Assembly: GCA_030704615.1 (NCBI GenBank)
Contig: CM060734.1
Span: 62,992,001-63,056,000 of the forward strand
Direction: 5' to 3'
Length of the DNA stretch: 64,000 nt
DNA from: Takakia lepidozioides
Taxonomy: Eukaryota; Plantae; Bryophyta
The notes below the pieces were generated by a model, which was given only the letters and a program-made list of their open reading frames with translations, did not search any database and was not told the origin of the DNA. Within the stretch, counting starts at the first letter, position 1, and each line of letters starts with the position of its first letter. Positions 1 through 64,000 of this stretch are shown piece after piece. Both the position numbers and the translations under genes were made by a program.

Positions 1-1099
1 CAGGCTGGCATCTTTTATTCATTGTCCATATCAAGTCTTCACACAAGTGACTGATGCGCATTTTACTTGGAGTCCAGTGTCTTTTTCACTTCCCTTACCA
101 CCCTGGTAATTTGCAGAGCCTACCACACTCTGCATGGCCCACAAGGGGCCAAGTGGCAGTTATTCGAATTGTTCTGCTTTGGAAATTTGAGAACTTGGTC
201 CTATTCTATGAAAATGGGTCAGTGCAGTTGGGTGAGTCTAGGTCCATGGTTTTATCCATGAGCCCAAGGCACTGAGATATGGTAGCTTTGCTTCTTTCAC
301 TCTTGTGGATAATTGGTAATGTTGTGCACAGTGCCCTCTTCTGTACAAACATGAATGGCATAGCTATGTTCTTGCAGGGGGGGATCATTACAGCATGCCA
401 TAACTTGTCAATGACACCCGTCTGATTGGCATTTGAAAGACACTGTTGATTAGTTTCACAGAAATGTGATTTGATCATGGAAGTAATCTTAGCAGTCAGC
501 TACAATATACAACACTTAATATGTGAACTAGATTCAGTGTATTAGATAGATGTCCGTGATTCTGGTGAGAGAAAGAAATGAGAATGACCCATACTGTAAT
601 CCCTGATCACCCCTGTCTCTCTTTCCTCTCCTTTCTCTAAGACACACCTCATCAGCTGTTAGTATTTCCAAACAGAGAGTCAACCAAGAAGGCCCTATAC
701 TAGTGAGCGCAAAGACTGTCACTCAGGAATACAATGTCCAGATAATGACATTAAGAACTTGCTCTCTGGAGTACAAAGGTAGTTCTCTTTTCCTCTTTTT
801 GTTCCTTGTTTCTGGTGGAAGTGGACAGGCAAGCCTCTAGAAACACTCAAACCAACACCATTCTTTGTAGATAAGGATTTAGTACCTTAAGGTGAGCAGA
901 AGCTTCTTCTCTCAGTGAACACCCTAGTAGTTTCAACTACAAATCAGCACCATGTTTCCCCCATGGAATTTCAGCAGGTCCCTGCATCACCACCAAAGTC
1001 AACGTCATAACAAGCAGCTCCGCCCACAAGAGGCTCTGTCCTGTGATTTTGTTGATTTTGTGGTTGTTGTTTTATACTTTTTCTAGGGCTTCATGAATC

Positions 1100-1355
1100 A
1101 TTCCCATCAACCCTCCATAGACTAGGCTTAATGGATAAGCCTAGTTCTCTCCCTAAAGATGTCTCCACAATGCCTTTATCCCTTGCGGGTCCCATCAACC
1201 CTCTAAAGACTAGGCTCTCTCTCCCTCGGTCCCATATCCCATCAACCTTCTAAAGACTAGGCTCTCTCTCTCTCTCTAGGCTTAATGGATAAGCCTAGTT
1301 CTCCATTCTCCGCCTAGGCAAGAAGTCTCCACAATGCCTCTATCCCTTGCGGGAC
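1100..1355. repeat. Local duplication of a ~90-bp unit
   Basis: 'cccatcaacc...gactaggct' occurs three times. 'ctaggcttaatggataagcctag...gtctccacaatgcct.tatcccttgcggg' occurs twice. Confidence 0.7.
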
Positions 1356-1539
1356 AGAGCCAATAATGAAAAGAAGGGCCACCGAAGACGAAAGACGAGC
1401 CCCACACCAACCTACATTATCCACCAATATAGTATGAGCCTCAAATGTGGAAAATACAGTTGCACGTGATTATGTTGTGATGTAAGTAAAGCGACCGCAA
1501 AATTGGCGATCGCTTTTATTTTATTTATTTTTCTTTCAA

Positions 1540-1740
1540 AGGGAACACCTGGGAGCAATAGCCCACAAATCAGGCCCCTTCATAGTGAGAGGAGAAAATA
1601 ACATCTCTTTCACATTAACCTGCCATGAGGCGTAGGAATGGGGCACCACCCAGGACCCATACCACACCCGTCAGTAGCAGGATTTGACCCCAGAATCATC
1701 TGGGTGGCACTCAGTGCACTTAACCAAATGAGCTACTGAC
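1540..1740 (-). mobile_element. tRNA-derived SINE
   Basis: Minus strand 1740-1670 reads GTCAGTAG-CTCATTTGG...GGGTCAAATCC-TG-CTACTGAC. This gives complementary ends, A-box-like TAGCTCATTTGG and B-box-like GGGTCAAATCC. A ~130-bp body and an A-rich tail follow near 1515-1540. Confidence 0.7.
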
Positions 1741-2559
1741 TGTTGGTTTATTTTTTATTTCAAAAAAACTAGGGCTTCGCGTTGCTCCGCACTACTAGTG
1801 ACAAATTCTGAGAACTACATTCAATTTGCACAAAAAAAGGTGGGTCTCCGTATTTTATTGTTTGAGGGGGAGTTGACATTGATAAATGTTTTCTTCAAAC
1901 TCAAGAATTGGTTTCTTCAAACTCAATTCAACTTTCAATTAGAACACAGTTTGTTCAAAGATTTACCAAACTAGGGTTTTAATGTAATCTGTATTTGCGC
2001 TCAACAGCATGTGCCGAAGAAAACCTAGTGCCGAAGCATAGTACCTGCCATTGTGAATGCCCTACATTTATTTTTCAGCTAACATACCAGCCCTGATTGA
2101 GTGTCTATGGTCAGCTAGGAGCACAATAGCTAACTCGGCACCATTTTGACCTTATGCTTTGGACTATTTTCTAAGATTTCCACCATGAAACCAAACTGAG
2201 ATGTGCTGGGGCTCAGAATGTACAGTCAACAACAGTTCTCTGCAACTGTTGACCAGGCTATCCACTTGACAGCAAAGTTCCTCCCACCCAACATCGAAGG
2301 CAGTCATGGGATTTCCACAGACAAAGGTATGAAATTCAGCCTAGAAGTTCCAGAACTGACATTCAACAAGAGAGTGGTGATAGCATGCAACATGCAGTGC
2401 TATACCTGAAAGCACTAACTGTTAAAGATTTACACAGTCCGCCATAATTCATGACTTCTCAAACTCTGAATTAGGTGAGAAACAGTCAAGAAAGGGAAAG
2501 TATGGCACCTGGTTGTGAACCATGTAAAGGAGGGAGGGCATACAAGAGCCAATCCCGTA

Positions 2560-3240
2560 CTTGTCGTGCAATGGCATGTGGTAGATATGCATTGGCATGT
2601 CATTGCACTCCATGAGACCACGTCTTGCTCAGCCATATTGTTCAATACTAGACAGGCATCCCTTACATTCCCACATTTCGCATACATGTCTGCAACAAGG
2701 GCAGTCTCCATATTAATATATGACGGAATTCCAGCTTTGATAATGTCAGCATGGATCTCTTCGCCCTTCTCCAAGGCCACCATGCTGGCACAAGCATTGA
2801 GAACACAAATGAATATGACCATGTCGGGCATCACACCTTCCTGTTGGATTCTATCATAGATTTTAACGGCCTCTGTGCCACAACCCTGCTGGGCATATCC
2901 TGCTATCATAACGCTCCAAGAAACCACATCCCGTTCAGCCATTTTGTCAAATACTTTCAGTGCATCCTTCATGCTCCCACATTTGGCATACCTTTCAACA
3001 AGGGCAGTCTCCAGAAAGATGTCAGTCCAAAAATCCAGCATTGATGATGTGAGCATGGGCCTCTTCGCCCTTTTCCAGGGCCCCTAGCCTACCACATGCA
3101 TTGAGCACACATGTGAACGTGACCCTGTCGGGCATCACCCCTGGTCCACGAGGGCATTGTTCATAATGACATCGGGTACAATTCCAACTCTGACGATGTT
3201 GCCATGGACCTGCCCTTTTCCAGAGCTACCAGGCTTGCAC
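2560..3240 (-). pseudogene. PLS-class PPR gene fragment
   Basis: ORF 2430..3056 has motifs 'ETALVERYAKCGSMKDALKVFDKMAERDVVSWSVMIAGYAQQG'. The upstream part is frameshifted and the array is cut off at ~2590. Confidence 0.85.
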
Positions 3241-4931
3241 TGCTATGTATTTGAGGATAAGCCGCAAAGTGAACTCAACTGAGCACTTGGGACCTTATCA
3301 AGGGACTTCCACGAATTTACCGAGGTTAAGCGGAGATACAGCTTAGTTCATTCTCTATGTGACAGTGACAATGACAGCCTAGATTTGTTCAGCTAGGAAA
3401 CACCCAACTCAACGTTCATATGCTCATTGCGTCTGCTACTCTCTGTAATCCAACAAGCATCCATCTTTTTGCCTCGATTGTCCCACCATTGACTGGGGTC
3501 AGAAAAGTATTCTTTCCACAGCTTCTCCTCATCTCTCTTACCTATTTCTGGATACTTTGGCAGTATCATGTCAAAGTCACTCCAACTATCAAAGGTTCAC
3601 TCAACCAACTAACTTGCAAAATTCAACATGAAAATTTAGGGCCGGTTCTGATAAGAGAGAACCCACAGTGCATCCTTGCTCCTTCAGCTATCCATGCCTA
3701 TGCACAAATCATGCATACATCCTTGCATTGCTGCTAGCAACATACAATGACAGCCTAGAATTCTTCGAGCAAACACCCCAACCATACTTATCACACTAGT
3801 TCCTATGCTGACTTGCATCTACTTCCAACATGCATTCACCTTTTTGTCTCCATTGTCCCACAATTGACTGGCGTCGGAGAAGTGTTCATTCCAAAGCTTG
3901 TCCTCGTCTATTTTCTAAAATAAAATGGCGGTCGCTTTTAATATTTTTGTATTGCTTAAAATAAAAGCGACCGCCAATATTGCAGGTCGCTTCTATTTTT
4001 TATATTAAAAAATAAAGCGACGGCCAATATCGCAGTCGCCTCCTTTAAAAAAACAATATAAAAAGCGGTCGCTTCATTTAAAAAAATTGAAACATTAAAG
4101 CGACTAGAGGTCGCCCATTATTTTTTATTTTTTTCATTATCTATCTGATTTTATCAACTGTGCCACTGTAGTTGTTGTCTTTAGTTGACCATCTACCCAT
4201 TCAAGTTTCTTGTAGCTATTGATCCACATGGAATCATAGGTAATCTTGTTCTTGAAATCTGGCGCTCTTGGATGAATCTGTACCCACACTCGACCCCTGC
4301 TCCTTCAGCTATCCATGCCTCTGCACAAATCATGCATTCATCATTGCCTTGCTGCTATCAGCTGACAATGACAGCCTAGATTTGTTCTAGGAAACACCCA
4401 ACTCAGCTTATCACACTAGTTCCTATGCTCATTGCGTCTGCTACTCTCTGTAATCCAACAGACATTCACCTTTCTGCCTCGATTGTCCCACCATTGACTG
4501 GGGTCAGAAAAAATATTCTTTCCACAACTTCTCCTTGTCTCTGTTACCTGATTCTGGATACTTTCCTGTTGTCACATTGGCAGTATCATGTCAAAGTCAC
4601 TCCAAACTATCAAAGGGTCACTCAACCAGCTAACTTGCAGAATTCAACATGAAAATTTAGGGCCGGTTCTGATAAGAGGGAAAAACAGGGTGAAATGTGT
4701 TGAAGAAGGTGCATTCATTAGCAGTGCCTGATTTTATCAATTGTGTCGCCGCTGCTGCGGCTTCCAGTTGACCATCTACCCATGCAGGTTTCTTGTAGCT
4801 ATTGATCCACATAGAATCATAGGTAATCTTGTGCTTGAAATCTGGCCCTCTTGGATGAATCTGGACCTACACTCCATCCCTGCTCCTTCAGCTATCCATG
4901 CCTCTGCACAAATGATGCATACATCCTTGCC

Positions 4932-6999
4932 GGGGATTGCTGAAGCGTGAGCAGAATCCGTGAGCAGAAAATTCCGTGAGCAAAATTATGCTCACCTATA
5001 ACCGCGGACAATTGTACGGCTTAGAGGACCTATTACTGCAAGTAGTGTCCAGTATAACATGCATACCGACAAGGTCGTTAAGGATGAATGACGGATGAAT
5101 GTATGTTGGACGAATGGCACATTGATGAATGTAGTTTGTGCATGAATGGAAAATTAAAAAGCATTAGAGCTGCTCCTCCCCCTCCATCCCAAAAAAAATG
5201 CCTTTCTGCATACTTGCAGGCATGGAACGAAGCCTCTGCATGAGTGCAAATGGATCCACAAAATCATGTCAGAAGTCCAAACAGAAGGCCAACAAACATT
5301 GACTCCGCTAATGAAAGTGACCATGATCGGTCGCATCCCTTTCTGTGACCTTCATATGTTGCATCCTTTGTTCTATCTCCACTGAGTGAATTTGCTCGAC
5401 CACATCACAGAGAGTCATTGCAATGGTATGTCTGAATGGCTACCTGTCTGGGTCTGGATTAAGATGGCGTTGACACCAACTTAATTTCCACCCCTTTAAG
5501 CTCAAAGAAACTGATAAACAGAAAAGAAGCAACCACTGAAGTCTTACCGTCTGTTTGTGTATATGTCTGTATGTCTGTCTGTCTGTTTGTGTACCTGTCT
5601 GTCTGTTTACCTGTCTGTCTGGGTCTGGATTAAGATGGTGTTGTCGCCAGCTTAATCTCCACCCCTCTAAGCAGAAGGAAATTGACAAACAGAAAAGCAG
5701 AAACCACTCAAGAACCCTGTCTGTCTGTCTGGGTCTGGATTAAGATGGCGTTGACGCCAGCTTAATCCCCACCCCTCCAAGCATAAGGATATTGAAAAAC
5801 AGAAAAGCAGCCTATATATATATATATATATATATTGGTTTCCCAATATATATAAAATCCCATGGCTAAATTTTTTATAGTTGAACCTCCAAAAGTACCC
5901 TAGCTAGACTTGAGAGATAGAGTGGTAGGGTTGTAGGGTGGATTCCCCCAGCAGGGTGCCCTGACTTGACTTAGTTTATGTAATATATTATATTATTAGG
6001 TTTATATTTAATGGACAGATAATTTGATCTCATCCTGCTGCTGTAGCTATCCCCTCCGTCAACCTCGTTCCCCGCTTTCGCTCCGTCGAGCTCCTCGATG
6101 TCTCCATCCCTCCCTCATTCACAAGTGCCGAGGGTCAAACTTCTAGTCTAACAGAGAGTTATGGAATTATGAACAATTTTGGTCGCTAGAAATTCAACTA
6201 AATTTCTCTAAATGACACTTGTTTATATATTTAAAATAAAGCAACCGCCAATATGGTGGTCGCTTTTATTCTTAATATTTTTAATAAAACGCGACCGCCA
6301 GTAAGGCGGTCGCTTTTAATTTTATAAGCTGTTGGGTTGAATTCTCATGTGCCAACACGGGCTGGGAATTAAGATGGCGTTGACGACACCTTAAATCCCC
6401 AACCCCTACACACATATGCTTACCGCTAAGGTTTTTTTTCCCTGTGTTGAAATGTCATGTGCCCCTGCCCGGAATTAAGCTGGAGTTGACGCCACCTTAA
6501 TGCTTGCTTCCCTACAAATGAATGCTTATGGGTAAGGTTTTTTCCTGGGGAGATATTTATTTCTTTCATGGGTTCATTTGTCATGTGCTGACAGGGGCTG
6601 CGAATTAAGTTGTCGTTGACAACAGCTTAATGTCTGCTTCCCTGCGCATACTCATCCCTGAGGATAGATGTTGTTGCAGTCATCCATGGTTTACTCATTT
6701 GGGCAATTGTTCATCCGAAACTCATCCAATGTTCATCCATTCTCTTTTACATTCATCCCAAATACATTCATCCGTAACTTTTTCATCGCATTTTCGTGCC
6801 ACATTGTCGTCATAGAGCTTGTCTGTCTTCGCTCCGATGGAGATGAGATTGCGTCATTGCAGTGGAGTTTGTGTCCACGGCAATAGGCCCACTTGTTCCC
6901 TCGGTTTTAGGGTCCGCATCAGTAATCTGCTCACGCTTACACTCTGCTCACACATGGGGGAATCTGCTCACGGGTTCTGCTCACACGGTAGCTGCCCTC
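4932..6999. mobile_element. Non-autonomous Mutator-like element (MULE)
   Basis: 9-bp TSD ATCCTTGCC at 4923-4931 and 7000-7008. Left end GGGGATTGCTGAAGCGTGAGCAGAATCCGTGAGCAGA aligns with the reverse complement of the right end, GAGGGCAGCTACCGTGTGAGCAGAACCCGTGAGCAGA. No coding capacity seen. Confidence 0.85.
5445..6635. repeat. Arrays of the palindrome ATTAAGATGGCGTTGACGCCAGCTTAAT, with (CTGT)n and (TA)n
   Basis: Three ~130-170-bp tandem units at 5445-5810 and three more motif copies at 6365-6635. (TA)n lies at 5813-5835. Confidence 0.75.
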
Positions 7000-8711
7000 A
7001 TCCTTGCCTTGCTGCTAGCAACAGACAATGACAGCCTAGAATTCTTCCAGCAAACACCCCAACCATACTTATCACACTAGTTCCTATGCTGACTTGCATC
7101 TGCTTCCAACAGGCATTCACCTATTTGTCTCCATTGTCCCACCATTGACTGGCGTCGGAGAAGTGTTCATTCCAAAGCTTCTCCTCGTCTCTGTTAGCTG
7201 TTTTTTGATACTTTCCTGGTGCCACATCGGCACTAACTTGTCAAATTCATTCCAAACCACCACAGATCCACTGCAACATATGGCAAATGAAAGGCTACAG
7301 CTTGGATGCAGACACCATATTCAATATGCAAATTCAGGGACGAGTCTGATGAGGGCGCAAAACAGGCTGAAATAGGTCGAAGAAGAAGGTGCCCTCACCA
7401 CATTGTCCTTGACCTTGTGTCATGACCCATGGAGGATTTGACCAACCATCAACCCAAAAGGACCTCTTGTGTGTGTTGCTTGTGTCTATAGTCAAGTAAT
7501 CTCGGATTGGTCTATGAGAACCACGACGGTGCAGATGAGCAGGCAAAGACCTGCTAAGACCAAGCTGACTCTCCCAAGAACCTTGTAAACAGCCAAGAGC
7601 CCACATTTGCAGGAGGGACAAACTTCTTTACATCATACATTGAGAAAAAGCCACACCTTGCCATTGCGGTTCTCCAACCATCGTGAAGGATCTTTAAAAA
7701 ACTCATGTCAGCTCTGCTCCGTGCTCCAAGGTAGAGGTTTGTCGACTTGTAGTCCTACTAACGTACAAGTACGATAGAATTCAGTCTGATCACGGCCGTT
7801 ATTGTTTGTTCCATAATTAATGTGACAATGGCTGCTGTCAATAAATGGAAAATTGTGCACACTTTCGATGAAGCCGTGATTTCGCGAATGTAATAAGCCG
7901 TTCGATTCCGCCTTAATCCACGGTGGCCACAATCAATCCGGGAGAGAAAGCATACCACACTGCCATTGGAGTGATTCAAAGATGAAAGTTACATGTCACC
8001 TCTATATAACGTCCGACTCCACACAACACCAACTTCCCACTTTGAACCTCTCACTTGCTTCTTTTCTCTCACGCACCTCTCTGGACATCCTGCACCTCTC
8101 TGGACAACGTGTATCTCTTTGTCTGTCCTGCACCACTCTGCCCATAGGGTACTTCTGAAGCAGCCTCTGAGTCTCTCCCTGCTTCCTTAGTCTCAGGTGT
8201 CAACTGCACATTTCTCACGTAGGATAGTATGATACTCATTTTTTTGTGTACTCTCCATGTGCACCAGCTAAACTTCCTTGTGTTTGTCTAAAGTTACTCC
8301 CAAACCTCCACTGGGCAGTCGCCACATTAATATTCATCCATCCATAGAATCGATTTTTCATCTACAGAGGGCTTCTTCATTATCCATTGTTCATCCATGT
8401 GGTTGATTTCATCAACAGATATCATCCAACCTCCACTGTCCAGTGGAGGTTGGCATTTGTGACTTCATCTGACAGTTCAGATAGATGTAGTCTATACTCC
8501 GCCCTCATACTCCAATCTTAATTCCAATTGTGTTTCATCAGTCCCAGTGTAGATCCAAACATTGACTTTATTTTTTCAATCCATATTGTTTTTCTCATTC
8601 TAAACCGTCGAAAAAGTTATACTTAAAGTTTCTCCTTTCGGTGGCACGACGTTCTTTCCTTCAGTTAATCTTTAGTCCTGCAATAGGATTTTACTGAACC
8701 TCCACTGCCCA

Positions 8712-9485
8712 GTGGAGGTTACTAACTTCATGGGGTTCCAAGTAGGCCAAAGGGTGTTTCTGTCACTTCCTGGATCTCCTTCAGTTGTTGCCTCAGGAGA
8801 TTGCCTGAATGTTTCTGGGGATGGAACTTGCCACGGACACCACTTGTGTTCGTCCACCATTTTAGTTACCCTTGTGATGACACATTCGGCTCCTGTCCTC
8901 TGCCTTATCGACACATGGATGTTGACACATTGAAGGAGGCGATTGAGACTCCAGTTGTGTGGGACGTGTCCTTTGTTCGCACGCATGACACTGTGGATTC
9001 AGCATCCCCGAGAAACCCAGGATGTCATTCCATCACAGAAGATAGTGATTATCAATGTCAAAGCACTGAAAGCAATGATATTCCGTCCAACGGTGAGACT
9101 GAAGGGGATCTGCCTGCAGGTCTGGGGAGAGATTGTTGGAGAGACTTGCAGTGTCCTCTTCTTGGGGAGGACGGAAACGCCCTGTTCGAAGGCCGAATTC
9201 AGGCATGCATTCCTAACGAGTTCATTCTGAATGACAAACTCGGAGAGGACGATGTTGGTGGTCACCAAAACAATCTCTGGAGAGTCCGGTTCACTGATGT
9301 CGATTGTGAAATGGCCGTTAACAAAAACAAGACTTCTTGAAAATGGCCGGATACTCTCCGTTGATCTCGAAAATTTCCTACGATCATGCAGTGACATGGA
9401 GAATGAGGACCATGGTACATGCGTATTGAAAGCAGCATACAGGCATTTTACTGGGAAGGAGAATCCATCCAATATGGAGGACTAA
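8712..9485 (+). pseudogene. Frameshifted N-terminal or accessory ORF of the Sola-like element
   Basis: Overlapping ORFs 8712, 8801 and 9231 read 'VGQRVFL...VVASG...CHGHHL...TLKEAIETPVVWD', resembling transposon-associated domains. They lie directly upstream of, and in the same direction as, the transposase. Confidence 0.4.
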
Positions 9486-9559
9486 AAAAAGTGCAAGAAA
9501 AATCTTACTTTGGATGAAGTGAGGTCGGTGAGCAGCAAACCTTGCTGCAAGCTTTAGTG

Positions 9560-11958
9560 TTGTTAGTATTTTGATTGGAGAAAAACCTTGGCAATTCGTA
9601 CTGCATTTTGGGGTTTGTCATTCGATGAGAGAAGAGAACTTGGATTGAATGTTTCCAAATGACTTCACATTATGGATGGGTCATCGCGCAGGTGGTATGT
9701 TACGATAGAAGGTGTTGATGTTTGTGAGAAAGCATGGTGGATAATACACTGAATTGGAAGGTCAACGTACATGGAGTACAAAAAGCTCAGTAAAGAGGGC
9801 TGTTTGTCATCTTTCCACGGAAATCGTGGCGTCAAGCGGCCGCGACCAGGGACACTCCAGGCAGAGGGGAACATTATGTCCATTATCAATGCCAATACTG
9901 ACCTTATGCCTCACAAAACACGTTGCATTGGAGAGGGACGTCGGGATACTTTGAGTATTTTGCCACCCGAAATGAACTGGAAGAGAATTCGAGAGGAGTC
10001 CAACGAAGTGACTTTTATTCGTTGTCCCCTTTCGTTTTTCAAAATATTGTGGATGATTTTATTCTTTTTGATGCCATCATGCTTTCTTGTTCTTCCACTT
10101 TGTAGAACCTCCACTACCCAGTGGACGTTGACATTGTTGGGGAGTTGGGGTGCAAACAAACAGACTGCTTGGTTTGAAAGGAGTCTCCCAGCTAGCTATA
10201 AGCTGTATACGGAATCGAATATTTCCTAACGTTGAGGTTCGGAAAACAGGAAGCACCTTTGCTAAGTGCACAGAATGCGAGATGTTCAAGGACTGGATCA
10301 AGAAGTCGATTAAGATGAGTTCCGAACATGTCGCACATAAGCGGGCGCTTGATTTGCACTTGAGGCATCAAGAGTCATGCAGAAGGCTATACCATAGCTG
10401 GAGGAATGAGTCCGTTATGGTTCCGGAGGAGTTCCTATGTATTATTCATGATAAGATGGATCATAGGAAAACGGCTATTCCGAGGCTACAGACGACGAAC
10501 AAGATGGTCTCGGGATTGGGTTAGTTGCCTGTCTCATTGACAGGAATGGTTACGCACGGACACGGAGATGGAGCTTATGCTCAATTTTCCCGTGAGTTCT
10601 AGAAAGACAATTCAAACTTCACAATTGGGTCACTGGCTCAGTGTCTGCACCAACTGGAAAAGCCGACATGTCGGAAATCCAGGAACATTTTCGACACTGA
10701 AGTTCAAAATGATTTTTTTGAAACCTTCATGAGAGGTAAATTGAGATGTTTGGAGGCTCTAAAACCCTACAGGCCGCACGATAAACGTGGTGCTCGACCA
10801 CTTCCTAGACGACGTTATTTGCAGATGGACAACTCCTCCAAGGACAATAAGAACAGATGGATGCTTGCTTTCATATCCCTCCTCACTGCCAAAGATGGCT
10901 TTGAAGAGATCCAGCTTGGTTTTCTCATGGTCGGACACACCCATGAGGATATTGACGGATTCTTTAGCTATCTCTCGAAGAAGATAAAGGAACGCAGCAC
11001 CTACATTCTTCCGGATTTGATGAGGTCATTCATGATCTCCCAAGATATGCAATTCATTCCTCAAATCATACATGAGGTTCCCAACTTCAAGAAGTTTGTT
11101 AAGGGTTGTATTCATGATGGAAAAGAGGCTTTGGTCGGGATCTCAGAGATGCACGTCTTTCGATTTTTTAAGGATGCGAATAGCTGGCCCGTTATAAAGT
11201 ACAAGAAGTCAGCTACTGATTCGGAGTGGCTTCCTACAAACTCCAGCGTTAAGATGTGGAAGTCCAATCTTGATGGGACTCCAAATCTCCCTGAAGGAGA
11301 CCCAGATGTTGTTCCAAGAAGACCGATATGGGGCGTCGGGGACGACTCCTCAGAAAAACAGTCATTCATAAAAAATGGTATTAAGAAATACAAAGATTTT
11401 TGGACCAAAGGAATGTTGCTCGACGATCATTACCGGGGTGTGATGGAACAATATGACCAATACTAGGGAAATATTCTTGCCGAACTTGATAAGCCAATGC
11501 AAGACATTCCGGATCGTATTCAACTTCTTGAGGGATTTTGGCCGAAAACAAATTGGTCCTCAAACCATCGGAGGGATGGCAACCAGCCATAGAGACTGGA
11601 AGATATGGAAGATGAGGATGAAGTTCCAGAACCTTACTGTGGCCCTAGGTGTGAGCGGCCAAGGATACCCTTGAATCCGTTCAAGGATATTGAGCAAGGG
11701 TTTTTTGTGCTCGTTCACCCTCATGACCCAACAACGTGCCCGGTCTGGATGGGAATGGCAATTTCAGATGTCATCCGAGAAAGGGAAGATCCTAATTTTA
11801 AGAAAGTGAAGGTGGAGTGGTGGAGACCGAAGAAAGGTGGTAACCCCTCAGACTTTGAGAGGTACAGGGACTGTTGGTCAAAAGTTTGGGAGTACAACCC
11901 GTCAGATCATGCTCAATGGATCCACGTGAACAATGTCGTGTGGACAATGCCGCCATGA
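9560..11958 (+). pseudogene. Sola-like DDD transposase with stop codons
   Basis: Motifs in order: 'FAKCTECEMF', 'IIHDKMDHRKTAIP', 'YLQMDNSSKDNKN', 'FLMVGHTHEDIDGFFSYLSKK'. In-frame stops at 10522, ~10600 and 11464. Confidence 0.75.
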
Positions 11959-12469
11959 AAAAATACGACAAGAAATAGCACCAAGAGAATTACAGCGGTG
12001 GAAGCAGTGAAGGCGCGCGCGAATTTGGAGGTTGCTAACCTTCAGCCAGATACCTGAAGGTTTCCTTCTTGCGAACCATTTTCCATCCATGGACTAAATG
12101 TTGAGGTTAATTCCGGTCTTTCACTTTAAGATATTAAAATTTCTTTACGCTTCTTTCCCTTCGTGTTTGCGTTGGGTGATCCTTCCCGTCTTCTTTTTCT
12201 GTCGCACTGAACCTCGAGTGGGCAGTGGACGTTCATCTATTTTCTTTTTGCCGTGTTGGACTCTGCACTGCTGTACATTCTGTTCATCTACATATATTCG
12301 TGACATGGGGGATTCTGGCTTACAAAACAAACAATGTACCCCCAAAAAAAAAATGCTGGCACAACCCCTGGATTCTTTCTTTTCCAATCCGGTCTAAATG
12401 TTTTTTTGCAATGTCTCGTTCTAGTGAGTGCAAGTCTTCCATATTTATTTGTCCATTTATACCTTTACC

Positions 12470-13170
12470 ATCACCTCTAAATCCTTACCATTCGTTTTAC
12501 CCTTCCCTTAACCCTTCCATAGGCTTAAGCCGGACACTTAGTACCCTAAACCATTACTCTTACCATATACCAAAAACCTTTGTGTACTCCCATAAATCCA
12601 AACCCTAAACCCTTACCCTGGCCTTAATCCTTACCCTAAGATTAAGCCTGATACTTACTACCTTAAACCATTACTCTTACCATATACCAAAAACCAGGTT
12701 AGTGCACTACCCTACTTACACTCCAAACCAAGTTATTGTACTACCATGTGTGAGTCTTCTATATTTGTTTGTCCCTTTGAACTACCCTAAATCCAAACCC
12801 TAAATCCTTACCCATTCCTTTACCCTGGCCTTAATCCTTACCCTAAGCTTAAGCTTGACATTTACTACCCTAAACCATTAGTACTCTTACCATATACCAA
12901 AAACCAGGTTAGTGTACTACCCTACTTACACTCCAAACCAAGTTATTGTACTACCATGTGTGAGTCTTCCATATTTGTTTGTCCCTTTCTACCCTAAATC
13001 CAAACCCTAAACCCTTACCCTTCCCTTTACCCTTCCCTTAATAATCCTTACCCCAAGCTTAAGCGTGACCCTTAGCACCCTAAACCATTACTTTTACCAT
13101 ATACCAAAAACCTTAGTGTAGTACCCTACTTATAATAAACTCCAAACCTTATTGTATTACCATGTTACCT
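12470..13170. repeat. Tandem 130-200-bp repeat rich in CCCTAAA telomere-like motifs
   Basis: About four units of 'ccctaaatccaaaccctaaacccttaccc...ttaagc...ccctaaaccattactcttaccatataccaaaaacc'. Confidence 0.8.
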
Positions 13171-13944
13171 CTTGTAAAATTTGTATCATTCTCTTAATGT
13201 TTTCTTTAATTTTCAAGTTGGATAACGTATGATAGAATGATTACATGGATATCAAATTCCCCTTACATTTTTACATTTTTACATTCTACAGAGGCTTAGA
13301 GTCGTCCAAATTTGTTTCTCTCTTTCTATCCTAAACCCTTTAAAACCCTAAACCCTTCTCCGAGTCACCACAAACTTGGACCTTATTGCACTTAATATAT
13401 CTAGTTACACCCCAAACCTTATTTTACTGCCCTAGTAGGTCATCTTCCTAATGTTTCAAGCTATTTTAATATTTTACTGCCCTTCTCACACCCAAAACAT
13501 CATTCCAATGGCATTGTCTATGAATATTGTGCTTGTCAACATGAAGATTCAATCAAAATTACTATCAACTTATATCAAGCATGGTAGAGTACTATGAGTC
13601 TATCCCATGTTCGATTCGACACATTTGTTTATCGTGATTGTATCATAATGTAATATTACATCATTCGACTTCCCAGTCGACGTTCAATGAATTGTTCAAT
13701 TACACTGCAACTTCACAAGCACTTCAATGTCAAATGGACATCTTATATGTTACATTTTGAAGCAAGTATGACATCACTTGTAATCTCACAAAGTTCAATC
13801 ACACATTACTATCCAAGATATTATTAACATTTGAATTAATTTTAATTCAAATACATATTAAGTTTGGTCCGGATTTAAGCCAAAAGTCCAGAAATAGTTA
13901 AAATAGGGTTTCAGCAGTAAACTGAAGAACAATTGAGACTGCCT

Positions 13945-15750
13945 ATCATCAGCCTGCCAATTGACCTTTCCATTGTTGTCTAGAACCCTGATGTGAAACA
14001 GGGTGGATTTGTCCATTTTAGGGAACCCCTAAAGTTGCAGATTGCCCTCCACATCAGGTATGAAGCCAAGACCAGAAGCTCTCATATCTTGGAAGGACAG
14101 AACCAGATTAACCGACATGGGATTGGCTTGTGAGGAAGCCATCCATGTTGGAGTAGTCAAAGATGTGTACGTGTTATCCAGCAGAGTAGATATGTATTGC
14201 GGGATATTAGATATAATAGTGTCCCAAGCCTTCGCTCTCCTTCTTCGCATCAGAGTAGTTACTGACTTCTGTGGGAGGAATTGGTTTTGCGTTCTGATTG
14301 ATGCCATGTGAGTGAATCCTTGCCCCTCCTAGAAGGCCCATCTCGGTGTCTGTTGGAGGAGGGCTGCAGAGTCCATATTGTAGTTAGCAAATAGTGGTTG
14401 CCTTAAATATTCTTGCAAAGTGGCAGCATTCTTTGCGTGAGAGACCCCCTCAGCGCCTGCCATGATTTCCATATGGAGTGTCATGGTTTGGAACCAAGGC
14501 GAACATTTGCATTGCGCCCTTGAACTATCCATCTCAGAGACTGAACCCACAGAGGGGAGGAGGTGGGGAAGGAACCCATGAGGTAAGGTTGTATCAATTT
14601 ACTCCAGGGACTGAGCCTGTGTTTGATTGCCCTCATGACCCATTTACCCAAAAGAGCCTGAATCTCCAATCCTGGGTCAATTATTCCAAGGCCTCCATTG
14701 TTTTTTTTCTGGCATAACTGGTCCAAGATAGCAATGCCCGCCTTACTGGAGTTGTGGAGGTGGCACCCCAAATAAAGTTGCGAATAAGTGTCTTTATCTG
14801 CTTGGTGAGATTGGTCTCAGGATCCCACTGAAATGGATAAATCCATCCTGTTTCACATCACGGTTCTGGACAACAATGGAAAGGTCAATGCAGTACCACC
14901 CCAAGGGCAAGAATACCAGTGGGCTTTGCATTTCAATTGGTTCCTACCATGCCCCTGTCCGACCTCCAGTTTGACTTAGGGGAATGGAGATGGATGGATA
15001 TTGACAAATCTCCTTTCTTTGCATACACTGTCAAGCTGGGTTACAATCTCCTTAACTCGCCAAGATCATTTATGAGAAAATGGTGCTCAAAATGGAGCCA
15101 ACATCATATCTCTCAAGGAGACTGGGATAAAATATGGAAAGACATATGGAGGAAGGATCGACCAGCCAAGGTTTCCGGCTTTCTCTGGAAGCTCACTCAT
15201 AGAATCCTCCTTGTCAGACAGGCAATGAATGAAGAGCAGCCCTCCTCCACGCTCTGCCATGCAACACCAAAAACCATTGAACACTCACTTCTATTCTGCA
15301 ATCTATCTATGAGGATTTGGAGGGTGGTGCTTGCGTTCTACTCTCATTAGACTTCCTTCCCTTCCCCACCATCTCCTCTACTATTGTTATTGAATTTCAT
15401 GCCTGGTCATTCTCAGTGTGCCTGCCCTGTGTGGGAATCGCTTAGAGCCCTAACTCTGTGGAATTTGTGGAAAAGCAGATGCACTTGGGTTCATGAGGAC
15501 AAATCCCCCAAGGCAGATCGGTTTTGTTTCACACATATCATGATCTGCTTACTGAGGGGAAGGCGTAGGAAAATGTACATGCAGCTATTCCCAAAATTTC
15601 AGAACAACGGGGGAGGAAGCTCATACAAGATTTCCAACTCTCCTGGGGCAAAGGCAGCATGCTCGGCACCATGCTTCCTTACAACCGCTTTACCTGACAC
15701 CACACCATTCCCCCCAATGGGAAGTCGCTTGGTGATGGGGATGAGCTAGA
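13945..15750. mobile_element. 3' part of an L1-type LINE with an inverted 5' segment
   Basis: Minus strand 14810-13945 encodes post-RT sequence 'LCQKKNNGGLGIIDP...QALLGKWVMRA'. Plus strand 14820-15500 encodes zf-RVT 'WDKIWK...PAKVSGFLWKLTHRIL...TIEHSLLFC'. Confidence 0.75.
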
Positions 15751-15759
15751 ATTTAATTG

Positions 15760-17360
15760 GCGCCACAAAAAGGCTCGGGACTAGAAGTCTAGGTGTCGCG
15801 CACCTCCCTTCGGTAAGCTCCCCTTCATGTCATAGTTACTCGCTTTGATGCGCGCGCCTAACTCCCAAACTGGCCGCCGGGCCAACTCGGAGCTTCGGCT
15901 GCTCACCGGGACATAACGGTCCCCCTTTGCTCCTCCACAAGACCCTCGCTCACTTTGGGCCTAGTGGAAATTCCCTTTGGTTGTTGGCAGTCCGGAACAG
16001 CTCCCCACACCTTGGTCGCTTTCCGGCTCGCACGCTTACTCACTAGTTTTTGGTCACCAACGGGCTTGCACCGTTCTCGGGGTTACTACTCCCTATATAT
16101 ACTTCTGTAACTGTCCGCGGGGGTTTCACAAACAACACCGTCCCTTTATGGCGAATCACCACGAAGACCCTTGACTCCCGGTGATGAGTCGCGGTGAGTC
16201 TTGGCCCACCCATCATGGCCCCAATGGACCGTGATGAGTCCCAAGACTCCCCACGACTCCCACCACAAGGTCTCCGCCCCATGGTGTGTCCTATGCCACC
16301 CCCACTAATACCCACTAAGCTACCACCACCCCTCGTGGAACCATGCCCACCGCAACCCGGTGTGCGGGGCTCCACCTAATGAGCGCCTTCGCCTAGGCAC
16401 TCAAGGGTGCTTCAGCCCCCGTACCTATTGTTGCCACTGCCCCCACCACAGGGGCAACCCCTCTTGTGTCCCGACCCCCCTGCCCTCAAGGCAAAGGACC
16501 GCGACACACACCCCTACCAACAGGGAGTCGATGTCCTCATCGACTTGTCCATTTTGTAGAAACTAACATCCAAGGTGTCGGCGTCCACATCAAGGAGTTT
16601 ATTTCCGTACCATGACGTCCCATGGCAAAGAACCAAACCCCCACTTGACTCTACTCTCCACTAGCTAGTTCAACCGACTTCTTCCAAGTCCCGGCCAAGG
16701 GTGGAGCCTCTCCAGCTCCACCCAGTGCACTCTTCTTGGCCCACTTCAAGGCCAAGAAATGATCCTCCCCGAGGATCGAATCGCCTTATTGCAACAACAT
16801 TACTTGCAGCGATCGCTCATGATGCCGCTTTTTGGCACCACCTTGAGCAAGGGTTCATCTTGAACCCTTTTTGACTAGGAAGATAACCTTGAACCAACCG
16901 TGCCTCCCAACCACTTCAATGGGGTCCGCCTTGGAATGTTGGTCTGAGGTATAGGAACATGCCGAAGCCGCACTACGACTTCATCCCGAGGTTACACAAT
17001 TATAGTACGTGAACGGAAGCACGTAGCTTCCGCATTGGCCGCACTACAAGACAACCCCCTCGGTATCGCAGTTATAGTACACGCACGCGCCAGGTGCACA
17101 CTAGCACGTGAACTCCCAAAGAAGGCGCAAGTTTTCTTGTCCCTTGGATGGGAGTCACCCGATTTCGGCACTGCGCAAACACATGATTAATCCAATTTAC
17201 CTCTCCCACTTTTGTAAGCTAGCATGCATTCTACACACTAGCCAACCATACCATGCATCACCATTCCAAACAAAATAGGTCGCACAACATTTGGAAACCA
17301 TTTCATTTATAAACAAATTTTGTACAACACAAGTTTTTGCAATCGGATTCATATCCCAAG
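15760..17360 (-). other. Probable 3' non-coding region or LTR of the minus-strand Gypsy element
   Basis: Non-coding GC-rich stretch downstream of integrase, with a purine tract at ~17200-17212 on the minus strand. LTR edges could not be fixed because no second LTR is in the window. Confidence 0.35.
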
Positions 17361-17366
17361 GTTGGA

Positions 17367-20300
17367 CTAAGCATGCATTTCCTCCCCCACGATATTTGCC
17401 AGCAGCTCCAATTCATACACATCCTCATTCATAACCTTCCGGATGCGAAAGGGCCCCGCATACGGAGGTACAAACTTTGGATTCACTTCCGGAGGTAGTC
17501 GAAGATTCTTGATGTTCAATAAAACCTCCATACCTGCCTCAAATTTAACTTCCCTCCGCTTCCAATTCGTCTGCCATTCATACCGTTTCCTAGCTTTGGC
17601 AATGTTGTACTTTGTGAGCTCCAACAAATGCTCGCGTTCTTCCAGCACCGCTACTGCTGCCGTTTCCTCAACGTCCTGGGTGGCCCAACTTGTCGGCACC
17701 AGAGGTGCTTTTCCATAGACCAATACGAAAGGGGAAACTCCCGTTGCGGAGTGTTTTGTGTTATTATAACAGAACTCTGCCGCATCCAAGTGCTCCACCC
17801 AGTCTGACTGGTCTGCCGACACATAATTTCGCAAGATCTGCTTCACCACGGAATTCACTCTTTCCGTTTGGTCGTGCGTCGTAGGTCGGAAGGCCATGCT
17901 CATCTTGAGCCTTGTCCCCATTTTCTTCCAAAGTGTCTTTCAAAATTTACTTGTAAATTTTGGATCGCGGTCCAAGACAATATCCTTTGGGAGTCCATGA
18001 TGCTTGAAGACGTGGGTGAAGTAAAGTCGCCCCGTCTCCTACGCCGTTGCCGTCTCCTTGGTTGGGATGAAATGGCACATATCCACCACCACCATGATTG
18101 CATCGAATCCTTTTGACAGCGACAAAGTAGTCATGAAATCCATCGAGACACTTTCCCAAGACCCCTCTGGAATCGGCAAGGGTTGTAACAGCCCCGCTTG
18201 CTTTTTGTACTCACTCCGGTTTTGTTGGCATGTGGTGCATGTCTTGACATACTCCTCGGCCTCCTCCCTCAGTTTGGGCCAGAAATACTCTTTCTTCAAG
18301 AGTGCCGCGGTGCGCTTGGCTCCGCCGTGGCTCGCAAGCGGGCCATCATGGCATTCTCTCAAGAGACTGTCTCTGATCCCTCCCTTCGGCATGTAGAGAT
18401 ACTTTTGCTTGTACTGAAGCAGTCCATTGTGCAAGTGGAACTGCGATTTAATCCCCAATCTCAAGTCCTGCATCACGGACTTCGCTATCTCATCATTTCG
18501 GTAAGCCTTCCGGATCTTCCTTTGGAGTGCCCTCTCGCCGCTGTACACCAACACGAGCTGCTGCTTTCTATTTAAAGCATCGGCCACCATGTTGTCCCGT
18601 CCCGGTTTGTACTGGATATCCACGTCGAACAGTGCCAAAGTGTCTTGCCACCTAAGTTGTTTTGGGGACAACTTAGGCTGTGTGGTAAAATACTTCACCG
18701 TGACATTGTCCGTGAACACCTTCACCGGGTTGGAACCAACATAGTGGCGCCAAAGCTCAAGGCAATGTACCACCGCCTTCATTTCTTTCTCGTGCATAGG
18801 CCACCGTCGTTCCACTTCATTCAGTTTCTTACTTTCGTAAGCCACTGGATGTCCATCTTGCATGAACACACCCCCAATTGCGAAGTCCGACGCATCTGTA
18901 TGAATCTCAAATAGACGGTCGAACTCCGGGATTTTTAGGACTGGAGCTTCCGCCATCCGCTGCTTCAACTTGGCAAAAGCTTGGCCACAAACGGTGTTCC
19001 ATACTCATACCTTACACTTACACAAAGGTCTGACAGCGGCTCCGTGATCTTGGCGAAATTTCTCACATACTTTCGGTAATAGGAGGCGAGTCCTAGGAAG
19101 GATCGCACTCCCGGGACCGAAGTCGGAGGCTCCCAGTCCAAGATCGCCCTCACCTTTCTGTCATCCATTTTGATCCCATCCTGTGTAATCACATGCCCTA
19201 GGAACTCCACTTTTGTGACCCCGAATTCGCACTTTGAAACTTTGGCATACAGCTTCCCTTCCTGTAATTTCTGGAACACCCTTTTGAGGTGCTCCAGGTG
19301 CTCTTCCTTCGTTTTCAAGTACACCAAGATGTCGTTGATGTACACGATCACAAAGTCATCCAACCACTCCTGGAAAAGGTTGTTCATTAGCGTGCTAAAG
19401 GTCGAGGGTGCGTTGGTGAGCCCAAAAGGCATCACCAAGAACTCATATGAACCATATCTTGTCCTACACGCGGTCTTCTTCTCATCTCCTTCCGCCACTC
19501 GGATTTGATGGTAACCTGAGCGCAAATCGATCCGGCTGAAATACTTTGCTCCTGCCAACCGATTGAAGAGGTCGTCGATCATTGGCAAACGGTACCGGTT
19601 TTTGATAGTCGCCTTATTCAAACCCCTGTAATTGACACACATCCACAGCGTCCAAATCCTTCCTGTCTGCGAATAGCACCGGGGCTCCGTAATGTGACTT
19701 ACTCGGCCGGATGTACCCCTTTGACATTAGATCCTTGAGCTGGGCCTTCAGCTCGACCAACTCTCTGTGGCTCAACCGGTAGGGCGCCTTGGCAGGCGGC
19801 TCCGATCCCGGTATCACCTCTATCTTGTGGTCAACTCCTCTTCGCGGTGGCAAGCCGCTTGGTAAATCCTTCGGCATCACATCCTGGTATTTCTCCAGGA
19901 TCCCCTTGATCCAATCTGGGCTCGGCTCCCTATCGACTTCTCCTTCCATTTGTCTTACATAAAGCAAAAATTGGGGTTCGTGTGGCTCCTCCACGGCCCA
20001 CTCCTTTGCTGTCAGCAGGTTTATTCGCCCTCCCACTCGGTTGGGCGTTTCCGACACTTGTAAAACTTCGCCACCATCCCCACACGGTAGCGTGACTACT
20101 CTCTTGCGGCCATCTATGACCGCTCCGGATTTGCTCAAAAAGGTCATCCCCAAAATGAGATCCATTCCATCGATCTCGCAAATGGTGAAGTTCTCACGTC
20201 CCTCCCAACTCCCCAGCTGATGAGGAACATCGAACGCCAACCTCGTCGCCAGTTGTGGTTCTTTTTTGGCAGAACGCACTTCAATAGAGGCCCCCACATC

Positions 20301-20904
20301 ACTTGTCGGGAGCCCCAGCTTCCGTGCCGTTGCCGGTGTCATGAAAGAGCGCGACGCTCCAACAACGTCACGTTAGTTTCAGAAATTATCCCACTCACAA
20401 ACATTAACTGACTCCCTTTACGCAAGGGGCCAGTCTCCTGATACAACTCACAAGAGTAGTTGCCTACCTTGCAAATCTTGGCAACCACCGCTTCCACCAA
20501 GCGGCTGATGGAATCTTCGGACAACTCCGTGGTCGCTCGAGTCAAGTTCAATTGTCGGGGTTTTGCGCACTTCTTGGCCATGTGCCTGGGCTCCCCGCAA
20601 TTAAAGCACACTCCATCGAAGGTCGCCTTCTGTCCGCCATAAGTCGCCGCACCTTATTTTCTTTTCGGAGCACCGGATGTCGCCTTGACGTGTGTAGGCC
20701 TTCCCTTCGATTTCCATGTGCCATTGTCGCCGCGTGGCCTATCCCACTTCTTTTCCGGTCGGAAGGAGTCACCCTCCCGCCGGGTCTTCTTGTGGTTCAG
20801 CTCCGTACGGCCTTGTCTTTCGCCCCTAGGGACATCCGAGAAACATTCAGCCATTTTAATTGCCTCGTTCAAAGTCTTAGGTGGCTTCTCATCCAACTTC
20901 CGTC
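17367..20904 (-). mobile_element. Ty3/Gypsy retrotransposon gag-pol, degenerate and 5'-truncated
   Basis: Zinc knuckle CFNCGEPRHMAKKC, frameshifted protease, RT (IDLRSGYHQIR, YINDILVY), RNase H (IHTDASDFAIG, VADALNR), integrase HHCC and core, and a PYAGPF motif. Domain order is PR-RT-RH-IN. Confidence 0.92.
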
Positions 20905-21749
20905 GGGTCTATACTTTCTATGAGCAATGAGCACTTTTAAGCATGAGCAGATGCAAAATTAAACATGAGCTGCGCATATACTAGGGAATATTCCCCAATT
21001 CTAGTCCCGCTGTAGATGCATTTTTGCATTTTTGACAATTAAAATATCCAAGAAGTCCCTGGATCAGAGGACATTGGAGGTAGGTTTGGATGCTGAGGTA
21101 GGTTCGGGGGTTGTCATGCATCTGCAAATCGGTGTCGACTTCCACAGTACTGTGGTTTTCCAAAGAGGTCAGGGGGGCTACCACGGAAATAGGTCTTCCT
21201 TCTATAACTGCGGTGAAATTTGACCATTTCATGATGACGGACTGTCCATTTCCCATAAGTCGGCACAGACTTGTGGGGCCCATATGATGTCTGTAATCTT
21301 TAAATGAAAGTTTAATATGTATGTATTTAATGTTATGAGTTTTTTTTATTTTTCACAATTTCCAGTTGAGAAGTCGGCACAGACTTGTCCAATGCCGCAC
21401 TGGTATGTACTAAAAGTCTGCATAGACTTGCCATTTCCTAGGCTTCAAACACACCACCTCGGTCAACTTCACAACATAGGAAAATACACAAAAATGTTAT
21501 GGTCTTGCAATTCTTGAACAAGGATAAAAGACAAACTGGAAGAACACTCGCAAAAACTCAGAGACCGCTCATCGGTAAGTCGGCACAAACTTGCAGAATA
21601 GTAGACGACCCTTCCCGGCTAGTGGCAATAGACGTATTGAATGGAATTCGCTGGCTTAGAAAACAAGAATAGTGGAACGAAAAGCGGTGGATGCAGAACA
21701 TAAGGCAGTATCGTAGGCAAATGCTCCTCATCTTCGCTCGCAGAAGGAC

Positions 21750-24700
21750 GCTTCTGATGACGTTATTCCACCCACACGCAGGGATCATGGTGAAGCATTG
21801 CACTGGCCTCGTTCATACTCAAAGTAGGATAATTAATTAAGGGACTGTCAACACAACAGCGGAGACGCCGAAGAAAAATCCAGTAAAGGTGCTTGCAATG
21901 GGTGTACCCTTCCTTCAGATTGCGCATCTTCACAAAGTCGGTCCGGGTAAATGTCAATTGAGATGTAATAAACCTGCCCGTTGGTTGCTGAGCCGGAAGT
22001 ACTGATGGTGTAAATTCTTCCCATCCCCGGTCGAGGAACATCACGAAAGCTCTGAACGATACCTCGCAGCGACATCGCCAATCTGACCTTCGTCCTATTA
22101 AAGAGTTGTCTGTTTTTTGCGGTTATATTGCTTGCCCCATCTGCATTTGGGGTAATAGTCCCGATTCTGATGAGCTGCGGGTTGGTGGGCACAAACATCC
22201 TCCTCCATTTGAAATCGTGGAATATCATCCCTCGGGACCAGGCAAAACCCGGCTGCATCCAATGAGTTAACTTCCTCTTGAGTCAAATCTGTTCCTGCCA
22301 TCATAGGCCATACCTGTGGTGGGTCAGGTCTGTCCTTCACATCTCGGTGGACTCCCCCACGAATGTCACCAATCGCCTCAACCTCACACCTGTGGCCCTA
22401 ATGAATGTCTTGAGGACAAAACCAGAACTCATGCAATTTCGGTTTTGCAAAAACTGGGTTGTGGCACATTCCAATGTACTTCGGAGCTGGGACGATCTTG
22501 AAGGATGGATCTGCTGCTTATAGGGTTGCCCGCTGTCAACCTGAATACCCCAACATTGGGCACGTGAAAAGTCCGTTGTTCTTGCAATATGCCAATTAGC
22601 AGTGGATAGTGAAGTCTCCAACACTGGTTTTCCCTACTGCTGTGGAACACCGTTGTAGTCGGGAGGTGCGATGTCATCCTCCTCATCCACATCCTCCACA
22701 TGCACTCGGGAGCCACCTGCGCCTGAAGCCCGCCTCGGTCCAGTCCGCAGGTTCATATCAGACCGCCATGAATGTTGATCCTCCTCCTCATCCAGATTGT
22801 GGACGAGTATCTTCCTCTTTGTTGTGTGTGTGAGAAGGTCACCTTCCAAGCCGTCCGCACGGTTATGCAGTGGTGTTCCAACCACAAATGTCTTCAGAGC
22901 CTCCGCCATTTTCTTTGGGTCACTTGACCTCGATGCCGCACGCACCAGCAAATCCTCTCGGCTGGGTCCAACTCTTTTTTTGCCCCCATTAAGGAACAAA
23001 CGGTACCCGGATGTCTGCAGGCACGCATGCACAATATCATGTCGTATTGCCGTGTACATGTCCGACTTCACGGAGCCACTCCCTGCTTGCCAGCTCGCGT
23101 GAACCGATTCCGATATTCACATTCGGCATGTCCGCGTCCTCCTCCAAACTGAGTCCCTGAACAGAGCAAAAAAACTTGTAAGATGGGAAGTCGGCACAGA
23201 CTTGCGTGGCGCCGGAAAACCGAAATGTACATACATGCCTCTTTGGACTACTCACTTATAGGACACGGGAAGTCGGCACAGGATTACAGACGCGACTGGG
23301 CAGACAAACGGAATAAACATACTGGAAAGACGACACCGACATCCCTGTCAGTACTCCGGCGACATGGAGCTGGACTTAGGAAGTCGGCACAGACTTCCCT
23401 GTTTGCACATGGGAAGTTTGCACACATGCAAACGTGCCTGGGCACAGTGGCACTCCACTGACAAGTCGGCACAGACTTCCATGTGACAAAGAAGGATGGG
23501 AAGGCTGCACAGACTGGGTTCGGGGAACAGTATAGTAATAGCATAGTGGTAAGTCGGCACAGACTTCCCTATCTGCACTCCCAGAGCATTGCCATGGGAA
23601 GTCGGTGCAGACTTAAAAAGGTGGCTGGACACACTGTCAAAATAGCCAATGCGAAGTCGGTGCAGACTTCCCTATCACGCACAAAGCATGCATGATGCCG
23701 GAGGTGGGAAGTCGGCATAGACTCCCCGAGCACCGATTTTGGCTGTGACAATCCACCCATCATCTGCTCACGTTAGCAACCGCAAAAGCAATGGATATAG
23801 TAGTGGTGACTTTGCAAGCACCTGCATTCTTACCTCCCTCACGAATGACCCAAGCTGGGCATACCGGTATGTCCACCACGAAAGCCAGCTATCTAGGGCG
23901 GGAATATCTTCTTTGGTTGCCGCTCCCGATGATATCCACCATGATCTGATTGACATGAATGCTATCTCAGCTTTTGTTGCTGTGGCGGCCGACCTCCATT
24001 GTCCACACAATTTAATGTGTGCCGATTGAAAGTTTGGCCAAATGAGGTCCGTGGTATGCCTCTGAAGACTCTGTCCCCAATGAAATCCGCAAGTTCTCTC
24101 CCTACCTGGCATAGGGTTCCCGCCACCATAAACATTTCGAACCGCCGCCCAGTTTGCATTTGCATTGGCCGCCATGAATCCTCTAAAATGCGGTGGTCTC
24201 TTTCTTGCTCGGACCATGTGCTCATTGATGCTCTCCCACATAATCATTTGAGATGGTGTGTCTTCCAACTTCATCTTGCAAATGGCGATGGTCATGAGCT
24301 TCCTGTAGTTGGGCTCGTACACATGGCAGGCCATCGTGCTCCATCCATTTATTTGTTTAACATTGTCGAACATCACCCAGCTAATTTCCAATGGCCCGCC
24401 AACATTCATCATATCCACGAGATGCACCCCGGATGTCGGCCCATCAGTTGACATTTTGAAGACAAAGCACCGTTGATGCTCGTTCCCTTGCCCGGGAAAT
24501 CTGCTGGAATGGATATACTCATACCCACACATAGACTTCATTTGCAGCAAGCTGGTCATTTCGTCACCCCGGCTTGTCTATGATTTCATTCTGTTGATGG
24601 TACTCTTGTTTGATGGGCTGCCAAATGCTTTGACCGCATCCAATAGAGCCTCGAACTCCTTGCTATCAAGTTTGCATCTTTCGCCCCCATCGGCCGACAT

Positions 24701-26104
24701 AATATGTTGCATGACAATGGTCTGCGCCGCATTGAGCTCCACAACTTTTGGTCGTGCCGATGGAGACCTAGTGAGCTCCTCTCTCAATACCTCCTTTGTA
24801 CGCGCAGCAGCTTCTCTGGATGCGCCTGTGGCACTCCTATGGGTGTGGCATCCCACATGGACTGTACAACGTGTCATCAGGAGGTCCGCAGACGTAAAAC
24901 ATCTTCGCCGGACAAGCCTCCATACAGGTAGGAGCTTGGTTGCAAATGGAGCAGACAAACGTCCTCTCCGGTACTGTAATTTGTGCTTGAAATTTCGTAT
25001 CCGAGGTCCCCAGCCACAAAGTGTCGTTGTGATACCTCTCCCTCACAAAAAACAGGCAAGTCGCCCGTACGCATTTCAAACTCCCAACACAGTTCACATA
25101 TCTGCAACACACGGCGTCACGAAGAAATTCAGTGAAGCGAGATGACAAACTCATCTTGGTGTTGTTTGGGAAATCAGCACAGACTTCTCCAAGGACTTAC
25201 AGGACTCTTGATATTGCAGAAAAATCTCATAGTGCCGCAAGATACCAATGTACACACTAAAAATCGGTGCCGATTTCTCCAAGAAGGTCGCACATTTTGA
25301 AATTGCAGAGCATTCTCATAATACTTGAATTCATTTGATACACAAGAGAAATCGGCACAGACTTCAGGAAGGATGAGACAGAGCAACAAACCTAACTGCC
25401 GTGTCTTTCCTGTCTAGCAACGACAATTTCAGATTTGTAGTTTTTGCTATAGTCCATGGGTTTCCGTCATATTTCCGGTCCACGCCTTCCAGCTGGCCCG
25501 TTGCACTGGTGTTTTCTGTCGGCGGCAACTCGTACACAATGTCCCTATCTACTCTTCTGGGTAAATGGTTCACCTTCACTATTTGAACACTGTGAAAGTC
25601 AATCCTAGAAAGCTCACTGCGGGATGTGGTGCTGGTGCGTAGGAGCTGCAAGATGTCCACCATTGAATTTGTAACCGCATCCGCGGGTGTGGGAGTAAAC
25701 ACGTCGGCGTTCACCTCATGTGCATCGTTGTCCTCCGTGGTGTTTGCGCGCGTGCGCGGAGGTGCGGAGTGTGCTCGTCTGCTGCTAACCACCATGCAAT
25801 CCTCATCCTCCTCACTCAATATTTGAATACTCTCCGTCTTCGCAAGACGTGGGCCAAATATGGATGCGGTAGTCGGTGGAGTAAGGATGCCGACACACTC
25901 GACGATGATGCTTGCTGGCCATATACAATGTATTTGTCGACCTGTTTCGTGTGGAATGACATAGGCCCACGCAAAATCATTTCGTTTAGGACTGACAATC
26001 CGAGTTTCCACAACGCCATCCTCTCCCACCTCCTCGATTTCAAAAATAGCCGTCCTAGGCTGCAATGCAAACCGAGATCTGAGAACCTTGTCTGCGAATA
26101 TCAC
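21750..26104 (-). pseudogene. MULE transposase with SWIM zinc finger, intron-containing and degenerate
   Basis: MULE core 'WVMFDNVK...GFMAANANANWAAVR...ERTCGFHW' (23768-24559), Cys-rich region (24837-25154) and SWIM 'DFVKM...HCKHLYWIF' (~21870-21960). GT..AG intron at about 23832-23158. Confidence 0.75.
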
Positions 26105-28276
26105 CTAAGCATCCTTTGCTTCCACTCTAACAGACGCATTTGTAGATGGACAGGTTAGGCGAACGCGCTCAGCCATGTTGACAGTGACAGAGTAGAAGGT
26201 GTGCTCTGAACAGAGTGCAAGTACGAACAGAATGATGTCAGTGTTTGTATGTACATTGAGAAATTTGAAATGGAGCGGTCCTTGTCCACCACTTTCCAGG
26301 TGGCGCAGCTTTGGCCTTTAGCAAATGACATTCTTCTGGCATTTTCCAACGGCAACTTACCTGTCAGAATCCGCGTAAATCCCTAACATTCCGACTGCTT
26401 GCCGGAAGTCTGCAACGACTTCACGGCAGTGCAACGTATCTTGCAGATGGACCCACGAAGTCCATCGTAGCCGTTCGAAATGGAACTGGCAAGTCGGTGC
26501 AAAATTGCCTCTGAGCACAAGGCCGCAGACCGCAAAAGAACCCGCAAAAAATACGCAGCCCACTTCATGATGTCTTCTTCGGAAATGAACTTGCCGGAAG
26601 TCTACGCCGACTTCCGGAAATGGTCTGCCGGAATGTAGTTTTCGTGTAATGTGGACGCACAAAAACGGCAAGTCTGTGACGACTTCCGGCATTTTCTGAC
26701 GAGAAACTATCGAAATATGCCTAAATGGCCTGCCGGGACTTAGTTTTTAGGGGCAGGCATCAATATAACATCCAAGTCAGTGCCGACTTGCCGGAAATGC
26801 ACTCCCGGCAGCCGCGAAAGTCCAACTTTGGGCGGACTAACAGCAATGTCACTGGAAAGTCTGTGCCGACTTCCCGGAAAACCGACGGGCAGTCCTCACA
26901 TGCAATGTCAGGCGTCCAGGCTACCCTTAGATTTGGGAATAGACCAGCCGGGAAGTCGTCACAGACTTCCCGGCAATTACCCGTTTTCAGGCGGACATAA
27001 TCCGGGAAGTCTAGGCAGACTTCCCGGAAACATCATTATCAGGCAGACATCACCGTCAAGTCTGCACAGACTTGCCACAAAATTCCACATTCAGGCGCTA
27101 CATGTGACATTTTGCGGCACTGCACGTGTCGTGTGGTCATGCGTTGTGTTTTCAGGTGATGACTATGACCTTTCAGGCAGCGCACGTGTCGATTAGGCAC
27201 CCGTTGGGGCCTGCGATGTTAGTGGCGCATCTTCAAAACGTCTTCCAGAAGCGTCGCCGCGAAGCGACTTCCACCAAGCCGCCACTTTCTCGTCTTCCGC
27301 CAAACCGCCTCTTCGTTCCCACACCTACTCCTTCGCTTCATTGCTTAGTCTGCACACGCCTTCTGCCCCTCCGTGGATTGCAGCAGTACATCGCAACGCT
27401 TTTGGAGAGGCGCTCCCGGTCTTTTCAGCAACCATGGAGGCTATTGGTGAGGACGACCCCGACCTTCAGCTTGAGAGACCCTCGCAGAGACCCTTGCAGA
27501 TGGTGTTGAGGACCCGCACCATTGTTTCCAGTTCGCAGAGCAGCGAGCAGGCGCGTGGGCGAGGGAAGGCGCGGGGGAACACCACTGTCAAGTTAAATAA
27601 ACGCAGTGTGAAACTAACTAGAATAAAGCTAGTTATTTGTATTTAACACTTGGATTTAGTTCAAGTATTAAGTCAGGTATCAAGTTTAGCTTGACACCTG
27701 AACCATCTTATCTTCATGAGAGCGTCAGTCGTGCGGCTCATCTCTCTCGAGTTGAGCCTGCACGACCGAGCTCCTTCACTGTTTAGAATCTGAGTGTGCT
27801 TATGAAGGGAGAATAGGTTGTTGTGGGGTGGAGTCCCCATAGCTTGGGGTGCCCCTGGCTCGACTTAATATATGAGTGATGGTGTTGTGTTTTGTGTTTC
27901 TCTGTTATCAGACATTTGAGTTTAGTTCTTTCAATCACTCGAGAGAGATGCGTAGATGGAGCAATCGGTGAGTGCCCAGGTTGCAGCGGGAGTCTCCTGC
28001 TTGTCTCTGTGCAAGTCGGGCTTTCTGGCGGGCTCCAGTCCCTCGCAGGGCAAGCTCCCCCTGTACTGCCACTCCTGAGACTCTGCTCGAGAGCTGCTGA
28101 AGTTAGGTTTAGTTAGTGATTTGAGATCAGATTTGTGCAAAAGAGAGCGTTGTTTGAGGTTTGTTCAAAATGGATTGTCTGGGGGAAATGAGGACGTAAT
28201 TTAAGGGCAGGTCTCTTCTCTTAGCCTGTGCACACAAGGGGACAAGATTTATGTTTCTCAAGGAACTCAGACTGAT

Positions 28277-28924
28277 TTGAGTGGGGAGCAATTGGACGAG
28301 TTGATTGCATACTGGGAGTCAGGCATTAGCAATAGACAACAAACTGCTGTAGTTGGCGTTGCAGGCCTCAATATTGCTTTGGACAGTCAGAACTCTGTTG
28401 GAGCTAGCAGTTCTGCAGCTGTAGGTGAAATACCAAAGTGGGTGGAAGCTAGGCTTGGAACACAGCCAAAGACAGCCCCGGGGACCAAGGTGTTCAGCCA
28501 CAAGGCCGTGGTGTACTGGAGCAGAGGAGCAGGAGCTACACAAGTTTTTGCAATCAGACATGGTTGCAGCCGGACACGCTCTGCACAAGGCAACCACAAG
28601 CAGGGGTTCATTAGCAATGACAAGTTTGTTTTGCTTGAAGGAGATGCAGTCATTCGCAACGAGGACACCCGCAACCGTCTCAAAGCTTTTGAGTTGAGAG
28701 ACTGTCAGACCCTACCTTTATTTTCCTTAGTATTCAGTGAGCGGGAGATAGGGAAGTATTGCTTTTTCTCTACCTGGCAGAAAGAGGAGGAGGGTTGGTT
28801 AGAGCGAGCTACAATAGCTTGGGATAAGGTTAGTGGCAGGTTTCTGGACATAGATATACCTCCTACACCTTACCATCATGCAGAGCGAGGCACTTTGAGA
28901 GAAGTCTGGCAGTTGATAGCATAG
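28277..28924 (+). CDS. Extra ORF of unknown function upstream of the PBS
   Basis: Open 215-codon frame with globular-protein composition. No motif recognised and the start codon is uncertain (TTG). Confidence 0.45.
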   Translation: MSGEQLDELIAYWESGISNRQQTAVVGVAGLNIALDSQNSVGASSSAAVGEIPKWVEARLGTQPKTAPGTKVFSHKAVVYWSRGAGATQVFAIRHGCSRTRSAQGNHKQGFISNDKFVLLEGDAVIRNEDTRNRLKAFELRDCQTLPLFSLVFSEREIGKYCFFSTWQKEEEGWLERATIAWDKVSGRFLDIDIPPTPYHHAERGTLREVWQLIA

Positions 28925-29392
28925 ATCAAGATTAGATCTTGCTTGGTTGGGCCTCTATTCTTCCCCTCTTTCTCTTTACTATTTTCATTACTTTGTACTT
29001 GTAGTTGCCAAAGCCTCTCTTGGTGGAGGCCAATCAGTCCGGGGTTTTTGGGCTGGGATATTCTGCAGGATCAGCACTACAGATGGATTTTGGTGTGGGG
29101 GTGTTGATGTTTTGATTTCTTGTGTTTGGATCCCCCCCAACACCTGCATGCTTGACTGTGCGCCATGTTGATTTTGTGTGGGCGCTTGCTTTCATAGGGA
29201 TCAGGCCGGATTTGATCACCGGTCAATCCTAGAGTATGTTGTCGGTGGTGAGGCTGGAGTGATGACCAGCAAGACCACCAGTGTTTCTTCTATGGTGAGG
29301 CTGGGTTGATGACCAGCCAACCATAGGAGTTCTTGCGGTGGATGCAGGTGCAGGTGCCCTTAGCCACTGGGATATAACCTTAATCCGCAACA

Positions 29393-29405
29393 GGTGTACT
29401 AGAGC
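29393..29405 (+). promoter_or_regulatory. Degenerate primer-binding site (tRNA-Met type)
   Basis: ...ccgcaaCA-GGTGTACTAGAGC resembles the canonical CA-(G)TGGTATCAGAGC and lies just before gag. Confidence 0.55.
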
Positions 29406-29418
29406 TTTATAGTGTCAC

Positions 29419-30860
29419 GTGGGGGCGGTGCGGGTTGTGAGTGTCATCACTGAGTTACCCAAGGGTTTTGAGGGGAGTACGGCTACAGGCAGTAGCAGTG
29501 AGAGTGGGTTCACCAGACGAGGTATTCGTTTCAGACCACCTTCACCTCCACCCTCAACTAGTGCAGAGTTAGACACAGACTCGGAGGCTTCATCAACAGG
29601 TGTGCAGTTTTATTCGTCATTGTTGTAGGACGCCATGGAAGAGATGTATGGAGCTACCAAGGGGCCTTGTAGGTACTCTGGAGCTATGGGCACAATTGAG
29701 CTCGATGACTTTATCCAGGAGTTCGATAGCTGGTGTGATTTGCAGCAGATGCGCAATCCACAGCTGTTCACCCCATTCATGGCGTGGAAGGGACTGTTCC
29801 AGCATTTGGAAGGCCCGCCTATGGACGATTACCACGAGTTTAGGCGAGGACATGAAGCAGAGATTGAGGAGTGGAGGATGTATTGGTCACCTGACTACGT
29901 CTCCATTCCTCGAGGCACGATGCGACCAATAGCTGCATCAACACCAATATCTCCCACTGCCAGCACTAGTAGTGGAATAAGTAGTGCCGGTACTTCTGCA
30001 GGTGGTACCAGTTCAAAAGGTGCTACTACTCCTCCTGCCACGACTACAACACATGTGCCTAGATTCAACCCGGTGGTGGAGTTCTTCTAGGAGTTGCGGA
30101 CGAACTACCAAGGCGTACGGACAAAGAAGCTGTGAAATTTGCAAGACTTCCAGCGCAAATCCAATGAGAGCTTGCGAGAGGCCTACACTCGTATGAGGCG
30201 CTTGATAAGTGTGACCCAAGGGGTTACTGAAGCTCAGGCAATCCAGTTCGGGTATGGAATTTTGGACAAAGAGCTCAAGAGAAGGGTGTGGGATGCAACC
30301 CTGTTACAAGCAGCCCAACCCACATTAGCAGATGTGTTTCTGCTGGTTGAGCGGATTGAGCTCAACATGGTGGAGGAGCGAGTTGTTACCATTGGATTTG
30401 GCAAGGACATGCTTGCACGAGGTGCAGCTGCCAGCCAATAGGCACAAGGGACTGCCCAACAACGTGGTCAGGGGGGCAAGGTTGCCCAACCCAAATTCCA
30501 TGGAGCTTACAGGGGACCTTAGGTGCAGAGGGTAGTAGCATCTTTTGCAAGCCAACAACAACCAGGGGTGATATGTTGGACATGTGGAGGACCCCATGTC
30601 AAGAAAGATTGCCCAAAGAGTGGCAAAAGGCCGGCACAAACACAGCCTGCACAGTTGCAGTGTGGGCATTGTGGCAAGTATGGGCATGGAGATGCCCAGT
30701 GTTATGACTTGCACCCTGAGTTGTGGCAAGGCCAGTTCCAAGGGAACAATGGTGGCCGAGGGTGAGCTGGAGCACCTCAGAGAGGACGAGGTGGTCAGGC
30801 ACGAGGTGTAGGACGAGGGCAAGCATAGTATGGCCAAGGACGTGGAGGTCAGGGAGTTGA
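29419..30860 (+). pseudogene. Gag with two zinc knuckles
   Basis: 'ELDDFIQEFDSWC', 'FQRKSNESLREAYTRMRRL', CWTCGGPHVKKDC and CGHCGKYGHGDAQC in one frame with several in-frame stops. Confidence 0.85.
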
Positions 30861-31639
30861 CCAAGGCATGGCCAACCGACTTCAGCAACTAGAGCAAAGG
30901 CTTGCTGCCATGGCCATAGCTCAGGTGGTACCAGCTCCAAGACCTGAGGGTCCACCTCTCGTTCCTCCTCAGCAGCGTCATCCCGACGGAGGAGACATGG
31001 GAGGCATGGGATTTATGTGTGGGGCAGCACTACCACTAGTGCAGGTGGAGTCTGCTGCAGCCGCCACTCGAGGAGCAGCACGAGTTCCTGAGCCACGAGG
31101 TGCAGAGGTGGAGTTAGATCCACAGCGTGGGGAGGCAAGCCGTCAGGCTAGGTTGCCTCAATCATTCATCTTGGGGGAGACAGTGTCGACGACATCCATG
31201 GCACCTAGTTCTCGCCCGACAGATACAGAGGCCATTATTGTGCCATTGGGGAGAGCTACACGTGCAGTACTGACACCTGCTGCCAAGGCTAGTGCAGCAG
31301 CCACCTCTGTGTGTCAGGCCCCACTGTTCTCGGCAACCATGATCGCGATGCCGGGGGTAAGACCAGTGGCAGTGTTCAGACTAGCAGCAACACTCTGCGA
31401 GAATGGGGAGGTCATTTCATCTTCTGCGGAGTTAGTGGAGGGTGTAGTGGAAGAGGGATCCTCGGATTTGAGGGTCAAGACTGCCACGGCTGCGTCATGG
31501 CAAGCTGCAGCTGCCAGGTTGACGGAGCTGCCAGCTAGGCCAGTCTTTCAGCGCGCCATGATGACACCTGGAGTTGTCTTGTTAGACAACCAGGATGACA
31601 TTTTCTCTTTGAGTGGACCGGCAGGCAAGAGGTACCGGC

Positions 31640-31970
31640 CACGCGGGTCTTGTTGGACTCGGGAGCTCAGCCACTGATGTTGGGCAGAGTTGCTATTGCA
31701 GGTTTGGGCCTCATGGAGGCGGACATGGAGTCTTGTCCTTTCCAGATTCAGACATCTCTGGGAGGATCAGAGCAGGCTCGGGGCATGACACGGCGTGAGT
31801 TGGCCATTAGACTACAGTCAGATCATCCTATAGATGGCTCAGTGATGCGAGCTAAGGCCATTATGACAGACGCGGTCTCTTACGATGTCCTCATTGGTGG
31901 GGCAGTGTTATATCCCATGGGCTTCACCCTAGATTTTTGGCAGGAGTCAGCATCCTACAGGCCTGGATGA
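31640..31970 (+). pseudogene. Retropepsin aspartic protease
   Basis: 'LLDSGAQPLML' catalytic DSG and a C-terminal 'YDVLIGG' motif. Confidence 0.85.
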
Positions 31971-32369
31971 CAGTCAAGGGATGGTTGTCGTGTACAGCTC
32001 CGTGTGACATTCATTGGGGGTGCTGCTGCTGCCCAGTGGGGCAAGATGCCAACACTAGCCGCCTTCACAGCTGCAGTTAGTTGGCTTGGAGGGTTGCTGG
32101 AGGGCAATGCCCATGCAGAGGATGTGCCACCTCCAACAGAGCAGGATGACATGCATGGTACAGCAGAGTTGCCTGCCATGGTTGCTCACACTCCATTGTG
32201 GGGTATGAGCAAGGATTTGCAGCAAGCTGCTGATAGACAGGTGCAACAAGCCTGGGTAGAGGCCTTCGTACCGTCAGGAGAGGAGGAGAGTGCGGTGATT
32301 GCACCAGGACCACCTCAGTTGTTGCCATTGGACACCACACCTCTTGTGTGGCAGTGCCCGGATGAAGGC

Positions 32370-33320
32370 ATATGCCTTTTGGACTTGTTTGGCGGGATCA
32401 GCACTGGATTGGCTGCAGTGCTGCAGGCAGGTGTACGAGTTCGACATTACCTGTATGTGAAGAAGGATGAGACTGCACGACGCGTCTCACTGCGCCATGT
32501 TGCTCAATTGGTGCAGCAGTACCCTGATTTGTTGTCAGTGTCTGCAGTTCGTGGATACCAACAAGCATTGCCAGCAGACATCTCCTTGCTGGGGGCGCAT
32601 GATTTGGAGCGGGTTGGCCCTATTCACTTAGTAGTGGCAGGGTGGCCCTGCCAAGGGCTTTCATCAGCTGGGTATGACAATGGGTTACAAGACTCAAGGT
32701 CACGCCTGTTTTGGGAGATGTTGAGGGTCCTGCGCTATTTACAGCTTCAGCAGACAGACTCTCCGGCATATATCTTGGAGAATGTGCCATTGATGGGTGA
32801 TTCACGGGCCAAGGTGATGGCCAGTGTACATCAAGTGCGGTCTTGGCTTGGGTCAGCAGTGTTACTGGATGCAGCTGCAGTGGGGTCACGAGCTCATCGC
32901 CCACGAGTATGGTGGACCAACTTGATGTCACCTGCATTGCTCAAGCGTGCATTTGATGGGGTGCAACGGCCACCAAACCTGACGGTGGATAACATTTTGG
33001 ACATAGGGAGGCAGTCTCAGCATGTGAGACACGATGACCGATCACCTTTGGCAGTGGTCAATAAGGTGGGTCACCCACGAGCAACATTGCCTACACTGCT
33101 CAGCGTTCCAGGATCTCATGCTTTTCGGGATGGTGGACATGGCCTCTTGTGGGATAGCCAGTTGCAGCAATTAGTGGAGCCCAATGCTGACGAGCGCGAG
33201 CGGGCGATGGATTTTACCACTGGTACCACGGCAGTGCCATCTCTTTCTGAGGCATCACGTCGTTAGGTGTTGGGGCAAGCAATGGATCTCAATTGTTTGA
33301 CCTGGATTATCAGCTTGGCT
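32370..33320 (+). pseudogene. DNMT3-like C5 cytosine DNA methyltransferase domain in the polyprotein
   Basis: Motif I LLDLFGGISTG; II YVKKD; III ADI; IV GWPCQGLS (Cys codon 32649); V DSRSRLF; VI YILENV; VIII AHRPRVWWTN; IX ERERAMDF; X VLGQAMD after one TAG at 33264. Confidence 0.93.
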
Positions 33321-33746
33321 ATGGCTGAGCAGCGCAGAGTACGAAGTACACTTTCCTTGATGGTCTCCCTGCCTACCGAGACGGTACAGGTAGCGAGTGG
33401 GGGCGAACATGTGAGGACCACAAGGTGCAGGCCGTATCCATGGCACATGTGGGAGGTGCTCGAGGTTCAGAAGGAGTTGGTAGCCAAGGCGGCCGTGATG
33501 GATGAGGTTGGGGATTTTTCTCGGGTTGAGGAGGTCCTCAAGGATGGGATGATGGGGCAAGATGAGACATTGTCACTGACAGAAGAGGCAGTGGTCATTG
33601 CTCAAGAGGTTGCAGCATAGCAACCACGGGACGCGTCTTCTACCTCTAAGCCTGCTGGACTCAAGGTTGCAGTCACGGAGGACAACTGGGAGCCTGATGT
33701 TGGACCTATAGTCACCGGAGGAGAAAGACGACGTATACGGCAGTTC

Positions 33747-35110
33747 TTGAGGGCTTACAGGAACTGCTTTGCCTTTAGTTTGAAGGACTTAGGAGCAATG
33801 AAGGGTCAAGAGATTTGCATTGAATTGGCTACTGACACGCCAATCTTTCGGAGACCCTATAGATACAGTGACATGGAGAGGTCCTTGATTCAGATGAGAA
33901 CTCAGGACCTTTGGGAGGCTGGTTTGGTGGAACTATCTGGGGGAGAGTATGCTTCAGCCACAGTGATGCCAGCCAAGAAGGATGTTTATGGCAATTGGAC
34001 GGAGACACGTATGTGCGGTGATTACCGGCCTGTAAATCGTCAGACCAAGTCCGATAGGTATGCCATGCCGACACCAGAGGAGATCTTTGATGCCATTGGG
34101 CATGCCAAGGTCTTTAGCACTTTGGATTTACGATCCGGATATCACCAGTTGCCGATCAAGGAGGCGGATAAGCAGAAGACGACATTCTGGGGGATCAATG
34201 AGCACGGGAAAGATTGCCTATACCAGTGGCGGTTCTTACCATTTGGGCTTAAGAACGCTCCTGCAGAGTTTCAGAGAGTCATGGACAAGATTCTAGCAGG
34301 GGTGGAGTTTGCTCGGTGCTACATAGATGACATCATCATCTTTAGTGTTACGGTGGAGAAGCATGAGAGACACCTTCAGGTGGTATTTGAGCGCTTGAGG
34401 GCGCACGGATTGAAGTTACATCCGGGGAAGTGCAAGTTTTTCCACAACCGGATTGAGTATCTGGGTCACATGATATATCCTGGAGGATTGGGGGTACAGT
34501 AGACTGAGGTAGAGGCCATTGCACAGATTCCACGCCCCATGGATGTGAGCCGAGTTTGAGCTTTCATGGGATTGGCAAACTATTATAGACGGTTTGTCAA
34601 GGGATTTAGTGCCATTGCAAAGGCTCTAACCAAGCTGACCAAGGTGGACCAGGAGTGGCAGTGGGAAGATGAGCAAGAACGAGTTTTCCAAGAGCTCAAG
34701 GCGAGGTTGACCTCGGCGCCCATCTTGAGATGACCTATCAAGGGGCGTCCTTTTCAGCTGCATACAGATTAGAGCATGCTGGGGCTTGGAGCGGTGCTCA
34801 CATAGGTGGATGATGAGGGAAGAGAGTTTGTAGTGGCTTATGCTAGTCGCTCGCTGCAGAGACTAAGTATAGCTCATATGAAGGAGAGTGCTTAGCTGCA
34901 GTGTGGGCCGTGGCACAGTTCAGGTGCTATATATATGACAATCTCTTCACCCTTGTCACAGATCACCAGCCACTCAAGTGGTTGATGGATTCAGACAAGC
35001 TTACGGGGAAGCTTGCACGGTGGGCACTCATACTTCAAGAGTATGACTTTCAGGTTGTGCATCGACCGGGTTTGGTCAATCAGGATGCAGATGGGTTGAG
35101 TCGCAATCCA
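33747..35110 (+). pseudogene. Reverse transcriptase and RNase H
   Basis: RMCGDYRPVN, LDLRSGYHQ, PFGLKNAPAEFQR, YIDD, then 'LVTDHQPL' and 'DADGLSR'. Confidence 0.95.
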
Positions 35111-35499
35111 TGCACGAGCCAGCAGGATGACACTGGAGCTTGGTGGCATGGTGAGACGGACGAGGAGATGGTGACCGGATGGTATGCATCTGCATTTCTG
35201 TGTATCTTGGCAGCGGAAGGCCAGGTTGGACCTGCAACAGGGATGACTGTAGATCAAGTGTCTGAGGACCCTGAGGCCAGCAATGAGCAAGGTGACGCCA
35301 AAGATATACATGAGGATTCAGCTGTGTTGGACTACCTCCGCACTGGAGACACGACAACCACTGTGACTGCCAAGGAGAGGGATCGGATCCTACAACGAGC
35401 CAAGAGGTTCAAGTGGGAGGGGTCACACCTACTCCGAGTGTGGGAAGATGGTCGAGTGAGGATTGTGCCTCACCCAACCCAGCGGGCACGGTTAGTGCG

Positions 35500-36560
35500 G
35501 CATGCCCATGAGGAGTTGGGGCATTTTGGGATGCGACGCACTCATAGTCTACTGTAGGGGCAGTATTGGTGGCGTGGTATGCACACAGAGGTGCAACAGT
35601 TTGTGGCTAGGTGCATGGTGTATGACAGGGTGCGTGCTTCATTCAACGCCCCTACTCCACAATTGCACTGGTCATCTTCCGATCATGGGATTGGGCTACA
35701 GGTGGAGTCTTGACTTCGCAGGGCCGTTGCCACTGACCATGCGCCACAACAAGTACGTGTTGGTGATGGTGGAGCACTTCTCCAAGTGGATCCAGTTGGT
35801 TCCATTGCCTGATAAGGCTAGTGAGGGAGCTGCGTATGCATTCTTGGATTGTGTACTTAGCCGATTCGGTGCTCCAGCTGAGGTGCTCACGGACCAAGGG
35901 AGAGAGTTCTTGGGGGAGTTTCAAGCGTTGTGTGACAAGGCCTTGGTAGACCACCGCACCACTTCTCGGGATCATCCTGAGGCCGATGGCTTGGCAGAGA
36001 GGGTTGTTCGGACAGTGAAGAGGGGTTTGCGCAAGTATGGCTTGTAGAAGGGACACCTAGGAGATTGTGACCTTCAGTTACCTTGGTTAGCCATGGGCTA
36101 CAGGTTCAGCAAGCAAGCATCACTTGCCTCTTTCTCACCATACTTTCTTCTCTTTGGCCGAGAGCCGGATTTGCCTGCATCCATTTATAGAGAAGCTGCT
36201 ACAGTTCTCAACCTTGACGATCCGGACATGTGGGCACATGCATGTGATCAGCGTGCAGAGTTGTTCAAGAAAGTCATGCCCATGGCTTTCGAGAACCTTG
36301 CCATTGCACAACATCGTGATACGTTGAGGTATGCTACCATACGTGGTGGGGGCTATCGTCCTGGGGTTCGGAGATTTAACCTTGGTGACTATGTTTATCT
36401 GCAGCAGACTGCTCCTACGACCTTGGATGTGACTACATGACGTACTATTTTGAGGGTTCAAGAGGTGTTACCCTCAGGAGTCCTGATCTTGGAGGGTCGG
36501 GATGGCATGATTTGGAAGGACCATGTGCATGATAGCGCGCCATGTCACCTTCCAAATGTT
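35500..36560 (+). pseudogene. Integrase
   Basis: HEELGHFG zinc motif, 'WSLDFAGP', 'VLTDQGREF' and 'DGLAERVV' (DDE). One frameshift near 35670. Confidence 0.92.
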
Positions 36561-36608
36561 GATGGAAAGGTTGACCCAAACCTGGCAGTGGTACCTGCAA
36601 GTTTGAGG

Positions 36609-36752
36609 TGCATGTTGTGTGGGTCTGCTAGAGGGGCAGCCACCATGCTGGTGTGTGATCAATGCTCTAGAGGTTGGCATATGGGATGCTTGACTCCACC
36701 TCTTGAGATGGTTCCTGATGGGGATTGGTTATGTCTGCATTGCATTGGATAG
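36609..36752 (+). other. PHD finger at the polyprotein C-terminus
   Basis: CMLC...MLVCDQCSRGWHMGCLTPPLEMVPDGDWLCLHC is a complete C4HC3 pattern, in frame with integrase. Confidence 0.92.
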
Positions 36753-36998
36753 TGGTAGTGGATACAACCATGGAAGGCTAACAAGAAATGCAAGGACAAG
36801 CTACTAGGAGACCTTGAAAACACGAGATCCTGGCTCAAGTTCACAGATTGCAAGACGGCGACTAACGATGGGGCTACTCTTGTACCCGGCCTCTTGGTCT
36901 ATAGAGTTTGAGTACAATAGGGACAGTGATAGAGGACTTAGTACGGCTGTGGCTATTACATCTTGTAGCTATCTGGAGTTAGAGGGATCTATCCACCA

Positions 36999-37011
36999 GC
37001 TAGGGGGGCGA
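36999..37011 (+). promoter_or_regulatory. Polypurine tract
   Basis: GCTAGGGGGGCGA followed by T-TGTGGCAGATTA. Confidence 0.6.
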
Positions 37012-39431
37012 TTGTGGCAGATTACTTTATTGTCCATATATGTGGACAACGATGTAGTTGTGTAGCGATACGTATGTGCACGACACCACGAAAAGGCAAT
37101 CTGGATCTGCAGACGCCTCTGCCCCATCCTCCTCTCGGCAGCAGAAATCAGATCGCTCGCCCATGTTGGTATCAAACCGCTCGTCGCCGGGAGCAGGGAG
37201 CTCGCACAGGGGTCAGCATGCCAGGGATCCAGCAGCGCCTGGCGTAGATGTGGTGCTCACTGCAGAGAGATGGCAGAGAGTTCTAAAGACGTTGAGAGAC
37301 AACACCCTGATCCACACCTACAGCTCCATTTCCCATCTTCTCCGAAAAGGCCACCCTCCACGTGTTACCCTTTGCAGGATGAGGACGCTACCTGCTGTTC
37401 GGCGAGCTGAAAGGCCCAGGGTAGAGAAGCTGAAGCTTTTTTTTGAGGGAGATGGGTACAACGACGCCCTTGCGTCCTTTCTACTTGCAACAAACAACAC
37501 TGCAGGAGTGGCTTCCTCCATCACGGCCGAGGATAGAGCGAGCTGGGGCATGCATTGGCAGGAGGAGGACCACTGCTTTGAGGAGGCCATCAAGGGCACC
37601 ACCTAGGAGTTCTTGAGCAACCAATGGTTGTATATCTATGACGGCAACCACCGCTACTTGGCGTGGATGGATGTGATAATAGAGCAGCATGCTGACGACC
37701 CCGAATGGCACTATGCAGTCAATGTGAAGATTATGGATATGAAGCAAGAGGACATCGCTTTGGTCAGAAGGGCCATGAATCGCATGAACGTGTAAGACTG
37801 CTCACGTTTCTTCATAGTCTGCTCATATGAGCATTGTTTCTATCGTCAGTCCTGTAATGTTCTACTCACATTCGCAAACATTTCTCGGCGATTACACCGA
37901 CTGCAGGATACGGGGAGTCGGTGCCGATTTCCCATGCGAAGTGACAATGCTGAGGAGTCTGTGCCGACTTCTGCAGTTGCTTTCTGTAACATGTTGTGTT
38001 TGATGCAATGCAATTTCATTCTGTTTCATGGTGAGCTTCTCTGCTCAGGTAGTCCGTGCTGACTACCCAATATGTGGTCTGGCATGAGAGTGAGTAGTCT
38101 GTGCCGACTACCCAGTCAGAGCTATGCAATGGCAGTGAGTAGTCTGGACCGACTTCCCAGGTCTTGCTCTGGTTCTGCATGTAATGGTGTTTTCTCACTT
38201 TCAAGGACTGCCATAGTATGGGAAGTCTGCAACGACTACCCATTCCTCAACCCTGTTCTCCCTGTGTAGCATACTCTAGTGTTGTTATGCAAGGTGACAG
38301 AAGAGGGCAATGTCAAGTCCGACCTGGCACACAAGCTTTACTATTTCCAGCTATGCGCAACAACTCCAATCGAGCAGTACAAGAATCCACTGTCTGATGA
38401 GGTGTACCTCAAGTGCCTCAACAAACGAGACACGAATTGGATGACATTGACACGGGAGGGCCTTGTCGAGTTCATGGCACAAGAGTCATTCCGGGAGATA
38501 ACGGATGATACACTGGCAGAGTATTCCCACCTTTCCAACACCTCGGAGAATGCAAAGATTGTGGAATCAGCTCTTGATGCAAATTTGGCAGTGTGTAAAA
38601 CTAAATGGCACTCAAAGATTGCCAAGTACAGTTCTATCTGTGAACCAGCCCTTGGCGACGGGTTCCTTTTTGAGATAACAACATACTACAACAAGTTGCG
38701 CGCCCTGGATAGAGCGAAATGACTCTTGAGAAACTTCTAATGGTTGCCACCAGCCTCGTTTCTGCGGAGGCAAAGATTGGGTGGTTGAAACTATGGAATT
38801 TGCCGCCGGCCAACAGGAGAATCTTCCCGGTGTCACCAACGGACCCGCTTGTTACTTTTTAGAGATCATAATTCCAAAAGAGCTACAGGGAATGGCCCGC
38901 ACAGACATGTTGGCCATTCTACTCCAATATCAAGCCCGTCCAATGACAATACTTCCGAGTGGGCAAGGAGAGACTAGAGACTACTGCAGAGACTAGAGAG
39001 AGAGAGAGAGGGGAGAGAAGAAAGAAAACTTGATAATTCATCAAGTCCACGACTATTGGTGGGGGGGCACGAGAACTCTTAGGTCACGAGACAGAAACAT
39101 GAAAAAATTTCCATCCACAAGAGGTTCAGAGAGAGGGAGAATGACAGATCAGCTTACCACAACAAATGTCTTAGTTTTGGGGAGGGCAAGGCTGCCAAAA
39201 GCATCAAACATGGATACTAATTCCCCTTCTTGTAAACGGTAAGTTTTTTCCTAACATCACACAATTACTCTTCACTGTTTTTGTTTGTTAGATGTCACCT
39301 CCTCCAAGACATCCACATTTATGCCCTCATTCCTAAGCACACACTTCGTCCTTGCAATAACATTAGTCTCGCCTAATGCCATTCACACAACCAAGTCCTC
39401 TGCCTTCCGGTCCAAAAACTCACTCTTGGAC

Positions 39432-39951
39432 CAGTGTTGTACTGGTATCAGTTTTAGGACATACCAGACTGGTCCTGGTACTAGACGTATTGCAAAACTT
39501 TCATACCAGTCTGGTCTATAGAATAATAGATGTATTTTTTTTTTTTTTAATTTTCCAGATATTGGTATGAGTATGAGTATCATGACCACAATACCAGCTG
39601 GTATCAGATATCAATTCTGGTATCATTCCACAGCCATCATTGAATAACAAGTTTATCAACTAGCAAGTATCAAGTGAAAAAATATACAAAACAATAAAGA
39701 AATAAATATACATAAGTACAAATATGTAGGCATATGTACACATAAAGTAGTATAATACATGTACCAGAGTAAATGAGGAAGATGCCGGGGGAGAACTGGT
39801 ATTGTGGTTGGTATGAAAAAACTGATACCAGCCTGGTCCTGGTATATGACCAAGTATTCTCCCAAATGATACCAGACTGGTTTGGTTTCTAATACCAGTG
39901 CATATATATGTGCACATACCAGGCAATACCCTATATATCGGTACAACACTG
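39432..39951. mobile_element. hAT-type MITE
   Basis: TIR CAGTGTTGTAC / GTACAACACTG, 8-bp TSD TCTTGGAC (39424-39431 and 39952-39959), and internal ATACCAG repeats. Confidence 0.92.
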
Positions 39952-40079
39952 TCTTGGACATGCCATATTGCCTTGTCACATTATTTGCCAAAACAAATTC
40001 AAGGTCCATGTCGGAAATTGAGGAGCAATAGCTGTGTAGTGCTGCCTTAGCCACCATTGGCTTCCTTAAAAAAACTTTC

Positions 40080-40955
40080 ATGTCTCAATGTTTCAATAAT
40101 CCCCGCCCCATCCTGTCACTCAATATCACCCATGTTGGAGCACCTCCAATTCATCTAGGCCCTACCTCTTTAAAATACCCCTCAGCACATGCACACTACA
40201 CAGATGGCTCCCAAGCTGGTTCCTGCGCCGGATATGAAGTCTACCACGCGGCCACTAACACTGGTACAGCCCATCGACTTCCGGGCCCCGCAACCATACT
40301 ACGTGCCGAACTTATGGCCATCTACGAAGCCCTCTCCCAGCTACACGCATTCCCCTCACCATACTACATTTTTACAGACAGCTCAACTTCGCTCTTTCTC
40401 CTCTGAAACTACATAGCCAGCCCATCCTCCCACCATCACCACCCAGATCGTAATCTTATCTCAGCAATCATCACTTTAGCCATCTCAATCAACCAACCCA
40501 TTCAATTTCTTAAAGTACGCTCACATACCGGAATCAACGGGAACGAGGAGGCTGACCTCCTTGCCCGACTAGGGGCCTCCAAACCCCCAGTAGAACCCCC
40601 CACAGACCCCATCCACACTGCACATACGCACCTTTTTTGGCTAATACATCCAATTCCAAGCCCCCCCCGAACCTAAACCTATTCGTAACCTCCGCTCTAC
40701 TCTCTCTAAAGAAGCCAACAAACAAGTCGCTACATCTCTCAGTCACACCAAACAACATATCCAAAAATGGACACACTCCACAATACTCCATCATAAACTG
40801 TCCAACCACTTCTGGCACTCTAAAGCTGCTTCGGACGCACAAATCAAACCACTTAAGTTTAGATTCGCCGAGTATATGGGGCACCAGCGTAAGCATACCT
40901 TCTGGCCAATCATTTTACATCCCCACACTGCCCCCTCTGCTCCCATATACATGCA
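40080..40955 (+). mobile_element. Non-LTR retrotransposon RNase H and zinc-knuckle fragment (Dualen-like)
   Basis: 'YTDGS', 'TILRAELMAI', 'IFTDS', 'KVRSHTGI', 'NEEAD', then 'HCPLC'. Confidence 0.8.
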
Positions 40956-41090
40956 GCAACGTAGCTACGGCGTGAGCCCAGCCCCGTGAGTCTGGGAGCT
41001 GAGCTCACGCTTCAGGGAAGCGCAAATGTGCTGGAGAAGCAGGCCCTATAGGTGAGGATTGCAGGAAGAGGGCCTATTACCGTGGACAAA
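40956..41090 (+). mobile_element. MULE terminal sequence
   Basis: GTGAGC repeats and 'gagggcctattaccgtgg', matching the end at 43864. Flanked by ATACATGCA. Confidence 0.6.
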
Positions 41091-42269
41091 ACAAAGGGGC
41101 CACCATGCACCATGTCTGCAATGTCTACACAAAAAGAGGAATTTGAACATATGGCAAATTTGAGCTCAGAATGATTGTCACCATGAATTTGGTTTGCAAG
41201 TCAGTCTCAAATATCTGAGTTGGCCCTTTGTTTGGGACCCTACTGGGTACTCATAAATGAGCTTAAATTACACTGAATTTTCTTTGTCCCCCTATCAAGG
41301 TCTATTTATTCATGGGTTTTGGTGCACAAGCTTTGTTGGTTTTCTGCAGTATTCTATCTTGTTTGTATCAAATACGGAGCAATGGAGGACCTGGACAAAT
41401 CCATATTCCAAGGGCGATTGCTTCATATTCTGCATGCTAAGAGACCCTCTCCTGGCCCCGAGCCAAAAGAGTATGCTTGGCCCTCTCCTGCCTCCTCTTG
41501 TCTTTGGGGTTTTTATGTACTGGTGTACCACCTGTCCCTCGATTCTTATAAGCTGCTGGTATGAATTTAGAGAGTTTGTGCATGCTGAGCTTCTCTGCAA
41601 CTATCATTGACCGTGGAATGGGTTGTGCTCACAGTGGTATTATAACTCATAATGCAATGTAGGGCTGCTGGGAGGGGCCCGGGGTCAACGAAGTACAAGC
41701 AAGACAGAGAGTTATTTCAGAGCCTGCTTATACTAATATACAATCAGTGGTAACTTTCTGGTTGGGAAGTGTTTCTGTCTTCCTGACTTCTTATTACTAT
41801 TTTGGTTTACTTATTTCAACCTTTTTAGCACCAACAAATTCGTTCAAGCGATTTATGGCAATCCTCCTTTTAGCTTATGGAAGTAATTTTGTAGGATACT
41901 TGGCCAAAGTGTGACCTGTTAGACCATAAGTCACTCCTGCGACGAAGCAACTGTTGCTCACCCAACACGGAAGAAATTTATTTTATTTTATTTTGAGGTG
42001 AACGGTAATTGATAATTGCATGCGGGCGAAATTCCCGCCAATGGCTGAGATGTTCAGTCGACTCTCTTTCCTTTGTAAGAGGTCTGGCAAAGTCTGAGTT
42101 GGAAGTGAGCAAAAAAGGAGGAGGAAAGAGGCCCTGGTGAACCATCATAAATGAACAAGGGTAAGCTTTGCTGTCCAATTGTATCAAGTACTGGTCACAC
42201 TGGGCCGAGGGGCGAGGGGTACTCAAAGAAGTCAGCGGAGGGTAGTTCGGAACATAAAGCCTTGGAACC

Positions 42270-42590
42270 CTCTTTTCATGCGCCCATACACGGTGTGCAT
42301 GGCCTAGTGCTCTTGTTGGGTGTTTGCACTTGCCCTGCTCGGCTTTGCTCGGACATACTTATAGTTAGCGGTCTGCCCCCAAACGCCACTCCCCCCACCG
42401 CTCCATCACGCAGTCTTATCATTCACTCTGTAGAATTTCTGTATTGTCATGACAGATACCCGGGCACAACCATCCTAAGTAAACGCAAAAAATATGCCTC
42501 CCTCATCCTTGCAATTAGACAACACGGTTAGCGTATTGGCCCCTTAACAGTCATCACAGCAGGCACCCCAGGTGACATTCACTAAATGCT
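42270..42590 (+). mobile_element. Restriction-like endonuclease fragment of a non-LTR element
   Basis: 'CTCPARLCSDILIV...IHSVEFLYCHD...KRKKYASL', a paralog of 43266-43863. Confidence 0.7.
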
Positions 42591-42856
42591 CTACATAACA
42601 ACTTTAAAGGACATCATCCCGATATTGGTCTTTCTTGCACTTTGGGCACTTGGTGAGATGCGAATCCTCTCCGTAGTATAGGGTTATCCACCACTTTTTC
42701 CGCAGTATCCATAACAACTTTAAAGTCCCTACTACAACTGTCCACCACTGTTTTCGCAGTATCCATCTTACCGCCATTCGGTCCCTCTGCAAACTAGAAC
42801 AAACTCACGCATAAGGTTTTAGTTTCAGGTGCTACGGCACCTCTGTTCTTATACGG

Positions 42857-42985
42857 GAGAGAGAGAGAAGACTCCGGCAGAGGCCGGCGTAACTAAGAGC
42901 CACTTCGCCTTGCGGCTATGCCCCTTTAGCCGCAAGGTGAAATGGCTTTTAGTTACGCCGGCTTTGGCCGGAGTCTTCTCTCTCC
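42857..42985. repeat. Long inverted repeat with ~57-bp arms
   Basis: gagagaagactccggc...ccttgcggcta / tagccgcaagg...gccggagtcttctctc. A partial third arm lies at ~43098-43144. Confidence 0.9.
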
Positions 42986-43265
42986 TAGGCGTCTACAAAG
43001 ATCTTCTGTAGTTTTAATTTAGGAATGTTGGATTTGTTCTCATGCGTCTTAAGATTATACTTGTTTTCAGTTAATTTGGGTCATGATTATTGAAACAGAG
43101 AGAAGACTCCGGCCGAGGCCGGAGCCACTTCGCCTTGCGGCTACTTCCCCCTTTCGAGGGTGACCCTATATAAATTTGACAGGTGTCTAGGGGACACCGA
43201 GTAACCGGGGGTATGAGGTACCTCTGGGTACCTAGGGGTACCTCATATGGGGTAGATTCGAGTTT

Positions 43266-43863
43266 TTACTTATTGGTTATGATGGCTGTGAGAGAGCGAA
43301 GTGCCGTAAGGTGGATGGAGGTGGTGGGGATTTTAAAATTGTCTTGAAGTGTTGACATATTGTCGTTGTGTGTGCCCCATCTGGTGCCTGCGGAGATGAC
43401 GGAGAGTGGGCCCGTGGCCCACCCTCGTCGGCGAATAGCAAGGATAAGTGGAGCATATTTCTGGCGCTTTTCGAGGATGGAGGTGTGTGGGAAGCAGTCG
43501 TGGCAGTACATAAATTCGATGAAGTGTATGATTAGTGGTGGGGTAGGAGTAGAGGGTGGAAGGGCGTTGGTAGGAAGTCCCTGAACTAAGAGGATGTCCG
43601 GGCAGAGCCTAGTGGGACATGTGCATGTAGCATGGGGTTGGCAAATACATGGTAATAGCCAAGATGGTACTTTATGGTCTAGGGGTCTATCTTGGTAAGT
43701 GCCAGCATTGATGAGTAAGAACCATCTGGTTTCTTTATGTCGTTGTAATAGTTTGTGGATGTGCCATACAACTTTGATTGTGCTTGGCGACACGAAGGCC
43801 ATGCAAGACTAGGTGGGAGCATTTACTGAGGATATGTGGCCAAGTGTCAGGTATTGCATGTAT
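43266..43863 (-). mobile_element. C-terminal CCHC and RLE endonuclease of a non-LTR element (Dualen-like)
   Basis: 'PDTWPHILSKC...RVAKHN' then 'RLCPDILLV...IHFIEFMYCHD...KRQKY'. Confidence 0.78.
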
Positions 43864-44211
43864 CAGGGGTGCTATTCTGTGAGCCTGGAGGCGTGAGCCT
43901 GTGAGCCTAGGAGCCCAGCACAGGCTCACGCCATGTCAGCATGCCGGAGCGAACATGCAGAGCCTATTACTGTGGGTTGATCAGCCCTTTCCAGGCAATG
44001 CAGACTGGATGTGTTACATCCATTGTCTTGTCCGGATTTTGTAACGATGCATGAGGGTGCTCTTGGCATGAGAGGGAAGTGGGTCCCCTGCAAGCATCAA
44101 TATTACATATACCTTATAATTATGTGCTGCGACGGTAAGAGAGACCAATTCATTCACCAAGCCACACTAGGCTATGGAGAAGTCATCATTCTTCTACAGT
44201 GGGACACCTAG
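43864..44211 (+). mobile_element. MULE end with SWIM zinc-finger remnant
   Basis: TIR-like CAGGGGTGCTATTCTG-TGAGCC, then 'SCPDFVTM...VPCKHQYYIY'. Confidence 0.65.
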
Positions 44212-44379
44212 CGTGGGGCTCCGCCAGATTCTCTTTGAACACAAACGAGCCATGCCCATTTCCCGTGCTGGTTTCCAGCTTATCGTGTGAAATCTTTGCA
44301 TGTAGGACAAACACATACATTTCGTTCACGGAACCAGGGCAATTGCACATGCCATTCATTGTAGGCGTCTTTATGTGAA

Positions 44380-45280
44380 TTGAAATATTCAAGTAATTGG
44401 GGACAATTTTTTATGTCATCGAAAGCCTTGGCACCCTTGCTCATTTCATCCTGATCTATTCCTGCCCCTTTCTTTGCTTTCACCAAGGTAGATGGCTCTT
44501 TGTTAGTCACAACTTGGGTTTGTCAAATGCAGAGCTTTCGTGGGAGTGCCGACTCCAAGGCCTTGGAGATTGGGGTCTCCAATGGCATGTGCCAGCTGTA
44601 CATGTACCAAGGATGGTAAAAACTCAAATTATCTGAAATTCTAGAATTGTGTTCCGCACATCATCCTAGACAAAGTTGTGGCACCACTCAGCAAAATACT
44701 AGAAGTTGTCCCACTGGGCTTGAGAACCAACAAGAGAGCTTATTGCAGTCTCTAGTTTGTTAACAAACTTACCTCACAGGACAGACGACTGGCGTCAAAG
44801 AAAGAGCGCTGAAAGTATTTGACAGCATCCCGGGCATCCTCTGTTCGGAATCCCACAAATCCAAACTGCCGAGTCCTCCCATCTGCATGTCCCAGAGACA
44901 ATCCCGATCCGTAGTCAAACCCCAACTGAATATGCCAACAGTACCAGCTATTACAAAGTAGTTGGTGTAGTGAGAAAGGTTGGTTCTCTTGTTTGAAGAA
45001 AAGAGGAGAAGGTGAGATGATCCGTTCTCTGTATGCTTTGCCATTGCTAGACATAATTAGCCTTGTGGCACACAAGCCCCTCGGAATACTCACATTCATC
45101 AATAAACTGTGAATTCAAAACCCACGACCATAAATATGTTGAAATAATAATGACCAGGGGCAATAGAGAGTATGCCTGGTGCGGATAATTTTAGCATCTG
45201 CAACCTCGCCCTTCGCTGCAAAATGCTCGCGAAGCTTCTCATCACCTAGGCAAATTCTTCACGCAAATTCGAGACGACCT
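44380..45280 (-). pseudogene. RBM19: 5' fragment of an RBM19/MRD1-like multi-RRM gene with frameshifts and introns
   Basis: Exons read 'SRICVKNLP', 'LREHFAAKGEVADAKIIRT', 'DGRTRQFGFVGFRTE...SFFDASRLSCE' and 'IGDPNL/RPWSRHS'. Frame breaks are present and no downstream RRMs are seen. Confidence 0.75.
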
Positions 45281-45697
45281 GCATAGATTACAACGCTCAG
45301 ATCTTGGGCAGTTAACTCATTCCCTCACCATGTGCCTCAGAACAATTTAGGACACGAATTCCTTTCTACTATTCCTGAACCCTAGCCCTAATCCTTTGAG
45401 CCCTGAACTTCTAGCTTGTAAGCGATAATAGAGAAAGAGATAAGATATTATTTTAAGCACACTGCTTCTTCATGACAAGTGGCACAGCGATGGCCCGCTC
45501 ACTTCCACCCATCCTAGATCATACAACACAACCGGCTCCATCGTCCTACTTATATGGATCAGGACTTCCACTTTCCAAGAGCTTCTGACAGACACTTAGG
45601 CATTTGGTAAGAGCCGCCCCATGTTGGTTTCTCCTTTCAGCGATTGGGAGCTCTTTTGTTGGCTTGCAATGGTTGCAGCTTCGAGTTTTGCGGAGAA

Positions 45698-46330
45698 TCA
45701 GGTGATGGGGCATTGCAGGAGGTTGTCAGCGGATTGACAGGCCTCTTTGAGTTTGAGCTGAAAGGCTGGGATCTGCAGCGGAGTTGAGTTGAGTTGAGTT
45801 TGTATATGCTTCTGCCTATGCAGGTGGGGGAGGTTTAGAGAAGCCGAAATACTAGCATGGTCAAATTCCTGATAAATAGGGGCTTGTGGGGATAACGATG
45901 TCCATCTGACCAGGTTTGCAGATGTGTAAATACTCAAGCCTGGCCCTATTGGTCCTGCTCTGTTGTTGGTCCAGGTAGAGAATGGCTGAGTGGAGGCTGG
46001 ATTGTTAGGGGGTCGACGAGGTTCGGGAAGGGAAAAGTTGATGCATAGTCTCAGCCAAGAGTGTTCATCTTGGGGGCTTGTGGTCTGACTACCTTGCCCC
46101 AATCTACCTGCAGATTCATTGACCATATTGAAATCACCTGCGATAATCCAGCTCAAGATGTTTGTTTGAGCTTCCATTTGTGAGTGTAACGCGGACCAGA
46201 AGGCCTCTCTGCCCGCAGCTGAGTTGGGAGCATACCCATCAATGAGTCCAAGCTGGTTTTCATTGTCTGGTAGCTGAAGTGAAATAAAAAATGTACCCTG
46301 GCTTGGAGCCAGACGTTCTCCATCAATACT
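45698..46330 (-). mobile_element. LINE apurinic endonuclease fragment
   Basis: 'GYAPNS...FWSAL', 'WIIAGDFNMV', 'TWTN' and 'DHASI'. Confidence 0.8.
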
Positions 46331-46421
46331 AGGTTGGCCAAGGAAGGATGGAATTGGCTCGCCCTCTGCCTCGTGGTTGTGTCTTGTGACCCAAGCCTGT
46401 CTCTCACGCTGTCTTTGATCA

Positions 46422-48083
46422 ATGGCTGCATTCCAAGTATTATCCAGAGTATCCGGAGTATGCCCCTCGCTCTCGAATTGCTCCAGATCCATCGTCCTAC
46501 ATCGCCTCCTTCATGTAAGTAGATGTGCAGACTCTGGGGAATTTTACAACAACGGCTCGGTACAATCGTCTACACCCAGAGTCAAGGCCCGGACAGAATT
46601 AGGACTAGGAGATTATACGGAAGAAGAGGACCCCGAAGAGAGAGGGGAGGTCAATGGAAGAGTTGCACTTAACAGTTTGGATGACCAACTGCGAACGCTC
46701 TCCAGCTTGGACGTGGCGCCTCCACGAAAGCAGACGACACCATCACCTGGTAGGTCCATTTCAATCTGTACCAAGATTGGTATGATGCATCCATTCTTGA
46801 CTATGGCAGTTTGTGCTTAGGGTCCAGATTAATGGGCAGCTGATCTTTCCAGAGGGAGTTTCTCAAAATCTTGCTTAAAAGAGCTGGGTACTTGAGCTTT
46901 CTCGGTAAGCGCATTAGCTAAAATCATTTTTCTCTCCGTTTCCCCTACGTTTCACTGGATCTTTTGGGGTTGATTTTTCCTATTGACAAACTGAGCACCC
47001 CCATTGCCAAGGGGATCATGCCAGTACTCTTTGGTCTCAATTCCTGCATACTGTTGTTGGTGATGTCCTATCCAGTGATGGTAATTGAGCCCGGTTTGCC
47101 CGAAAGGCAGGGCATGGATAGTCCATTTCATGTGCTCATCAGTGCATGGCATGAAGATGTTGAGTGCCACACCAGTTTCAACCAGGCTTTTTGACCATCC
47201 TTTTCCGAGGAGGATAGATGGTGTGATTTAGAGGAGGTCTAATGAGAATTTACTCTTTTATTTCCTCATAGTATTTGGGATTTGAGGATCAGTCATCCAA
47301 GGTCCTCTCTTCTCAAAAATTCATAGGTCCCTTATCCGTGTATGGATGGCTATCACTAGACCATCGACCAGCTCCTGGGTAGGATATTGTGATTCTATGA
47401 CATATTCAACGTTGAAAATTCTAGGATGATGGATAGCCCACTTGTGTCTGTTTGATTTGTCTTCCTAGATTCCATGTTTGTAGCTTGACTGTGCTCATTG
47501 CATATTGTCGTACTAACATCATATACATTGCTTTCAATCAATGAGTTCCCACTGTCTGGATCTGATCTCCAGACATTTGGGACTTTCTAAATTTGGGATA
47601 GATGATGATGGATTTGTATCTGATGCAAAATATCATGAAAGGGACAACTTTGCAAGCAGGTTGACCCAGACATCTCTAAGGGACCCTTACAACCCCCAGG
47701 GACGGGTAATTCTTATCAAGCCAAAATTTTCTTCGCTCAGCGTTTGTCAGAGGTTTTATGCATCAAAAGAAAAAGGTAGATTGGGCAATAAGCTCTTGCA
47801 TAACATATAATTTCCGGTGACTTTAACACAGATTCATTATTTCGCAGGACCACAAGAGAGCGGTGACGTGCTGGCATGGCCTGTATTCTCAGAAGGGTTT
47901 CTTGTATATGTTGGGGTCAGCTTGCTTGTGCTCACTGTGGTAAATAACATTCTTTTCCGCATCTTCTTGGGTCCGCCTGTCAAGCCAGAGAAAAAGGCCC
48001 CTGCAATCCCAGAGGTGAGATACAGGTTGCGGAGTCAGAATGAGATTACCAGCTTGGCACCACCACTGGTGAATAAACCTTAA
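46422..48083 (+). CDS. Two-exon gene for a 187-aa protein with a transit-peptide-like N-terminus and one transmembrane helix
   Basis: Exons 46422-46749 and 47848-48083 join in phase across GT..AG (564 nt). S/R-rich N-terminus and hydrophobic 'FLVYVGVSLLVLTVVNNILF'. Confidence 0.7.
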
Positions 48084-50854
48084 TCATGCGTCTCTCTGTA
48101 AAATGATGAGGAGCTTCTTTAAGATATCGTCTCAATGCATATTTTAGCCTACTTTCAACTACCTGACAGACATTCTTTAGAGTTGCTGAAGGTGAGGATT
48201 TGACTTCTCAGTTGGACATTTTGATTGACAGTTGACTTGTTCTGGCTAGCTTTTGGTCGATCTATCTTTAAGCAGTTTATTGGGATTCCAATGATCACCG
48301 ATTTTGTTAGCTACCGATGTCTGTTCACTTATGATTTTGAGTTCCAGAAGGCTTAATTGAAATTGGAACTTGCCCTACATTTTAAGGAATAATTTCTATG
48401 GTAAGAATGTACTCACAGGACGTTGTTTGCCTATTCTATGGTAAGAAAATTTGTAGCTAATAGTTTAGCTTCAGATCCTTCAGAGTTTTCCTGATTTCAT
48501 GGATAAGAGCTAATTGTAAATGCTTATCAGAGTTGAATTCATGAAGGAAGTGCTTATAACATTTTGAGCCTCATAATTTCAAAAGATTTTGATTGTGCCA
48601 AATACTATTAGACACTATGTTGGAATTCGAATGATCAGAATGCTCCACATCAGTCCAATTCTACAGGGTTGTGAGGACTTGTACCGGTTAAGGCTTTGCC
48701 AGTCTCTCAAATGGTCATGTTTGAGAGTTGATTCAAGATAAAGGGTATGTTTTGCTGCTCCTGTGGTGGCTGCTGCTGTGATCACAACAGAAATAATTAT
48801 GTGAATCTGTGAGTCTGCAAAGGTGTTCTCACAGTCTTCCTGCACATTCTCTCCCTCAACCATGTTGGAAAAGACTCCAGCTACGATCATTCATTCTCCT
48901 CCAGAATAGCACGCCAAACGCCTCAATTCCACGGATGAAAGAGATCATGGAACGCCCCGGTGGTCATTTCACACTAGAGAGCAGGGAGGAAGTGGAGGGA
49001 GCAGAGCGAGGGGACAGGACACCCCATAACACAATTAGCACTAGGCTGCGTTCATTGCAATAAAAAATCAATCTACTCACATCAGATACTAAATCACATG
49101 TCCATTTGCTAGGCATGGGTGGGAGTCAGACTGTGGCGCCATGGTGTGTATGGTGGGCATGGGTATGATGGTGAATGTAAGTTGATATAATTTGTGAAGT
49201 AATGTACTAGAGCGCGGTGGGCGATGCAACCACGGTCAGCCCACAGGTCGAAAGTCGAAAGCTTCGTCCTGATTTGTATCTCAAATGAAACCTTCACTTT
49301 CAATTTCCATACTTACACTACGCTTGCTTCTACACATTCGTGATGTAAGTACATCAAGTTCAGACCCGCCCATTGCTCTTGCGCATGTACATAAATCCAC
49401 AGACTTTCAATTTGTTTCAAACATCAAGTGTAGACGGATCACTCTGGTCTGTAATATACCGCGTTATGAATGTAAGAAAACAGCAGCCTGCAGACCTTCG
49501 CTACCAGAGTTTTGAAGGATGTCTGAACCCACTCCCATTTCCCCCCTACAACTCAAACATGATGTACAAACTACGAGATGAAAGTAAGGTAAGGGCCCTG
49601 CACCAGGACGGATTTATTGAACAGATTGGGGCGGCATGTAGTCGCATATCTAACCAGTAATACCTTGTGCATCGAATCAGACCGGAAGTTTTGTACTCAA
49701 CCTTTCGTCCACATACGCGGACACGAACTATTTGGAGCATGTCTTCTCAGTCAGTGTCGCCCATCGCAAGCATCTCAATCGTTATCAAAAGACTTTTCAC
49801 ATCACAACCCTTGATCATCTCCTGGATCGATACATTCTCAAGTTGTAGGTCTGCTTCTACTTTCTCACACCTCCCTGCACTGCATATGAAGACCTTATTA
49901 CCCACCGCGCCCCAATCACCCTCCATCGTAAGTTCTCCACCTTCAAACTACATCATTTCTAAGTACTGACTGCTTGTACATATTTATGAACAAATGTACG
50001 TTTCCACTAGTCGAGGTCGAATAACAAGTCCACTCTAAAACCACATTCGGGGTTTTAGAGGTGCTGACTGGTTAAGTTCTAAGCTACGCCCAATCGTGAG
50101 GGAAGAGCCTCAAATCTCGTTGGTTTCAACGTGTCGATTAACCCTGGCCCGATGTCCGTGGGAGTTGATTTGCAGATTCCAGACGGTCTTGCTGCGCGTT
50201 GTCTTATGCAGGATTCTCTGTCGCCCCTAGCTCGTGTGGCACATCTGGATTGTTGTCGACGTTCGATCCGCTATGACATGGTTGCACTTCAGACGTTGCG
50301 GAGTCTACATCATAAGGAATTAGAACTGCGTCAGACCACCTTTAAGGTTCATTAGCAAATAATTATAATTGCACCAGTGCAGCTATAACATAACCCCGAG
50401 CATCTAACGAGTTGCAGAAGGACGTCTCAACCCCTATGTCGGGATGTCATGAGAGGGTTAACTCTGGCAGTGGTTATACGTAAGAGGTAAGCCTCTTATT
50501 CTCCCAGCTTGAAGAGGCCCACAAGCTCGCGCTCCAAATGTTCACCATCGTTAAACAACGCGACCAACGCGTAACGCAGCAACTCAGCTACTGAGCAATA
50601 AATTCGCAACCGTGCAGCATGAAAGATCCATGAACAGCAGCATAGACCTTGTTGTCAACAATGCTCATACATCAGCCCCGGGTTGGTGCGATGCTGCAAC
50701 TAGTTACCTTAGGGAAAATTTGTAGCCGTAGCCGTAGGTAGGAGCCTCATCGTCTGTTCAAAACGACCTTGGATTTGAAATTCCTGGCTTGCAAGCCGCA
50801 CGAACCAATATTCAACTTAGAATGCTTTACAAACGTCTTTACACTGTGAACTTG

Positions 50855-51250
50855 TTACATACCCGGAAGGCCCGTCCCTCTAGTAGGAGTGGAGTCGGCC
50901 AAGTTGTGCGGGTAACCTTCCTCCGACATTTGACCTTTACCGGCCATCAATTGCTGCTCTGCCTGCTGCTGCGCTGTGGCGCGAATGCCCGCCTGCTTCA
51001 TTGACGACTGCTTCTTCATCTCAACAGCCTTTGCGTCCGCCCTCTGCCTCGACTCCGGGCTGAAGGGATGCGCCAGCTTGGTCAGCCCGGCCTTCACCGA
51101 CGCCAGGTTGTGGTCCAGCTTCTCACGCGCGCCTGATGTTAGCATCGCAAGGTCCTCCTTGGCCATCACTTTCTTCTTGGACGATCCTGCCGAGCTCGCT
51201 TGGCCCTGCCCTGCGCTCGCGGCCTGCTGTGGCCCCGCAGCGTCCGCCAT
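50855..51250 (-). CDS. LEA group 4 (LEA_1)-like hydrophilic protein
   Basis: A/Q/K/S-rich with no Cys or Trp. 'AKEDLAMLTSGAREKLDHNLASVKAGLTK' resembles the LEA_1 helix, and G-boxes lie upstream. Confidence 0.65.
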   Translation of the reverse strand: MADAAGPQQAASAGQGQASSAGSSKKKVMAKEDLAMLTSGAREKLDHNLASVKAGLTKLAHPFSPESRQRADAKAVEMKKQSSMKQAGIRATAQQQAEQQLMAGKGQMSEEGYPHNLADSTPTRGTGLPGM

Positions 51251-51344
51251 GCTCACCACCCCGCACTACACACTACGCTGCGTGCCTTGCTGCCCCCGAC
51301 CATCCACACTCCTTCCCGGCACCTTTTTGCCACCCTTTCCACCT

Positions 51345-51495
51345 CCACGTGTTCCCTCCCTTACACGCCACTCGGGCCACACTCTTATTCCACGTGTTTA
51401 GCTGCCACTTGTATTATGAGGCTGTTGCCTCGTGTGGGCGTACTTGTCTACTTCGTGAAGAGAGTGCTGCTAGTCATTTGTGAGAGAGCACGTGT
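51345..51495 (-). promoter_or_regulatory. Three G-box/ABRE elements
   Basis: ACACGTGG at 51345-51352 and 51390-51397, and ACACGTGC at 51488-51495, 95-245 bp upstream of the ATG. Confidence 0.65.
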
Positions 51496-53020
51496 ATGGG
51501 TGAGTAATCAACGCACGATTGAATCTGATCACACGACGACAATCAGTCCCCGTGGCGCGTTGCACCTCCTAGATCGTGCGATGCAGGTTTAGCCACGAGA
51601 TATGACACAAAGCGGATCATGGGCTCCACAGAGCAGCTGAGTCTTGGGGTTGGTTGCTGCATGTTGTTCATGCAAGTGTGCTTTGCTTGGAGCAACAGTG
51701 GGTGGGTAGCCTGCTGCGCAGTGCAAGTGCAGAGGGGTATTCCATATCGCAATCTCTCAACTCCCATTGTGCTCATAGGGCTTTCCTTAACTTCCAGAAG
51801 AAGGCTCTAATTAGAGTGTAGTAGAAAGGAAAGTTGTACTCTCCACTATCCTACTACACATTACTAGTAAAATGTTCAAAGTTACCTTCTCACAAAGAGG
51901 AAAGTGGTAGAGATAATCTTGTACAATCAACTTAAACAGGTGGGATGTAGTAGTTTGGGGCTCCAGGAGAGCTCAGGTACTAAGTTTCTTCGCGTGTTCC
52001 CACCCTCAGTGCTGCACCAACAAACTCGTCCTTCACTCTTCATCCATACAAAAGAAAGAATGTCAGAGATCTAAGCTATCCCACACATGACCAAGCAGCC
52101 TTTAGACACCACATCCAGGTAATATAAGAATGATGAAGAAACTCATCAGATAAAACATGTTTCAAAGAACGCTCTTTAGAGTCGACTAGCCTCTCAATCA
52201 TGTTACCAAATCAGAAAATTTTGGTCTGAGAGGAATCATTGCAATAAAAAATTAAACAATCAGAACCACTTGCAGATTGACTTCCGACAGGGGTCGTCAC
52301 GGTAGCCCGCATCTATGATTCATACTAAGGAGGTGTCTATCTCTACTTGCTACCCAACTCAGCCAGCCTACTGCGACACTTGCTAACTTCACCATGGGTG
52401 TCCCTGCTCAACTCGCGTGTGCCATTGCAAGTGTCACTACATAAATTGGCTGATTAATACTTAATGCGAGGGGCTGACATGGGCAGGGAATAAATGAGCT
52501 GAAAGTGCAAGTATGATAAGGGCTCATGCAAAGCAACCAAGGAAGTGAACTTCAGGCAGTCCCGCGTCAGATCAAGGATGGACCAGGACCCTAACGATGG
52601 ACAGTAGAAATACAGGGCACTACAAGGCTGGATGACCAAACCACTATTAAGTAAACCTATAAAATACTAGGTCCAAGAGCACCTGCTGCAAATCATTGTT
52701 TGCAGACCTTCATGCTCCATGGAAATCCGCACAATGTTACGACTAAGAAGAATCTGCAGAGCCTATGCTTTCTTAGACAGCCGGTCACAGAAAGCTTAGT
52801 GCAAACTGTGATAAAGGACAATTGTTTAACATCACTTCTAACCTCAAAAAGATATTGTGGCCACACTCAAGGGAACCAAAAAAATGAACAATACACAGCA
52901 CCAACAGAGGACACACTGCCAGGGAACTCAAAACCCTCAATCTCTGCAGAGAGCACACCACACATACACAGCTGACCGAGAAGATAATTGAAACTGCCAA
53001 TAAGAGGTGGCCAGAGTCCA

Positions 53021-53109
53021 GGCCATCAGCAAGCCAGAGTTATCAGATATGGTAGAACTGTACCTGTCTGCATCATGGCTGACCTTTCAGGAGGTCACAT
53101 CAATTGGCC
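53021..53109 (-). ncRNA. Candidate box C/D snoRNA, copy 1
   Basis: GGCCA/TGGCC terminal stem, C-like TTGATGT, internal ATGATG and terminal CTGA; 89 nt. Confidence 0.45.
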
Positions 53110-53189
53110 TTCCCAATTTGTCCCCTAGTAAGCTTAAAAATAAGTGATTAGACCTAGAAGTCGAGATTTACAGGTTTGGTAAATGCCAC

Positions 53190-53276
53190 GGCCATCAGCC
53201 CACCGGAATTATCAGATATGGCAAAGCCTGGTCTGTCCGCATCATGGTCGACCTAAAAAGGTCAAATCACCTGGCC
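53190..53276 (-). ncRNA. Candidate box C/D snoRNA, copy 2
   Basis: Diverged paralog that keeps the stem, TGAT, TGACCT/AGGTC hairpin, ATGATGC, CCATATCTGA and terminal CTGA; 87 nt. Confidence 0.42.
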
Positions 53277-53531
53277 TTCCAATCCATTGGAAGATCGAAG
53301 CTCTCCAGCAACTACTTCAACTAGGAAGACCACAAACATTGAAGTCTAGATAGTCATACAAGACAATGACTTGAGCACGTAGCATGCTAGCTCCTCGTAT
53401 ACAGCCACACGACCATCCCGCAATGAGACCTGAATATGATCACCGATTAAATACACCACATTCTCAGTAGTGGGCATCCAAATGAAAAGGTTCTTTATAG
53501 CAAAAATGGGCATTGCGTGGACCCTGAAATA

Positions 53532-54500
<969 letters not shown>

Positions 54501-54567
54501 GGCTGCAGGCAGGCCGCAGAGCAGCGATGGCAAGCGTGAAAGGAAGAGAGCGCCTGCAGGCCAGCCT

Positions 54568-54582
54568 TTAGGGTTCTGGGCC
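54568..54582 (-). promoter_or_regulatory. Telo-box and site II motif in the RPL26 promoter
   Basis: AACCCTAA (54568-54575, minus strand) next to TGGGCC (54577-54582), a pairing typical of plant ribosomal protein promoters. Confidence 0.6.
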
Positions 54583-56938
54583 TGCTCACTCGGGCAGCTC
54601 GGGCAGCTCCTATATTGCCCAAATTGCCAACTAATATCACACAGTCATATTATTTCACCTGCCCTGCCCTTCCCTGCCCAGAACGGTACACCGGTATGTT
54701 ACTGACACATCATCATGTTACAGGGTATAGCCCGTGAATCTTGATGTTTCAAAGAAATGGTTGTGTGCGGTAACCGGCTACCTAGACATGGCTTATGGGT
54801 GATTGCAAGCCCGAAAGCTTGAAACGGTTGAGGGCTCTGCATTGAAGCAATTCCAGTCCACACTGCAGCAATTTGTTCGGAACAAGTCTGCAGGCAATGT
54901 AAGTAGTGTACGAGTAGAGGAGGACGAGTCTGTGAACAGACTGGTGAGGCAGGATGCCGACTAGAGGTGGAGAAAATTTGAGTGGAGAAAATTTGAGTGG
55001 CCGCCTCCCCCAGTGGAAACAGTCAGGAAGGAGATTGCCGATGCAGTCAAGTTGGATAAGCTTTGCAACAAAATGTCTTTCAATCCCTGGGCAACGGTGG
55101 GACATCGAGGCAAGAAGGTGAGGTCCTGTTATGTATAATGCAAGAGAGACAATAAGATGCTTATGAGAGATAAACTATATGCCCCCCCTTGTCTTCTGTT
55201 CGCTTACTCCCTTTCCTCAACACTGTAACTGGCAGAACCACATTCACGTGTGTCACATTTGTTGTAATCTAAAAGGGCTTGTGGCGCAGTGCAGTGTTGA
55301 CCTCATGATGTCTAATTTATGCTCTTTCTACATTTCCTGTGACTGAACAACACTTCCACAATTTATTTCAAGCTAGACGGCTAAAGGAGTGGAGTTTCAT
55401 GGCTTTAGACGAAATCAGGGGACTAAAATCTTCAGGTGATGCATCGCAATTCATTCTGTTGCGTGCCAGTGTGAAGTGCTACTCGTATTGCAATAACAGG
55501 CACGTGTGTCACTAACTAGAGTCATGATATGAATTTGCTCCTTTCTACCATAAGTGAAACTACACTCAATCCTCTGTAACTGGATTGGTTGACTGTGCAT
55601 GAGCAGTATGACAGTTTTCGCCTACTTTCCCTTACCGTGGTGGTTCAAACCCCCATAACTGACACAGGATCCAGTGGGGACCTGTCATGGAACGTTGTGC
55701 AGTTGCAAGGGCATATTCGCTCGTCCAGTCACATACATTTGTTAGTCTTGCCAGAGTGCAGCATAGACTAGTATTTAGCAGGTAGAGGTAGGGTGGTTGC
55801 CATGTAAATTATGGGTTATCATTGGAAGCTACTTTTGGAATCTATTCATTTTTGTTTTGGAGGCTAGGATAGCTGAAGTAAGGATTGAGTGGGTGCAGGT
55901 CCACTCTAGGGAACCAGACTTCAAGCACAAGAGTACCAGCACGGCACAATGATTTGATAGTTACAAGAAACCTTTGTGAGTGGATGGTCAACTGGAGAAG
56001 CTGGAAGCAGCTAGGAGTAAACACCCATATGAGATGGGTCAGTTTATTTCTGAGAGTTTGCTTTCTGCTTCCAGGCACACTGCAGCAAGATTGGGGTCTA
56101 CAAAGACTATTAGTTGAGACTGGCGTAAATATGGTTTTAGGTAGGCCTTTGTCAGTGTATTTCCTTCCACTTCAATATGCAGGCTTTTTTGGACAGATGA
56201 GGTGATAACTGCATTTTCCCCCTTCTCCTATTTTGCCTTCTTCCCCTTTTACCCATGGGGTGCTACCTTGTCGTGGTGGGCTTTGTAGCTGGCCTTTATG
56301 GTGGATTTCGGCTGGTTGTGTGGTTGTCTGCAACTGTATGCAGGCAAGTATCCAAAGTGCCAAACAAGAGGTGAGGAGAAGCTTTGGAAAGGTTACTTTT
56401 TCAAGCCCCGGTCGAGGCAAAAAGGTGAATGCCTCTTGTTTTACGGAGAAGGAAAACAACAGTTTATAGTTGCATACTTCCTCACATCAAGCAATGATAG
56501 CACCCATGGTCTCCCTGTCTCTTCCTGTCTCTTTCATTTTGCATGCTGTAAAGCTATGGCAGGCCAATGTTTGCAGGAAGCGGCATGAGCAAATCCCCGG
56601 TCATTGGATTGCTTCATTGACTTTGTGGCGGTAGTTTGACAAATTGGGCCTTCCACTCCACACTCCAGTGGGTTGAAGTGACTGGTCTGGGGACTTTCAT
56701 ATCTGGTGGGGATTAATTCCCAGTTTATTGCCAAAGATACCCACCTTCTCTCCCTTGCACACACTTTTAGTCGAGCCACCAGGTAGCATAGGTGTCTAGT
56801 GTTTGGAGTATGGGCAGGCTGTTTGCCATCTAATATATGGGTTCATCATGAAGGGGAGGATGTTCATGTGGCAAGGGCGAGATAGTGCACTCTTGTTGTG
56901 GACGCAAGGATAGGTGAAGAAGGCAGGGATAGAATGGG

Positions 56939-59150
56939 GTGCAGATCAATCCTAGACGACGAGATGTCAAGTGCAAAGGAACTAATGAGGCGCTGTGGAT
57001 TGATATCTCCAAGAAACTTGCATGTGTAGACGGTCTATTGGAGAGGTTGGAAGCATCCTGCCTCACTTGTCATGATGTGAGGACACTCTGTAAGGCAGGG
57101 CAATTGAAACAGGTGCTAGACATTTTGATGCAAGGAGACCTTTTGGTGGACTCCAACACATATGTTTGTCTCTTGCAAGAGTGCATAAAAATGAAAGGCC
57201 TAGCAGAGGGAAAGCAGGTGCATGCCCACATTATTCAATGTGGATTCAAGCTAAACATCTTCCTACTCAACAACCTTGTAAACATGTATGTCAAGTGTGG
57301 GAGTGTGCTGGATGCACGCCTAATATTTGACAAAATGCTTGAACGGGATGTGTGTACATGGACTATAATGGTGGCAGGATATGTGAAGCATGGGTATGGC
57401 AGGGAGGCTTTGGTGGTCTATGAGCAAATGCGTCAAGAAGGGGTCAAGCCCAACAAAATCACATTTATTTGTATCGTCAATGCGTGTGCCAGCCTTGGAG
57501 CCCTGGAAAAGGGTATAGAGGTCCATGATACTATCACCAAAGCTGGTATTGTGCCAGACACCATTCTTGAGACTGCGCTTGTTGGCATGTATGCCAAGTG
57601 TGGGAGCATGAAGGATGCACACCGTTTGTTCAACAAAATGGCTCATCCAGATGTGGTCTCGTGGAGTGCGATGATTGCAGGATATTCGCAGCAGGGGTGT
57701 TCTAGGGAGGCTGTGGATACTTTTGAGCAAATGAAACAGGAAGGGGTGAAACCCACCCAGGTCACATTCAATTGTGTCCTCAATGCGTGTGCCAGTCTGG
57801 CAGCCCTGGAGAAGGGCAAAGAAATCCATGCTGACATCATCAAAGCCACAATTGTGCCTAATGTCATCTTGGAGAATACCCTTGTTGACATGTATTCCAA
57901 ATGTGGGAGCATGAAGGATGCAAACCAAGTGTTCTGTAATATGGCTAAACGAAATGTAGTCTCATGGACAGCAATGATTGTAGGGTATGCTGAAAATGGT
58001 TGTGGTATGGAGGCCCTGCAACTATTTGAACAAATGCTGCAGGAAGGGTTGAGGCCGAATTGTATCACCTTCATAGGTGTTCTCTCTGCGTGTAGCCATG
58101 TAGGCCTAGTGGATGAAGGCCATCACTACTTTGATTCTATGAATCGAGATCATGGCCTCACTCCTTCGGTGGAACATTTTGGCTGCATGGTGGACCTTCT
58201 TGGGCGTGCAGGACAATTTGATGAGGCAAAAACCTTCATTGAAAAAATGCCAATGAAACCAGATGCTGCGCTATGGCGGGCCTTGCTTGGTGCCTGCAAA
58301 ATTCATGCAAAAGTGGAGGTCGCAGAACAGGCAGCAAAATCCCTACTTACGTTGGATCCACAAGTTGCTGCAACTTAGTGTGCAGCTATCAAACATTTAT
58401 GCTGTAGCTGGCAGGTGGGACAAACAGGAGAGGTGGGAAAAGCGATGAAGGATAGAGCTCTCAGAGAGGAGCCAGGTTGCTACTGCAGTGCTGTTGGCCA
58501 TCAAGTGCATACTTTCATTGTAGACAACACATCGTGTCGACAGTTGGGAGATCCATGCTCAGCTTAAGATGCTGTCAGGGCAGATGAAGGAGACCCGGTA
58601 CAGGCCTTTCATTTGCTTTGTATGGAGGAGCAGAAGGAAACTTTGTTCTGCTACCACATTGAGAGGGATCCCGGGATTCCTCTCCAAGCCAAGAACCTAC
58701 AGGTGTGTAGTAACCAGTGTTGGGCGGTTATTTGAATTTCTCTCTAATACCCGGTGGTTACCTATCCGGTTATATGTATATATGACCGGCGGAGGTGAAA
58801 AAATGTAACTGGTCCAGTTATGAACCGGCGGAGGTCACACATTCAAATAACCGAGCAAAAAACCTCTTAAAGAACCGCCCAATACCCGCGGTTATTTGAT
58901 GAAAACCGCCGGTTATTTGAGGTTTTTGCAAGTAACCGTAACCGGCAAGTTATATCTAGCCATAGAAAATTTAATAACCGCAACCGCATGTTAGTAGTTT
59001 TCTAAAATTTGAAGCAACTGGAACCGCCAGTTATGAAAAAAATCATATAACCGCGCAACACTGGTAGTAACTGGCAGCCAAGTTTATCTTAAGAGGTTAT
59101 TGCTGACCAATTATTTTAGGGGACCACTTTCACCACTTCGACGATGGGAC
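56939..59150 (+). pseudogene. PLS-E-DYW PPR RNA-editing factor with intact PPR array and decayed E/DYW region
   Basis: A 479-aa open P-L-S array. TAG at 58376 in the E motif ('VAAT*VQLSNIYA'), PG box 'EEPG', 'KNLQVC' and 'FHHFDDG' with frameshifts. Confidence 0.88.
58715..59063. mobile_element. hAT-type MITE inside the DYW domain
   Basis: TIR CAGTGTTG(G/C)GCGGTTAT, 8-bp TSD GTAGTAAC (58707-58714 and 59064-59071), and AACCG repeats. Confidence 0.92.
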
Positions 59151-59846
59151 TTAATTCTCTTAGAAATGACATCAAAATGAGCACCATGCATGAAAGAGCA
59201 CAAGTTGCTTCATAGGCAAGGGTGGAAATGGCACAAATTGTTCCTAACTTGCAGATATCATCTGTAAAGTTGAGGTGATGCTGATTCATTCATGAGCAGA
59301 ACTGTTAACAGTGTATTGGAGGGGGGTCACCATCAGATTTGCAAGTATACAGTAAGCGAGCATCAACCACCATCTCTCTATCATGACCACCACATGCTGG
59401 TGTGCACCAGTTTTATTATTTCTTCTTTTTCGGGCAAGCACAGTTATTTTTGTCTTCCTTTCTCTATATAGCTCAGGTCTTTGTTTTCGGCTTCCAGGTG
59501 TAGCGAGGAAGGGTGAGCAAGGAATTGGGTGGCGGTCAGAAGGAGGATGTGACAGTGGCCACTGCAGTTAAGAAGATGGAGCAGGGTAGTGACACCATAG
59601 AGCAGCGGCAGCAGTATTAATGACCACTGGACCTAAGCATGAGCCAACCCACTCTGCATGGTGCAATCAAGTGAGACTAAAACCAAAACTCCAAAGGAGG
59701 GTACACCTCTCCACTTAGTAGAAACAGAAAATGGCCAATGATCCAAGTGGGTGGTGACTCTGTTACACACTGTCCTGCACAAGCAAATTTGAGATTCAAT
59801 CTCCTACTGAACCCTGTATTTGACATTGTAACTTTTCTCAATTTTC

Positions 59847-62310
59847 TCACTTTGTGTGGACCTTTTCCCACTTCAGAAGGCATTTAGCTACATGTTCTCC
59901 CACCTCCATAATACCATGACTTATACAGGCACCAAGCAAAGCCCCCCACACCACAGCATCTGGTTCAATTGGCATTCTGCTTATGAGGTGCAATGCGTCA
60001 TCCAACCGGCCTGCACGACCAAAAAGATCCACCATGCAAGCAAAATGTTCTGCTGTAGGAGTGATGTCATGATCTCCGCGCATGGAATTGAAGTAGTGAC
60101 AGCCTTCATCCACAAGGCCCATGTGGCTACATGCAGAGAGAACACATATCAAGGGCATCTCCTCAAATAGTTGTATGGCCTCCCTACCACAACTATGCTG
60201 ACCATATCCTGCAATCATTGCACTCCAGGAGACCTCATTTCGCCCAACCATGTTGTTGAACACTTGACGCACATCCTTCATATTCCCACATTTGGCATAC
60301 ATGTCAATAAGGGCAGTCTCTAAAACGAAATCTGGTGCAATTGCACCTTTCATGATATCCACGTGGATCTCCTTGCCTTTTTCCAAGGCTGCCAGGCTGG
60401 CACATGCATTGAGAACACAAACAAACGTGACCTTGGTGGGCTTCACCCCTTCCCATATCATTTGCTCATAAGTTGCCAAAGCTTCCCTTCCACAACCATG
60501 CTGAGTATATCCAGCAATCATTGCATTCCATGAGACCACATTTTGTACCGCCATTTTGTCAAACACTTTGCGTGCATTCTTCATGCTCCCACATTTCCCA
60601 TACATGTCTACAAGGGTATTCTCCAAAATAGTAGAGTTATCCGTAAAGTGAGCCTGAGTTTGGTACCCTGTTTGGACCCGAGTTACGGGTTTCATCCTGA
60701 GTTTGAGTTAATCAGTAAAGTGCAGAGAACTGAGCATGAAGTCAGAAAAGAGGGCACCAAATCATAAACTGGGGATGAGGGCAACCGCTGCTATGGCGCG
60801 AGCTCGTGAGCTCTGACCGCCTTCGCCTCGACGACTAACAAAACTCGGCACCAAACTCCTTTCACCCCCATTTTCCTAGCCCTGGCAGTTTGGTCCCGTG
60901 TTTTTTTCTAGTATACCGCTTGATCCTGAGTTTGGAGTTTCATACCGAGTTTTGGCCAAACTCAGGGTTCTCATGCCGAGTTTGGGACCCTTTCCGGATA
61001 ACTCTAGTATCTGGCATAATTCCAGCTTTGATGATGTCAACATGGACCTCCTTGCCAATTGCCAGGGCCCCTAGGCTGGCACATGCCTTGAGAATGCAAA
61101 TGAATGTTACATTGTTGGGCATGAATCCTTCCCGTATCAGTTGCTTATACATCTCAAATGCCTCCCTACCATACCCACCCTGAGCATATCCTGCAACCAT
61201 TGCATTCCATGAGACTACATCACGTTGACACATATTTCAAATACACAATATGCATCCTGCATGCTCCCACATTTTGCGTACATGTTAATAAGGGCAGTCT
61301 CCAGAATGATATCACGCGCAATCCCAGCTTTCATGATGTCAGCATGGACCTCTTTGCCCTTTTCCAGGTCTGACAAGCTGGCACACGCATTGAGAACACA
61401 AATGACTGTGACTTTGTTGGGTAAGACGCCCTTGCCGTATCATTTGTTCATGGGTGTCATAAGCCTCTCTACCACGCCCATGCTGAGCATATCCTGCGAT
61501 CATCACACTACATGAGACCACATCTCGCTTAGCCATAGCATGGAACACTTTCTGTGCATCTTTTATGCTCCCGCAATTGAAATGCATGTCGGCAAGTGTA
61601 TTCTCCAGAGTGACATCTTGCACAATTCCACCTTTGATGATGTCAGTATGGATCTCTCTGCCCTTCCCTAGGGCTCCAAGGCTGGCACAAGCTTTGAGAA
61701 GACAAATGAAAGTAACATTGTCAGCCATCATTCCTTTATGACGCATTTGCTCATACATCTCAAAAGCTTCCCTTCCACGCCCGTTCTGAGTGTATCCTGA
61801 TATCATTATATTCCACGTACAAAGATCTTGCTCAGCCATTTTATCAAACACTTGGCATGCATCCACCATACTCCTGCACTTGGCATACATATTGACCAGG
61901 GTGTTTAGTAGAAAGATGTTTGGCTCGAATCCACTTTGGATGATGTGGTTGTGAACCTGCTTTCCCTCTGCTAGGCCTCTCCGCTTGATGCAGTACTGCA
62001 AGAGACAGACATAAGTATTGGAATCTACCGACACTCCTCCTTGGTCCAAAATGTGCAGCACTTTTTTCAGTTTTCCTGCCTTACACAGGGTCCTTAAATC
62101 CTTGTAAGTGTGAGACTTCCTGATGTTGACTCGCTCTATAACTACTCTGTGCAAAGGAGCCAGAATGGTGGATGTGCCTGATTCGACCAACTCTGCCTGA
62201 TTCAAACCTGCCATCCTGCATGGTTTTGAAGTCATTATTATAAACCGTGACACATAACCTACGTGCTGCAAAAGAAGGATCCCCTTGTGACGATAGGCTC
62301 CTTGTGACAT
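59847..62310 (-). pseudogene. PLS-E PPR gene broken by frameshifts and a MITE
   Basis: ORFs 61339-62310, 60940-61233 and 59847-60695 are consecutive pieces of one array. Its N-terminus is paralogous to the 56939 gene. Confidence 0.88.
60634..61004. mobile_element. 371-bp MITE with GAGTTATCCG TIRs
   Basis: GAGTTATCCG / CGGATAACTC flanked by TAGTA on both sides. Removing it restores 'GIMPDT-ILENTLVDMY'. Confidence 0.88.
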
Positions 62311-64000
62311 TTAACAGGGCTTATTTCCTTTCCCCTTCCACATCAAAAAGTGCATAGTTCCAATGAAGTCACCGACTTAGACAGCAGCTGCAATACCTAT
62401 ACTGTCCTTTCATGCATAATCTACCAAGAACATGTGACAGCTGTGTACACCTTCACACAGACAAAAAACTACCACATATAATATCTGCACACAACTTACC
62501 TGTACGTACACTCAAAACACACAACTTTTCTGCTCCAAATCTGTCTAAATGATGGCGATTGACTATACCCTCAATGAAACAGACTGCTCCTTGGGGATTT
62601 GCAATGGATAGCTCAGTGGCTCCCATCATTAATAAAACACTGAGCAGAAACCCCATGCATCAAACATAGAAAGATCTGGAATCTGTGATGCGTGGATTTA
62701 GGAAAAGAGGAGGCTTTCATACTGGAAGCACTGCAAGAACCCCCTGGCACTTGCGCTCACCACAGACTTTTGCATAAATGCTTCCAGCTCCGCCAACTGA
62801 TGTTTACCCACCCAAGTTTCTTAAAGGTATGACTCCACAGTGCCTTCTTGGTGCCCTTGTGCTTGAAATGTGATCCTCTGGGATTGGTCTGCACCTACAC
62901 TCCATTTCCTCCCCACAAGTAGCTGACAATAACAACCCATGAGTTCACTAACAACCCTACCGGCAGTACACTAGTTCCTACTGTGTGACGGAGAGAGAGG
63001 AACGAAAGACAGAAGGTATGGGGTGTGGCTACTAAGTCATACACCTGCAGAACTAGTTCCTCTCAATACTGACCCCCAGTGTGGATTTGGAAGCTATCTA
63101 CACATTAGGGTGTGGGAGCAGAATTTGTCTTACTGCTGATTACAGGGACTGATCGGAACTAACTTGATGAGTGGGCTTGAAAATCTGTACTCACATTTAA
63201 ATGCCGTGGAGTTATGGCCACTCCCTACCAGTCAGGATTTGGGATGCTCTGTGGAAGTTCAAGACTTCAAGTTGCTCTTATGATGCCACAGATGTGCCAG
63301 TGAATATATCATGACAATGTGCGTGGAATGGAGTGTGGGAGGGTCTTTGGTACAAGTCAGCACTTCCTCCTGTGGGTTCAAGCAATACTGAGATTCCCTT
63401 CCGCATAACAGTGGGAACATCCACCCTCGGTATGAGAAGATGACTTGTGATGTACGAGTAGTGTAAAGTAGTGAACTCACATGCACAAGGAAAGATTGAA
63501 ATATCAGGGATAGTTTCATTGTTCAAGAAGTTCCACTTTCTGGTAACTGAGTGGAGAAATGACATGACCAGGGGCATGCTGAGGCTGCTGGATGGGTTGC
63601 TGCAACTACATCATCTGAAGAATGCCGAGAGAATGCCAAGGCTAGCATCCCCAATGACTTTTCTTGGTACAAGAGGTGAACTCATGCCTGAGCCATTCTA
63701 TGCTTAGTGCTGGACCTCCATGAAATCACCACTGAGACATAGAACTTTAATTTCCAATGTGTGTGTGCTCTTGGAAGCTTTCTTCTGAAGAGCGTGGAGT
63801 TGGAAGATTTCAAACAATACGAGGTGTTTAATCCACATCTTCCTGCAACCTTTTCTTATCTGGAGATTTCACCATTAGGCGTATTCTCTTGATAGCTGGA
63901 TGAAAGGTTTCCTTCGAGTTGACCAACTTGCAGATTCAACTAGATATGGCCCCAAGTTACTCTCGCCTGAAATAAGGAGGATGCCATGTGATAACCCTGG

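Follow-up and report, generated by a model that had tools for sequence, protein, structure and literature searches.

The window analysed here, a stretch of 64,000 nt, contains one decayed copy of a Ty3/Gypsy retrotransposon between positions 27586 and 37085, flanked by a 4-bp target-site duplication (TSD) (Table 1). The element encodes, in this order, Gag with two CCHC knuckles, protease, a DNMT3-like cytosine methyltransferase (MTase), reverse transcriptase (RT), RNase H, integrase and a PHD finger, and it almost certainly belongs to the KnitGypsy-Dnmt3 lineage, with a DNMT3-type MTase of its own. Both ends were fixed by an empty-site joint (27578 to 37083) in contigs of runs X1 and X2, and the open frame that the element interrupts reads on across the empty site. 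The Gag-protease-RT-RNase H-integrase order, the DDE integrase and the TG...CA termini with a TSD in the 4-6 bp range are those of Ty3/Gypsy elements, and the Pol of a relative matches Ty3 Gag-Pol at 1e-105. The usual pair of full terminal LTRs, with a primer-binding site (PBS) after the first and a polypurine tract (PPT) before the second, is not present; self-BLAST and a repeat finder returned no LTR pair at the ends of the window copy. Two other identities were rejected: Troyka (CG...CG termini, 3-bp TSD, animals only) on the grounds of the TG...CA-type ends, 4-bp TSD and plant host, and DIRS/PAT/Ngaro on the grounds of a DDE integrase in place of a tyrosine recombinase, none of which was found in the element. 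The insertion lies in an open frame of another, lower-copy repeat (26000-27581 and 37090-38720) that has no Pfam match, and a short repeated motif is dispersed over about 21200-27100 and 37900-38250 of the window.

Table 1. Features of the MTase-bearing element and its insertion site (window coordinates)
Feature	Position	Strand	Remarks
Left 4-bp TSD, CCAC	27582..27585	.	empty-site joint in X1, X2
Repeat A: begins TGTC, ends CA; probable promoter-proximal U3, R, U5	27586..27937	+	same layout in L025, L002, L017
Predicted self-primer (transcript 5' end), 14-nt perfect complement of PBS	27739..27752	+	
Predicted PBS directly 3' of repeat A	27937..27950	+	
239-codon open frame in 5' leader, probably not a gene	28205..28924	+	
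Gag, two CCHC knuckles (30574-30702)	29635..31641	+	50% to Marchantia Mp4g09160
Aspartic protease (LLDSGA)	31644..31988	+	relatives match Asp_protease_2
DNMT3-like C5 cytosine MTase, canonical motif order, inactive in window copy	32361..33320	+	PF00145
Conserved in-frame stop followed by CAR-YYA; predicted to allow readthrough from ORF1 (Gag-PR-MTase) into Pol	33618..33626	+	
RT (YIDD) and RNase H, stops and one frameshift	33753..35104	+	
Integrase with H2C2 finger; DDE core retains its catalytic D, D and E	35330..36200	+	
C-terminal PHD finger of Pol	36600..36746	+	PF00628, E=1.2e-10
PPT AGGGGGGCGA adjoining repeat B	37002..37011	+	
Repeat B (probable distal U3), ends CACGACA	37012..37085	+	sister copies go on with GC and repeat A
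Right 4-bp TSD, CCAC	37086..37089	.	flanking open frame continuous across site

The window copy is dead. A stop lies in motif X of the MTase, a Lys occupies the acidic SAM-binding position of motif II, and gag, RNase H and integrase contain stops and frameshifts, including several stops and a 1-bp frameshift in gag ahead of the protease and a frameshift near 35670 in the integrase. The PHD finger at the end of Pol resembles the reader fingers of CHD4, DPF3 and KDM5. The open frame of the 5' leader has no relative in Pfam, the family loci or Atlas.

The element is very abundant in the reads of its host. In two DNA runs of a single sample, contigs are stacked over 27.4-37.2 kb, and the summed contig depth in X1, which is not a copy number and is used only as a ratio, is 22,000-297,000 over the element versus 230-590 in the adjoining flanks. 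None of the runs listed as containing the element is recorded as RNA; contigs of run X5, guessed to be RNA, cover 25 of 30 bins, which says nothing about expression. The window also contains PLS-E class PPR genes whose best matches (up to 54%) are lycophyte, moss and gymnosperm proteins, and the DNA runs holding the PPR region also show the empty site of the element. On these two observations algal contamination was rejected, and they bear out the placement of the element in a land-plant genome by the original prediction; judged from such matches, the host is a land plant and probably a seed-free one.

Several other features were identified in the window. The PPR genes form a cluster at 2430-3142, 56933-58378 and 59847-62310 in which several are truncated or frameshifted. 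A second, unrelated Gypsy element (17370-20653, minus strand) encodes CCHC, protease, RT, RNase H, integrase and a Tf2-like SH3 domain, and no MTase was found in it. An open reading frame with a DUF7869 domain (E 2.7e-35) at 10603-11466 is possibly transposon-related. LINE-type fragments (zf-RVT; RNase H) are present at 14841-15350 and 40032-40406, and at 12459-13128 repeats of 117-210 bp with many CCCTAAA-like telomere motifs form an array.

The methyltransferase and the stop codon behind it

The MTase domain matches the PF00145 profile with E=1.3e-11 (44.9 bits, cut-off 22) and contains the motifs LFGG, GWPCQ, ENV, AHRPRVWWTN, ERERAM and GQAMD in this order, that is, canonical motifs I-X with the catalytic Cys, the ENV Glu and RxR. 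The closest solved structures are DNMT3A, DNMT3B and DNMT3C (E 2e-11 to 8e-9), whereas HhaI and DRM2 reach merely 4e-4 to 7e-3. The structure predicted for the domain of an intact relative (L001, 68% identical; pLDDT 96.7) has DNMT3A bound to CpG DNA as its best match (E 1.6e-19), and DNMT3 is thus nearest by both sequence and fold. The original prediction of a canonically ordered C5-MTase of DNMT3-like rather than DRM type was confirmed by these results, the profile search that it had proposed among them. Its expectation that sister copies carry the domain also held: the MTase bins (121,000-160,000) are as deep in X1 as the rest of the element, and all 15 joints listed (of 127) leave at least part of the MTase in place.

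In a set of 244 full-length family domains that includes near-duplicates, 242 have the catalytic Cys and every one has the ENV Glu. The dN/dS of the MTase is 0.07-0.18 in five divergent, unsaturated pairs (two further pairs are saturated) and 0.39-0.52 in three close moss pairs, the RT of which is likewise relaxed. By these comparisons, purifying selection acts on the family MTase. A host DNMT3 sequence was not found among the 32 fetched proteins scanned.

Three stops (31968, 33264 and 33618) interrupt the frame between protease and RT in the window copy, and all had been attributed to point mutations. This explanation stands for two of them: the stop at 33264 is private to the window copy and absent from sister contigs, and that at 31968 has no counterpart in the proteins of relatives. 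It fails for the third, which is kept across the family. The frame at 33618 reads TAG CAA CCA, and no sister difference falls on this stop among the 40 differences listed of 53. Of the 32 loci whose sequence extends far enough, 28 show the pattern TAR-CAR-YY downstream of the MTase, versus 8% of random windows. Many of the 28 belong to one moss-type family, and about seven lineages are independent. Among the other four loci, two copies carry an insertion and one a deletion, and the last has a variant. In L093 this stop is the sole one in the coding region, and the ORF1 proteins of most close relatives terminate 72-99 residues past the MTase. UAG-CAR-YYA is the consensus of tobamovirus type I readthrough as given in the cited text (PMC3159437). 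The family shares this context in the forms TAG CAA CCA, TAG CAA TCA and TAG CAG TTA, whereas CAA-CCC is found in the moss subfamily and TAA replaces TAG in some copies.

Its conservation marks the stop at 33618 as a TAG-CAR-YY signal of the readthrough type and not a point mutation. A signal of this kind behind the MTase suggests that the enzyme is likely made together with Gag, in excess over RT. Some Closterium-like members encode MTase and RT in a single open reading frame, so that Gag-level dosage is not family-wide. The MTase does share the frame of protease and RT and is encoded by the element, as originally predicted, but it ends ORF1 and is not part of one continuous Pol polyprotein.

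An enzyme packaged at the Gag level would likely methylate new cDNA; for cDNA methylation as such, the chances are put a little above even. Dnmt3 domains of dinoflagellate retrotransposons methylate CG de novo, and the K. nitens domain gave no methylation in yeast, a test that the authors call inconclusive (main text of PMC5890265). The MTase may alternatively be kept for another role, such as marking of target chromatin together with the PHD finger, silencing of rivals or non-catalytic DNA binding. The inactivity of the K. nitens domain in yeast, the resemblance of the PHD finger to chromatin readers and the lack of a clear CpG signature all agree with such a role. It is nevertheless rather unlikely, as the catalytic residues are nearly invariant, which argues for catalysis, the fusion to Gag and protease would place the MTase in the particle that makes cDNA, and the dinoflagellate domains are active de novo (PMC5890265, main text). 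CpG depletion was rejected as a sign of self-methylation: the observed/expected ratio of the element (0.44-0.61) does not set it apart from the window (0.54), the values for a PPR gene, the other Gypsy element and L093 being 0.33, 0.83 and 0.78, respectively. Seventeen sister differences lie in mixed CG, CHG and CHH contexts.

Relatives and origin of the family

A total of 47 longer homologous proteins were found at E<=1e-5, including 17 from Marchantia, one from Calypogeia and two from Sphagnum, and 212 clusters passed E<=1e-30 in a full HMMER scan. The MTase is mostly 55-73% identical to its relatives in these three genera and 37% identical to that of K. nitens; the RT of a Coleochaete Pol is 66% identical. 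As these matches indicate, the family sits unrecognised in the gene models of Marchantia, Calypogeia and Sphagnum, and many of the Marchantia models are annotated as hypothetical proteins.

Two domain orders were observed. The protease precedes the MTase in 37 of 191 mapped proteins, with Klebsormidium and Closterium among the named sources; in K. nitens, KFL_013780020 encodes Gag-protease-MTase and KFL_013780010 encodes RT-RNase H-integrase, the latter on a contig equal in length to that of the former. In 73 of the 191 the MTase follows RNase H (Scenedesmus is named), and in these chlorophyte-type members (P0185, P0321) it lies between RNase H and integrase, an arrangement described in no paper of the literature searched. 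Another protein, P0286, carries an MTase of the same clade behind a copia-type Gag domain (PF14223), which suggests transfer between retrotransposon superfamilies.

FastTree phylogenies of the MTase and RT from 77 elements, retained from 111 after removal of near-duplicates, are congruent (Mantel r 0.62, p 0.001; 27 of 74 splits common), and the position of the MTase changes once on each tree. The simplest reading of the trees would be one old capture and one relocation of the MTase. In an RT tree of 49 of 52 rows, with the second Gypsy element of the window as outgroup, the window RT groups with Calypogeia and metagenome elements near those of Sphagnum and liverworts; the three rows left out, both RTs from Marchantia and one from Calypogeia, were of insufficient length, and Marchantia is therefore absent from this tree.

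The land-plant members may instead have arisen by horizontal transfer among bryophytes and algae, or by separate capture of a host DNMT3, rather than by vertical descent. Identities of about 70% in the MTase and up to 80% in RT across liverwort- and moss-type elements would fit this explanation. Calypogeia holds two distant lineages, and no named match from Physcomitrium or vascular plants was found in the searches. The Coleochaete RT is also nearer than that of Closterium, and the host tree places these two algae otherwise. Separate capture is opposed by the agreement of the MTase and RT trees and by the common domain order and split ends, and transfer by synonymous sites that are near saturation between the window element and its nearest relatives. 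Both are judged unlikely beside vertical descent, though a horizontal transfer in the distant past keeps some probability.

Searches of microbial data yielded few members. IMG/VR contained merely 12 distant MTases and nothing with the Pol query. Three of 80 GTDB loci (L093, L094 and L095) belong to the family, the others being distant bacterial MTases. These three are deposited in bacterial metagenome-assembled genomes, probably as eukaryotic contamination, and L093 (9285 bp) is circularly collapsed.

Split terminal repeats and integration

The PPT and PBS delimit the start and end of the reverse-transcribed LTR, and the LTR is for this reason taken to be B-GC-A. The insertions themselves begin at A and end at B, with their ends at the palindrome GACA-GC-TGTC inside this LTR. 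The only complete, unrearranged relative, L025, has the layout A1-PBS-coding-PPT-B1-GC-A2-B2, with A2 joined directly to B2, between two copies of AAGG. Its repeat pairs are equally diverged (A1/A2 identical at 313 of 340 positions, B1/B2 at 106 of 113). Two joints in host contigs agree with this layout: one connects the right end of the window element to its left end (37085 to 27585, GACA-GC-TGTC), and the other runs from the end of repeat A, the first 352 bp, into the beginning of repeat B, the last 74 bp (27936 to 37011). DIRS-like A-coding-B-A-B repeats are thus seen in L025 and in both host-contig junctions, the window copy itself being A-coding-B. B1-GC-A2 is also present in L002, L017 is flanked by the TSD CACA, and in four copies (window, L009, L010 and L015) the element stops exactly with the GACA of B1. 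Collapsed assembly affects most algal-type contigs, which show neither outer ends nor a TSD.

Exact copies of the 10-bp palindrome GACAGCTGTC number 16 across 83 family loci (650 kb) and none across 89 control loci (1.44 Mb); the palindrome is found in both domain orders, from mosses to chlorophyte-type elements, and a CpG stands beside the palindrome in 16 of 17 cases. L041 and L044 contain no such palindrome in more than 3 kb after the PHD finger. At 9228 in L050 a different palindrome, CGTCA-GC-TGACG, lies at a comparable place and is possibly a variant attachment site. The palindrome is very probably an internal integration site within the LTR.

The 14-nt match between self-primer and PBS exceeds that of shuffled sequences (maximum 11, mean 5.8). 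Four elements have such pairs, identically placed and 13-17 nt long, which comprise three unrelated sequences and exceed all shuffles. No tRNA gene was found within the 64,000-nt window. In L025 a TATA-like box lies shortly upstream of the predicted self-primer.

In the proposed mechanism, transcription would start inside repeat A, the 5' end of the RNA would prime reverse transcription in the Tf1 style, and readthrough would yield Pol as a minor product. The linear cDNA would have the form (B-GC-A)-coding-(B-GC-A). The A/B joint points to the joining of two cDNA ends, as in a two-LTR circle, and integrase would then cut the left internal GACA-GC-TGTC site. The product, A-coding-B-A-B, would be the only form with a 3' copy of R and thus the sole one able to replicate again. 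The dead-end A-coding-B form of the window would result from one-LTR circles, from a cut at each internal site or from B x B recombination. This circular route is considered reasonably probable, although the end-joined circle is usually regarded as a dead end for retroviral-type DDE integrases. A symmetric two-LTR circle should also yield the mirror form A-B-A-coding-B, but none of eight independent 5' starts (seven in loci, and the window) has B-GC in front, and the circular route therefore requires an unexplained bias. Methylation by the MTase of the CpG beside the cut site could explain the missing mirror product and link the MTase with the split ends, in that one site would be used and the internal chromosomal site protected; this speculation is quite unlikely to be correct.

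Integrase may also cut inside the LTR with no free circle, in which case the A/B joint would arise by a template switch in reverse transcription or by host repair after strand transfer. Template switching has reportedly been proposed for the split repeats of PAT and Ngaro, and DIRS-1 itself, as far as its available description goes, uses linear single-stranded cDNA. Such a route accounts for the single isomer, and the A/B joint is nearly precise in L025 and the host contigs. It is doubtful, since B2 would lie outside the reach of standard strand transfers and the joint of L016/L017 retains PBS and PPT-side remnants (PBS remnants are left in L017). Retroviral end-joined two-LTR junctions keep such remnants.

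That the element is an ordinary LTR retrotransposon with A as its LTR, the A-B-A-B and A-B forms being products of later recombination, deletion or tandem insertion, is very improbable: A does begin with TG and end with CA followed by the PBS, and rearranged copies are common (L004, L009, L016/L017), but the PPT adjoins B and not A, the TSDs lie at the start of A and the end of B in all three insertions compared at both ends (window, L025, L017), B follows both complete A2 copies, four copies stop exactly at the GACA of B1, and conservation of the palindrome extends from moss to chlorophyte-type elements.

The preferred model thus combines an ancient green-plant Gypsy lineage, an MTase packaged at the Gag level that would act on the cDNA, and an integrase that would insert end-joined cDNA by way of the LTR palindrome; resting on comparative sequence evidence, it is given a probability of about 0.6. 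A more specific version is held only tentatively, with odds somewhat against it: a lineage as old as the green plants with its attachment site in the middle of the LTR, in which a DDE integrase would act on end-joined circular cDNA and a particle-loaded DNMT3-type enzyme would pre-methylate the cDNA and might choose or protect the site.

Comparison with known systems

KnitGypsy-Dnmt3 was described by de Mendoza et al. (2018), who place the acquisition in the K. nitens lineage (PMC5890265). It too is of the Gypsy type and carries a Dnmt3-type domain that has its motifs in canonical order and evolves under purifying selection. The legend of Fig. 4c likens the arrangement of its repeats to that of DIRS, which the legend of Fig. 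1e gives as A-coding-B-A-B, and the K. nitens proteins likewise comprise Gag-protease-MTase and then RT. The present family has the homologous Dnmt3-type domain in a Gypsy coding region, the DIRS-like repeats and the purifying selection of this lineage. The window element differs in its land-plant host and high abundance, and window-type MTases end ORF1 before a readthrough-type stop, whereas the paper puts the MTase in the Pol ORF; in its available text, neither a PBS or PPT nor a palindromic site or TSD is mapped, and a route of integration is not put forward (PMC5890265).

Two recent reports, Sarre et al. 2025 (PMC12344493) and a 2026 preprint (10.64898/2026.05.21.726589), refer in their available text only to streptophyte elements. 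The family is unmentioned in the accessible text of PMC6453930, PMC6317226, PMC11982613, PMC12885004, 10.1101/363937 and 10.1101/2021.02.12.428880. Neither land-plant members nor an internal-site model are described in the literature searched. Either may be recorded in sources beyond this search, namely Repbase, the supplementary figures of PMC5890265 and most subscription journals. The REXdb description of the Phygy lineage names NCGN as preferred targets; the three TSDs found here are CCAC, AAGG and CACA.

The claim of novelty made for a DNMT-bearing retrotransposon of land plants holds in part: the host is a land plant, but the element is no fresh capture and belongs to the lineage of the published Klebsormidium element. 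DIRS-like repeats and a Dnmt3-Gypsy are already known from K. nitens, and presence in land plants is a range extension into a model organism. Retrotransposon-encoded DNMT3, so far tied to two algae that are difficult to work with, is thereby brought into Marchantia, whose methylation mutants and genetics make the role of the enzyme testable. The split-LTR anatomy, the stranger of the features and absent from the original prediction, points to a retroviral-type integrase acting at an internal site of end-joined cDNA, against the linear-ends rule, and the split ends explain why LTR-finding software would miss or mis-bound such elements.

A DDE enzyme acts on abutted ends with a short spacer in the copy-out-paste-in circles of IS3/IS911 and in cleavage of the foamy-virus LTR-LTR junction; in the present family such ends are internal to a retroelement LTR, and the likeness is one of analogy only. 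With the host DNMT3 of bryophytes and DRM (PMC6453930, in the text available) the element MTase shares the DNMT3-type catalytic domain, whereas it is intronless, lies in a retrotransposon and has unpermuted motifs. The Pfam scan of the family proteins gave no DUF3444 match. In Tf1/Sushi and Tcn1 the PBS is likewise complementary to the element's own 5' sequence and not to a tRNA, whereas the window element, compared by features, has a PHD finger in place of a chromodomain as well as the MTase and a split LTR (PMC6317226, in the text available). PAT, TOC, Kangaroo and Ngaro have the same A1-B1-A2-B2 layout but use a tyrosine recombinase (PMC4157794, in the portion available), whereas a DDE integrase, a protease and a 4-bp TSD characterise the window element. 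The readthrough layout and the split-LTR anatomy are the features that a specialist would find surprising.
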